From a virus (lineage: Duplodnaviria > Caudoviricetes), in the IMG/VR virus record IMGVR_UViG_3300025978_000007, positions 1 through 51,647 of that record: a DNA stretch of 51,647 nucleotides; one strand, written 5' to 3'. The notes beneath the pieces were generated by a model. The model ran no database searches. It saw only the letters and a list, made by a program, of their open reading frames with translations, and had not been told where the DNA came from. Shown here piece by piece: positions 1 through 51,647 of this stretch; position 1 is the stretch's first letter, and every line of letters begins with the position of its first letter. Position numbers and translations under genes: made by a program.

Positions 1-99
1 AAAAAATAAGGAATTTTCTACAGCTAAAGAAGCCTCTATTTTTTGTGGGTTATCATCATCTACTACAATATTAAAAGCAGCTAAAGGGCAAAGGAAAAC
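1..99. repeat. Terminal direct repeat, left copy (identical to 51549-51647); circular assembly overlap
   Basis: First 99 nt match the last 99 nt; an ORF reads through the junction. Confidence 0.95.
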
Positions 100-133
100 T
101 GCTGGCGGATATACATGGAAACTATTAAATTAA
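1..133 (+). CDS. 3' end of the GIY-YIG homing endonuclease that starts at 51031 (NUMOD1-like tail ...KGQRKTAGGYTWKLLN*)
   Basis: Manual translation across the circular junction; TAA at 131-133. Confidence 0.9.
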   Translation, partial: KNKEFSTAKEASIFCGLSSSTTILKAAKGQRKTAGGYTWKLLN

Positions 134-161
134 TAACTCACATTTTAAAATTTATGAATAA

Positions 162-602
162 ATGAAACAAAAATTAATAGCATTAATATTCCTACTCTTA
201 TCTATCCCGGCATTGTCACAACTAAAGCCGAAAGTAGCGATATCATATAACTTTACAGATAATGTAATGGTATCTAGTAAGAGCTATACCGAGATTGGTA
301 ATACATACGTCAATAAGTGCTCTTATTCTCTCCCTAACACGGTTGTGTCAACGGGACTAGAATATATACATGGAAAACTTTCTGTGTATTACGACACTCG
401 TATATGGGTAAGGTTTATGAAAGATGATCATTCTTTCTCTCCAGAGGAAGCACGCTTTGAGTTGGGGATTAAATACCACCTGACTGATAAAATAGTTATC
501 TCCGCTAATCATGTATGTTGGCATCCGTTACAATCAGACGGGTTAAGTCATAATTCTATTTACGGAGGTAATGAGGGTATTTCAATAAGTTACGGATATT
601 AA
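162..602 (+). CDS. Exported protein, probably a small outer-membrane beta-barrel
   Basis: Signal peptide MKQKLIALIFLLLSIPALS-Q, alternating beta-strand pattern, terminal aromatic (GISISYGY). Confidence 0.6.
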   Translation: MKQKLIALIFLLLSIPALSQLKPKVAISYNFTDNVMVSSKSYTEIGNTYVNKCSYSLPNTVVSTGLEYIHGKLSVYYDTRIWVRFMKDDHSFSPEEARFELGIKYHLTDKIVISANHVCWHPLQSDGLSHNSIYGGNEGISISYGY

Positions 603-612
603 AATTATAATT

Positions 613-990
613 ATGGCAACAACACTATCTTCGAAAGAAAGAATAGCACGCAAGGAGCATAGATGTTCTTTTTGCGGCTGTATAATTCATAAAGGAGAAC
701 ACTATTTTAACTATGCAATGTTATATGATGGTTTTTATGAATGGAAAACTCACCTAGAGTGTGAAGAAATAGCATCGGAGTTGAATATGTATTCTGATTG
801 CGATAATGACGTGGGTGTAACTTCGGATGATTGGAAAGAGAGAGTATCTGATGAGTTTAACGATCGGTTCTATGATGAAGGGATCGATGATATTCGAAAA
901 GACATGCAACCTATTTATGATAATTATTATGAGATGGCAAAAGCTATTTTAGAGGATATTAAAAACAAAAATAAGAAGAAATGCGAGTAA
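613..990 (+). CDS. Zn-finger phage protein
   Basis: ARKEHRCSFC...H-x2-C pattern. Confidence 0.7.
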   Translation: MATTLSSKERIARKEHRCSFCGCIIHKGEHYFNYAMLYDGFYEWKTHLECEEIASELNMYSDCDNDVGVTSDDWKERVSDEFNDRFYDEGIDDIRKDMQPIYDNYYEMAKAILEDIKNKNKKKCE

Positions 991-1133
991 CACGAATAAT
1001 AATCAGGTACCCCGATAATTACCAGATCGCATTGTCGGTGAATTTTGTAACCGAAAATATAGATTTAATTAAAAAAGTAGTAAAAGAATATTATGGTGCA
1101 CATCATGTATTCATAAATTATGAGGAGGAATAA
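981..1133 (+). CDS. Hypothetical 50-aa protein (not in ORF track)
   Basis: MRVTRIIIRYPDNY...YEEE* fills the gap between neighbours. Confidence 0.65.
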   Translation: MRVTRIIIRYPDNYQIALSVNFVTENIDLIKKVVKEYYGAHHVFINYEEE

Positions 1134-1136
1134 ATC

Positions 1137-1445
1137 ATGGAAAAAGAATTAGATTTAATCAGAAAAGAAAGAGAACGCCAAATAAAGAAAGGATATACCA
1201 TAGATCATGACGACAACCATATAGACGGCGAATTAGTTTTGAAGTATGGAACTAGATTTTTAATTGATTACACGATAGGAATTGAAAAATGTATTCCAAA
1301 AGGAGATAAAAAGATTCTCCCGGATGATTATATAAATATTGATTTTGCTATTGATGATTTAACCAAATTATCTGCTTGTATTGTTGCTGAAATGGAAAGA
1401 TTAGAACGTTTAAAAATAAGGAATAATGAAGAAGATAATGTTTAA
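1137..1445 (+). CDS. Phage hypothetical protein (ERERQIxKGYTxxHDDxH family)
   Basis: N-terminal motif common in phage proteins. Confidence 0.65.
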   Translation: MEKELDLIRKERERQIKKGYTIDHDDNHIDGELVLKYGTRFLIDYTIGIEKCIPKGDKKILPDDYINIDFAIDDLTKLSACIVAEMERLERLKIRNNEEDNV

Positions 1446-1992
1446 TGACAAATACGGCTTAACGAAATCCGTATTAGATGGAAGTAAGACTATAACAAGG
1501 AGAATAGCTAACCCAACTTACAGAACAACTTATTGTATACGAAATTGGAATAAAATAATTGACGATGCGCAATTTATATCTAAATATAATATTAATGATA
1601 TAGTTGCAATTGCTCAAAGTTATCAAGATGCGGGGTATCACGATGATGAAAGGGAAATACCGTTAATAACCAGCACGAGTGGTTGGACTAATAAAATGTT
1701 CGTTTGTGCAGATTTAATGCCGCATCATATTGAAATTACAAATATTAGGTTAGAAAGATTACAGGATATTTCGGATGAAGATTGCTTGAAAGAAGGAATT
1801 AAAATATTTAACCCAAATCCCAATTTTAAAAAATATATTGTAGAAGGTATGGGATATTGGAGGAGTTTCGGATGTATCAATTTTGATACTCCTCGTGAAG
1901 CATATGCATCCTTAATCGATAAAATATCAGGGAAAGGAACATGGGAAAGTAACCCGTACGTATTCGTTTACGAATTTAAACTAAAAGACTAG
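1426..1992 (+). CDS. ASCH/PUA-like phage protein
   Basis: GSKTITRR, IRLERLQDISDEDCLKEG and WESNPYVFVYEF motifs. Confidence 0.75.
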   Translation: MKKIMFNDKYGLTKSVLDGSKTITRRIANPTYRTTYCIRNWNKIIDDAQFISKYNINDIVAIAQSYQDAGYHDDEREIPLITSTSGWTNKMFVCADLMPHHIEITNIRLERLQDISDEDCLKEGIKIFNPNPNFKKYIVEGMGYWRSFGCINFDTPREAYASLIDKISGKGTWESNPYVFVYEFKLKD

Positions 1993-1995
1993 AAA

Positions 1996-2214
1996 ATGGA
2001 AGCTGAAAAATTCAAACAAATTCTAATAAATAAGAATAATCTTGACATAATAGATAATCTTATTGACTGTCTCGAGAAATATCAGACTAGATTAATTGAT
2101 TCTGATATGCCATATTTGGAAGGTGCTCCAGACATTTACGAAGAACTGGATTATTACACAAAGGTGAGAGATCATATTATTAATGAATTAAAAGAACAAC
2201 AATTAAATCTTTAA
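1996..2214 (+). CDS. Hypothetical protein
   Basis: ORF in a tightly packed operon. Confidence 0.65.
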   Translation: MEAEKFKQILINKNNLDIIDNLIDCLEKYQTRLIDSDMPYLEGAPDIYEELDYYTKVRDHIINELKEQQLNL

Positions 2215-2220
2215 ATTATT

Positions 2221-2763
2221 ATGAGTAAAATAAATTGGAACGAATTAAGAGATAAAGCTTATAAGTCAGCACGTGAACATGGATTCCATGAAGGTTTTGA
2301 AAGCAAGAAAGTAGCATTAATGCTTGTTATTACTGAACTATCAGAAGCTATTGAAGCTGATAGAAATGATAGGCACGCCGACTTGGATAAATTCAAGTCA
2401 TATATAACTAAAGGAGGTGAATTTTGGAGATTCTTTATCTTGTTTATAAAGGATTCAGTAGAGGATGAACTTGCAGATACTGCAATAAGATTATTTGATT
2501 TTGCAGGCCTAAATAAAATAGACTTATCTGATAGAATTATATTTTCTTATGTTGTATCAAAGAAGAAGTCTTTTATTGAAAATTGCTTCGATATCGTTCG
2601 TGATATCGTCAACTACAAATATACGAATGAAGAATTAGTAAATTATTCGATTAGGCAGGTATTTGAGCTAGCTTCGTTTTATGATATTGATCTACTTTGG
2701 CATATTAATCAAAAGATGAAATACAACGAACTACGACCATATAAAAACGGTAAAAAATATTAA
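2221..2763 (+). CDS. MazG-like nucleotide pyrophosphohydrolase
   Basis: LVITELSEAIEADR, VEDELADTAIRLFD and KMKYNELRPYK motifs. Confidence 0.8.
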   Translation: MSKINWNELRDKAYKSAREHGFHEGFESKKVALMLVITELSEAIEADRNDRHADLDKFKSYITKGGEFWRFFILFIKDSVEDELADTAIRLFDFAGLNKIDLSDRIIFSYVVSKKKSFIENCFDIVRDIVNYKYTNEELVNYSIRQVFELASFYDIDLLWHINQKMKYNELRPYKNGKKY

Positions 2764-2765
2764 TT

Positions 2766-3014
2766 ATGAGTAAAGCAGAAAAATTTATAGAGGAACAAAG
2801 TCTACTTCCCGAACAATTCCCAACAGACGAAGAAGTCATTACTAATAAGGACGCTTTAAAGTCGATAGAGATGGCTAGAGAAGAGATAAAAGATAAAACT
2901 ATTGAATGTTTCAAATATTTTGTAAGAAACTATTGCGCTAAGCCAAACCAATGGAAAATATATGAAGAGGAGAAGCACTACATTGAAGTATTTATAGAAA
3001 TGCTAAACAAATAA
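2766..3014 (+). CDS. Hypothetical protein, paralogue of 3924-4181
   Basis: Shared MSKAE...KxIEC...EMLNK frame. Confidence 0.7.
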   Translation: MSKAEKFIEEQSLLPEQFPTDEEVITNKDALKSIEMAREEIKDKTIECFKYFVRNYCAKPNQWKIYEEEKHYIEVFIEMLNK

Positions 3015-3018
3015 AATT

Positions 3019-3219
3019 ATGGTTGAACCAACAATTACCATTTCGGTCGAACAATATAATTTTTTTATAAAATTAAGATATTCTTATTATTGCGAAATGT
3101 ATGATACCTTACATGAAGTTTTGTTGCAAAATTGTAGAAATTGGGGTGAGGCGCAACAGATATTGAATAAATATAAAGAGTTTGCTCTAATTGAACAATC
3201 TAAAATAATAAAGGAATGA
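3019..3219 (+). CDS. Hypothetical protein
   Basis: ORF with ATGA overlap to the next gene. Confidence 0.65.
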   Translation: MVEPTITISVEQYNFFIKLRYSYYCEMYDTLHEVLLQNCRNWGEAQQILNKYKEFALIEQSKIIKE

Positions 3220-3641
3220 AGACAAATATTTTGGGTCTTAAAAAGTGGAAATGGAAAGAGAATTTATCTGGTTTCTTTACATGTAATGGAAAAAGTCTTA
3301 CTGATTCGGAGGCAAGAAAAGTAATTGAATACGGAATATCAAAAGGATATAAGTATGATTCAGAAATTACCAATGAAGACGTAAAGAAAATTTTAAATGG
3401 GGAATATATGAGTAAAGAAATAATAGAAGTAAAAGCTTTTCAAGTTCCATGCTGTGAAAATGTTTTTAAAACAATGAAAGGTGCAAGAATACACATGTCT
3501 TTGTGTTGCTCTAATGTTGAAAATCGAGCTTGCAAAACATGTAAAACTTTTGAAAGTAGTCTAGGTTGTGATCATATATCTTGCGAAGGTGGATATCTTG
3601 AAGGTATTACAATTCATTGCTCGGACTGGGAAAGAAAATAA
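3216..3641 (+). CDS. Hypothetical protein with Cys-rich C-terminal half (possible fusion)
   Basis: Internal MSKEII start-like segment followed by CC/H/CxxC cluster. Confidence 0.65.
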   Translation: MKTNILGLKKWKWKENLSGFFTCNGKSLTDSEARKVIEYGISKGYKYDSEITNEDVKKILNGEYMSKEIIEVKAFQVPCCENVFKTMKGARIHMSLCCSNVENRACKTCKTFESSLGCDHISCEGGYLEGITIHCSDWERK

Positions 3642-3648
3642 AATGATT

Positions 3649-3885
3649 ATGAAAACAAATCTTTTAGGATTCTTTATTCGCAATAAAAAATCAAATGTCA
3701 ATTATTATTTTGTTTCTTATGTATATTCCAAAATTGGTGAAATACATTTTGCAAGTACGAATATTAGAGTTGATGGGGTATTTTCACTGAGACAAGTGAA
3801 AGAACTTATAGAACTTCACTTAAAATGCTCTAATTTAGCCATTTTAAATTATCATAAGATTGAAAATTATGAGTATGAAGAATAA
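3649..3885 (+). CDS. Hypothetical protein, paralogous to the C-terminal half of 5691-6116
   Basis: YFVSYVY...STNIRVDGVF...KCSNLAILNYH...EYEE; start moved to MKTNLLG. Confidence 0.7.
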   Translation: MKTNLLGFFIRNKKSNVNYYFVSYVYSKIGEIHFASTNIRVDGVFSLRQVKELIELHLKCSNLAILNYHKIENYEYEE

Positions 3886-3923
3886 TGGAATAATAAACAT
3901 AACAATATTAAAGAAGTTAAGAC

Positions 3924-4181
3924 ATGAGTAAAGCAGAAGAATATTTAGAGAAACATTTAATAGGGGCTGGTAATATTCCTCCCCAATGTCATGCATATTA
4001 CGCGGGAGATGCTAGCGAGGCAGTAGATATAGCCGATAAAGAAATGAAAGAAAAAGCAATCGAATGCCATAAAAGATGTTGCTCTTTTTACGACTTTTAT
4101 TGTAATGGATATGGCGCACGTATTCTATGCGAAGGAGATTGTCAATACATGACGGATTTTACAGAAATGCTAAACAAATAA
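3924..4181 (+). CDS. Hypothetical protein, paralogue of 2766-3014
   Basis: Shared termini; Cys cluster. Confidence 0.7.
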   Translation: MSKAEEYLEKHLIGAGNIPPQCHAYYAGDASEAVDIADKEMKEKAIECHKRCCSFYDFYCNGYGARILCEGDCQYMTDFTEMLNK

Positions 4182-4196
4182 ATTAATAAAATTATT

Positions 4197-4751
4197 ATGG
4201 GAAAAGAAAGAAAAGTAGGTAGCTTATTTATAGATAAAAAAGGAACTTGTACTACTGTATTTAAAAGTGAATTAGGATGTTTAGGATGCTTTTATCTAAA
4301 AAATGGTGGATGCACAGCTGGAAAAGAAAAGGGCGAATGTTATTGGGTAAATAGAGAAGATATGGAGAGTATAATATTTGTAAGAGAAAAAATTATGGAA
4401 AATAAAATTATGAAAAAAGAATTAGTAAAAAGTTACGAGGATGCGCTTACCTTATTAGGTAAATCAGCGCCTAGCTATTTGAATGAGATGCCAGCTAACG
4501 AGCAGGCATATCATAAGCTTTGCATTATTTGTGAGGCTTTGAACGTTGGACATGAAAAAAAAGATCGTATATATTATCCTTGGTGGTGGAAAGAAGATTT
4601 AAAAGCGGGTGTCGCGGCTCGTTATTCGTATATCGTCTTTGCGCGTGCGCCTGCGTTCTCGGGGTTTCGGCTTTGCTGTTTCGATCGAGTAACAGCACTC
4701 TATTTTGGAAGCAAACCGTTCGTAAAACTATGGCAAGATTACCTATTATGA
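4197..4751 (+). CDS. Cys-rich N-domain fused to a putative DGR-target domain (paralogue of 41272-41694)
   Basis: AYHKLCIICEALN...YYPWW...AGVAAR...SGFRLC. Confidence 0.8.
   Translation: MGKERKVGSLFIDKKGTCTTVFKSELGCLGCFYLKNGGCTAGKEKGECYWVNREDMESIIFVREKIMENKIMKKELVKSYEDALTLLGKSAPSYLNEMPANEQAYHKLCIICEALNVGHEKKDRIYYPWWWKEDLKAGVAARYSYIVFARAPAFSGFRLCCFDRVTALYFGSKPFVKLWQDYLL
4605..4676 (+). repeat. DGR-type variable region VR1
   Basis: 72 nt with only 3 A; colinear with 41548-41619 and 13277-13348; ends GGGTTTCGGCTTTGC. Confidence 0.85.
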
Positions 4752-5044
4752 TAACCATATTATTGATATTATCTTATCTACTAGGATATGTTACGTGCTT
4801 GATGATATTCCCAATATTTAATAAAATGTTGATTCATCAAAAGGATACAGTTCATTCGATATTTGTAGTATTCAAATATGTATTGAAAAGATGTAGATAC
4901 ACATGTTGGAGAATCGCATGTAATGATGAGATGCGTGCAGAGAATGCTATATTAAGAACTATATTAAGAGGTTGTTTCAAAAAGAAAAATTATTATGAAA
5001 AAAGAAGCACCAATCAAAACGGAAAAAGTGATTCGATTTCTTAA
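4748..5044 (+). CDS. Membrane-anchored hypothetical protein
   Basis: Start reassigned to ATGA overlap at 4748; N-terminal hydrophobic helix. Confidence 0.6.
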   Translation: MITILLILSYLLGYVTCLMIFPIFNKMLIHQKDTVHSIFVVFKYVLKRCRYTCWRIACNDEMRAENAILRTILRGCFKKKNYYEKRSTNQNGKSDSIS

Positions 5045-5231
5045 AGTCTATAATAAATGGAGGAGAGGGTCTATCGAAGAGATGCCTGATCAAAAAGAAA
5101 TGGGAATAATTATTGATAGAGCTATTGAGCTATTGGATGGAATGTTAAATAGAAATAGAAATGGAAACAAAAGAAAGAAAAGCATATCGAATGAATTGCC
5201 AATATTACGGAATGAACGACAACTGTTATAA
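4995..5231 (+). CDS. Phage hypothetical protein (YNKWRRG family)
   Basis: YNKWRRG...MP...GIIIDRAI motif. Confidence 0.65.
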   Translation: MKKEAPIKTEKVIRFLKVYNKWRRGSIEEMPDQKEMGIIIDRAIELLDGMLNRNRNGNKRKKSISNELPILRNERQLL

Positions 5232-5310
5232 ACACTCGAAACGTCTGAATTTTATACGAATGGAGTACAAAGACCTTTTATAATTTTGAACACTTAATAA
5301 TAAAAATAAA

Positions 5311-5685
5311 ATGAAAGTATTAAGCATAAAACAGCCTTGGGCATCATTGATCGTTCAAGGATTAAAAGACATTGAGAACAGAACGTGGAAAACAAACTTT
5401 CGTGGTAGGATACTGATACATGCGTCTCAAAATGACTTTGATTTTAGAGGAAAAATGACAAGCGAATATCAACGTGAATATATCAATAAAATTCAGAAAC
5501 CATATATTCATGGTGCTATTATTGGAAGTGTAGAAATAGTAGATTGTATAGAATCTACTTCAGATCAAAACCAATCATGGGGAGATCTATATTGTTACCA
5601 TTGGAAATTAAGAAACGCAAAGATATTAAGAGAACCTATATTTGATGTAAAAGGAAAACTAGGACTTTGGGAGTATAACAAATAA
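5311..5685 (+). CDS. ASCH domain protein
   Basis: LSIKQPWASLIVQGLKDIENRTWKTNFRGRILIHAS, GKLGLW. Confidence 0.9.
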   Translation: MKVLSIKQPWASLIVQGLKDIENRTWKTNFRGRILIHASQNDFDFRGKMTSEYQREYINKIQKPYIHGAIIGSVEIVDCIESTSDQNQSWGDLYCYHWKLRNAKILREPIFDVKGKLGLWEYNK

Positions 5686-5690
5686 TTATC

Positions 5691-6116
5691 ATGAAAAAAT
5701 ACAAAGTAAAAAAGTCTGATTTAAAAGGGAAGATAAGTAACTTCCCTTTAGATATCGTCCAAAGAATGGTAGATTACCAATCTGAACCATGTGTCGAAGC
5801 ATTCCAACTAAAAGAAGATGCTAGCCCCGAAGATGGAGGCTTCTCGTGGGGAGATACGAAAGAAGGGAAAGAATATTGGGATTTGGTTATCAATCACCAA
5901 AAATTTGATTTGGAGAAACAGGATCATTTCACGCCCTATTTCATTTCTTATGTTTACAATAAAGAGGGTGAGTTTAATTTTGGTAGCACTAATATTAAAG
6001 TCAATGGGGTATTCTTACTTAGCAAAGTGATGAAAGCTTTAGCTCTTAAGTTTAAATGTCCGAATTTGACCATTTTAAACTATCATCCGATAAAACCTTG
6101 TGAATATGAAGAATGA
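5691..6116 (+). CDS. Two-domain hypothetical protein
   Basis: GFSWGDTKEGKEYW N-domain plus C-domain paralogous to 3649-3885. Confidence 0.7.
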   Translation: MKKYKVKKSDLKGKISNFPLDIVQRMVDYQSEPCVEAFQLKEDASPEDGGFSWGDTKEGKEYWDLVINHQKFDLEKQDHFTPYFISYVYNKEGEFNFGSTNIKVNGVFLLSKVMKALALKFKCPNLTILNYHPIKPCEYEE

Positions 6117-6294
6117 ACCGATAAGCTGTAAGGATTGCATTTACTTTGGCGTATTGCAGCCAAAAAGGTCAGTTAACGACCCTGATACAAATTCATGTAA
6201 AATTATTAAAAATAAAAATTTTGTAACTAATAGTTTAATTAGATGTTCAGTAGCAGAAGTAAGAAAAGGATTAAGGAACTCGAAGAAGAAGTAA
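6100..6294 (+). CDS. Small Cys-containing hypothetical protein
   Basis: CxxCxYF motif. Confidence 0.55.
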   Translation: MNMKNEPISCKDCIYFGVLQPKRSVNDPDTNSCKIIKNKNFVTNSLIRCSVAEVRKGLRNSKKK

Positions 6295-6365
6295 GGTTGC
6301 TTAAGGCGCAGATATCTGTTAGAGATAAGTCTACAGGTAAGTTCATTAAAAGAGAGGCTAAGTAA
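6243..6365 (+). CDS. Small basic 40-aa protein (not in ORF track)
   Basis: MFSSRSKKRIKELEEEV...RDKSTGKFIKREAK*. Confidence 0.5.
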   Translation: MFSSRSKKRIKELEEEVRLLKAQISVRDKSTGKFIKREAK

Positions 6366-6375
6366 GCCTCTCTTT
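6349..6375. terminator. Bidirectional intrinsic terminator between the convergent arms
   Basis: AAAGAGAGGCT-AAGTA-AGCCTCTCTTT perfect 11-bp stem. Confidence 0.85.
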
Positions 6376-6969
6376 CTATTTGATAATTTTTATTGAATGG
6401 AAGTATGTTATTTTTGAGTGGGGATTGAAACTCTCCACTTGAATCTTATTCTGTTTTGTTTTCCATTTTATTAGTCCAAAAAGATACCGGTGTTCTTTGT
6501 AGTAATCTACGATCATGAAACTATCTTTGAGTTCATAAGTTATCAAGGCTTTACTATTTCTGAATATTATAGCTTGTATAGTAGCCCAATTATCCACATA
6601 GGACGCGTGTAGTGAACTTAAACTATCAATATATACAATTGCATCAACCGTATCTTTAATTGCGCTAGAAACGTTTTCTATCTGATTAGGTGAACCTATC
6701 TTATTTGCATAGATATATTCTTTCTTATAGATAGTCTTCACATTCTCTTTCTTCATGGACAGCACGTTTACTTGCGCAATATTTTTACCATATTTTACAG
6801 AATCAGTCAAAGAGTTTATGCTTTGTGATAATGCGAATGATACGGTTTTCTCGTGTTCATATTTGGCTTTATATTTAGTTGCTATGTAGCCTACTATGCT
6901 TAAAACCAAAAGAAGCACAGCAATTAATGCCGTGCCACCTTTATTTTGTATTTTTATCTCTTTCGACAT
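6376..6969 (-). CDS. Membrane-anchored lysis protein (i-spanin-like, DUF6549-like)
   Basis: N-terminal TM helix, helical then beta region, FGLIKW...NPHSKI tail; last gene of the late arm. Confidence 0.55.
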   Translation of the reverse strand: MSKEIKIQNKGGTALIAVLLLVLSIVGYIATKYKAKYEHEKTVSFALSQSINSLTDSVKYGKNIAQVNVLSMKKENVKTIYKKEYIYANKIGSPNQIENVSSAIKDTVDAIVYIDSLSSLHASYVDNWATIQAIIFRNSKALITYELKDSFMIVDYYKEHRYLFGLIKWKTKQNKIQVESFNPHSKITYFHSIKIIK

Positions 6970-6970
6970 A

Positions 6971-7447
6971 TCACCCAGCTTTATATACCGTAGTAACGAT
7001 CACAGCTATTTCAGCAAGTGAAAGTTTACCATCAGAGAAGTCTTTTGCAAGTAACGAAGCTATTTCGGTAAGCGTAACCGATTTATTATCTAACTCCAAT
7101 GTAGAAATATAGTTGCTTATCAAAACTATCTTTTCAGATACCGTAGTAGCGTTTGCCGATTCGTCCGCAATGTTTAAACCTGAAATTACCTTATCAATAT
7201 TATTGGTAATCCAATTTCGAACCAATACAGCAATGGTACTTCCCCATTTAGTGGCAATAACACTTACAATTGTTTCAACTGCATCTGCCTGAGATGATGC
7301 ATTGAATTTCTTTATCACATTACATACATCAATCGCAATTGGTGCGTACTTCTTTACTATCTCATCATTCATAGTCAACAAATTTGAGAACCATGAAACC
7401 ACCTTATCAAAAAGGCTTGTAATCTTTTTCCAAAAACTCATAATCAT
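6971..7447 (-). CDS. Helical hypothetical protein in the lysis region
   Basis: Amphipathic N-terminus FWKKITSLFDKVVSWF. Confidence 0.7.
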   Translation of the reverse strand: MIMSFWKKITSLFDKVVSWFSNLLTMNDEIVKKYAPIAIDVCNVIKKFNASSQADAVETIVSVIATKWGSTIAVLVRNWITNNIDKVISGLNIADESANATTVSEKIVLISNYISTLELDNKSVTLTEIASLLAKDFSDGKLSLAEIAVIVTTVYKAG

Positions 7448-7668
7448 TTTTTATTTTTACGTCCTTGTGCAGCCAATGCGGCAGCACCTTTATTACCATA
7501 TTTCTCTCTAGCAATTTTTCCGACTATCGCTCCGGCATAATCAGAAGAATATCCTTTCTTTGTTAAAGCGGATTTTATTTTCTTTGAACCGACATACGTA
7601 CCCGCTTTCTTTGCAGCAGCACGTTTTTTTAATGCCGATTTCAATGCAGGGGATTGAGTTGTTGCCAT
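7444..7668 (-). CDS. Small Lys/Ala-rich basic protein
   Basis: ORF track, start moved to ATG at 7668. Confidence 0.75.
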   Translation of the reverse strand: MATTQSPALKSALKKRAAAKKAGTYVGSKKIKSALTKKGYSSDYAGAIVGKIAREKYGNKGAAALAAQGRKNKK

Positions 7669-7808
7669 CACTTACCTTTTTTAGCCATTTTGTTCTGCAT
7701 GTAGGCACCTAACCCACCCTTAAGGTTACCTAGTTTTGAGCTAGTTGCTTTCTTTGTAGGAGTTGCTTTCTTTGGGGCAACAACCTTCTTTGTTACTTTT
7801 GCTTTCAT
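7668..7808 (-). CDS. Small Lys-rich basic 46-aa protein (not in ORF track)
   Basis: MKAKVTKKVVAPKKATPTKKATSSKLGNLKGGLGAYMQNKMAKKGK*; overlaps both neighbours. Confidence 0.75.
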   Translation of the reverse strand: MKAKVTKKVVAPKKATPTKKATSSKLGNLKGGLGAYMQNKMAKKGK

Positions 7809-8125
7809 TTTAATTTATTTTTTAATTGTTCTCTCTTTTTTATGATAGGACATTCTTCCCTATCACATAATATTACAGCGTTAAAAGCCATTTGATCTAC
7901 ATTTAAGTATCCATCTTGCTTAATTTCTTTTTCCTCTAAGTATTTCACTTTAGTTTCTAATCTATCTACTCTTACAATAAGAGTTTCTCTTTCTGTTCTT
8001 AGACCATCAACTACGGTCATTAAATTTTTTACATTCTTACTTTCTCGTTCTGTGGAAAAGTAAAGAACTAATGCCACTATACCAGAGGAAGATCCTATTA
8101 GACCTACAATCGAACCTATATCCAT
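7805..8125 (-). CDS. Holin-like protein (one TM plus coiled coil)
   Basis: Gly-rich N-terminal TM helix, heptad region, C-x4-CP tail; position after tail genes. Confidence 0.55.
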   Translation of the reverse strand: MDIGSIVGLIGSSSGIVALVLYFSTERESKNVKNLMTVVDGLRTERETLIVRVDRLETKVKYLEEKEIKQDGYLNVDQMAFNAVILCDREECPIIKKREQLKNKLK

Positions 8126-8279
8126 TATTAACCTCCTTTTCTACTTTTAATATTTTATCGAATCCTTTTTCTAATTCTTCTAACTGTTCAGGAGTTAGAT
8201 GGTCGCAATATCCGCTCTCCAATTCTCTAATAAGCCTTTTTAGAGCTTTTATTATTTTCTTTATCAGATCGTTTTCCAT
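8037..8279 (-). CDS. Small helical protein, third gene of the peptide cassette
   Basis: MENDLIKKIIKALKRLIRELESGYCDHLTPEQLEELEKG... Confidence 0.65.
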   Translation of the reverse strand: MENDLIKKIIKALKRLIRELESGYCDHLTPEQLEELEKGFDKILKVEKEVNNGYRFDCRSNRIFLWYSGISSLLFHRTRK

Positions 8280-8622
8280 ATACAAATAATATTAATGATA
8301 CAAATAGTCCTAAAATAACTACTCCTTGTATGGCGTAAAGATAATAATTAATTTTGACAATGTTTATATCAATATACTCTAAAATAAGACTTATAATAGA
8401 GGAAATGCATAAAACCCTATACCATATACAAAATTTAAAAACAAATGAAGAAATAAAACAAATAACCATAACATACATACTAGTTCCTGTTAAGCAATAA
8501 ATCCAATTAGAAATATCAATACCAATAGAATATAGTTGTACATTCAGTAGTAATTGAATATTTAGTATTATTGGGAAATATTTTAATAACCGAATTAGCA
8601 GTATGGTACAGAATTTATTCAT
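8227..8622 (-). CDS. Multi-pass (about 4 TM) membrane protein
   Basis: Four hydrophobic stretches; SFVFKFCIWYR motif. Confidence 0.8.
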   Translation of the reverse strand: MNKFCTILLIRLLKYFPIILNIQLLLNVQLYSIGIDISNWIYCLTGTSMYVMVICFISSFVFKFCIWYRVLCISSIISLILEYIDINIVKINYYLYAIQGVVILGLFVSLILFVYGKRSDKENNKSSKKAY

Positions 8623-8708
8623 TTCCCTATTGCTCCTCCACTTCTAGGTCCTCCCGATTCCATGTCTTCTAATTGTTCTTCATCAAATAATTTTTCTAAA
8701 TTTTTCAT
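8619..8708 (-). CDS. 29-aa peptide (not in ORF track)
   Basis: MKNLEKLFDEEQLEDMESGGPRSGGAIGK*; A-rich leader; ATGA overlap with 8622. Confidence 0.7.
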   Translation of the reverse strand: MKNLEKLFDEEQLEDMESGGPRSGGAIGK

Positions 8709-8724
8709 TTTGTTTTATTTTTAA

Positions 8725-11700
8725 TTAATAACCTAAATAACTCCAAGCCCAATGCGTTCCATTCCAACGCACGATACATCCATCTCCATTTCCTAAAACT
8801 TTATATATTACTCCATTATCACTAGAATTTGCTCTTATGTGGTCTGTTCCATTCGTGGATACAGTGACATCTCCTCCATACATCTTTTTAAAGATAAAAG
8901 TCAATCCAACATCAGATCCGTTAGTACTAGGAGTTGGCAAAGTAAGTGTAATAGCTGAATCGGCATAACTATCTACAAAACAATCAGTCTTTAGTACCTG
9001 ATAGTTTGCTGTTACCTTTTTTGAATTGGGTATAATACCCAATACTTTAAGTCTATTGAAATAACCACCATAAGACTTACTTGCATTCACTGTGTCGGAA
9101 TCAGATGTTTGGTCTAATCCGAATATCGCTGCTGATATTCCAGATGAATCAGAGTTCCTCTTTTGCAAAAGCATAGCCAAAGTGAAATTAGATGTAAATC
9201 CCGTTGTTCCGGATAATCCCTTTATATTACTACCATTAGAGAACAATCCCTCACACCCTACTTCGCTGTAACTTCCTCCACCCAAGTCACCTGAATCCAA
9301 TGAATCCCAATAAGTAATATCTGTAGGAAGTAAACCTGATGTAGGAGTTTCTGTTTCTAACCAATCATACGTAAATATATAAGTATATCCGGTTGTTGAA
9401 TAATATACTCTATCATCTTTATAATAAATAGTTGATGAAGAGTAATTCCCCTTCCATTGTTTATCCCGTATCACCATTGCCGGCTTCTGTTGGCCAGATG
9501 ATTGCATCGCTGATATATCTTTTCCTAATCCAATTATTGCATTACTTATAGATGCTGCGTCTGCTTTATTCCTAAATATACCAAGCGACGAATCAAGAAT
9601 AGAAAGAAGTAAATTATATGGGTTGGAGCTAGTAGAAAGTTTTGAAACAATCAAATTATTGATATATGCTTCCTGTGCAAGTAATAATCCCGTTGCAATG
9701 CTAGAGAATGATGCACCAAAACTGTTCCAATGCGTGGTATCGCTATTAGGAGTTGTTGCAGAAGAGAATGAACCTCCTACGTCATATCTAGCAATATAGT
9801 AAACATTACTGTAAAGAACTACTGATACAACTGTAGCGCTACCTGTATAAGTATCCGATGCAGACCATGTTCCATAGAATGACATCGCTGGTCCCGTATT
9901 TCCTGTTGACCCTGTTGCACCTGTTGCTCCCGTATCTCCTTGCGCTCCACTAAATCTTTGAGGAGTGCTCCATGTATCTACCAATGCATCTGCCGAAGTC
10001 TTTTCCGCAGTCGTTATCCACATATATTGGTAAAGATTCATTGACGGAAGATCTGTTGTCCATCCACTAGGCACATCTTCGGTATTATCTAATGCAGGGG
10101 CTATGGTATCAGATCCGTTTACAGCATAACGATGTTCGTAATAATTTCCCGTTGCTCCTGTTGCTCCTGTGCTTCCTGTTGCTCCTGTGCTTCCTGTTGC
10201 TCCTGTGCTTCCTGTTGCTCCTGTATCTCCTTGCGCAGAAACAACCGTCCAATTCGTTCCTTCCATAGGAGTAACGTTTTGTGCCGCCGTAGAGTTAATG
10301 AATCTCCATGTAGACCCTCCATAAGTTACGGTATCTCCATTATAATAGAGAGTATTTGTAGCATATGCGCCTCTGAAAACGCTTACGGCACTTTCAATAC
10401 CTGAAGGAGAAACAGTTAACCCACCTTTTATTTTCAGTAAGTCTTCATCAGTGTCCCAATCCAAATATTTCTCGGTATTTCCTACATGTACTTTATTGTT
10501 ATCTAAATCTAAGTAGGTATTTCCATCCTGACTTTGTATTTTACCTGTAACAATAGTATTTCCATTGATAAAAGTAAATCCATTTGAGGTATAGAACTGT
10601 CTAATAGAATTAGTCAATGCCGTTAATGTTCCTAACAAGAAATAATAGTAGTTCGAATCTGAATTTACCTTATATACTGTTTCGGTAAACAATATGATAG
10701 CATCTGAACTGCCTGTTGTTGCATTGCATCTGATATAAGCATAGTATGCAGTATCAGCATCCGAAGCAGTGAAACTGCCACTAACAATGTTCCAAGTTCT
10801 ATCGGTGCTCTGTTGAGTACTATCGACAATCGTTCCCGCACTCCACGATACAACATTAGGCGTATTTGAATAAGTTGTAACACTTACCCCTGTAAGCGTA
10901 TATTGTTGAGTTTCCGTCCCAAATAAAGCCATAGCCGTTTTTACAAATAATGGGGCTATTCCATCAGTGAAATAACTGCTTTCAGGGTCAAATGCCATAG
11001 ATATAGCTTCGGACGCACTCTTATAAGTACGCACCTTAGCCATTTGAGTATTCAGATTGCTATATTGGACATAAGTGGAATTTTGATTTGTTGAGTTTAT
11101 TATTGATTGAATCTTACTAGGAACATAAGGAGTATTATCAAGCGTAATCTCATATTTATATGCTTCGGTAATATATCTCTTTAAATCGGTTACTCTATAC
11201 ATTAAATCAATCCCGAAATCAGTATCAATCACTTGAATAACATCACCAATACTTATATTTATCAGATTATTTGTTGCCCAAACAGTATCGACATCGCCTT
11301 TGTATGTAACCTGATCCACGCAATACTGATTCAAATATACTTGCGCCTTCGCTTTCAAGTAATTCTCATTCTTACTAATGTAAGATTGTGGCATATAGAA
11401 ATCAACGATATTGAATTGATCACCTGCAGCAAAAGTATATCCCGCTGTTGGTAAGGTCGAATCGTTTCCATCTTGTATGGATTCAATCGTCATTTGTTTG
11501 GTAGTCTTATCAAAATCAGAAATTGGAAACTCGTATCCTGCCAAGTTACCGGTAATGAAATGAACTTTAGGCAATGTCCCGTCTTGCATGACTAGATCCG
11601 CATCACGAGGATTAAAAGATAAGTTTTTATCAATCAACTTATATTCCCCAACTGCTGTCGTTACAGTGCCTTCGGTAATCTGCCAATAAGAACCTTCAGC

Positions 11701-12924
11701 GGGCGTTATATTAACTCCGCTAACTCCTATGAATGTCCATGAATAGTTATTATAAACAACCATGCTACCACTTACATAAGTGACGGTTGAATCATAATCA
11801 TCCGTTGCATGAAGCATAGCTGGGTAAATATCGTCCCAAGTTTGAATCGTTTCAAGCGGATGTTTCAAATCTATATTATCTGCATCCAAATAATATTTGT
11901 CAGGAAGCATCAACCTCTTTGAACCTCCTCGATAGGTTGAACGTATATTCTTCGTTCCCCCTAAAGCGATAAGACGGGTAACCTTTTTTGATTGAGTTAC
12001 TTCGTCACGTTCGATATTTTGAAAACCATTCCCGCTGCCATACTTCATTACTAAAGAAGTAGTGTTAGAACGTTTACCTATATTTATTGTGTAATTGTCG
12101 TGTGATGTTTGACCTATCCAAAACTCTGTATCGTATAAGTCAGCCGTAGTGCCTAAAGCTGAGAGAACTGATACATTGGAGAATGCTTGTTCTTTTGGTT
12201 GGTCTGTAATAGTATATCCAACTGTCCAATTCTGATCAGGGCGACCACGATTCATATTGTCGCAGAATAACTGTGCCCATCTGCCTGGAGTAAGTACGGA
12301 AGAGAAGTCCCATTTAGGAGCCGTTGCTATTAAAGTCCAATAATTGCCTTCTTCGGGATGTGTATTGGTTGTATCAACCGAACCTATATGTTTCCAAATG
12401 CAATCATCATAGACTACTTCATCTCCATAAGTATAAGTAGTTGAAGCTACGTATTGAGCTACCTCATGCGTTACATTTGATTTAAGTTGCCAATAACTTC
12501 CTTCTTCAGGTGAGATTCCATTAATTGAAGTTGTTGAAATACACTCCCAATAAAGAGTATGATAAGAAACAACCATACCCTTAGAATAAGTCGTTGCACT
12601 ATTATATGCGGGAGTGATAGAAGAGGTCGTATTGTCAAATAGTTGCAAATTTACATCATCCATATCAGCCCTGGGGCTTTCAAATTTCAATGTATATTCG
12701 TAATGAACAGAAGAATACTTTTTTACGGGTGCAGGTTTCTTTAGAATCGTATAATACATTCCATAAAGTTCCACATAATCACCTATATCGAAAGGGATAT
12801 ATTCTCCTAAGACAAATTTTATCTGTGCATATTCCTCATCAGATATTTTGTTTTCTATATAACTATCCGCACTCTCATGAATGGCTGTGCGGATAGTATT
12901 GTCTGCTTTATATACCGTTATCAT
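8725..12924 (-). CDS. Tail-tip hub / central fibre protein with CBM5/12-like repeats and collagen-like linkers
   Basis: VTRLIALGGTKNI and DDIYP hub-type motifs; six Y-x4-Y-x2-G-x2-V-type modules; GxT triplets. Confidence 0.8.
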   Translation of the reverse strand: MITVYKADNTIRTAIHESADSYIENKISDEEYAQIKFVLGEYIPFDIGDYVELYGMYYTILKKPAPVKKYSSVHYEYTLKFESPRADMDDVNLQLFDNTTSSITPAYNSATTYSKGMVVSYHTLYWECISTTSINGISPEEGSYWQLKSNVTHEVAQYVASTTYTYGDEVVYDDCIWKHIGSVDTTNTHPEEGNYWTLIATAPKWDFSSVLTPGRWAQLFCDNMNRGRPDQNWTVGYTITDQPKEQAFSNVSVLSALGTTADLYDTEFWIGQTSHDNYTINIGKRSNTTSLVMKYGSGNGFQNIERDEVTQSKKVTRLIALGGTKNIRSTYRGGSKRLMLPDKYYLDADNIDLKHPLETIQTWDDIYPAMLHATDDYDSTVTYVSGSMVVYNNYSWTFIGVSGVNITPAEGSYWQITEGTVTTAVGEYKLIDKNLSFNPRDADLVMQDGTLPKVHFITGNLAGYEFPISDFDKTTKQMTIESIQDGNDSTLPTAGYTFAAGDQFNIVDFYMPQSYISKNENYLKAKAQVYLNQYCVDQVTYKGDVDTVWATNNLINISIGDVIQVIDTDFGIDLMYRVTDLKRYITEAYKYEITLDNTPYVPSKIQSIINSTNQNSTYVQYSNLNTQMAKVRTYKSASEAISMAFDPESSYFTDGIAPLFVKTAMALFGTETQQYTLTGVSVTTYSNTPNVVSWSAGTIVDSTQQSTDRTWNIVSGSFTASDADTAYYAYIRCNATTGSSDAIILFTETVYKVNSDSNYYYFLLGTLTALTNSIRQFYTSNGFTFINGNTIVTGKIQSQDGNTYLDLDNNKVHVGNTEKYLDWDTDEDLLKIKGGLTVSPSGIESAVSVFRGAYATNTLYYNGDTVTYGGSTWRFINSTAAQNVTPMEGTNWTVVSAQGDTGATGSTGATGSTGATGSTGATGATGNYYEHRYAVNGSDTIAPALDNTEDVPSGWTTDLPSMNLYQYMWITTAEKTSADALVDTWSTPQRFSGAQGDTGATGATGSTGNTGPAMSFYGTWSASDTYTGSATVVSVVLYSNVYYIARYDVGGSFSSATTPNSDTTHWNSFGASFSSIATGLLLAQEAYINNLIVSKLSTSSNPYNLLLSILDSSLGIFRNKADAASISNAIIGLGKDISAMQSSGQQKPAMVIRDKQWKGNYSSSTIYYKDDRVYYSTTGYTYIFTYDWLETETPTSGLLPTDITYWDSLDSGDLGGGSYSEVGCEGLFSNGSNIKGLSGTTGFTSNFTLAMLLQKRNSDSSGISAAIFGLDQTSDSDTVNASKSYGGYFNRLKVLGIIPNSKKVTANYQVLKTDCFVDSYADSAITLTLPTPSTNGSDVGLTFIFKKMYGGDVTVSTNGTDHIRANSSDNGVIYKVLGNGDGCIVRWNGTHWAWSYLGY
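10147..10230 (-). repeat. Collagen-like (GATGST)n coding repeat; shorter copy at about 9890-9948
   Basis: Tandem 18-nt units TGTTGCTCCTGTGCTTCC. Confidence 0.9.
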
Positions 12925-13244
12925 TATGCTAATATTTCATCAGCCCATACTTTAGAATTAGCTACTAAAGTTTCATGCGCTGCTTTCTCGGCTGTATCAG
13001 AATCACGCGAGAATGCTAATTTAATCTCATCAGCATAAGAATATCTTTCAGCGATTATTGCCTTGATTATCTCATCTTTAGTTAACTCGGTGATGATATA
13101 TTGAGTATTATACTCATACGTATATTCTGTACGTGTACTTCCATCATCCAATGTTTTTGTCACTTCCTGTATGTTCCATCTTATTTGGAACTTACCATCT
13201 AAAAATTCAGACATAGATGGCTTTTCAATGCTATTTCCTATCAT
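12924..13244 (-). CDS. Small tail-fibre-associated (chaperone-like) protein
   Basis: Follows the fibre gene; IIKAIIAERYSYADEI motif. Confidence 0.6.
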   Translation of the reverse strand: MIGNSIEKPSMSEFLDGKFQIRWNIQEVTKTLDDGSTRTEYTYEYNTQYIITELTKDEIIKAIIAERYSYADEIKLAFSRDSDTAEKAAHETLVANSKVWADEILA

Positions 13245-13261
13245 AATTTTTTAATTTTTAT

Positions 13262-15271
13262 TCATTTTCTTTCAAAGCAAAGCCGAAACCCGAAACTCAA
13301 ATTCGTATTCGCAAGGCCGTAAGCCGAATAACGAGCCGCAATACCCGCCGTCGCCGAAAAATACAAGACGCCACCAGCGAGCAACAGGCGACAATAATCT
13401 TTAGTAGCATCAGCCAAATAAGACCAATTATAATCAGTTACATAAGTGGAAGAGCTTCCTCCTAAAGTAATTGGATTACTATATACCCCAATAGAACTTA
13501 TATATGATTCATTAGAAGAAGATGCCATCGGAATTCCCAAATCAGTATAAGTAGATAATATTGTTGCTTGATCTGATGAAAATAAGTCAGGATTCGGTGT
13601 AGCGAACATATGCTTTGATCCTGCTACTCTTCCATCAGGAGAGCAACCATCTATCATTTTCCATACATGCCCAAACATATTTTCTATCCAAAAAAATCTA
13701 TTTGCTATATATTTATTTGTATCATTCCATGTCGCTCCTACCGATGTAACAGCAATTGTTCCTGTTGCTCCTGTTGTCGCTGCATTATAAGTATGCGTAT
13801 TAACTGTTCCGATAGTAGTTGCTATAAAATCTACATAAGCATTACCTGCTGTATAAGATACCGTATATCCTGTAAAAGTTAATGTAGCTATATAAGCTGC
13901 TAACAGCACTGATGTCGAATAGGATGTAGTTACCGGGATAGTATTTACATGAGTACCTAACGTGATTACTATACTATCATTAGCAGAAACTCCAGCTGTA
14001 AAAGTTAATCTTACATGCTCCGCAACTCCTGAATAGATATCAGAATCATTCGTTGCATCAGCCGCTACGCTACCGTTTATTCCTGTAAGTACTTTTGTTC
14101 GTCCTGTAGTTCTTCTATAACTATCTGCATAGGTTGATAATTCTGTGTATCCAGGCAAACTTACCTGTGAATTTAACTCAGCGAAATATAAATACCAAAG
14201 TGATTGAATTACATCTTGTGTGTAAAAATCATACGTATGCCATCCTGTTCCTCTTGCTACTGCCTGTGCTCTGGCGGTTGCTAAAGTTACTCCAGAATAA
14301 ATAGAACCACCAACAATGCTTTGCATAAGCGTTCCCGAAGTAGACGCTTCAAACATGCCTACGAATATTTCATCTCTGCCATTTCCCCAAGTAAATTTTT
14401 CATGTAAGGTAAACCCAGGTAATGGAATTAGCGAGAATTGAAGTTTAGTTAATCTATTTTGAGCGTCAACAGTACGTTTGATATAGAATTTCTTAATACC
14501 AACCATACATTGCCCACTTGCTCCTGTCAAATCAGATGCTTGACCATTAGTCTTATAATTGATATTAGTAGCCAATTCTTGCGTTACAACACCCGAATCA
14601 TTTAACGTAACAGGACGAATGCAAGTTGAAAATATTTCATTTTTAATATTATCATTGCCTATTCGAGTTAATGCCGTTGCCGGTGCATCGAAATTAAATT
14701 GGATGCCGCAAGATAAGACATTTTCTTGCACTTGTTGAGCAAAAGAAGTCCATGCACCCCATACCGAATTTATCTTTGTCCTTTCATAAACAATGATAGT
14801 AGTAGAATACGCAACTGCTCTTTGATAAGCACTGATATTACCTGTATTGCTATTTACATGATTAACAAACCATGAATATGCAGAATCAGGGACATTTGAA
14901 GCCGTTCCTAAAGCCGTATAATATCCCGAAGAAACAGGGGTATTCAAATCTGTTAAAACACTACCTCCATAGAAACCGCCTGATACCCTATTCCATGAAG
15001 AAGCAGATGCAGTAACTGAGGTTGCTTGCCATATCTCAAGAGAAGTCAAATTTAAAGCAATATCTCCTATCCTATGTGGAGAAATAGAAGAGGTATATGG
15101 ATTAGTTAAAGATACAGCCGAAAAAGTTTGTACGGCTATATCTCCTTGAACTTTCGTAGATATTTGGCTAGTCAATATTTTCACAGGGGTTGTTCCTTGT
15201 GTTGCCGGTATCATCTCTGCTCCATTAAGAGTTGAAGCTTGAGGAAATGCACTTATTTTTATATCACTCAT
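13262..15271 (-). CDS. Tail fibre / receptor-binding protein with C-terminal CLec-type (Mtd-like) domain; putative DGR target
   Basis: N-terminal KISAFPQASTLNGAEMIP attachment motif; IENMFGHVWKMIDG and terminal GG...AG...GFRLCF. Confidence 0.85.
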   Translation of the reverse strand: MSDIKISAFPQASTLNGAEMIPATQGTTPVKILTSQISTKVQGDIAVQTFSAVSLTNPYTSSISPHRIGDIALNLTSLEIWQATSVTASASSWNRVSGGFYGGSVLTDLNTPVSSGYYTALGTASNVPDSAYSWFVNHVNSNTGNISAYQRAVAYSTTIIVYERTKINSVWGAWTSFAQQVQENVLSCGIQFNFDAPATALTRIGNDNIKNEIFSTCIRPVTLNDSGVVTQELATNINYKTNGQASDLTGASGQCMVGIKKFYIKRTVDAQNRLTKLQFSLIPLPGFTLHEKFTWGNGRDEIFVGMFEASTSGTLMQSIVGGSIYSGVTLATARAQAVARGTGWHTYDFYTQDVIQSLWYLYFAELNSQVSLPGYTELSTYADSYRRTTGRTKVLTGINGSVAADATNDSDIYSGVAEHVRLTFTAGVSANDSIVITLGTHVNTIPVTTSYSTSVLLAAYIATLTFTGYTVSYTAGNAYVDFIATTIGTVNTHTYNAATTGATGTIAVTSVGATWNDTNKYIANRFFWIENMFGHVWKMIDGCSPDGRVAGSKHMFATPNPDLFSSDQATILSTYTDLGIPMASSSNESYISSIGVYSNPITLGGSSSTYVTDYNWSYLADATKDYCRLLLAGGVLYFSATAGIAARYSAYGLANTNLSFGFRLCFERK
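13277..13390 (-). repeat. DGR-type variable region VR3 at the fibre C-terminus
   Basis: About 114-nt GC-rich, A-poor block; last 72 nt colinear with VR1 and VR2. Confidence 0.85.
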
Positions 15272-15275
15272 AATT

Positions 15276-15404
15276 TTAAAATATTATATAATTTCCATTT
15301 TCGTCTGTAATTCTATTCATTAGTTCATCACATAAGTAAAATATGATAGGGGTTCCAACTCCAACCATATCTACATCAATTCCTATTCCAATTCCTATAT
15401 TCAT
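15276..15404 (-). CDS. 42-aa adaptor-like peptide (not in ORF track)
   Basis: MNIGIGIGIDVDMVGVGTPIIFYLCDELMNRITDENGNYIIF*; fills the gap, TAATG overlap. Confidence 0.8.
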   Translation of the reverse strand: MNIGIGIGIDVDMVGVGTPIIFYLCDELMNRITDENGNYIIF

Positions 15405-15706
15405 TATCGTCCTGCTCCAATATAAATGTCGTACAAGGTCAATATTGTAGGATTAGCAGATATTTTTTGTATGATACATGGAGACCATTGATTAACCAAA
15501 AAAGGTAAATCGCTAGATATGTCATCTTCCAATAATTGCACACTAAGAATTACACTAGTATCATAAGAGCTATTCTTAGGTCTTATGAATATTGTGTATG
15601 GGCTACCTCCATTATCAAAATCACTAGATAATGAAGTCAATTGCGAATGCTTTAATACTCTTGTATTCTCAGCCGTTTGTAGGGGGTAAAATTTAAGCCA
15701 TGACAT
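15404..15706 (-). CDS. Small beta-rich structural protein (possible head-spike base)
   Basis: 100 aa, immediately upstream of the IGIGIG peptide. Confidence 0.55.
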   Translation of the reverse strand: MSWLKFYPLQTAENTRVLKHSQLTSLSSDFDNGGSPYTIFIRPKNSSYDTSVILSVQLLEDDISSDLPFLVNQWSPCIIQKISANPTILTLYDIYIGAGR

Positions 15707-15709
15707 AAT

Positions 15710-16171
15710 TTATACTATTATTCTGTTCATTAATTCGTCACAAATATTATTGCCATTCTCATCTAACAAATAAATATTCGTTCTATTTAAGAAGTTAGCT
15801 TCACGTAACTTGATAGCGAATGTGCTACCTGTCACATAAAAACTAAATTCAGAGTGCGAAATATACTCATAATTAATCTTTTTATCAACTAAAAATGAAA
15901 AAAGTTCAAAAGTCGGATGCGCTACCATATATCTGCAAAATGCCAAATAGTTGGCGTATGTGTCTACACCGAATGAAATAGTAGGCTCAACGCTCTTTAA
16001 AAATGGTGTTCCATGTATTTCTTCTATTCCGTCTTCATCTTCAAAGTCTACAGATATTTTATCCTTCGCATCAGGATATTTCATGATGGTTGAATAGAAT
16101 TTACTATATAGAGGAACTAGACCCCATGTAGATTGTATTTCTTGTCCATCTATGTAAACTTTATCTATCAT
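15710..16171 (-). CDS. Distal-tail-like protein 2
   Basis: Paralogue of 16161-16541 (VYIDGxEIxSTWGL); extra C-terminal DE motif. Confidence 0.7.
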   Translation of the reverse strand: MIDKVYIDGQEIQSTWGLVPLYSKFYSTIMKYPDAKDKISVDFEDEDGIEEIHGTPFLKSVEPTISFGVDTYANYLAFCRYMVAHPTFELFSFLVDKKINYEYISHSEFSFYVTGSTFAIKLREANFLNRTNIYLLDENGNNICDELMNRIIV

Positions 16172-16541
16172 TGAAATTCCTTTCTTTTACTTTTATCTCA
16201 AAGGTTATCCCTTGTGAATCAAAATCACTTGTAGATACATATTCCAAAGTAATACTCCCTATAATACTTGACGATAGAACGAATGTATCTTTTGAGGTGA
16301 TATAATCCATAAATGTCAAGTAATGTGCGTAGGTATCTATCCCTAAAGAAATAGATGGTTCACGTGGCTTTAAATATCCTTTAGTATAATAAATCTCGAT
16401 ACCGTTTTCGTCCGTATAGTCGTTTGATACCCTATCTTTGATGTCAGGAAATTGCATCAACGAGGAATAGAATTTCTCATATAAAGGGTTCAATCCCCAA
16501 GTTGACTTAATTTCCTTACCGTCTATATATACCGTATCCAT
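16161..16541 (-). CDS. Distal-tail-like protein 1
   Basis: Directly after the tape measure gene; DYTDENG motif. Confidence 0.7.
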   Translation of the reverse strand: MDTVYIDGKEIKSTWGLNPLYEKFYSSLMQFPDIKDRVSNDYTDENGIEIYYTKGYLKPREPSISLGIDTYAHYLTFMDYITSKDTFVLSSSIIGSITLEYVSTSDFDSQGITFEIKVKERNFNDR

Positions 16542-16542
16542 A

Positions 16543-19500
16543 TTATCTTGCTATTACACCCTTCGAATACATATCACTAACAACTGACTTAATGTCTGCT
16601 ATAAGTGCCGTATATCCCTTTATTGCTGATATGTCACTTGCTATTAAGTCTATTTTATTATTATTATCTTTCAAAGATACTAAAATATCAGAAACATTCA
16701 AACGAATTGCGCTAAATTGTGCACTTAGAACATCCGCTTGATCTTCACTCATTGATTGGAAAGAAGAGGTAATGGTATTCGAAGAAGTATCTGTTTTACT
16801 CACATCGGCTAATGCAAGCAAAGCATCTATCTTATCGCTTGCAGTGGTATATATATTTTCATATTCATCCTTTAATGTAGCTGCCTCATCAGCTGACAAT
16901 GTATCATCGTTCAAATCAGTTGCAAATTCAGTATACCATGTTTCTAGCGCGCTAGATAGATAATTAGTCTTGACTAAGTTAAGAATAGCTTTACGCATAT
17001 ACGTTTCAAAGTTGTCAGATATATCCGACATAGTTGTATCTGCCGAAAGAAGTAGATCATCCAATCCATCTTTCAGATCGCTCCAATCTACACCGGTAGC
17101 CGAAGCATATATTTCATTTAAAGTGTCTTGTAGGCTATTTGCATCAGAGATTATTTCATCGAAATAACCTGTTACCGTGCTGTCTAGCCTACTCCATGCT
17201 TCAGGATCTTCAGTCTTTAGGGTTTCTAGCTGCTCTCCTGTCAATGTGGAAAGATCGGTAATGTTGTCTATTGATATTCCATAAGTATCTTTAAGGGTAT
17301 TATAGAATGTGAGAAGATCTTGATTATTTTGAGCTAAATCACTTGTAGAATACCCCTCGGCTAATGTCGCTTTAATATCGCTTATTGTCCCATATTTATA
17401 TTCAATAGAATGATGCCCGGTTCCCGAATCTTCCATCTTAGCCTTAGCCAAAGCTTGATAGTTCTCTACTTCTTCTTTGATGGATGCTATTTCGGCTGCA
17501 CCTGTTGTCAATGATGCGCTTCCCGATTCAGTCTCTAATAAAGTCTTATAAAGGCTTACCGTACCCTCTAAAGTTTTATTTAAAGAAGTAAGTTGTTTCT
17601 CTAGCTTTTGGAAATTTGATTCTTTAGAAAATAAGGATGCGACTTTCTCTGCTAATTGGATTGCAGTAGTAATAACAGATAGAATAATACTAGCTTTCTC
17701 GATAGTAGAAATTGTGCTAGAACCTGCCTTAGATGCTGTATCCATTCCTGTTATGGCAGTAGTTACCGTTGTTGAGATGCTACCTACTAATGAAATTATA
17801 CCACCTGTTACACCGCCAATTGAATCTCCTACAGAAGTAATTGATTTGCCTAAATCTCCTAGTGCGCCAGTCAATGTTTTTTCTGCTGTATCTATTTCTT
17901 TATGTATAGCCACCACTTTAGAACCAGAAATGGCATTTTTATTTTGCGCAGCCGTCAACTTATTATAAGCAGCAGTTGTTTTATCCGTGCTTGTTGAGGT
18001 GTTATCCTTTGTCGAAGAAAGTTTAGTCTTCCCTTTTATCTTAGGAGTAGAAATCTCTTCAGGAGTATAAGAAAGAGTTGGAGTTGTAATTGATTCGGCA
18101 AGTATATCGTCATATTCTTTTTTAGCCTTTACTAATTCATCTTCTGATTGTTTAAGTTCTTGTTTTGCTTTCACCAAATCCTTATTTCCCTTGGATATAA
18201 CCGTAAAAGGATCTTTCTTAGATAACTTATCAAATACCTTATTTATCTCCTCGGTATAAGTTTTTATATCTTCGGGATTATAAGCTTCGACTGCTACCTT
18301 ACGATATTCTTTCAACATATCCATCAAGTTCCATAGTCCTTGTGTAGAGACCTTATTCAAATCATCAAAAGCTAATTGATAAGTTGGTGTTTCCTTTACT
18401 TGTTTGAAAGATAAGTTAGATTGATCTAGAACGCGCTCTTTTTCATTTTGTGCTATTCGGGAAGTCATACTACCATATTCGGGTGATCCTTCCTTATATT
18501 GGCTTCTTACGTCTTCTAGGGCTTGTTTGTCTGCATAGTACTTCCTATCTATCTCCTGTTTTTGTTGAGTATAGTCATTATAGGATCTAAGCAATTCATT
18601 TTGTAACTGATGCTCTTTTGCTAAACGTACATCATTGGCAGCTTGAGTAGCATCATTTACTCCTACCTTAGAAGCCTCTGGAACATCATTCCATGTTTGT
18701 ATCTTTGGATTATATGTTCCTCTTTGCTTAACGGGGGTATTCAGATATTCTGATTTCTCATTTTGTTGAGAAAGCTTCAATATCTTATCTTTCTCATTAT
18801 CTATATCATTAATTTTCTTATTATATTCATTTTCAATTACTTGTTTGTCATGTATATAACCCTTATCCATACTATCTGCATAAGCTTCTTGCCTCATTTG
18901 TTCAGCCTGAGCTTCATAGTCTGTTATCTCTTTATTGTTCGACCTGATCTGTTCTTTGCGCGTTTTTACCCCTGAATCAAATGCGTTCTTTTGTTCGCGT
19001 TCACGTTCAGCCTTTGTTTGAGCAGATTTTGCCTTTCTATCAAGTTGGCTAGATTTTTCATATTTATCAAGTTCTTCTTGCGCCTTACGTTCCATTTCCA
19101 AGTCATGATTCCATTCGGTAGATCCGGAAGAAGATGAAGGAATAACTGATCTTTTCTGTTGCCAATAGGCTACTTGTTTCTTCCAATAATCCTCATTTTT
19201 TGGCATATTAGCTTCTGCTGATGATGCTTTTCGCATATTGGAATTAATCTCCAATACCATTTTGCTCATCTTATTCGCATAGTCTTGTGCAATCTTCAAA
19301 TCACTTTCTAATTTAATAACAACAGCCTCCATACCAGGATTGTATGATTGAGTATTTTTATTGCTTATTTCTAGTGAACTTTTTGCATCATTAAGATTAC
19401 TTTTAGTTGTAATTACTTGTCTTTGCGCTTGAAAATAGGCAATACGCGTTTGAATATCCGCATTGTATAAAGCCTGTGAAGCAACTTGTTTCTGCCAATA

Positions 19501-21558
19501 TAGCCCATCTTTATTTAATGCAGTTTCAAGTTTCATATTCCCAAAAACCTGTGGCATTAATTTTTGAAGTTGGGATAATGCATTTTGTTTCATATTTATG
19601 GAAGAAGTTTCCTGTTCCATAGTATTGATCAAATCACTCGCAGCAGATGTTTGCTTTTGTTGGTCGTCCTTTATCTTATTGATAGTCTTATCATATTCCT
19701 GTTGGGCTTTAGTTGCATCATCTACTGCTTGCGAACATTTGTAAAGAACATAAATAACACCAGCAATAGCAGCAGCAATCAATGCAAACTCATTGGCTTT
19801 CATAAACGCACTTAGTTTCATCCATGCGTTACCCAAAACTCCCGTTGCAATAGCTCCTGCTCCTTTTGCAGCAGTATTTCCCTCTTCTACTGCTGTATTC
19901 ATAGTAGTAGCAATAGTATTCTCGGTCTGTTTAGCACTACTCAACTCTAGTTGTGCTTTATTTAATGATTCGGCTGCTGTATTTTTATCTGTTTCGAGTG
20001 TATTCAACTCTTTCTGTGCACTATTTAAAGAAACCTGTGCAGTTTCCACTTCGGTTGCGCTCCCGTTTGCTACAGACGCCTCTACCTCTAGTTCTTTGGC
20101 TGCTACATTCTTTTGAGAATCAGCAATCAATATTTCTTTCTCGGCAATAAGTTCAGTATTCCTTGTTATCTCTGCTTCTGCTCCAGCAACAGCTATACTT
20201 GATTTCCTTAATTCCAAAGCTAGTTCTTTCTCTAACTCTCTTTGATAAGCAACAGATCCTTCAATTAATTCTGCTTTAGATGCTTGTTCTTTCCATTCAG
20301 GAGAAACAACACTAACAGCCGATTTGGTATAAGCACCTGCATAAGCGACTTCACTCCCCTTGCTCATTGCGCTAACTGCAATTTGTGAAGCCTTATATGC
20401 CCCGGCTACCACAATTACCTCTTTAATAGTATCAGCTACTTTCTGCCAATTACCTATTAAAGAAGAAGTCATTTCGATACCGCTATTCATTATACCCTCA
20501 TTGGCATCACCTATTTGGTCTAAGGCTACTTTCCATTTATCCTCTAAGTTGGATAATTTTCCATAAGTAGTTTGTGCGATTTTATCTGACATACCGTAGT
20601 ATCTACCTCCTGCGGCAGACATACTTTGTAATGCTTTCTCTAGTTGAGGGAATCCCACTTGACCTGACTTAACCATCTTAAGCAGTTGCTCGTTATTTAC
20701 ACCTAACTCTTTAGATAAAGCCTGATAGATAGGTATTCCGCGTGTGGCGAACTGGTATAACTCACGTTGATAAACTCTTCCACGCGTCATTGAGGTACCA
20801 TATAAGTAAGTCAAATCCTCAATCCTTTGTCCTGAACCTGATGCAATGTTTGATAGCATTTCAAGAGTTCCCATGACATTTTTGGCATTTACTCCATAAG
20901 AAAGTAATTCCTTTGACGACTTTGTGATGTCAAGAAGTTGGAATGGTGAACGTACCGCAAAAGAAGTGATATCGTTAAATAACTCTTTTGATTTCTCTGC
21001 GTTATTGACAAACGCATCAATGCCGGCACGTAATTGGTCAAATTCTCCTTTCGTCTTTACGACATTGACAGCAAAGTTTCTAGCCCAATCGATAGATCCA
21101 TAAACCAACATGTAGCTTACTCCACGTTTGAATATACGTTCCAAATACCCCATTTCATTATCTGCCTGTTGCACACTGTTATGTATGTTCCTAACAGTAG
21201 ATGCTAGCGGATTTGATTCGGGGACTGAAGGTATCTTTGATGCGGATGTTTTTATCTTATTCATTGCCTTATCATACTGATAGGCTAGATTGGATAACTT
21301 ACCTATTTCCGAATCAATAACTTTTCCCAGATCAGCTATTTGTTTCCTGACTGATTCGAATGTACCGGAATCAACAGGATTAGTAAATTTGAAATTGCTT
21401 TTTTCTTTTAATTGGGCATACTGATTTTCTATCTTTTGAAGTTCTGCCATAACTCCCGAAGAGAGTTGCTTGAATATCTGCAAAGCTTTTTCTTTGTCAG
21501 CACTCAATCCCGAATTATCTATACCTGTAGCCCAAAAGAGCTGATCTTGGCTTGCCAT
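16543..21558 (-). CDS. Tail tape measure protein
   Basis: 1671 aa helical; tape-measure domain (FAVRSPFQL...ELYQFATRGIPIY). Confidence 0.95.
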   Translation of the reverse strand: MASQDQLFWATGIDNSGLSADKEKALQIFKQLSSGVMAELQKIENQYAQLKEKSNFKFTNPVDSGTFESVRKQIADLGKVIDSEIGKLSNLAYQYDKAMNKIKTSASKIPSVPESNPLASTVRNIHNSVQQADNEMGYLERIFKRGVSYMLVYGSIDWARNFAVNVVKTKGEFDQLRAGIDAFVNNAEKSKELFNDITSFAVRSPFQLLDITKSSKELLSYGVNAKNVMGTLEMLSNIASGSGQRIEDLTYLYGTSMTRGRVYQRELYQFATRGIPIYQALSKELGVNNEQLLKMVKSGQVGFPQLEKALQSMSAAGGRYYGMSDKIAQTTYGKLSNLEDKWKVALDQIGDANEGIMNSGIEMTSSLIGNWQKVADTIKEVIVVAGAYKASQIAVSAMSKGSEVAYAGAYTKSAVSVVSPEWKEQASKAELIEGSVAYQRELEKELALELRKSSIAVAGAEAEITRNTELIAEKEILIADSQKNVAAKELEVEASVANGSATEVETAQVSLNSAQKELNTLETDKNTAAESLNKAQLELSSAKQTENTIATTMNTAVEEGNTAAKGAGAIATGVLGNAWMKLSAFMKANEFALIAAAIAGVIYVLYKCSQAVDDATKAQQEYDKTINKIKDDQQKQTSAASDLINTMEQETSSINMKQNALSQLQKLMPQVFGNMKLETALNKDGLYWQKQVASQALYNADIQTRIAYFQAQRQVITTKSNLNDAKSSLEISNKNTQSYNPGMEAVVIKLESDLKIAQDYANKMSKMVLEINSNMRKASSAEANMPKNEDYWKKQVAYWQQKRSVIPSSSSGSTEWNHDLEMERKAQEELDKYEKSSQLDRKAKSAQTKAEREREQKNAFDSGVKTRKEQIRSNNKEITDYEAQAEQMRQEAYADSMDKGYIHDKQVIENEYNKKINDIDNEKDKILKLSQQNEKSEYLNTPVKQRGTYNPKIQTWNDVPEASKVGVNDATQAANDVRLAKEHQLQNELLRSYNDYTQQKQEIDRKYYADKQALEDVRSQYKEGSPEYGSMTSRIAQNEKERVLDQSNLSFKQVKETPTYQLAFDDLNKVSTQGLWNLMDMLKEYRKVAVEAYNPEDIKTYTEEINKVFDKLSKKDPFTVISKGNKDLVKAKQELKQSEDELVKAKKEYDDILAESITTPTLSYTPEEISTPKIKGKTKLSSTKDNTSTSTDKTTAAYNKLTAAQNKNAISGSKVVAIHKEIDTAEKTLTGALGDLGKSITSVGDSIGGVTGGIISLVGSISTTVTTAITGMDTASKAGSSTISTIEKASIILSVITTAIQLAEKVASLFSKESNFQKLEKQLTSLNKTLEGTVSLYKTLLETESGSASLTTGAAEIASIKEEVENYQALAKAKMEDSGTGHHSIEYKYGTISDIKATLAEGYSTSDLAQNNQDLLTFYNTLKDTYGISIDNITDLSTLTGEQLETLKTEDPEAWSRLDSTVTGYFDEIISDANSLQDTLNEIYASATGVDWSDLKDGLDDLLLSADTTMSDISDNFETYMRKAILNLVKTNYLSSALETWYTEFATDLNDDTLSADEAATLKDEYENIYTTASDKIDALLALADVSKTDTSSNTITSSFQSMSEDQADVLSAQFSAIRLNVSDILVSLKDNNNKIDLIASDISAIKGYTALIADIKSVVSDMYSKGVIAR

Positions 21559-21560
21559 AA

Positions 21561-21854
21561 TTATGTAAAATTAAATCCCGGCATACTTGCTACTTTTGGA
21601 TCAATCGACCCATCATTATTGCCGGTAGTTGTTTTATCTTTTTCCTTATCTTTGTCGTAAGAGTTCATGTCGTTGTATTCTTCATTCATTCGCATAATCT
21701 CCAAGAACGAACTATCCAGTACCTCTTGTTTGCTCATGTTGAATGTTGCCATACAACTAACGATCAATCTTTCCCAATTGTAGATTCGGAGGCTATTATT
21801 TCCTCCTTGCGGTTTAGGCTCATTCCTGTTGCCTGAATGATAGATTTTAAAAAA
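21561..21854 (-). CDS. Tail assembly chaperone, -1-frameshifted (gpGT-like) part
   Basis: -1 frame is open from slippery T TTT TTA (21848-21854) to the stop at 21561. Confidence 0.7.
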   Translation of the reverse strand, partial: FFKIYHSGNRNEPKPQGGNNSLRIYNWERLIVSCMATFNMSKQEVLDSSFLEIMRMNEEYNDMNSYDKDKEKDKTTTGNNDGSIDPKVASMPGFNFT

Positions 21855-22213
21855 GACTTTACTTGAATACGTTTTATCAAAGCAACAAACGTAATCAATA
21901 CTTCATCGGGAGTTAATTCTTTTGCATTTCCCTTACCTATCACTATTTCTATGATATTCATGAAAATAGGTAAGTATTTTTGAGTATATTTTAATGCCTC
22001 ATTAAAACTTCCTTCATCCGATATCTTAGATAGCTTATCTAACTCATCTTCTTTCTGTATAGCAATCAAATAAGGATTTATCTCTATCATTTGACCAATT
22101 GTCAAAGGATAGATTTTTATTTTATCATCATGTCCTTCGAGGGTGAAAGGCTTACGCAATATAGCCTGTTCCTCAAATCTTATAATGTCTTCCAAACTTT
22201 CCATAACAACCAT
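21764..22213 (-). CDS. Tail assembly chaperone (gpG-like)
   Basis: Between major tail and tape measure genes; IYPLTIGQ motif; start moved to ATG 22213. Confidence 0.8.
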   Translation of the reverse strand: MVVMESLEDIIRFEEQAILRKPFTLEGHDDKIKIYPLTIGQMIEINPYLIAIQKEDELDKLSKISDEGSFNEALKYTQKYLPIFMNIIEIVIGKGNAKELTPDEVLITFVALIKRIQVKSFLKSIIQATGMSLNRKEEIIASESTIGKD

Positions 22214-22220
22214 TTTTATT

Positions 22221-22252
22221 AAAAAGGGCAGTGGTTTACCACCATTGCCCCT
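22221..22252 (-). terminator. Intrinsic terminator after the major tail gene
   Basis: GGGCAATGGT-GGTAA-ACCACTGCCC-TTTTT on the minus strand. Confidence 0.75.
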
Positions 22253-22340
22253 TACTATTTTCACCTGTAATTATTCTGTCTCCGTCTTCAGTGACTATAT
22301 AATTGGAATCTTCATCGACTAGAAGATCCCAAATTAAAAA
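22236..22340 (-). CDS. Putative -1 frameshift extension of the major tail protein
   Basis: FLIWDLLVDEDSNYIVTEDGDRIITGENSKGQWW* in the -1 frame from GCT TTT TAA. Confidence 0.65.
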   Translation of the reverse strand, partial: FLIWDLLVDEDSNYIVTEDGDRIITGENSKGQWW

Positions 22341-22876
22341 GCCCCCTTAAAGTCAGCGATCTTCTTAGCTGCACTATTGTCTTGCAATAGAGTAAATACT
22401 ACCTGCAAAGGAATAGTTGCCTGATTGGCACCTACTGCGCCCGTCCATGATGCCGTAACCCTCGTATTGTATGCTGTTGCCGTAACAATTTTACCCATAT
22501 TGTTCAAACCTGTGATAAGAACATATTTGTTTGTTGGCACTGTAGCCGCACCTGCGATCAAAAAATCATCAGGGGTTGTTCCTGCTGCACCTGCTGTAAA
22601 TGTACCTTCTAAGAAGTCAGCCAAAGTATTCATATATGCTTGAGGAAGATCCACTGTAATCTTGTTAGATACAGGAGCCGTTCTCACCCTGAATGTTTGC
22701 TGTGTCAATTCATCTACCTCTTCAGTTGTTGAAGGAATAGGAAAATCGGGACTGAACTTACCATCCGCTACTATATTGATATTTTTCAATGTAGATGGTA
22801 TCGTCCCATCGGCTGTTGCATCCGCATATTGAATAGCAGATACAGAAACCATATTAAAAAATGCTGATGCACTCAT
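22334..22876 (-). CDS. Major tail tube protein
   Basis: Position, size and composition; start moved to MSASAFF. Confidence 0.8.
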   Translation of the reverse strand: MSASAFFNMVSVSAIQYADATADGTIPSTLKNINIVADGKFSPDFPIPSTTEEVDELTQQTFRVRTAPVSNKITVDLPQAYMNTLADFLEGTFTAGAAGTTPDDFLIAGAATVPTNKYVLITGLNNMGKIVTATAYNTRVTASWTGAVGANQATIPLQVVFTLLQDNSAAKKIADFKGAF

Positions 22877-22887
22877 AATTTTTATTT

Positions 22888-23253
22888 TTAATGCGTTATT
22901 GTTCTGAATGTAAATTCTGATACCGTCCAAGTATCATCTAAATTCAATGTATTCGTGTCCAATTTCTCGGTGACCGTTACCAATGAATCTTGTATGACCA
23001 AATCTTTTAAGGATGATCTAACTTGATCAAATAATGACTTAGCCGTCAAGAAATCAAACTCCGAATTCACTTTATTTATGTATAGATAAACGATAATATC
23101 GTTGACCGTATTGACATTGTTCTTTGATATAGGTATGCTGTTGATTACCAAACAATTCTCTTTTTTAGAGGTAGGTTTTAGCTCCTTGTAAATAGACAAT
23201 CCTATTGGCTTCAACTGTTGCTGTATCGCTGTATAAATGTCAAGTATGTTCAT
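22888..23253 (-). CDS. Tail terminator-like protein
   Basis: Synteny directly before the major tail gene. Confidence 0.65.
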   Translation of the reverse strand: MNILDIYTAIQQQLKPIGLSIYKELKPTSKKENCLVINSIPISKNNVNTVNDIIVYLYINKVNSEFDFLTAKSLFDQVRSSLKDLVIQDSLVTVTEKLDTNTLNLDDTWTVSEFTFRTITH

Positions 23254-23759
23254 TGTATTACTGTTTTAAGTACCTTGAATATCTCACTTGATGTTGGAGT
23301 GAAAGAATTTAATACTTTCTTCCCTCCTAATCCACCTCTTCCAAGCATGTGCTCTATATCTGTTTGTCCTGTTTCCACTGCATACGAATAAGGAGCTGCT
23401 GCAAAGACTATCCCTACAATACTATTTGCGGGAATAAATGTTCCATCAGGTAAGCTTTCTTTACCTAATATATAGGTTGAAAGAACATCTTTGTAATCTT
23501 CCAATCCACGTGTCGGGTCTGTTCCGTCTGAAGACATTGCACTCCATTCTTTTATTTCATTCCTATCTTTAAGGATCACTACACCAACGGAAGATTCAAG
23601 TTCACCTTTGTAGTTTTTGTAGGTATGTTTATTCTTTGCACGTCTAGCAAATGACAAACATTTTTTGTAAAGAATATTCACTACTTTATTTATATCTGAT
23701 TCGGTTCGTTTGTCGATCCGTTTAGATATGTTTTCTATCTTCCAAAGTTGTTTCATCAT
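23250..23759 (-). CDS. HK97 gp10-like tail completion protein
   Basis: YKNYKGELESSVG and AAPYSYAVE motifs. Confidence 0.7.
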   Translation of the reverse strand: MMKQLWKIENISKRIDKRTESDINKVVNILYKKCLSFARRAKNKHTYKNYKGELESSVGVVILKDRNEIKEWSAMSSDGTDPTRGLEDYKDVLSTYILGKESLPDGTFIPANSIVGIVFAAAPYSYAVETGQTDIEHMLGRGGLGGKKVLNSFTPTSSEIFKVLKTVIQ

Positions 23760-24049
23760 CCTTTTACATATATTTCAGTTCCGAACTTACCTAATACGGA
23801 AAGAGCTATACTCCCTTTGCTTCCATTGCATATAACATCCGTACCGATAGGAAATTCATAGGTCACTGACTTAGGAACGAATAACTGATAAGCAATAGGC
23901 ACATTACTACCTGCAACATTGATCGAAGTATTATTTACGTTCGGTTGATAGTCGCAAGCAAAAGATACCTCGGATGATCCTGTTATGTTATCATCTGAAT
24001 CTCTTGCGACTTGCGTCATTGTTGCTGTGTATGAATATCTGAATGCCAT
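23756..24049 (-). CDS. Head-closure protein
   Basis: Synteny; beta-rich 97 aa. Confidence 0.6.
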   Translation of the reverse strand: MAFRYSYTATMTQVARDSDDNITGSSEVSFACDYQPNVNNTSINVAGSNVPIAYQLFVPKSVTYEFPIGTDVICNGSKGSIALSVLGKFGTEIYVKG

Positions 24050-24348
24050 TAGAAACCACTCCCATATATTATAGTGTCCTGTTCAGGTTGGATGTAATCA
24101 ATGCCAAACTTATTTAATATTCCCAATCCCCTTTTCCGCAAACTCTTACGAGATGTTTCAGAGAGTGTTTCGGAAGTATCCAATTGTTTGTAGTCAATAT
24201 CATCAGCTCTTTCAATCATCCCTAATGCCATACTCACCTCTAACTTATCCGATAAGGTCGGATTAATAGAATACATGGATAGGATAAGGTTCCCCCTATC
24301 CTGATCATCCATGTAGTTCTGAAATGCTGAAAGGTTGGTATATGACAT
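24049..24348 (-). CDS. Head-tail adaptor
   Basis: Synteny after the capsid gene; helical 99 aa. Confidence 0.6.
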   Translation of the reverse strand: MSYTNLSAFQNYMDDQDRGNLILSMYSINPTLSDKLEVSMALGMIERADDIDYKQLDTSETLSETSRKSLRKRGLGILNKFGIDYIQPEQDTIIYGSGF

Positions 24349-24359
24349 GATAGTTATGA

Positions 24360-25514
24360 TTAATATAAAGCTGTACCAGTTGATGTGTCGTCTGTGACTA
24401 AGATAGCCATTGATTTACGGCAAGTAAGCATAGGAAGTCCACTTAAATCAGATTCAATACTCAACTCACCTTTTTTAGAAAGAACAGAAAGTAATACATT
24501 ACCTGCTGAAGTAGCATAGTTATAATCACTATCCGGCAATCTTTGTTCAGGTGACAAAGTATACATGTAATCTCCTAAGTTTGTTCCAATTGTGGCTGCC
24601 ACACGACCATCCAAGAATGCGTTATCGCTTTCCATAGGAGTGTCAATATCACCATTTGCACTTGCAATATCAATAACTGCATCAATTTCCGTAAGAGCCG
24701 GTATCTTATACTGACCCTCCAATTTGATATTTATATCATCAATAGAAGGAGCATCTGAACTCTTGATCTTCTTATTTCCTGTTGTAATATAGGTAGTCAA
24801 TGCGTTTTGTGTACTTGACTGTGCAAGAATTTTACGAACCTCATCAGGATTGATAGCTAAAGTATCTATTCTGATATGCAAGTCTTTCCAAACTCGATAA
24901 ACGAATGTACTTAAATCTTTCAATGCAGTTGCATTTGTTTCATCGCTCCAAACGTAAGGAACATGGTACTTCTTTACTTGAAAATCAATTGCAAAAGGAA
25001 TTTGGGATAAGTTTTTCGTCTTATCAATGGTAGCCGTACCATTACTCCACTCTTCGAATGCCAATTTATCCATAGTGGTTAAAGGCATACGAGCGATAGG
25101 ATCAAATTTTTTTCTTAACATCTGTGTACGTTGGTCAGTTAACTGATCAATGACAGTTTGATTTATCGCACCACCATTCGAGTTGGTCACATAATTAGAG
25201 ATATAATCTTCTAATTTCTGCAATTCTACCAATTCATCCGAAGTCATAGGGAATATATTACCAAAGTGAGGAAGTTGACCATACGTAAATGCAGGTTTAC
25301 TCGTATTGATAATTGGTTTCCCTGAATGACGATCAACAAGTGATGCCATAGGCACACGACCGATAGCTTTTTCTATTCCTTTCCAATCCTTTGTTTCATT
25401 GAAACGTGGAGTAAAGTACTTAGAATATTGAGGTTGCGTCATTAGCGGTTCAAGCATAGTAATCATTGCTTGAAACTTACCGCTATCTGTTACTAAATCT
25501 ATAAATGGTATCAT
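24360..25514 (-). CDS. Major capsid protein
   Basis: 384 aa after scaffold and decoration genes; lambda gpE-like layout (MASLV...P, W-S...AL-DL, GLP). Confidence 0.8.
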   Translation of the reverse strand: MIPFIDLVTDSGKFQAMITMLEPLMTQPQYSKYFTPRFNETKDWKGIEKAIGRVPMASLVDRHSGKPIINTSKPAFTYGQLPHFGNIFPMTSDELVELQKLEDYISNYVTNSNGGAINQTVIDQLTDQRTQMLRKKFDPIARMPLTTMDKLAFEEWSNGTATIDKTKNLSQIPFAIDFQVKKYHVPYVWSDETNATALKDLSTFVYRVWKDLHIRIDTLAINPDEVRKILAQSSTQNALTTYITTGNKKIKSSDAPSIDDINIKLEGQYKIPALTEIDAVIDIASANGDIDTPMESDNAFLDGRVAATIGTNLGDYMYTLSPEQRLPDSDYNYATSAGNVLLSVLSKKGELSIESDLSGLPMLTCRKSMAILVTDDTSTGTALY

Positions 25515-25525
25515 AGTTCTTTATT

Positions 25526-26116
25526 TTAATATAACAGGAATCTTCCTGTTGCGTTCAATATTCCAATCTGTTTAGCAGAAAGTGGAGCAGCGAAATAAGT
25601 AGTATCCACATCCTGAAATATCCATCCTACAGCGGTTATTCTCTCCCCACCTTCAACATTATGCACTCTCTCTCCTAAAAGAGCATTTGCAGAATATTTC
25701 AATGTAGGTGTCGCACCTGCTGCAACTGCATTTTCTAAAGATTGACCTGCTATAGCTCCATCACAAGCTGCTGATAATGTAAGAACATCATAAGCTGTAT
25801 TTGTTGTTACAATAGCATTAATAGTCACTGCTGTTCCTGATACATATACTGCATCACCAACTTGAAAAAAATGTCCTTTATTAACTTCGGGAGCACTAGA
25901 AGTACCTCCGATAATATCAGCATTTTTTACAACGACAGCAATACGTGTGGTAAGATCAACATACAAAGGTGTGCCTATAGGTAGATCCACTCCTGCATTC
26001 ACATTAAAAGGGGACGCAATGTAAGCACCACCATTTGATAGCGTACGTTGCATATTATAGTTCCAACAAGCTTTTTGTGGAGCTGTCCCATCAACTATAC
26101 CGAAATCTTTTGACAT
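25526..26116 (-). CDS. Head decoration protein
   Basis: LPIGTPL motif; between scaffold and capsid genes. Confidence 0.7.
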   Translation of the reverse strand: MSKDFGIVDGTAPQKACWNYNMQRTLSNGGAYIASPFNVNAGVDLPIGTPLYVDLTTRIAVVVKNADIIGGTSSAPEVNKGHFFQVGDAVYVSGTAVTINAIVTTNTAYDVLTLSAACDGAIAGQSLENAVAAGATPTLKYSANALLGERVHNVEGGERITAVGWIFQDVDTTYFAAPLSAKQIGILNATGRFLLY

Positions 26117-26118
26117 AA

Positions 26119-26778
26119 TTATTTCTTTTTATTGTTTTCTAGGATTCTTTTTATAGAATTATCCAAATCCTTATCGGTTACATCTTTGGACTTATGAGAA
26201 GGATCACCTGATCCAAAATCTTTAAATCCTCGTTTCGCCATTAAAGACTTGTAGGTGGCAACAGCTTTCTTTATGTCTTCTTCGGAAGAATCAATTTTCA
26301 ATGTAGCACGTACATATTTCTTATCTTCCGCTTCCAAACCTTTAGAATTCAAATCAAACAATTCCTCAAAAGACTTTTCTTTTTTGGTCTGTTCATTCTC
26401 TTTCTTTGAAGCCTCGAACTCTGCTTTGAGTTGATCAATCTCCGCTAACTTAGCCTTTATTTCCTCAGGAAGTTCTTTGGGTTTTTCTGGAGGATCTTTA
26501 GACTTATCCTTTTCCTCTAGTTTCTTCCTAGTTTCCGTACGAATCTTATCTGCAAGGGCTTGAAGACCCTTAGCGGTCGGCGTTGGATTTTTCAACTCAT
26601 TTTCTAACTCTTCTGTTGTATATTCCCTTAATGACTTTGGTTTATCCATAAATGTTTTGGCTTTACCAACCCACTTATTCAGATCCTCCTCTGTTTCAAA
26701 AGAAATCCCATCTCCGAGTGTTTCATCAATACCCTCAGCTTTGAGTTTACCGATTACTTGTTCTTTTTCTATTGCCAT
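26119..26778 (-). CDS. Capsid scaffolding protein
   Basis: Charged coiled coil between portal and capsid genes. Confidence 0.75.
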   Translation of the reverse strand: MAIEKEQVIGKLKAEGIDETLGDGISFETEEDLNKWVGKAKTFMDKPKSLREYTTEELENELKNPTPTAKGLQALADKIRTETRKKLEEKDKSKDPPEKPKELPEEIKAKLAEIDQLKAEFEASKKENEQTKKEKSFEELFDLNSKGLEAEDKKYVRATLKIDSSEEDIKKAVATYKSLMAKRGFKDFGSGDPSHKSKDVTDKDLDNSIKRILENNKKK

Positions 26779-26799
26779 TAGTATAAAAATTTTATATTA

Positions 26800-26830
26800 C
26801 AAATATATTATTTAATCTTAAACAAACAAA
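26800..26830 (-). promoter_or_regulatory. Bacteroidetes-type promoter for the head/tail operon
   Basis: TTTG-N19-TATATTTG. Confidence 0.75.
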
Positions 26831-26854
26831 ACTTTTGTTTATTTTTAATATCCA

Positions 26855-28327
26855 TTATCCTCCATTGACACCATTAGGATTAGGCAAACTATTATCAATT
26901 GGCTTAGTGGTAGTTGAGGCTGTTGCTTCTTGTTGTGTCACATCAAACTTTTCTTTAATAGCTTTTACCGTTGCAGGGTCATTGAAATCAATTTGACTTG
27001 CTGCACGTTCATACGTAGTCAAATGCGCACCAACTGCAACTGACAAAGTATTTATCAAATCATCAATTGAACTGGGAAGCAACGAATTATAGGTAAATGA
27101 TATATCCAAATTAAGGATATTTTCATCTTCAAGTATGACCGCCCCCATAGATTTAAGTATAGAGATGCATCTACGTATCATATCGTCCCATACAGCCTGT
27201 TTTTCTGCCATCTTGGCGAATACATGGGTAAACATAAGGGACATTGATTTGCTGCTTAAATTGCCCGATACCGCTTTAGTAAGCAACTCATATAAATCAG
27301 GATAAGTAAAACGATAAATATCTTTCTCGTTATTCTCCATTTCAAGTTTTACACTTTCGGGGGCACTGGATATTTCCAAATATTTCATATCTGCCGTTCC
27401 CGAAGTCGTACCTTCCAAGGAAGATCCCGAAGATTGTATCTCATAAATCTTTACCGCATCATTTATTTTTGGTTTGGTTGCCAATTTACCATGAACGACT
27501 AATGCCGGGTTACCAATTCTAACATTCACATCTGAATGTTGCGATCTAGCATAATCCTGCTTATCAATCAGATCGCGGACAAACCAATATTCGGGATAGT
27601 CCTGCTCAAAGTAAGCGAAAAGAAGTTTATCTTTTATAGGTGATTCCTTTGGATAACCTGCAACCAATTCAAGACCTTCATATCTGTACCATTTATCCTG
27701 CAAGTATAATTCGGTAGTATCTACATCCTGATATAGAACGCCATCTACTATTTTATCTCTAAGGTAACGAATAACAATGCAGTCCATCTTCCCATTTTCA
27801 TCCTTATGCCGGTATATCTCATATCCCTTACCGATAGATAAGACTTTGCCTTTTATCTTCTGTGATTCTTCATCATAAAAGAATTGAATGGCTGCACGCG
27901 TTTCAATACCTGTGATCTTAGCTACCTCCCGAAGCAACGTAATAATATTTGATTTATTCCAAACATTATCCATCCAATTTTGATAAGACTTGATATCCTT
28001 ATCTACGTCTGAGGTAAATACGATATTCAATCCTTTTCCCATAAGCCAAGAAGAGGCTGTCATAATTATTTGTTGCTGATAGGGTAAAGCCAAACGGGTA
28101 TGTGTCTTTTTGTGAGGTATCCATTCAGATTTATTCGTTTCAGGGTCAATCTCTTTCTCCTTTATCCATTCGTCCCTAAGTTCAGGATCATGCAAGATCT
28201 TATGGTCGTTATTATAGAATCGGATGCTCTTTCTAACGTCCCCTAAAGTAAGTCGACTTTGGTTCTTTTTCAATAGATTCAATTCTTGACCTATATCGTT
28301 CAGTGTTAATATCTCTTCTGCTTTCAT
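26855..28327 (-). CDS. Portal protein (SPP1 gp6-like)
   Basis: 490 aa after TerL; DLIDKQD...S, ISFTYNSLLP motifs. Confidence 0.85.
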   Translation of the reverse strand: MKAEEILTLNDIGQELNLLKKNQSRLTLGDVRKSIRFYNNDHKILHDPELRDEWIKEKEIDPETNKSEWIPHKKTHTRLALPYQQQIIMTASSWLMGKGLNIVFTSDVDKDIKSYQNWMDNVWNKSNIITLLREVAKITGIETRAAIQFFYDEESQKIKGKVLSIGKGYEIYRHKDENGKMDCIVIRYLRDKIVDGVLYQDVDTTELYLQDKWYRYEGLELVAGYPKESPIKDKLLFAYFEQDYPEYWFVRDLIDKQDYARSQHSDVNVRIGNPALVVHGKLATKPKINDAVKIYEIQSSGSSLEGTTSGTADMKYLEISSAPESVKLEMENNEKDIYRFTYPDLYELLTKAVSGNLSSKSMSLMFTHVFAKMAEKQAVWDDMIRRCISILKSMGAVILEDENILNLDISFTYNSLLPSSIDDLINTLSVAVGAHLTTYERAASQIDFNDPATVKAIKEKFDVTQQEATASTTTKPIDNSLPNPNGVNGG

Positions 28328-28329
28328 GA

Positions 28330-29790
28330 TTATAATTTTATTTGTTCAACTCCTATTTCATCAGATGGCCATGCATCCTCATCCGATAATTCATTTCCCT
28401 CATATCCTATTTCATTTATCAATCTTCTCAACATTGATAATGAATCAGGTGCATCATCATGTTGATCTTTCTTTCCCTTGACATAAGCGGTTACTTGCTG
28501 CATGAACAAATCATAATCACTCCCGTCTTTATATCCTGTCGGATTGGTTTCTTTATTATAAGGCGAACGGAATACGATATGTTTCTTTATCCAAAAGGCA
28601 TCAGTCAATATTCTTGTTTCCTTGTTTGAGGTTGTTTGCTTCCAATAGAATGAAGTGTTAGGAACATCTTTCTCAATATTCTTTGCAAACAACTTACCTC
28701 CATTATTACTTTCAAATCTAGCAATATCTACTTTATTATCAATGAAGGCACCCTTAAGCATAGGTTCGGTAAGCTCCATCTCCATTTGGGTAAATATCAC
28801 ATCGGATAAGTAATACAAATTTCCTTTTTTCTTTGCCATCGGGCAAGATAAGTAATCCGTTCCCGTATCAGCCGTATCGCATACACATATATTAGATTCC
28901 CACATGGTAGGTTCGTCCGTGTAGAACATTAATTCTGATGCCTTGAATAGTTGACCCTTGATATCTATAGGTTTCTGCATGTATTCAGCCGACCAAGTCA
29001 TGGGAGATATCTTTCTTTTTGTTTTTAGATATTGATCAGTGCTTTGTACCTCTTCGCAAAAAGACTTGTTATCCTTATTCAGTGCAGGTATACTAACAAT
29101 ATAGTCGTAATCGCTTATATTACGACCTATTACATCGTTTTTAGTCCAACGGGTACCAATGTCTATCCTACAGCAATTACCCTCTAAACGTGATCCCATT
29201 GCAGACTCATCCCATGATACTATTCGCTCATTTGTCAAGTCCGACAAGGCATCTTCCATCTTTTTAAACAAGTCATCTGTTATTGCTAGTAAAGAAGAAC
29301 CAAAACCAATAATTGACCCCCCAACTCCGGCACCGAAATAAGAGGTTTGCTTTGCGGTATCTAAAGATATTTGTTTTGCATTGTTTATTTTAAGTGATAT
29401 TGAGTTTTCAAAGCATTCATGCCACTTAGAATCAGTCAACATCTTGCTCACATCTTTAGTAAGTTTCATATGTAGGTCAGCCGTACAGGTATTTCGCATA
29501 ATTGACCCTTCTGGGAAGTGACCCAACATAAAAGAGCAAAAAAGAGATGTTAAATAGCTTTTCCCGGCACGTGGCGGAGTAGATATAGCTATTCTTATCT
29601 GATTGCCAGTACTATAAGCATCATAAACCATTTGGAATGCCTTTATAGCTTCTCCTAATGCCTTGCGTTTAGAGAAAAAATCAACATCCCAATAAAGACA
29701 ATAAGACCTGAAAGAACCCTTTTTTGCTTCACGCCTCCAAATTTCTTTCTGTGCTTTAATGGCTAGTTCTATGTTTTCCCTATTATTCAT
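28330..29790 (-). CDS. terL: Terminase large subunit
   Basis: PPRAGKS Walker A, AITDD Walker B, DTADTGTD and HDDAPD nuclease motifs. Confidence 0.95.
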   Translation of the reverse strand: MNNRENIELAIKAQKEIWRREAKKGSFRSYCLYWDVDFFSKRKALGEAIKAFQMVYDAYSTGNQIRIAISTPPRAGKSYLTSLFCSFMLGHFPEGSIMRNTCTADLHMKLTKDVSKMLTDSKWHECFENSISLKINNAKQISLDTAKQTSYFGAGVGGSIIGFGSSLLAITDDLFKKMEDALSDLTNERIVSWDESAMGSRLEGNCCRIDIGTRWTKNDVIGRNISDYDYIVSIPALNKDNKSFCEEVQSTDQYLKTKRKISPMTWSAEYMQKPIDIKGQLFKASELMFYTDEPTMWESNICVCDTADTGTDYLSCPMAKKKGNLYYLSDVIFTQMEMELTEPMLKGAFIDNKVDIARFESNNGGKLFAKNIEKDVPNTSFYWKQTTSNKETRILTDAFWIKKHIVFRSPYNKETNPTGYKDGSDYDLFMQQVTAYVKGKKDQHDDAPDSLSMLRRLINEIGYEGNELSDEDAWPSDEIGVEQIKL

Positions 29791-30349
29791 CTTTCACTAT
29801 TTGTGCGTCTTCTACATTACTTGCCAATTCCTTTAGTTGTTCATCGCTGAAATTACTCATATCGTTGGATTTTTGGTTGTTTTCAGGCGTTTTATCCCAT
29901 CCCATAAGTCCGATAAGGGCATTTGCGGCACTAATTTTGTCATACAACAGTAATTCCTGCCCTGAACGAGAGTATTTTATGCCCCTGAAAGCCGTACGCA
30001 TCGATCTGCTCCACTCTTTCATCGGTTTGAATATAATCCTGCCCATCTCGTCCTCTTTATAATAATCAACCGCCTCAACGTCGATTACCCTTTTTAATGT
30101 AATAGCTACGTCTTGTCGGTTAATAGTCTTCAATACTCGTCTATCGTCGTAGTATTGGTTTATTTTTTTGATAACAAAATCATCTGTGCATAAGGATGAG
30201 GCTTTCTCCATTGCGTCCACGTCTGGCAATATATCATTGAACGCAATATTATAAGCCTTCGCAGGGTCTTTGCCTGAAGCAACTAACCTTGCGAAGGTAT
30301 CTCTCTTTTCATCGAGAGAGTATTTAGTTATGGAATTAAGAGTTGCCAT
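29783..30349 (-). CDS. terS: Terminase small subunit
   Basis: Upstream of terL; N-terminal HTH-like region (AY..AF), LYDKISA. Confidence 0.8.
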   Translation of the reverse strand: MATLNSITKYSLDEKRDTFARLVASGKDPAKAYNIAFNDILPDVDAMEKASSLCTDDFVIKKINQYYDDRRVLKTINRQDVAITLKRVIDVEAVDYYKEDEMGRIIFKPMKEWSRSMRTAFRGIKYSRSGQELLLYDKISAANALIGLMGWDKTPENNQKSNDMSNFSDEQLKELASNVEDAQIVKDE

Positions 30350-30369
30350 ATTTTATCCTTTTTAAAAGA

Positions 30370-30463
30370 TGCCCCTCCAAGCTAGTAGTCCAACGTACAT
30401 ATTTCAATTTTTAGCCGTTGGCGTGCATTTGCTACTTTTAAACTACAACGGGAAACAGGGGCA
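30370..30463 (-). ncRNA. Candidate structured RNA between tRNA-Asn and terS
   Basis: Nested stems TGCCCCT/AGGGGCA, GTAGT/ACTAC, CCAACG/CGTTGG. Confidence 0.45.
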
Positions 30464-30482
30464 ATGCGCTTTCCATCTAGAG

Positions 30483-30555
30483 CGGAAAATATAGGATTCG
30501 AACCTATGACCCTTCGCTTAACAGGCGAACGCTCTAACCTCTGAGCTAATTATCC
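30483..30555 (-). tRNA. trnN: tRNA-Asn(GTT), CCA not encoded
   Basis: Cloverleaf GGATAAT-TAGCTCAGAGGTTAGAGC-G-TTCGC-CTGTTAA-GCGAA-GGGTC-ATAGG-TTCGAAT-CCTAT-ATTTTCC-G; one U-U pair in the acceptor stem. Confidence 0.92.
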
Positions 30556-30652
30556 TTCTGCACCAACTTATATTTCTCGTGGTGCCAGAGTTTTGTTACA
30601 CTTATGTTCCCTAACAGTAACTTCTAGGAGCTTATCGCTCGAGCTACACCAA

Positions 30653-30829
30653 TTATTTTAGATGTGGCATCTCATTATATCCTTTGCACAGAAAGTCATA
30701 CTCGCTATAAGTCAACTCACCTTTGATATATTCTTGATAATATCTAGGTTTTGGACTTTGATTTACTTCTCTTATCGAACTACATGAGCACATAAGAGAA
30801 CAAATTCCGAAAAATATAAGTTTTTTCAT
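30653..30829 (-). CDS. 58-aa lipoprotein (not in ORF track)
   Basis: MKKLIFFGICSLMCS-CSSIREV...MPHLK*. Confidence 0.75.
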   Translation of the reverse strand: MKKLIFFGICSLMCSCSSIREVNQSPKPRYYQEYIKGELTYSEYDFLCKGYNEMPHLK

Positions 30830-30833
30830 TTGA

Positions 30834-30852
30834 CAAATATACTTATTAATCT
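30834..30852 (-). promoter_or_regulatory. Promoter -7 box with upstream AGATTAA
   Basis: AGATTAA-N4-TATATTTG, 4 nt before the lipoprotein ATG. Confidence 0.6.
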
Positions 30853-30879
30853 CAAATAATGATATTTTTTCACAAACTT

Positions 30880-31386
30880 TTATCTTATACCCAATCTTGC
30901 CAACGTCTTATACATTGACTTGATATTTTCTGCATAGTTCGGGTCAGTGGCATATTTCTTTGTCCCTGATTGCAATAACTCTACAAACTTAATAGGATCG
31001 TTTCGATACTTCCAAGCTTCGGTAAATCCTTCCAATACCTTATTGTGGTCTAAGATAGCCTCGTGTAAAGAATCATAATCCCTAAACCATAACTCTGCCA
31101 CGTATTTATTGTTTCCTGTCTTCAATTTGACACAAGAAACGATTCTTTCTCCTACTTGAAGAACAGGTTGTTTCTTAAGTATCTCGGTCGTTCTTATCAA
31201 TACCCGTTTCCCTTTCCATGAAGAGGTTGCCTTGACACCCCAAAGATTGAATTCACCTATCTTACTTCTCATCCAACCTGTCTCCCAGCATGCTTGTGCC
31301 GTAATGAACAATGGGGATACTCCACAACCGACCGCCTCATTGTAAATTCCTTGTGCTATTTGCTTATTCTTTTCACTCATAATCAA
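30880..31386 (-). CDS. Endolysin, GH73 glucosaminidase/FlgJ-like
   Basis: AQACWETGW, NLWGVKA, YATDPNY. Confidence 0.9.
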   Translation of the reverse strand: MIMSEKNKQIAQGIYNEAVGCGVSPLFITAQACWETGWMRSKIGEFNLWGVKATSSWKGKRVLIRTTEILKKQPVLQVGERIVSCVKLKTGNNKYVAELWFRDYDSLHEAILDHNKVLEGFTEAWKYRNDPIKFVELLQSGTKKYATDPNYAENIKSMYKTLARLGIR

Positions 31387-32132
31387 TATCCAATTTGTTT
31401 TTTAATTTTACTAATATCACCTTCGTAAGGGAGTATCACCATTTTACCTCCATCTGGTAACTTAATATGATAATTTTTTCCCTGATATTTTAAATCTGCA
31501 AAAGTCTTACACTCATACCACTCTTTAGATAAATATCCATCACTATAATGGCATATATCCAACGAGTACGTTACGCCCACTCCTACGTCTGACATCATAT
31601 TGTCAACCGCAAACATAACGTCATAAAAGTGAAATCCTTTTAAGCATTCATCAAACTTCTCTTTTATTCTATCACGTCTTATCGCAATAAACATTCCATC
31701 AACAGTACATACAGGTACCAAATCATTATTTCTGAATGCAGGAGAGAATAAGATATATTTAGGAGGACCTGGTTTATACTTATTATACTGAACCAACGTC
31801 CCGATACTTTGACCGCCTTTACCCAACCAACCCGATCTATCCCAAACGTTACTGCCCACCACTCCGATCACTCCATATTTCGGATGTTTCTCGAATAAGT
31901 CATAAATGATCTTATCAAATCCATTCGTTAAGATGTTTACGTCATTATGGCAAAGGATAATTGTATCGTTCTTACTTTCTTTAATCGCTTCATTATATGC
32001 CTTACAAATAGAGGTATATCCTAACTTAGGAATTACTTCTAAGTTAGTAATGCTCTTTTCATTGATATTATCCAGGAATTTTTTATCCTTTGATTCGTCC
32101 AAAGTGCAATATGCCAAACTAACTCCTATCAT
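31383..32132 (-). CDS. GT-A glycosyltransferase (GT2-like)
   Basis: SICKAYN, LCHNDV, VDGMFIA, GFHFYD; start moved to ATG 32132. Confidence 0.85.
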   Translation of the reverse strand: MIGVSLAYCTLDESKDKKFLDNINEKSITNLEVIPKLGYTSICKAYNEAIKESKNDTIILCHNDVNILTNGFDKIIYDLFEKHPKYGVIGVVGSNVWDRSGWLGKGGQSIGTLVQYNKYKPGPPKYILFSPAFRNNDLVPVCTVDGMFIAIRRDRIKEKFDECLKGFHFYDVMFAVDNMMSDVGVGVTYSLDICHYSDGYLSKEWYECKTFADLKYQGKNYHIKLPDGGKMVILPYEGDISKIKKQIGY

Positions 32133-32763
32133 ATCCAATGTAATTTCCACCGTTAACCTCTTCCTGAAATAATGGTTCATTCTTTTTAATGAGCCTATTC
32201 TTCTCTTCTTGCGTCATGTTCGGAATACTAGCCTCTGCATACATATCCATTGAGTGAAGATACATATTGATCCAAACAGGAGTAGGATAACCGGTTCCAC
32301 AATGACCTAGCAGCCCAGCTTTTTTTGCCCTAATCGAATAGCCTACATCTTCCCATCCATACCTGTCATACTTCTCGTTATAATATCCAATCGTTTCAAT
32401 GCATTTTCTATCCATAAAGAAGTATGCACCTATATAAGGGTTACGAGAGACTACCGTATCTCCTGAACCTGAAACAATATCTATTCCTTTAAAATCCAAC
32501 CCTGCCAAGTAATGTACGTCATATCTATTAGACCATTCAATGATTTTCTCTTGCCAACCATCAATAACAGGAATGCAGTCGTCATCAAATAGGAATATAT
32601 ATTCTTTTCCATCTTCATAGAACTTATGAATCAACTCATTCTTTGAATATGAAGATCCACGTCTTTCCTTATCTACAAAAATAGTTGGGAAATACTCAAT
32701 TAACCTAGGATCTACTTTACGTATCCCGCAAGTAACTACTCCAATTCCTACGTTACTTTCCAT
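32119..32763 (-). CDS. GT-A glycosyltransferase (GT2/GT7-like)
   Basis: IFLFDDDC DxD motif, IGYYNEKYDRYGWED. Confidence 0.85.
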   Translation of the reverse strand: MESNVGIGVVTCGIRKVDPRLIEYFPTIFVDKERRGSSYSKNELIHKFYEDGKEYIFLFDDDCIPVIDGWQEKIIEWSNRYDVHYLAGLDFKGIDIVSGSGDTVVSRNPYIGAYFFMDRKCIETIGYYNEKYDRYGWEDVGYSIRAKKAGLLGHCGTGYPTPVWINMYLHSMDMYAEASIPNMTQEEKNRLIKKNEPLFQEEVNGGNYIGYDRS

Positions 32764-33124
32764 TTATTACCTCCTCTACCAACATTTTAAATTCTTCAAA
32801 ACTCATTATCTCTCTTCCTTCACCACCTTGACCTTTCACTTTAGCAATGAACTCTAATTGCTCAGGGCGAAGTTTATCTGCTCCAACCTTTATATCCCAC
32901 GCGTGAAGTACTCCTTTAAAATAGAATACCAAGTCGGTTGTTCCTTTCATAACACCAATAGCCTTAAGACCTGCCATCCTTGCAGCACCAGCCGATCCTT
33001 GCATTGCCGTAGTCAAGTTATTATTCACTGCAAACATTAACCCCCTATATTCAGGGTATGTATTGTGAAACCAAAGAAAGCATTCGCTTTGCAGTTGGTT
33101 ATGGTTTTGCTTCTTCGGTTGCAT
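32753..33124 (-). CDS. VRR-NUC domain nuclease
   Basis: LQSECFLWF...G.TDL...DIK...EQ..F. Confidence 0.85.
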   Translation of the reverse strand: MQPKKQNHNQLQSECFLWFHNTYPEYRGLMFAVNNNLTTAMQGSAGAARMAGLKAIGVMKGTTDLVFYFKGVLHAWDIKVGADKLRPEQLEFIAKVKGQGGEGREIMSFEEFKMLVEEVINGK

Positions 33125-33521
33125 TTTTTTCTTCTTTTAAATTCCAAACTTCTGCTATTTTATTTGCGTACCACTCTGTCGTATATGCCCGATACTCATT
33201 CGAACTACTCTCTAGCCCGAAATAGTCCTCCATATGTTTGCATATGTGAGTACCTTCGTGGGTACATTCTCCTGCGTCAAACTTATCTGAGTTAAGAATT
33301 ACTAGATAACCAAAATGCTCACTTATTTTATCCTTTACTAAATATACAGTGGCATTAATATTACTAGAAAATGTACTAGCATTAAAATCTCTTTCATCCT
33401 CCTTATTTTCTTCTTCCGAAGTAGGATAGTAGATTTTAAACTTTTCCGTCAACTCTTTGTAATTCGTATTCTTTGCCACGAACAAGCACCGAGGGAACAT
33501 GGTTTCAAACTCTTTAATCAT
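33099..33521 (-). CDS. HExxH metallopeptidase-like protein
   Basis: THEGTH followed by E.RAY. Confidence 0.7.
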   Translation of the reverse strand: MIKEFETMFPRCLFVAKNTNYKELTEKFKIYYPTSEEENKEDERDFNASTFSSNINATVYLVKDKISEHFGYLVILNSDKFDAGECTHEGTHICKHMEDYFGLESSSNEYRAYTTEWYANKIAEVWNLKEEKNATEEAKP

Positions 33522-33544
33522 CTTTTTCTAATTTTTAATTACAA

Positions 33545-33552
33545 CAAAGATA
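33545..33552 (-). promoter_or_regulatory. -7 box of the leftward promoter
   Basis: TATCTTTG 23 nt upstream of the 33521 ATG. Confidence 0.55.
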
Positions 33553-33721
33553 ATTATTTATTTGTAAGCTAAAGTTAATCTATGGTTAAACTTGATTAAT
33601 AGAAACGGTTTTCTATTTTTTGAAATATTTTTTCGGGGATGGATGCTCGATTCTCAAAAATCTGAAAAGGGTAAGCACCCCACATCAATTAACTATTGTT
33701 AACATCAATTGGCTATAATAG

Positions 33722-33753
33722 TTTGGCGACGTAGTTATAATGTAGTATATTTG
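33722..33753 (+). promoter_or_regulatory. Major rightward (early) promoter
   Basis: TTTG-N20-TATATTTG. Confidence 0.8.
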
Positions 33754-33757
33754 TAGT

Positions 33758-33912
33758 GTTGATGAGATAGGGGTTCGCCGGTGGGCGGCCATGGTGGGCG
33801 GGATTTATCAACGGGTATTATAGATTAGTCGAGAGAGAAAGGATGCGAAAGCAAAACAGTTAAGACGGCTTTCGGCTAATCATTGTAATGCAGTCTACGA
33901 AGACGGTTACAA
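33758..33912 (+). ncRNA. Candidate structured leader RNA
   Basis: Three consecutive stems starting just after the -7 box, including a 13-bp stem enclosing a GAAA tetraloop hairpin. Confidence 0.55.
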
Positions 33913-33983
33913 GACGTTGAATGATGCAGAGTACAATATGAATATTATAAACAATTAAAAAAAGTCCCGCAAGGGCAAATGGA

Positions 33984-34211
33984 ATGAAAAAAGAAGGAAT
34001 TGAATTAGAAAGAGAAATAAGCAAGAGCTATTTTGCTTATGAAATATTAAAAAATCACGGCATCAATACAAAACGTGTTGGTGCTGAATTGTTTGCAGAA
34101 CAAATTTCTGCAAACACAAACAATGGATTGACCTTCAGCGAATGGCTGAAGGTTGACGAAGCACACAACATGGTGGGAGATGAAGAATTAATGGATTGGT
34201 TAGGATATTAA
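33984..34211 (+). CDS. Early hypothetical protein
   Basis: First ORF after the early promoter; ends WLGY. Confidence 0.7.
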   Translation: MKKEGIELEREISKSYFAYEILKNHGINTKRVGAELFAEQISANTNNGLTFSEWLKVDEAHNMVGDEELMDWLGY

Positions 34212-34231
34212 TTAATTAAATACATAAAGAT

Positions 34232-34435
34232 ATGAAGACGAAGACTTTAAGTGCTTATAAAGCGTCTTATAGACGCGCAAAAACCCAAACTGGTAAACAA
34301 AAAATCATGAATGAAGCAGTCAACAATTTGACTGCTAAAGATAGTAGAGCATTTGTCACCTGGCAACAGGATAGACAGGCTCAAGGTGTCGAAGAAGACC
34401 ATCAAAGCCATATTAACAATTCTTATTTTAAATAA
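34232..34435 (+). CDS. Early hypothetical protein
   Basis: ORF track; A-rich leader. Confidence 0.65.
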   Translation: MKTKTLSAYKASYRRAKTQTGKQKIMNEAVNNLTAKDSRAFVTWQQDRQAQGVEEDHQSHINNSYFK

Positions 34436-34472
34436 TTTTAACGCTTCGCTATCGGCATGACGGGCAAAAATT

Positions 34473-34853
34473 ATGGGGAAAATATTAAGCAAGGAAAACA
34501 CTCTTATTCTGAGAGCATGGGTAGAATTAAGTCATTTAATAGATTCTGATTTTGAACTAGAATCAGAACAAATAATCTCTCTTTTAAATAAAGAGGGGAA
34601 AAAGGCTTATTATTTGGAAAATAAGTTGGGAGCCTCTATTATTGTAATAGAGGGAGAAGAAAAATCAACAGTGGTATGCTGCTGGAATTTATTTGATACT
34701 ATATTTAATGATAGTGATTTTTATGTAGTAATAGGCGTAGACACCTCTCTGTTGAAAGATTTTGCTTTTTCGATAGAGACAAATTATTATGCAATAAGGG
34801 ATGCGTTTCACGCTTCCCTTGAAACTCATACTTATGAGATATTGGAGTATTGA
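34473..34853 (+). CDS. Early hypothetical protein
   Basis: ORF track. Confidence 0.65.
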   Translation: MGKILSKENTLILRAWVELSHLIDSDFELESEQIISLLNKEGKKAYYLENKLGASIIVIEGEEKSTVVCCWNLFDTIFNDSDFYVVIGVDTSLLKDFAFSIETNYYAIRDAFHASLETHTYEILEY

Positions 34854-34929
34854 TGAAAATATAGAAAAAGAATAAATAAAACGGCGTGCTAGATGCCAAC
34901 AACAAGTCCGTGGGCAGCGGCAAAAAAAT

Positions 34930-35082
34930 ATGAGTAATTTTATATGGTATAAAGGAATTCGCATTGAGCGAGTAGGAACTTTTAACAAGATGTATAAAGT
35001 TCCTGGTCTTCTAATAACCGAGTTTTTTACTTTAGCTAAGGCTAAGAGATATATAGATAAGTCTTATGAAAAAGATCGCTAA
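34930..35082 (+). CDS. Early 50-aa protein (not in ORF track)
   Basis: MSNFIWYKGIRIERV...TLAKAKRYIDK...*. Confidence 0.65.
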   Translation: MSNFIWYKGIRIERVGTFNKMYKVPGLLITEFFTLAKAKRYIDKSYEKDR

Positions 35083-35272
35083 TTGTAAAAGCAAAGCAGG
35101 CATCATTTACGGGTGCCTGTATTATTGTAGCGTTACAAGACGTTACGTGTATTTCCCGAAAGGGAGATACGCGGATGTCTACGAAAGTACAGAGATTGAT
35201 GGAATCGAAAGCTATCTATCAACTCTATCAATTCCATTATTTTTGAATTACTTAAAATTTTATAAAAAGTAA
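35066..35272 (+). CDS. Early hypothetical protein
   Basis: ORF track. Confidence 0.6.
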   Translation: MKKIANCKSKAGIIYGCLYYCSVTRRYVYFPKGRYADVYESTEIDGIESYLSTLSIPLFLNYLKFYKK

Positions 35273-35276
35273 AACT

Positions 35277-35465
35277 ATGAATAAAGAAACTAAAATGAGT
35301 TTGAAAGAACTTCGCTCGTTTTTGAACATTCAATCTGTGTATACAGATACGATGCTTCGGAATTTAATTCTGCGTAACGGATATTTGTGCAATAAAAAAA
35401 CGTAAGTAATTTGTGTTATCGATATATATAACGAAGTAACAATTTTCGAAATAAAGGAACTATGA
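35277..35465 (+). pseudogene. Small ORF interrupted by an in-frame TAA at 35403-35405
   Basis: Same frame continues after the TAA and ends in an ATGA overlap with 35462. Confidence 0.4.
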
Positions 35466-35659
35466 GAAGAAAAGAAGATTCGATGCGGGTTATTATGCTA
35501 GCATTAAAATGGATGTTTATCGCTATGCTGGCAATATGGATCTACTTAAATGTAGACCTATGTATAATAATAATGAGTTCTGGAATATCTCTTATTATTT
35601 TAATAAGTGTAATTCTTGGTCGCTGGCTTACTAAAAAAGGACATAATTTAATAAAATAA
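35462..35659 (+). CDS. Two-TM membrane protein
   Basis: Two hydrophobic helices. Confidence 0.65.
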   Translation: MRRKEDSMRVIMLALKWMFIAMLAIWIYLNVDLCIIIMSSGISLIILISVILGRWLTKKGHNLIK

Positions 35660-35661
35660 CT

Positions 35662-35835
35662 ATGAAGAGAATTGACAAGACGGGCGGATTACGCCCATAT
35701 AGGGGAGGTTTATACTTATTCATAATAAGTTATACCTCCGGACGGATTGAATACGCCACAGGGCGCCTAAAAAGACAAATACGGCAATACACTGATAAAG
35801 ATATTGAATCAATAACAATCGACTTGGAATTATGA
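35662..35835 (+). CDS. 57-aa hypothetical protein (not in ORF track)
   Basis: MKRIDKTGGLRPY...IDLEL*; ATGA overlap with the next gene. Confidence 0.6.
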   Translation: MKRIDKTGGLRPYRGGLYLFIISYTSGRIEYATGRLKRQIRQYTDKDIESITIDLEL

Positions 35836-36047
35836 ATATACACAGATTCATTATAATAGTAGAAGGCAAACATGTTGCCTTTTGCCAATACCCAGCGAAA
35901 TTGTATGGCTACAACACAATCGAACAAGCCGAAAAGGCATTTACCGAATGCTTAGGCAATTTACAAATAGGAAGATATACGGGTGCCGATCTTACTATCT
36001 ATGATACAGAGGAGTGGCACTATACTAAAATGGAAAAAATATTATGA
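35832..36047 (+). CDS. Hypothetical protein
   Basis: ORF track; overlaps both neighbours. Confidence 0.65.
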   Translation: MNIHRFIIIVEGKHVAFCQYPAKLYGYNTIEQAEKAFTECLGNLQIGRYTGADLTIYDTEEWHYTKMEKIL

Positions 36048-36658
36048 GAACTGGTACACCAATTGAACATTTCCCCGAACTCGTTAATCCGAAGCTACTA
36101 AACAAGGATTATTTCTTTAATATAGTGACTTCGGGAATATCAAGATTCGATTTTAGAAACATTGTATATAAACTTCCATCTGATGCAATAGATGTCTTGA
36201 TGGAAGGGTCAAGACGTTGGTATATCTGCACGCGTGGCATCCTTTGTTACGCGTGCAGTCTGTATGGTTATGTGAGGAAGACTAAAATTACTTACTATAG
36301 CAAATCTGTTCCTCCCTCCGAAAATAACTTGGGCGCAAAACTGTATTTTCTTCCTTGGGATAAGATCAAACAATATAAGGAGCCGCGTATTTGGTTTCTG
36401 AATAGACGGACGAAGCCATCTATGAAACAAGCTTACAAATGGTTTATAGCTGATAGGCTTAAGGCAAAGAGATTATATGACAATCCTTTATACTCCCCGA
36501 TGGATTATAGAGAAGAAGTGAAATATAACCAATGCAAGGACGGAATTTTTGTAGATTCGTCAGGAATTATATGGATCATCAAGGTAAATCAGAGCCATCA
36601 CTACTTTTTTGTACAGTGGCTATCCATATCTACTCATAATATACTAATAAAAAGGTGA
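36044..36658 (+). CDS. Basic, aromatic-rich hypothetical protein next to the putative origin
   Basis: ORF track. Confidence 0.65.
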   Translation: MRTGTPIEHFPELVNPKLLNKDYFFNIVTSGISRFDFRNIVYKLPSDAIDVLMEGSRRWYICTRGILCYACSLYGYVRKTKITYYSKSVPPSENNLGAKLYFLPWDKIKQYKEPRIWFLNRRTKPSMKQAYKWFIADRLKAKRLYDNPLYSPMDYREEVKYNQCKDGIFVDSSGIIWIIKVNQSHHYFFVQWLSISTHNILIKR

Positions 36659-36659
36659 T

Positions 36660-51647: not shown

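What the first reader, a model, noticed from the sequence alone, without database searches (positions are those of the whole stretch)
8037..8708. Peptide, membrane protein and helical protein cassette just upstream of the holin-like gene
Seen: an unannotated 29-aa ORF (MKNLEKLFDEEQLEDMESGG-PRSGGAIGK) is ATGA-coupled to a roughly 4-TM protein, which overlaps a small helical protein that in turn overlaps the holin-like gene. The peptide's EQLEDMESG resembles EQLEELEKG in the third protein. Its acidic helix plus GG loosely fits a double-glycine leader, one residue out of register. Inference: a peptide/receptor/effector module, possibly controlling lysis timing or phage-phage signalling, in which the peptide mimics the partner's binding helix. 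I recall similar trios in other Bacteroidota phages but cannot verify this.
Basis: partly seen in the sequence, partly recalled or inferred. Interest (0 to 1): 0.7.

Follow-up and report, generated by a model that had tools for sequence, protein, structure and literature searches.

The report
Conserved micro-protein and membrane-protein lysis-region module
The tiny 29-codon reading frame is a real, conserved gene that always sits directly in front of an undescribed four-helix membrane protein and a small helical protein in phages of Bacteroidota, usually beside the cell-wall-degrading enzyme, so it probably helps control host-cell lysis, not peptide signalling between phages.

Summary
A 29-codon ORF (8619-8708, minus) overlaps by ATGA a 131-aa four-helix membrane protein (8227-8622). 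That overlaps an 80-aa helical protein (8037-8279), which overlaps a 106-aa N-terminal-TM/coiled-coil protein (7805-8125).

The membrane protein belongs to an unannotated family: 109 representatives, no Pfam or PHROG match. I sorted 117 loci into 17 clusters.
- A short ORF ends at the membrane gene's start in 15 of 17, or 17 of 17 counting L005 and the uncoupled L009.
- Seven clusters share the motif P-x(0,1)-[RQ]-[ST]-G-G-[GA]. It occurs nowhere else in 320,702 six-frame residues.
- Its Gly and Arg codons vary, so selection acts on the peptide.
- The helical protein follows in 16 of 17 clusters.
- The TM/coiled-coil protein follows in 10 of 17.
- A recognised endolysin is adjacent in 7 of 17.

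My best reading (about 0.45) is a lysis-control module: a holin-like membrane protein with two small cytoplasmic partners. The peptide-mimicry, double-glycine-leader and secreted-signal ideas are not supported, because the acidic N-terminal part is not conserved and the peptide has no export signal. Function is untested. A complex prediction gave no verdict.

The parts
8619..8708 (-). Micro-ORF, 29 aa, acidic N-terminal part plus the conserved C-terminal motif PRSGGAIGK. Its stop overlaps the next start (ATGA).
   Evidence: Motif P.{0,1}[RQ][ST]GG[GA] at the same site in 7 of 17 clusters and nowhere else in 320,702 six-frame residues. Wobble and Arg-codon variation. Exact sequence is in the protein collection as an unnamed singleton. 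No Rfam match and no unusual RNA fold.
8227..8622 (-). 131-aa four-helix inner-membrane protein with a basic C-terminal tail. Member of an unannotated family with motifs K-x-Y-P, G-x-S, F-K-F-C-x-W-[HY]-R and L-E.
   Evidence: 109 representatives at E<=1e-3; no Pfam or PHROG; pLDDT 91; no solved relative; tail charge >= +2 in 80 of 109.
8037..8279 (-). 80-aa helical protein. Residues 1-51 form a conserved helical hairpin (invariant G23, near-invariant C25). Residues 52-80 are an out-of-frame tail over the start of the next gene.
   Evidence: In a near relative (contig of run X4), 4 of 4 substitutions in the overlap change the tail but are silent in the other frame.
7805..8125 (-).
   Evidence: Present after the hairpin gene in 10 of 17 clusters. 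The L007 homologue hits PHROGs 'hol-like' (7.7e-6) and 'Rz-like spanin' (8.7e-4) only weakly. The window's own protein hits nothing.
8725..12924 (-). Context: 1399-aa tail-fibre protein with collagen-like repeats, directly upstream.
6376..6969 (-). Context: 197-aa N-terminal-TM protein of family DUF6549, last gene of the operon. Homologues lie after the endolysin in related cassettes.
30880..31386 (-). Context: the only recognisable endolysin candidate (Glucosaminidase domain). It has no signal peptide and lies 22 kb away in the same transcription direction.

Best explanation
This is a conserved accessory lysis module of phages that infect Bacteroidota, not described so far. The 131-aa protein is a four-helix inner-membrane protein of holin-like build, with both ends and its most conserved loop (F-K-F-C-x-W-[HY]-R) on the cytoplasmic side. 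It is made together with two small cytoplasmic products. One is the micro-protein, whose conserved part is the P-R-[ST]-G-G stretch and whose stop codon hands ribosomes straight to the membrane gene. The other is a helical-hairpin protein whose gene overlaps the membrane gene's tail. I propose that the membrane protein is the hole-former or lysis timer. I propose that the two small proteins hold it in check or set its dose, as the cytoplasmic antiholin RIII does for holin T in T4. The N-terminal-TM/coiled-coil protein would act on the periplasmic side. Shown: the genes, their conservation, peptide-level selection on the micro-ORF, the fold confidence and the endolysin neighbourhood in relatives. 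Inferred: topology, binding and every functional role.
For: Module conservation across 17 clusters, drawn from 117 loci. A short ORF ends within a few bases of the membrane gene's start in 15 of 17 (with L006); in L005 the frame runs past that start and in L009 it ends about 60 nt upstream. Ten of the 17 have a 4-nt start/stop overlap. The hairpin gene follows in 16 of 17. The TM/coiled-coil gene follows in 10 of 17. The motif is specific: 7 hits in 320,702 six-frame residues, all at this site. Selection acts on the peptide: Gly codons are fixed at positions 1-2 with 3-4 different bases at position 3, and Arg is coded by AGA, AGG or CGC. In the crAss-like cluster, 11 of 14 polymorphic sites are third positions, with 12 synonymous and 3 non-synonymous changes among 59 loci. 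Lysis setting: recognised endolysins (GH19, GH108+PG_binding_3, Muramidase, Phage_lysozyme) lie next to the module in 7 of 17 clusters, and DUF5675 fills the same slot in 2 more. In the window the endolysin candidate has no signal peptide, so a holin is needed. The late operon encodes only three membrane proteins: this one, the TM/coiled-coil protein and DUF6549. Holin-like traits: about 130 aa, and a basic C-terminal tail in 80 of 109 family representatives. Five fused tandem duplicates hint at a dimer. The family is almost absent from 185,579 species' genomes (1 weak hit), so it is a gene of non-integrated phages rather than a prophage conversion gene. The ESM Atlas's nearest cluster carries the automatic name 'putative Phage holin' (score 0.92). 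This may be the protein's own cluster and is a lead only.
Against: No member has a tested function, and no known holin, antiholin or spanin family matches. In the window itself the endolysin is 22 kb away. Relatives carry further small membrane proteins (66-83 aa, two TM) after the endolysin that could be the true holin. In 6 of 17 clusters, crAss-like phages among them, the membrane protein is paired with a hairpin protein that carries a MerR/excisionase-like winged-helix domain and has no TM/coiled-coil gene; 5 of these have no endolysin in the fetched flanks, while L115 has a Phage_lysozyme gene just upstream. That pairing fits a regulatory switch better than a simple holin. His in the conserved loop is Tyr in the window's lineage.
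Confidence: 0.45

Rival explanations
1. Cis-acting leader. The micro-ORF exists to load or meter ribosomes onto the membrane-protein gene by termination-reinitiation. Its conserved P-R-[ST]-G-G(-x-x-P-P) stretch acts as a nascent chain inside the ribosome that slows elongation or termination, as arrest peptides do upstream of secA or yidC2 (recalled). It would not act as a free protein.
For: The start and stop overlap by 4 nt in 10 of 17 clusters, and the ORF ends within a few bases of the start in most others. The conserved part is short, Gly/Pro-rich and lacks hydrophobic residues, so it cannot fold alone. Most genes of this phage have no Shine-Dalgarno sequence (GGAGG upstream of 5 of 67 genes), so internal genes may depend on coupling.
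Against: The distance from the motif to the downstream ATG varies from 12 to about 33 nt. A ribosome paused on the motif would therefore not sit in one fixed relation to the start. There is no unusual RNA structure to be opened (z = 0.35). In the crAss-like cluster the micro-ORF is uncoupled: it lies about 60 nt upstream, followed by a hairpin, yet it is still under purifying selection.
Confidence: 0.2
2. Membrane-to-DNA switch rather than lysis machinery. The four-helix protein is a sensor or anchor that holds the hairpin protein at the membrane. In many phages the hairpin carries a DNA-binding winged helix. The pair would control late transcription, DNA handling or entry of superinfecting DNA, and the lysis neighbourhood would be only operon geography.
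For: Hairpin proteins of L008, L115, L009 and L086/L087/L116 are 93-129 aa. The modelled one (L008 type, pLDDT 82) best matches RdfS excisionase, MerR-family regulators, RacA and GlnR (Foldseek probability 0.96-1.00, E 0.035-0.5). In most of those phages no endolysin or TM/coiled-coil gene is adjacent. The membrane-protein tree splits along the hairpin type, with weak support (87/79).
Against: No Foldseek match reaches E <= 0.001. The window's hairpin has no DNA-binding domain. The module sits at the end of the late operon, not among early or regulatory genes. Ten of 17 clusters, counting the window's DUF6549 gene, have lysis genes next to it.
Confidence: 0.2
3. The peptide is an exported signal with a double-glycine-type leader. 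After processing it acts on the membrane 'receptor' by mimicking the binding helix of the helical 'effector', giving phage-phage communication.
For: The 6/9 likeness is present and is reached by only 86 of 5000 shuffles. The conserved part of the micro-protein is exactly the stretch after the GG. R-x-G-G recurs in the window, L001 and the crAss-like micro-ORF.
Against: The acidic helix and its likeness are lineage-specific. The micro-ORFs of L003 and L004 (22 and 24 aa) have no leader at all. There is no signal sequence. No C39-peptidase/ABC exporter and no AimR-like receptor appeared among 70 ORFs scanned. The membrane protein's conserved residues face the cytoplasm by the positive-inside reading (an inference). 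In a near relative the 'mimicked' segment shows an i/i+4 charge swap (E34K with K38E). That looks like an intrahelical salt bridge, not an interface.
Confidence: 0.05
4. The 29-codon frame is a chance ORF, and the G-rich stretch is only a ribosome-binding site for the membrane gene.
For: A 29-codon open frame alone is not rare in this sequence. GGAGG occurs within the Gly codons in 7 of 8 lineages compared.
Against: GGAGG lies 12-33 nt from the ATG, outside a working spacing. One lineage (L003) lacks it. Arg and Gly are kept through different codons. The relative L001 keeps a 71-codon frame open, and its differences from L002 include two in-frame indels. Purifying selection is measurable in the crAss-like cluster.
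Confidence: 0.03

Closest known systems
Phage T4 lysis control: holin T with antiholins RI (periplasmic) and RIII (cytoplasmic). I saw only the abstracts in the search listing (PMC8385771, PMC11413866).
   Same: A membrane hole-former is regulated by small dedicated phage proteins, one of them a small cytoplasmic protein. The genes are late and set lysis timing.
   Different: No sequence or fold relation was found. T has one TM helix and a large periplasmic domain, while this protein has four TM helices and almost no soluble part. T4 has no coupled micro-ORF. The RIII analogy rests on size and location only.
Multi-TM holins and dual-start holin/antiholin pairs such as lambda S105/S107 (recalled, not from a call)
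   Same: Small size, several TM helices, basic cytoplasmic C-terminal tail, and regulation built into translation initiation at the holin gene.
   Different: Here the upstream element is a separate conserved ORF of 22-74 codons, not a two-codon extension. No holin family in Pfam or PHROGs matches.
Double-glycine leader peptides of bacteriocins and competence pheromones (recalled)
   Same: An acidic helical N-terminal part followed by GG in the window's peptide.
   Different: Hydrophobic positions are out of register, there is no cognate C39 transporter, and the leader is not conserved in homologues.
Arbitrium AimP peptides of Bacillus phages (recalled)
   Same: A short phage ORF whose conserved part is a C-terminal stretch containing Arg-Gly.
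   Different: AimP has a secretion signal and a cytoplasmic TPR receptor, AimR, and controls lysogeny. This peptide has no signal and no AimR-like gene. The phage shows no integrase among the ORFs scanned, and the family is nearly absent from bacterial genomes.
Ribosome-arrest leader peptides (SecM, MifM and RAPP-type; recalled)
   Same: A short conserved peptide encoded directly upstream of a membrane-related gene, with Arg/Gly/Pro at its core.
   Different: Those peptides carry an N-terminal export or TM segment that senses translocation, and they unmask a downstream start through RNA structure. Neither feature is seen here.

Membership tests
Double-glycine leader peptide | Leader consensus with hydrophobic residues at -4, -7, -12 and -15 before GG | tested here: not met
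   Read from the sequence: E, E, D and K stand at those positions, and the hydrophobic residues are one place off for the first three. The consensus itself is recalled.
Double-glycine leader peptide | Cognate ABC exporter with a C39 peptidase domain | tested here: not met
   None among 70 ORFs of the phage scanned against Pfam. A host-encoded exporter cannot be excluded.
Double-glycine leader peptide | Leader conserved among homologues | tested here: not met
   Micro-ORFs of L003 and L004 are 22 and 24 aa with no leader, and that of L005 likewise opens with only eight residues before the motif; L007 and L001 differ entirely upstream of the motif.
Arbitrium (AimP/AimR) | N-terminal secretion signal on the peptide and an AimR-type receptor gene next to it | tested here: not met
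   No hydrophobic stretch in the 29 aa (sequence). The neighbours are a 4-TM protein and a hairpin protein without Pfam hits.
Holin (functional class) | Small phage membrane protein with one or more TM helices and a charged C-terminal tail | tested here: met
   131 aa with four TM helices. Tail net charge is >= +2 in 80 of 109 family members.
Holin (functional class) | Encoded next to the endolysin | tested here: inconclusive
   Not in the window, where the endolysin candidate is at 30880-31386. Yes in 7 of 17 related clusters, plus 2 with DUF5675 in that slot.
Holin (functional class) | Membership of a described holin family | tested here: not met
   No Pfam or PHROG match for the window protein or for 40 family members. 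No names in the protein collection.
Holin (functional class) | Timed lethal permeabilisation of the inner membrane that releases endolysin | not testable with these tools
   Needs expression and lysis assays.
T4 RIII-like cytoplasmic antiholin | Small cytoplasmic protein that binds the holin's cytoplasmic part and delays lysis | not testable with these tools
   Only size (80 aa), helical build and the lack of TM or signal segments are seen. No direct comparison with RIII was made.
Rz-type i-spanin (for the 106-aa neighbour) | N-terminal TM helix, periplasmic coiled coil with Cys, and a partner lipoprotein gene embedded or adjacent | tested here: inconclusive
   TM helix, coiled coil and C-x4-C-P are present. 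Only the L007 homologue gives a weak PHROG Rz-like hit (8.7e-4). There is no lipoprotein gene in the cassette; a 58-aa lipoprotein-like ORF lies at 30653-30829.

The most novel reading that the evidence does not exclude
The three products form a phage-encoded membrane switch. The micro-protein, possibly trimmed at its R-x-G-G site, is the ligand or co-factor of the four-helix membrane protein. That protein in turn holds or releases the hairpin protein. In crAss-like and other gut phages the hairpin carries a DNA-binding winged helix, while in this phage it works with a periplasm-spanning coiled-coil protein. The switch would tie the moment of lysis, or late gene expression, to a cellular or phage-density cue. 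That would make it a new kind of lysis or late-gene control, widespread in Bacteroidota phages.
Probability: 0.12. Interest if true: 0.85.

Novelty: new variant of a known kind. Interest (0 to 1): 0.55.

Why it matters
Lysis by phages of Bacteroidota, including the abundant crAss-like gut phages, is poorly understood. Two literature searches for lysis cassettes of these phages found only general remarks. This work defines three linked gene families without any annotation. They are a micro-protein with a sharp P-R-[ST]-G-G motif, a confidently folded four-helix membrane protein, and a helical-hairpin protein. All three recur from wetland siphovirus-like phages to human-gut crAss-like phages. 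If the membrane protein is the holin, or its regulator, it would give a handle on lysis timing in these phages. It would also be a clear example of a conserved, translationally coupled micro-protein in a lysis cassette. If not, it is still a widespread phage membrane module of unknown role that annotation pipelines miss or leave nameless.

Tried and rejected
- **Phage genome records.** Searches with the DNA and with the 131-aa and 106-aa proteins found nothing. With relatives' proteins the only record was csAssE-Sib, where all three genes are 'hypothetical'.
- **Single-sequence scans of viral contigs.** These found no relatives. An alignment of 40 was too diverse to search with, so I used narrower alignments.
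- **Complex prediction.** Membrane protein plus hairpin residues 1-52 gave 'no answer' (score 0.00, controls not run). This is no evidence either way. The peptide itself was not tested in a complex.
- **Fold searches of the membrane protein.** No PDB match at E <= 0.001. The best VIA Z was 7.5, to generic four-helix TM bundles, which is within the noise for helical models.
- **Rfam and RNA folding over the micro-ORF.** Nothing.
- **Sequencing runs.** No RNA holder was listed. Laid contigs cover the micro-ORF only in the run that may be the source, so I got no population variation for it.
- **Protein search with the 29-aa peptide.** The exact look-up found it only as a singleton.
- **The closest relative.** The contig carrying P0002 and P0005 could not be fetched, so I could not check whether the acidic helix co-varies with the hairpin.
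- **A -1 frameshift fusion of micro-ORF and membrane protein.** I considered and dropped this: there is no conserved slippery site, and the membrane protein's own N-terminus is conserved.
- **In-frame read-through from the tail-fibre gene.** Excluded, because the frames differ.
- **Supplementary files of papers.** Not consulted.

Full report
**What is there.** The window is a complete 51,647-base phage record with direct terminal repeats. Its late genes run on the minus strand: small terminase, portal, tape measure and a 1399-aa collagen-repeat tail fibre. After the fibre gene come eight small genes.
- 29 aa (8619-8708).
- 131 aa (8227-8622).
- 80-82 aa (8037-8279/8285).
- 106 aa (7805-8125).
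- 46 aa, 75 aa and 158 aa.
- A 197-aa DUF6549 protein (6376-6969).

The peptide and membrane genes overlap by ATGA. The membrane and helical genes overlap by 53 nt, and the helical gene overlaps the next by 89 nt. None of the four matches Pfam or PHROGs.

**The membrane protein defines a family.** A word-based search found only two relatives, at 62% and 58% identity. A profile search of 1.84 billion representatives found 109 proteins at E <= 1e-3: 11 at <= 1e-10 and 2 at <= 1e-30. Most were full length, with a median of 132 aa. They share the motifs K-x-Y-P, G-x-S, F-K-F-C-x-W-[HY]-R and L-E, and usually a basic tail. Forty members gave no consistent Pfam or PHROG family, and no source names them. 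The AlphaFold2 model is confident (pLDDT 91.0, pTM 0.80). It has no solved relative. Its only predicted-structure look-alikes are uncharacterised proteins of uncultured phages, one of them crAss-like. A scan of one genome from each of 185,579 species gave a single weak hit, in a Muribaculaceae MAG. The family therefore belongs to non-integrated phages.

**Gene neighbourhoods.** I fetched two metagenome loci and 114 viral-contig loci. With the window, these gave 17 clusters at 70% identity of the membrane protein. Two loci were re-fetches of contigs already held. One cluster of 73 loci is a crAss-like phage group: a CrAss_Ring_2 protein lies next door, and it is 96% identical to the GenBank phage csAssE-Sib.
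- The helical protein follows the membrane gene in 16 of 17 clusters. It is absent in L094. In L087 an inserted IS605 OrfB gene separates the two.
- Its first 45 or so residues are conserved, with invariant G23 and near-invariant C25.
- The N-terminal-TM/coiled-coil protein follows in 10 of 17 clusters.
- A recognised endolysin lies next to the module in 7 of 17 clusters: L003, L004, L006, L007, L011, L095 and L115. It follows the module directly in six; in L115 it lies upstream, with one gene between it and the micro-ORF. DUF5675 fills the slot in L083 and L094.
- Small two-TM proteins come next. After them come either lipoproteins with a C-terminal TM helix or DUF6549-type proteins.

**The micro-ORF is a gene.** In 15 of the 17 clusters a short frame ends within a few bases of the membrane gene's start (with L006 taken). 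In L005 the frame runs past the start I chose, and in the crAss-like L009 cluster it ends about 60 nt upstream and is uncoupled. Ten of the 17 have a 4-nt overlap: nine plus L006. In L011 my script picked a GTG start.

The N-terminal parts differ wildly, from 22 to 74 codons, and in three lineages the frame is fused to a longer ORF. Seven clusters share P-x(0,1)-[RQ]-[ST]-G-G-[GA]: the window, L003, L004, L005, L006, L007 and L008. That pattern occurs 7 times in 320,702 six-frame residues of the 16 representative loci plus the whole window, every time at this site. Six more clusters have looser Pro/Gly-rich ends. Four have basic peptides, one of which contains R-Q-G-G-S-V-G-G-K, close to the window's R-S-G-G-A-I-G-K.

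The conservation is at the peptide level. The three Gly codons vary only at position 3, with three or four different bases there. Arg is AGA, AGG or CGC. GGAGG does fall inside these codons in 7 of 8 lineages. However, it lies 12-33 nt from the ATG and one lineage lacks it, so a ribosome-binding site does not explain the motif. Most genes of this phage have no such site anyway (5 of 67). In the crAss-like cluster, 59 loci give 14 polymorphic sites. Eleven are at third positions, with 12 synonymous and 3 non-synonymous changes. L001 and L002 differ by two in-frame indels inside a tandem repeat of the frame. No Rfam family and no unusual fold lies over the region.

**What does not hold.**
- The EQLEDMESG / EQLEELEKG likeness is real (6/9; 86 of 5000 shuffles), but it is confined to this lineage. 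Other micro-ORFs have no such helix and no likeness to their own hairpin proteins.
- A near relative seen in a contig of run X4, and the relative P0005, carry E34K together with K38E in that segment. This is an i/i+4 charge swap typical of an intrahelical salt bridge.
- The same contig shows that the hairpin ORF's C-terminal 29 residues are not selected. Four of four substitutions in the overlap change that tail, while all five substitutions in the other frame are silent.
- The double-glycine reading fails on register, on conservation and on the absence of an exporter.
- A secreted signal is unlikely without any hydrophobic segment.

**Mechanism.** The window's endolysin candidate (Glucosaminidase, 30880-31386) has no signal peptide, so the phage needs a holin. 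Its late operon encodes only three membrane proteins. The 131-aa protein has the size, helix count and basic tail of a holin, and its relatives sit by endolysins. I therefore rank highest a lysis-control module. In it the four-helix protein forms or times the lesion, and the hairpin and micro-protein act on its cytoplasmic face. The 4-nt overlap would fix their relative dose.

The main doubt comes from six clusters whose hairpin carries a winged helix. These are L008, L115, the crAss-like L009 cluster, and L086/L087/L116. The modelled one has pLDDT 82 and best matches excisionase and MerR-type regulators. Foldseek probabilities are high, but no E-value is below 0.035. Five of those six loci lack visible lysis genes; L115 has a Phage_lysozyme gene and a DUF6549-like gene just upstream of the micro-ORF. 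That pattern suits a membrane-to-DNA switch. A purely cis-acting leader role for the micro-ORF also remains open. All functional statements here are inference.

**Host.** The host is probably a member of Bacteroidota. This is inferred from the A/T-rich leaders without Shine-Dalgarno sites, the crAss-like and BACON-protein relatives and the Muribaculaceae hit. The runs that hold the DNA are labelled wetland metagenome.

**Literature.** Searches for DUF6549 (0 papers), for crAss-like lysis genes, for Bacteroides phage lysis cassettes (passages read), for four-TM holins and for coupled small ORFs upstream of holins found nothing describing this module. For T4 RI/RIII I saw only the listing abstracts. 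Other comparisons (lambda S, arbitrium, double-glycine leaders, arrest peptides) are recalled.

Noticed in passing
window 30653-30829 (-): A 58-aa ORF with a signal-peptide-like start and Cys residues (lipoprotein-like) lies directly downstream of the glucosaminidase gene. It is a possible outer-membrane spanin component, far from the membrane-protein cassette.
   Followed up: no
window 7444-7671 and 7668-7808 (-): Two Lys/Ala-rich small proteins (75 and 46 aa) follow the cassette. The 75-aa one is 78% identical to its counterpart in L002. It has only weak, sub-threshold hits to tape-measure and tail-lysozyme families.
   Followed up: partly
L001 1189-1404 and L002 133-342: The relative's micro-ORF is swollen to 69-74 codons by 6-nt and 12-nt tandem repeats coding Asn-Val and Asp-Gly-Gly-Thr. 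The two copies differ by in-frame indels. In this lineage the ORF has a strong AAGGAGGT site before its ATG.
   Followed up: partly
L087 3382-4527: An IS605 OrfB/TnpB-type gene is inserted between the membrane-protein gene and the hairpin gene of one phage.
   Followed up: no
proteins P0018, P0020, P0040, P0060, P0091: Five family members are tandem duplications of the four-helix unit in one chain (259-272 aa). This hints that the unit works as a dimer.
   Followed up: no
L083 3863-4258 and L094 4449-4835: DUF5675 proteins occupy the slot that endolysins fill in the other cassettes, which suggests a cell-wall-degrading role for this uncharacterised family.
   Followed up: no
window, upstream of 1137, 7805 (8125 on minus), 8227 (8622 on minus), 32119 (32763 on minus), 44084: Only 5 of 67 genes have a GGAGG-type site before the start. 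The rest have A/T-rich leaders, as expected for a Bacteroidota host.
   Followed up: partly
L004 2337-2807 and L011 5518-6024: These proteins have an N-terminal lipobox and a C-terminal TM helix, the build of one-piece spanins. They sit at the end of related cassettes, where other lineages and the window have DUF6549 proteins.
   Followed up: no

Follow-up and report, generated by a model that had tools for sequence, protein, structure and literature searches.

Why does a single phage genome encode the same short acidic peptide three times in its tail region, once directly ahead of its fibre gene? The window, that is, the whole 51,647-base stretch analysed, is a complete siphophage genome of 51.6 kb. 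A bipartite acidic motif of about 20 residues, h-h-x-E-x-G-x-x-h-h-x-E-x-G-x-x-I-x-h, occurs in it in exactly three copies. An earlier reading of this sequence, termed here the original prediction, had proposed the motif as a socket for the N-terminus of the fibre on head, tail tube and tail tip. The reading favoured below, with a rough probability of 0.55 on the sequence evidence, is that the motif docks fibres that carry an N-terminal KIS domain.

Three copies of the motif

When the consensus regular expression was applied to the six-frame translation of the 51,647 bases, exactly three matches were obtained. These coincided with the places claimed for the three peptides, all of which were found in the sequence. 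The expected number of matches, determined from 200 local shuffles, had a mean of 0.015 and a maximum of 1, and reversed translations gave 0.

15713..15778, minus strand: motif copy 1, NIYLLDENGNNICDELMNRIIV followed by the stop, the last 22 residues of Dit2 (153-aa ORF 15710-16171)
15279-15344, minus strand: motif copy 2, IFYLCDELMNRITDENGNYIIF followed by the stop, the last 22 residues of a 42-aa ORF (15276-15404)
22266-22331, minus strand: motif copy 3, WDLLVDEDSNYIVTEDGDRIIT, in the -1 frame just past the stop of the major tail gene (22334-22336)

In two of the three copies one half-motif was altered to E-L-M; in copy 1 this replaces the E-x-G of the second half. Against a general motif profile with a noise level of 8.6 bits (the maximum for reversed sequences), copy 1 scored 15.2 bits and copy 3 scored 33.4 bits. 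Copy 2 scored only 8.9 bits because its first half is degenerate. The peptide CDELMNRI is common to copies and shows 4 synonymous codon differences in 8 codons. An origin of the copies through a DNA repeat or gene conversion was rejected, as no repeat family covers them and the longest DNA words they have in common are 9-10 nt. Three copies against an expectation of 0.015, and the same peptide written in different codons, indicate that selection acts on the motif as protein.

The fibre and its N-terminal domain

13262..15271, minus strand: fibre, 669 aa, with a C-type-lectin-like end (phrog_5302, tail protein)
15140..15271, minus strand: KIS N-terminal anchor domain, fibre residues 1-44, beginning MSDIKISAFPQASTLNGAEMIPATQ (65 bits to the N-terminus profile)

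The KIS domain comprises about 40 residues with the pattern M-A-D-x-K-I-S-A-L-P...G-x-E-x-x-P-x-V-Q... and the fibre holds the only one in the genome, the next best place scoring 5.7 bits. Among relatives the fibre N-terminus was conserved while the remaining fibre was exchanged, which supports its behaving as a conserved anchor before swappable distal parts. That exchangeable receptor-binding proteins have conserved N-terminal anchors is an established principle. A tblastn search of the phage collection with the window's fibre N-terminus gave no match at E<=0.01. With the N-terminus of the L003 fibre, 28 weak rows (E 0.005-5) were obtained, mostly annotated tail fibres of cultured phages. A PDB search with a nine-row N-terminus profile gave no match.

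The fibre had also been described as VR-bearing and hypervariable. Neither a reverse transcriptase nor an A-biased template repeat was present in the genome, so that 'hypervariable' is not supported here: there was no Y-x-D-D motif in ORFs of at least 150 aa and no RVT family in the 10 large ORFs scanned. The only similar stretches, 41548-41620 and 4605-4677, belong to the ends of two paralogous proteins, and their mismatches are of all kinds. In a relative of the window, L001 (72-75% protein identity), a template-like copy was observed directly after the fibre.

Pairing of motif and KIS domain across phages

As a check, the original prediction had asked whether the motif and this fibre N-terminus co-occur across phages, and the outcome was clearly positive in both directions. 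For the forward set, 80 IMG/VR loci were selected by fibre N-terminus only (M-A-D-x-K-I-S-A-L-P...), being the best 80 of 177 confirmed, and a motif was accepted where its score exceeded every reversed-sequence score. The motif was present in 66 of the 80 loci, and all 74 motif matches lay on the strand of the fibre. In 48/80 loci the motif ended an ORF whose stop and the fibre ATG were -8 to +9 nt apart (median 0). A fibre starting M-[AS]-D-x-K-I-S was found in 73 loci, 66 of which had the motif.

For the reverse set, 80 viral loci were selected by motif only. A KIS-type N-terminus was found in 49 of these, and in 47 of the 49 it started directly after the motif ORF, with one 148-aa family dominating the set (38/47 adjacent cases). 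The two sets are not independent samples, as adjacent genes are inherited together. The pairing is strong at the level of genes and spans unrelated phages: in many of them the motif ends the gene before a fibre gene with the matching start, and it is therefore probably a reusable fibre attachment point. Physical binding between motif and KIS domain is inferred, and likewise its stoichiometry. A complex prediction with three fibre N-termini (60 aa) and three Dit2 tails (32 aa), run without controls, gave scores of 0.48, 0.01 and 0.01 against a mark of 0.32, which yields no verdict and was counted neither in favour of binding nor against it.

The pairing is not obligatory. In 14/80 forward-set loci no motif was found within 10 kb of the KIS fibre, and in 30/80 reverse-set loci the motif-bearing gene was a tail terminator, with the tape measure gene next in order and no KIS fibre adjoining. 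Among five whole records of this tail-terminator class only two had a KIS gene, and one of the three without was rated 100% complete. The complete genome of Halomonas phage QHHSV-1 encodes a KIS protein (51.8 bits) and had no motif above noise. A natural fusion, with motif and KIS domain in one frame, was found in none of the 160 loci and in 0 of 149 stored top database matches.

The possibility that the motif is a by-product of the ribosome-binding site of the fibre gene was rejected by inference, as the motif spans 60 nt and is conserved as protein. It is also contradicted by motifs far from fibre starts, namely those in Dit2, in the tail-gene extension and at internal positions.

Carriers, abundance and predicted fold of the motif

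The carriers fell into 15 BLAST clusters of unrelated virion proteins. They included Dit, a P22 gp10-like hub (PF11134, phrog_578), a collagen-like stalk, a tail terminator (PF11367, phrog_347) and many ORFan peptides of 40-110 aa. In a library of 1.84 billion representatives, 1114 clusters matched the motif at E<=1e-3. Its position was counted in the 148 of 149 stored top matches that scored at least 12 bits: it lay within 5 residues of the C-terminal end in 92, was N-terminal only in 13 and internal only in 43. Among the top database matches there were also arrays with as many as 8 copies, and one motif was located at the N-terminus of a beta-helix tailspike-like protein.

Neither the window's 10 proteins nor 29 additional proteins with the motif gave a Pfam-A match over cut-off on it, and NCBIfam gave no motif match. 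A PDB profile search with the motif returned chance-level rows only (best E 0.039), and literal motif or cap strings in paper texts led to unrelated papers only. An AF2 prediction of the 32-residue tail from a 42-row alignment had a pLDDT of 81.9, rising to about 91 over residues 11-30, and displayed three short strands. The motif is accordingly modelled with two tight E-x-G turns that connect three short beta-strands.

A confident, self-contained fold would also suit a self-associating beta-meander, an oligomerisation or strand-exchange module that glues tagged proteins together or nucleates trimers, likened in pattern to the C-terminal trimerisation hairpin of T4 fibritin. The motif would then adjoin fibre genes only because fibre stalks need a trimer nucleus. 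Its place at the end of a collagen-like protein, where such a nucleus is expected, is consistent with this, as are the tandem arrays, the N-terminal copy on the tailspike-like protein and the motif's occurrence in genomes without a KIS gene. However, self-association leaves the exact placement before a KIS-capped gene unexplained (48/80 and 47/80 loci) and gives no reason for a trimer nucleus on hexameric ring proteins (Dit, tail terminator, tail tube) or on 40-aa peptides, and it is regarded as unlikely.

Alternatively, the motif could be an adhesin or decoration, a short acidic and possibly metal-binding repeat contacting host surface polymers, as thought for the Ig-like extensions that frameshifting adds to tail and head proteins. 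Several motif copies in some proteins would fit, as would the addition of the motif to the major tail protein by recoding at the 3' end, the classical decoration-domain route in the available portion of PMC5009743. The motif is, however, only 20 residues long with hydrophobic faces, sits mostly on hub or neck proteins or tiny peptides rather than on exposed stalks, and pairs with the fibre start in a tight positional manner that adhesion leaves unexplained. This explanation was considered quite improbable.

Dit2 and the genes up to the fibre

8725..12924, minus strand: Tal-like central tail protein, 1399 aa, with collagen-like repeats (Prophage_tail E 1e-6, below the curated cut-off; Collagen E 2e-5)
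15276..15404, minus strand: 42-aa ORF with motif copy 2; its ATG overlaps the stop of the 100-aa gene (TAATG)
15404..15706, minus strand: 100-aa protein, phrog_22750, between Dit2 and fibre, inserted together with the 42-aa ORF
15710..16171, minus strand: Dit2, putative distal-tail (hub) paralog with the motif, 153 aa (phrog_6305 'tail protein', E 7e-10), after TMP and Dit1
16161..16541, minus strand: Dit1, paralog without the motif, 126 aa (phrog_6305, E 6e-10)
16543..21558, minus strand: tape measure protein (TMP), 1671 aa, named from size and position

Dit1 has 52% identity to Dit2 and ends at the point where the motif would start. The gene order TMP (16543-21558), Dit1 (16161-16541), Dit2 (15710-16171), with Dit directly after TMP, was kept in the metagenome loci L001-L009. 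Pfam gave no match for the Dit1 and Dit2 ORFs. An AF2 model of whole Dit2 was poor (pLDDT 57.9). Foldseek with this model returned SPP1 Dit and the NF5 baseplate in rows 1-4 at E 0.57-1.2 and TM 0.31, none of them significant, including the best row, 2x8k, at E 0.57.

The motif was present at the Dit C-terminal end in 7/7 homologues from the protein search and in the seven metagenome loci that include it (L002-L008). L001 retains all three motif copies and the slip site described below. No cultured relative was matched in the phage collection by megablast of 13000-23000 or tblastn of Dit2, and tblastn of the 31-aa motif peptide gave rows at E 0.3-0.4 only. For one of two weak tblastn motif rows inspected, the annotated gene lies on the other strand. 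No relatives were found by scanning viral contigs with single proteins or by a genome-contig scan.

The 100-aa gene was present in L001 and absent from L002-L008, where the fibre gene directly follows Dit. The stop of the 42-aa ORF is 4 nt ahead of the fibre ATG; its L001 counterpart has 41 aa and keeps the motif. It belongs to a very common class, proteins of 40-110 aa with the motif at the end. The original prediction had included docking on the head. No motif copy was found on a head protein and the 42-aa peptide has no known place in the virion, and this part of the original prediction is not supported.

A predicted frameshift at the end of the major tail gene

22239..22337, minus strand: -1 frame extension, 33 codons, LIWDLLVDEDSNYIVTEDGDRIITGENSKGQWW, carrying motif copy 3; stop 22236-22238
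22305..22330, minus strand: possible stimulatory hairpin, 9-bp stem, starting 3-4 nt past the slip site
22329..22345, minus strand: proposed -1 slip site GGG GCU UUU UAA, with C UUU UUA A as the heptamer at the stop; L001 has the identical 17-nt island
22334..22876, minus strand: major tail protein gene (180 aa, start ATG 22876), so named by its position only

The major tail gene is flanked by a gp17-like tail completion gene (PF11367, E 0.015) on one side and by those for the chaperone and tape measure on the other, and had no family match of its own in Pfam and PHROG searches. Five homologues of 173-180 aa were found, four of which end G-A-F like the window protein. As originally predicted, copy 3 had no ATG, GTG or TTG upstream in its own frame and no ORF was listed there. 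The frame is therefore reachable only via a slip at GCU UUU UAA, where tRNA-Phe on UUU could re-pair one base back with the stop codon in the A site.

In L001 the extension has the same length (33 codons), and the motif and the G-x-W-W end are kept. By eye, the two translations are about 57% identical. The best-conserved 17 nt of the region between window and L001 are the slip site itself. The start-less overlapping frame was thus conserved as protein in the one relative that had both DNA and a tail gene ending G-A-F. The hairpin folded at -19.8 kcal/mol (z -2.7) in the window and as a 5-bp stem at the same place in L001 (z -1.6), with one compensatory pair, a weak signal.

Copy 3 might instead be unexpressed, its frame left over from, say, a small motif ORF since lost, so that only Dit2 and the 42-aa peptide matter. 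The lack of a start codon, a slip that would be confined to the P site at a stop codon, the weak hairpin (z -2.7 and -1.6) and extension DNA visible in one relative only are in keeping with a relic, as is L005, a more distant relative with neither extension nor 42-aa ORF. Against it, the same 33 codons are open after the slip in both genomes with about 57% of residues identical, L001 keeps the motif, the G-x-W-W end and the 17-nt slip island, and the G-A-F end is found in the window and 4/5 database homologues. A relic is considered rather unlikely, and the frameshift product is predicted to be expressed. The extension, with 33 residues, does not correspond to an Ig, FN3 or BIG2 domain (about 80-100 residues); no Pfam domain lay over the motif in motif-bearing proteins.

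Proposed docking of the fibre

Under the favoured docking reading, the motif would be a small portable module, usually the last residues, grafted onto a virion protein meant to carry a fibre. Its partner would be the KIS domain of about 40 residues that caps trimeric fibres and tailspikes at the N-terminus. The primary mount would be the Dit2 C-terminal end at the tail tip, an arrangement common to all relatives. A 42-aa adaptor peptide, translated just ahead of the fibre, would bear the second copy, and a minority of major tail subunits would gain the third via the -1 slip on GCU UUU UAA. In this way the tip and, at low occupancy, the length of the tube could both carry the single KIS-capped fibre. 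The multi-site display originally predicted is retained for the tail tip (Dit) and, via the frameshift, the tail tube, and the motif is found elsewhere on neck proteins and podovirus hubs; a site on the head, which has no copy, is not supported.

More tentatively, and possible rather than probable, motif and KIS domain may form a general plug-and-socket joint. A 20-residue acidic beta-meander tag would make any virion protein a mount and a 40-residue KIS cap would mount any fibre, the pair moving as a cassette across sipho-, podo- and myovirus lineages. Here the joint would be used three times for one fibre, including a frameshift-dosed tube tag, placing the same adhesin on tube and tip.

The tag-and-cap pair, although very common (1114 cluster representatives at E<=1e-3), was absent from Pfam, NCBIfam, PDB sequences and the texts searched. 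Should it prove a true joint, it would provide a simple sequence rule for fibre attachment sites and adaptor ORFs in uncultured phages, explain a large class of unannotated 40-110-aa phage ORFs and serve as a compact means of fitting laboratory phages with foreign fibres. The frameshift-dosed tube copy, if true, would be a new use of 3'-end recoding, adding a docking site rather than a decoration domain.

Comparison with known systems

In the Bacteroides phage crAss001, a docking hub of two THA gp38 and one THB gp39 holds the N-terminus of trimeric gp22 (Bayfield et al. 2023, PMC10172136, in the available part of the paper). As proposed here, small dedicated hub proteins carry a trimeric fibre by its first few dozen residues, and gp22 residues 28-56 matched the KIS profile (E 0.005, 20 bits). 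However, gp38 and gp39 do not have the motif, the docked gp22 segment (residues 1-26) is unlike M-A-D-x-K-I-S-A-L-P, and the hub, as described in that part, is a separate A2B trimer and not a tag on another protein.

The branched receptor-binding proteins of KP32, K11 and KP34, all podophages of Klebsiella, combine an RBP1 branching domain with a conserved RBP2 docking peptide (PMC13352976, in the accessible excerpt). There, too, a short conserved peptide-and-domain pair makes fibres exchangeable between phages. The arrangement is reversed in that the carrier contributes the domain and the incoming fibre the peptide, and the two systems, judged from the excerpt and not by sequence comparison, are apparently unrelated.

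For the predicted slip, the nearest counterpart considered was the +1 shift at CCC_UGA in tsh of the Listeria phages PSA, A118 and A500 (Zimmer 2003, Dorscht 2009, reviewed in PMC5009743, as far as the available text goes). In both cases, here by prediction, the ribosome slips at the P site on reaching the stop codon of the major tail gene, and a second tail-tube protein with a C-terminal extension results. The present shift would differ from that account in being -1 on UUU UAA and in adding a 33-residue docking-type tag rather than a folded Ig-like domain.

Structural genes and the three motif copies

The window record is complete at 51,647 bases with direct terminal repeats, and its structural genes are encoded on the minus strand, in an order typical of siphophages.

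Structural genes of the window
24360-25514 (-), capsid
22888-23253 (-), gp17-like tail completion gene
22334-22876 (-), major tail protein, 180 aa, named by position
21561-22264 (-), chaperone genes
16543-21558 (-), tape measure, 1671 aa
16161-16541 (-), Dit1, small distal-tail (Dit) paralog
15710-16171 (-), Dit2, small distal-tail (Dit) paralog
15404-15706 (-), 100-aa gene
15276-15404 (-), 42-aa ORF
13262-15271 (-), fibre, 669 aa
between the fibre and the Tal-like gene (-), 106-aa gene
8725-12924 (-), Tal-like protein, 1399 aa

Dit1 and Dit2 (126 and 153 aa) are tandem genes with an 11-nt overlap and 52% identity; the usual C-terminal domain of Dit is absent from both. Some relatives (L003-L007) have a single Dit, and a mixed ring of Dit1 and Dit2 is possible.

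The original prediction placed an acidic peptide motif at the end of Dit2 (copy 1), at the end of the 42-aa ORF (copy 2) and in the -1 frame after the major tail gene (copy 3). All three peptides were confirmed in the window translation. The consensus pattern gave three matches in the six-frame translation, all at these places; 200 local shuffles averaged 0.015 matches, and reversed translations had none. The longest DNA words common to the copies were 9-10 nt, and the codons for CDELMNRI, identical in copies 1 and 2, differ at 4 of 8 positions. A DNA repeat was ruled out on these grounds, so the conserved thing is the peptide.

The 100-aa gene and the 42-aa ORF share a TAATG, in which the stop codon of the former overlaps the ATG of the latter; GGAG lies ten bases ahead of this ATG, and 4 nt separate the stop of the 42-aa ORF from the fibre ATG. 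A 41-aa ORF of like design occupies the equivalent place in L001, an IMG/VR contig that is the sole relative with long DNA (Dit2 75% and major tail protein 72% identical to the window). The more distant relative L005 has neither the tail-gene extension nor the 42-aa ORF.

Both Dit2 (15719-15745, -) and the 42-aa peptide (15312-15335, -) carry an unusual D-E-L-M-N-R-I half-motif instead of E-x-G, encoded by different codons in the two copies. A Dit2 homologue 96% identical (P0001) has the regular D-E-N-S-N-R-I. The window fibre reads S-A-F-P where its relatives read S-A-L-P. This parallel D-E-L-M change in two tags of one phage, a single case, hints at adaptation to a shared partner.

Proposed frameshift extension of the major tail gene

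The frame of copy 3 has no start codon, so the copy would be reachable only through a -1 ribosome slip at GCU UUU UAA, where the major tail gene ends (two final sense codons plus stop). The predicted product continues from G-A-F into LIWDLLVDEDSNYIVTEDGDRIITGENSKGQWW, giving 33 extra residues. Across the slip site, 17 nt are identical between the window and L001, against about 70% identity in the surrounding region. The -1 frame of L001 is open for an equal length and retains the motif and a G-x-W-W end despite changes at many other residues; the comparison therefore supports a slip into copy 3. The G-A-F end is found in the window tail protein and in four of five database homologues. A weakly supported hairpin lies 3' of the slip site in both genomes (z -2.7 in the window, z -1.6 in L001, one compensatory pair). 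Judged from these sequence features, the putative frameshift product is likely to be real. At 21561-22264 (-), ahead of the tape measure, the usual chaperone ORF pair (one of 166 aa and, after it in a different frame, one of 68 aa) probably gives the operon a further frameshift, of the classical G/GT type.

The motif and the fibre start in close relatives

Each of the seven Dit2 homologues from the database (55-96% identical) has the motif at its C-terminus, in the more regular form Y-L-[LV]-T-E-x-x-D-Y-[IL]-C-T-E-x-G-x-[RK]-[IL]-I-x; Dit1 ends just short of where it begins. Seven metagenome loci that include the Dit C-terminus (L002-L008) were then compared. The fibre starts 4-7 nt after the Dit stop in these loci, and the fibres begin M-A-D-x-K-I-S-A-L-P...G-x-E-x-I-P-x-x-Q but are mutually unrelated beyond about 45 residues. 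The fibre N-terminus (the K-I-S cap) thus behaves as a conserved anchor before swappable distal parts, and the Dit tail is its constant neighbour in this clade.

Co-occurrence of motif and cap

For the forward set, IMG/VR was searched with a five-row alignment of the fibre N-terminus only, and the best 80 of 177 confirmed places were taken (54 distinct N-termini; one of the 80 loci, L019, is the L001 contig itself). All six frames were scanned with a motif profile at a threshold of 9.1 bits, the best reversed-sequence score. The motif was present in 66 of these best 80 loci, with 74/74 matches on the strand of the fibre. In 48 loci it formed the C-terminus of an ORF stopping -8 to +9 nt (median 0) from the fibre start, and in 18 it lay 82-3212 nt away. 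The scan gave no motif above threshold in 14 of the 80; seven of these had a variant cap, M-A-N-T-T-I-P-N-L-P, leaving 66 of 73 K-I-S-cap loci with the motif. Each locus has about 20 plus-strand ORFs of at least 80 aa, which puts the adjacency far beyond chance, also per carrier family.

For the reverse set, six small motif-bearing database proteins, chosen with their neighbours ignored, led to 80 more loci. The narrow cap profile found a cap in 8 of them. Most downstream genes had an evident variant start, M-A-D-Q-K-I-S-Q-L...D-L-F-P-I-V-D...T-K-K-I-T, and the broadened profile found a cap in 49/80, directly behind the motif ORF in 47 of the 49; this set is skewed, 38 of the 47 belonging to one 148-aa carrier family. 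The predicted co-occurrence of motif and fibre N-terminus across phages was thus borne out in both directions. Of the 31 cap-free loci, 30 form a separate class in which the motif-ended gene encodes a tail terminator (PF11367 above cut-off, phrog_347) and the tape measure gene comes next. When the whole records of five of these 30 were searched, a cap gene was found elsewhere in two and none in three, one of which is rated 100% complete.

Carriers of the motif

The motif carriers in the loci fell into 15 BLAST clusters.

Kinds of motif carrier
Dit clade
Tail-tube extension, this window
P22 gp10-like hub protein (PF11134, phrog_578), motif 84-85 residues from the end
Collagen-like stalk, 188 aa
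Tail terminator
Proteins of 600-770 aa
Many peptides of 40-180 aa, no family

Searched with the motif profile, 1.84 billion cluster representatives gave 1114 matches at E<=1e-3 and 29 at E<=1e-10. Among the best 149 matches listed, 148 score 12 bits or more (median length 87.5 aa); in these the motif lies within 5 residues of the C-terminus in 92, at the N-terminus only in 13 and internally only in 43. The best matches carry one to eight matched stretches per protein. The motif lies outside every Pfam and NCBIfam model, and PDB sequences gave no match to it. For the 32-residue Dit2 tail, AF2 with a 42-row alignment predicted three short strands with two E-x-G turns between them (pLDDT 81.9, about 91 over residues 11-30).

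The motif-ended terminators (L102 3584-4078 and 29 similar loci) occupy an unusual place for such a gene: the chaperone genes precede them and the tape measure is the very next gene. In the P22 gp10-like hubs (L049 12718-14259, L076, L079) the motif belongs to an added C-terminal part and lies about 85 residues short of the end; these podovirus-like loci also have a small motif peptide and a K-I-S-capped fibre. In the cultured-phage record DSL-LC05 (L018), an annotated 52-aa hypothetical CDS (25933-26091) has the motif at its end (34 bits), and a hypothetical protein with a K-I-S cap (24790-25407, 64 bits) lies two genes downstream, adjoining a tailspike gene. A 345-aa hypothetical protein of a P22-like podovirus (L015, MW202691, 5602-6636), encoded between portal and scaffold genes, has an internal motif (33 bits, clade profile).

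In some database proteins the motif forms arrays: P0078 (662 aa), which resembles a beta-helix tailspike, has two double copies N-terminally, P0009 (421 aa) has four copies behind Ig-like repeats, and P0008 (471 aa) has eight behind a phrog_13532 domain. These may be branching scaffolds. The main rival reading, that the tag is a self-associating module, would also account for such arrays, for N-terminal copies and for tags without caps.

Proposed mounting of the fibre

The reading preferred here is that the tag would be a portable mounting point, with the K-I-S cap plugging into or onto it. Usually encoded back to back, the two would be translationally coupled and would move as one cassette, so that a new fibre stays compatible with its mount. 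In the window phage, the Dit2 tail would be the ancestral mount, the 100-aa gene and 42-aa peptide an insertion giving a second tag beside the fibre, and the frameshift a source of a third tag on a minority of tube subunits. Since the genome has a single cap (65 bits; next best place 5.7), all three tags would serve one fibre. Docking had also been proposed on the head; nothing puts any copy of the motif there.

The fibre had further been described as hypervariable, and its end does resemble a C-type-lectin-type variable-region scaffold. No reverse transcriptase motif (Y-x-D-D, in ORFs of 150 aa or more), RVT family (in the 10 large ORFs scanned) or adenine-biased template repeat was found in the window genome, so an active diversity-generating element is not evident. 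Similar A-G-[VI]-A-A-R...G-F-R-L-C ends occur at 13262-13400 (-), 4605-4677 (+) and 41548-41620 (+), in the fibre and in two closely paralogous ORFs of the non-structural arms, 4197-4751 and 41272-41694. In L001, a short DGR-template-like stretch directly after the fibre gene (10339-10485) repeats the C-terminal part of the fibre in Asn-rich codons. Such a copy would not fit in the window, where 18 nt separate the fibre stop from the next gene's start.

Comparison with known systems

The broadened cap profile matched residues 28-56 of the crAss001 tail fibre gp22 (E 0.005). According to the consulted part of PMC10172136, on the solved crAss001 virion, a docking hub built from two gp38 and one gp39 grips residues 1-26 of the gp22 trimer. 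No motif was found in gp38 or gp39, and that docked segment does not resemble the window-type K-I-S start; crAss001 is therefore a structural precedent for fibre mounting but not the same joint. For Listeria phages, the section used of a review (PMC5009743) describes recoding where the major tail gene stops; the shift there is +1 at CCC_UGA, whereas that proposed in the window is -1 at GCU UUU UAA. In phage P1, the portion consulted of a structural paper (PMC12810830) describes six unresolved fibres anchored on the wedge protein gp16. The branching domain and docking peptide of Klebsiella podophages, as far as the source material drawn on describes them, are a functional analogue of the tag-cap pair.
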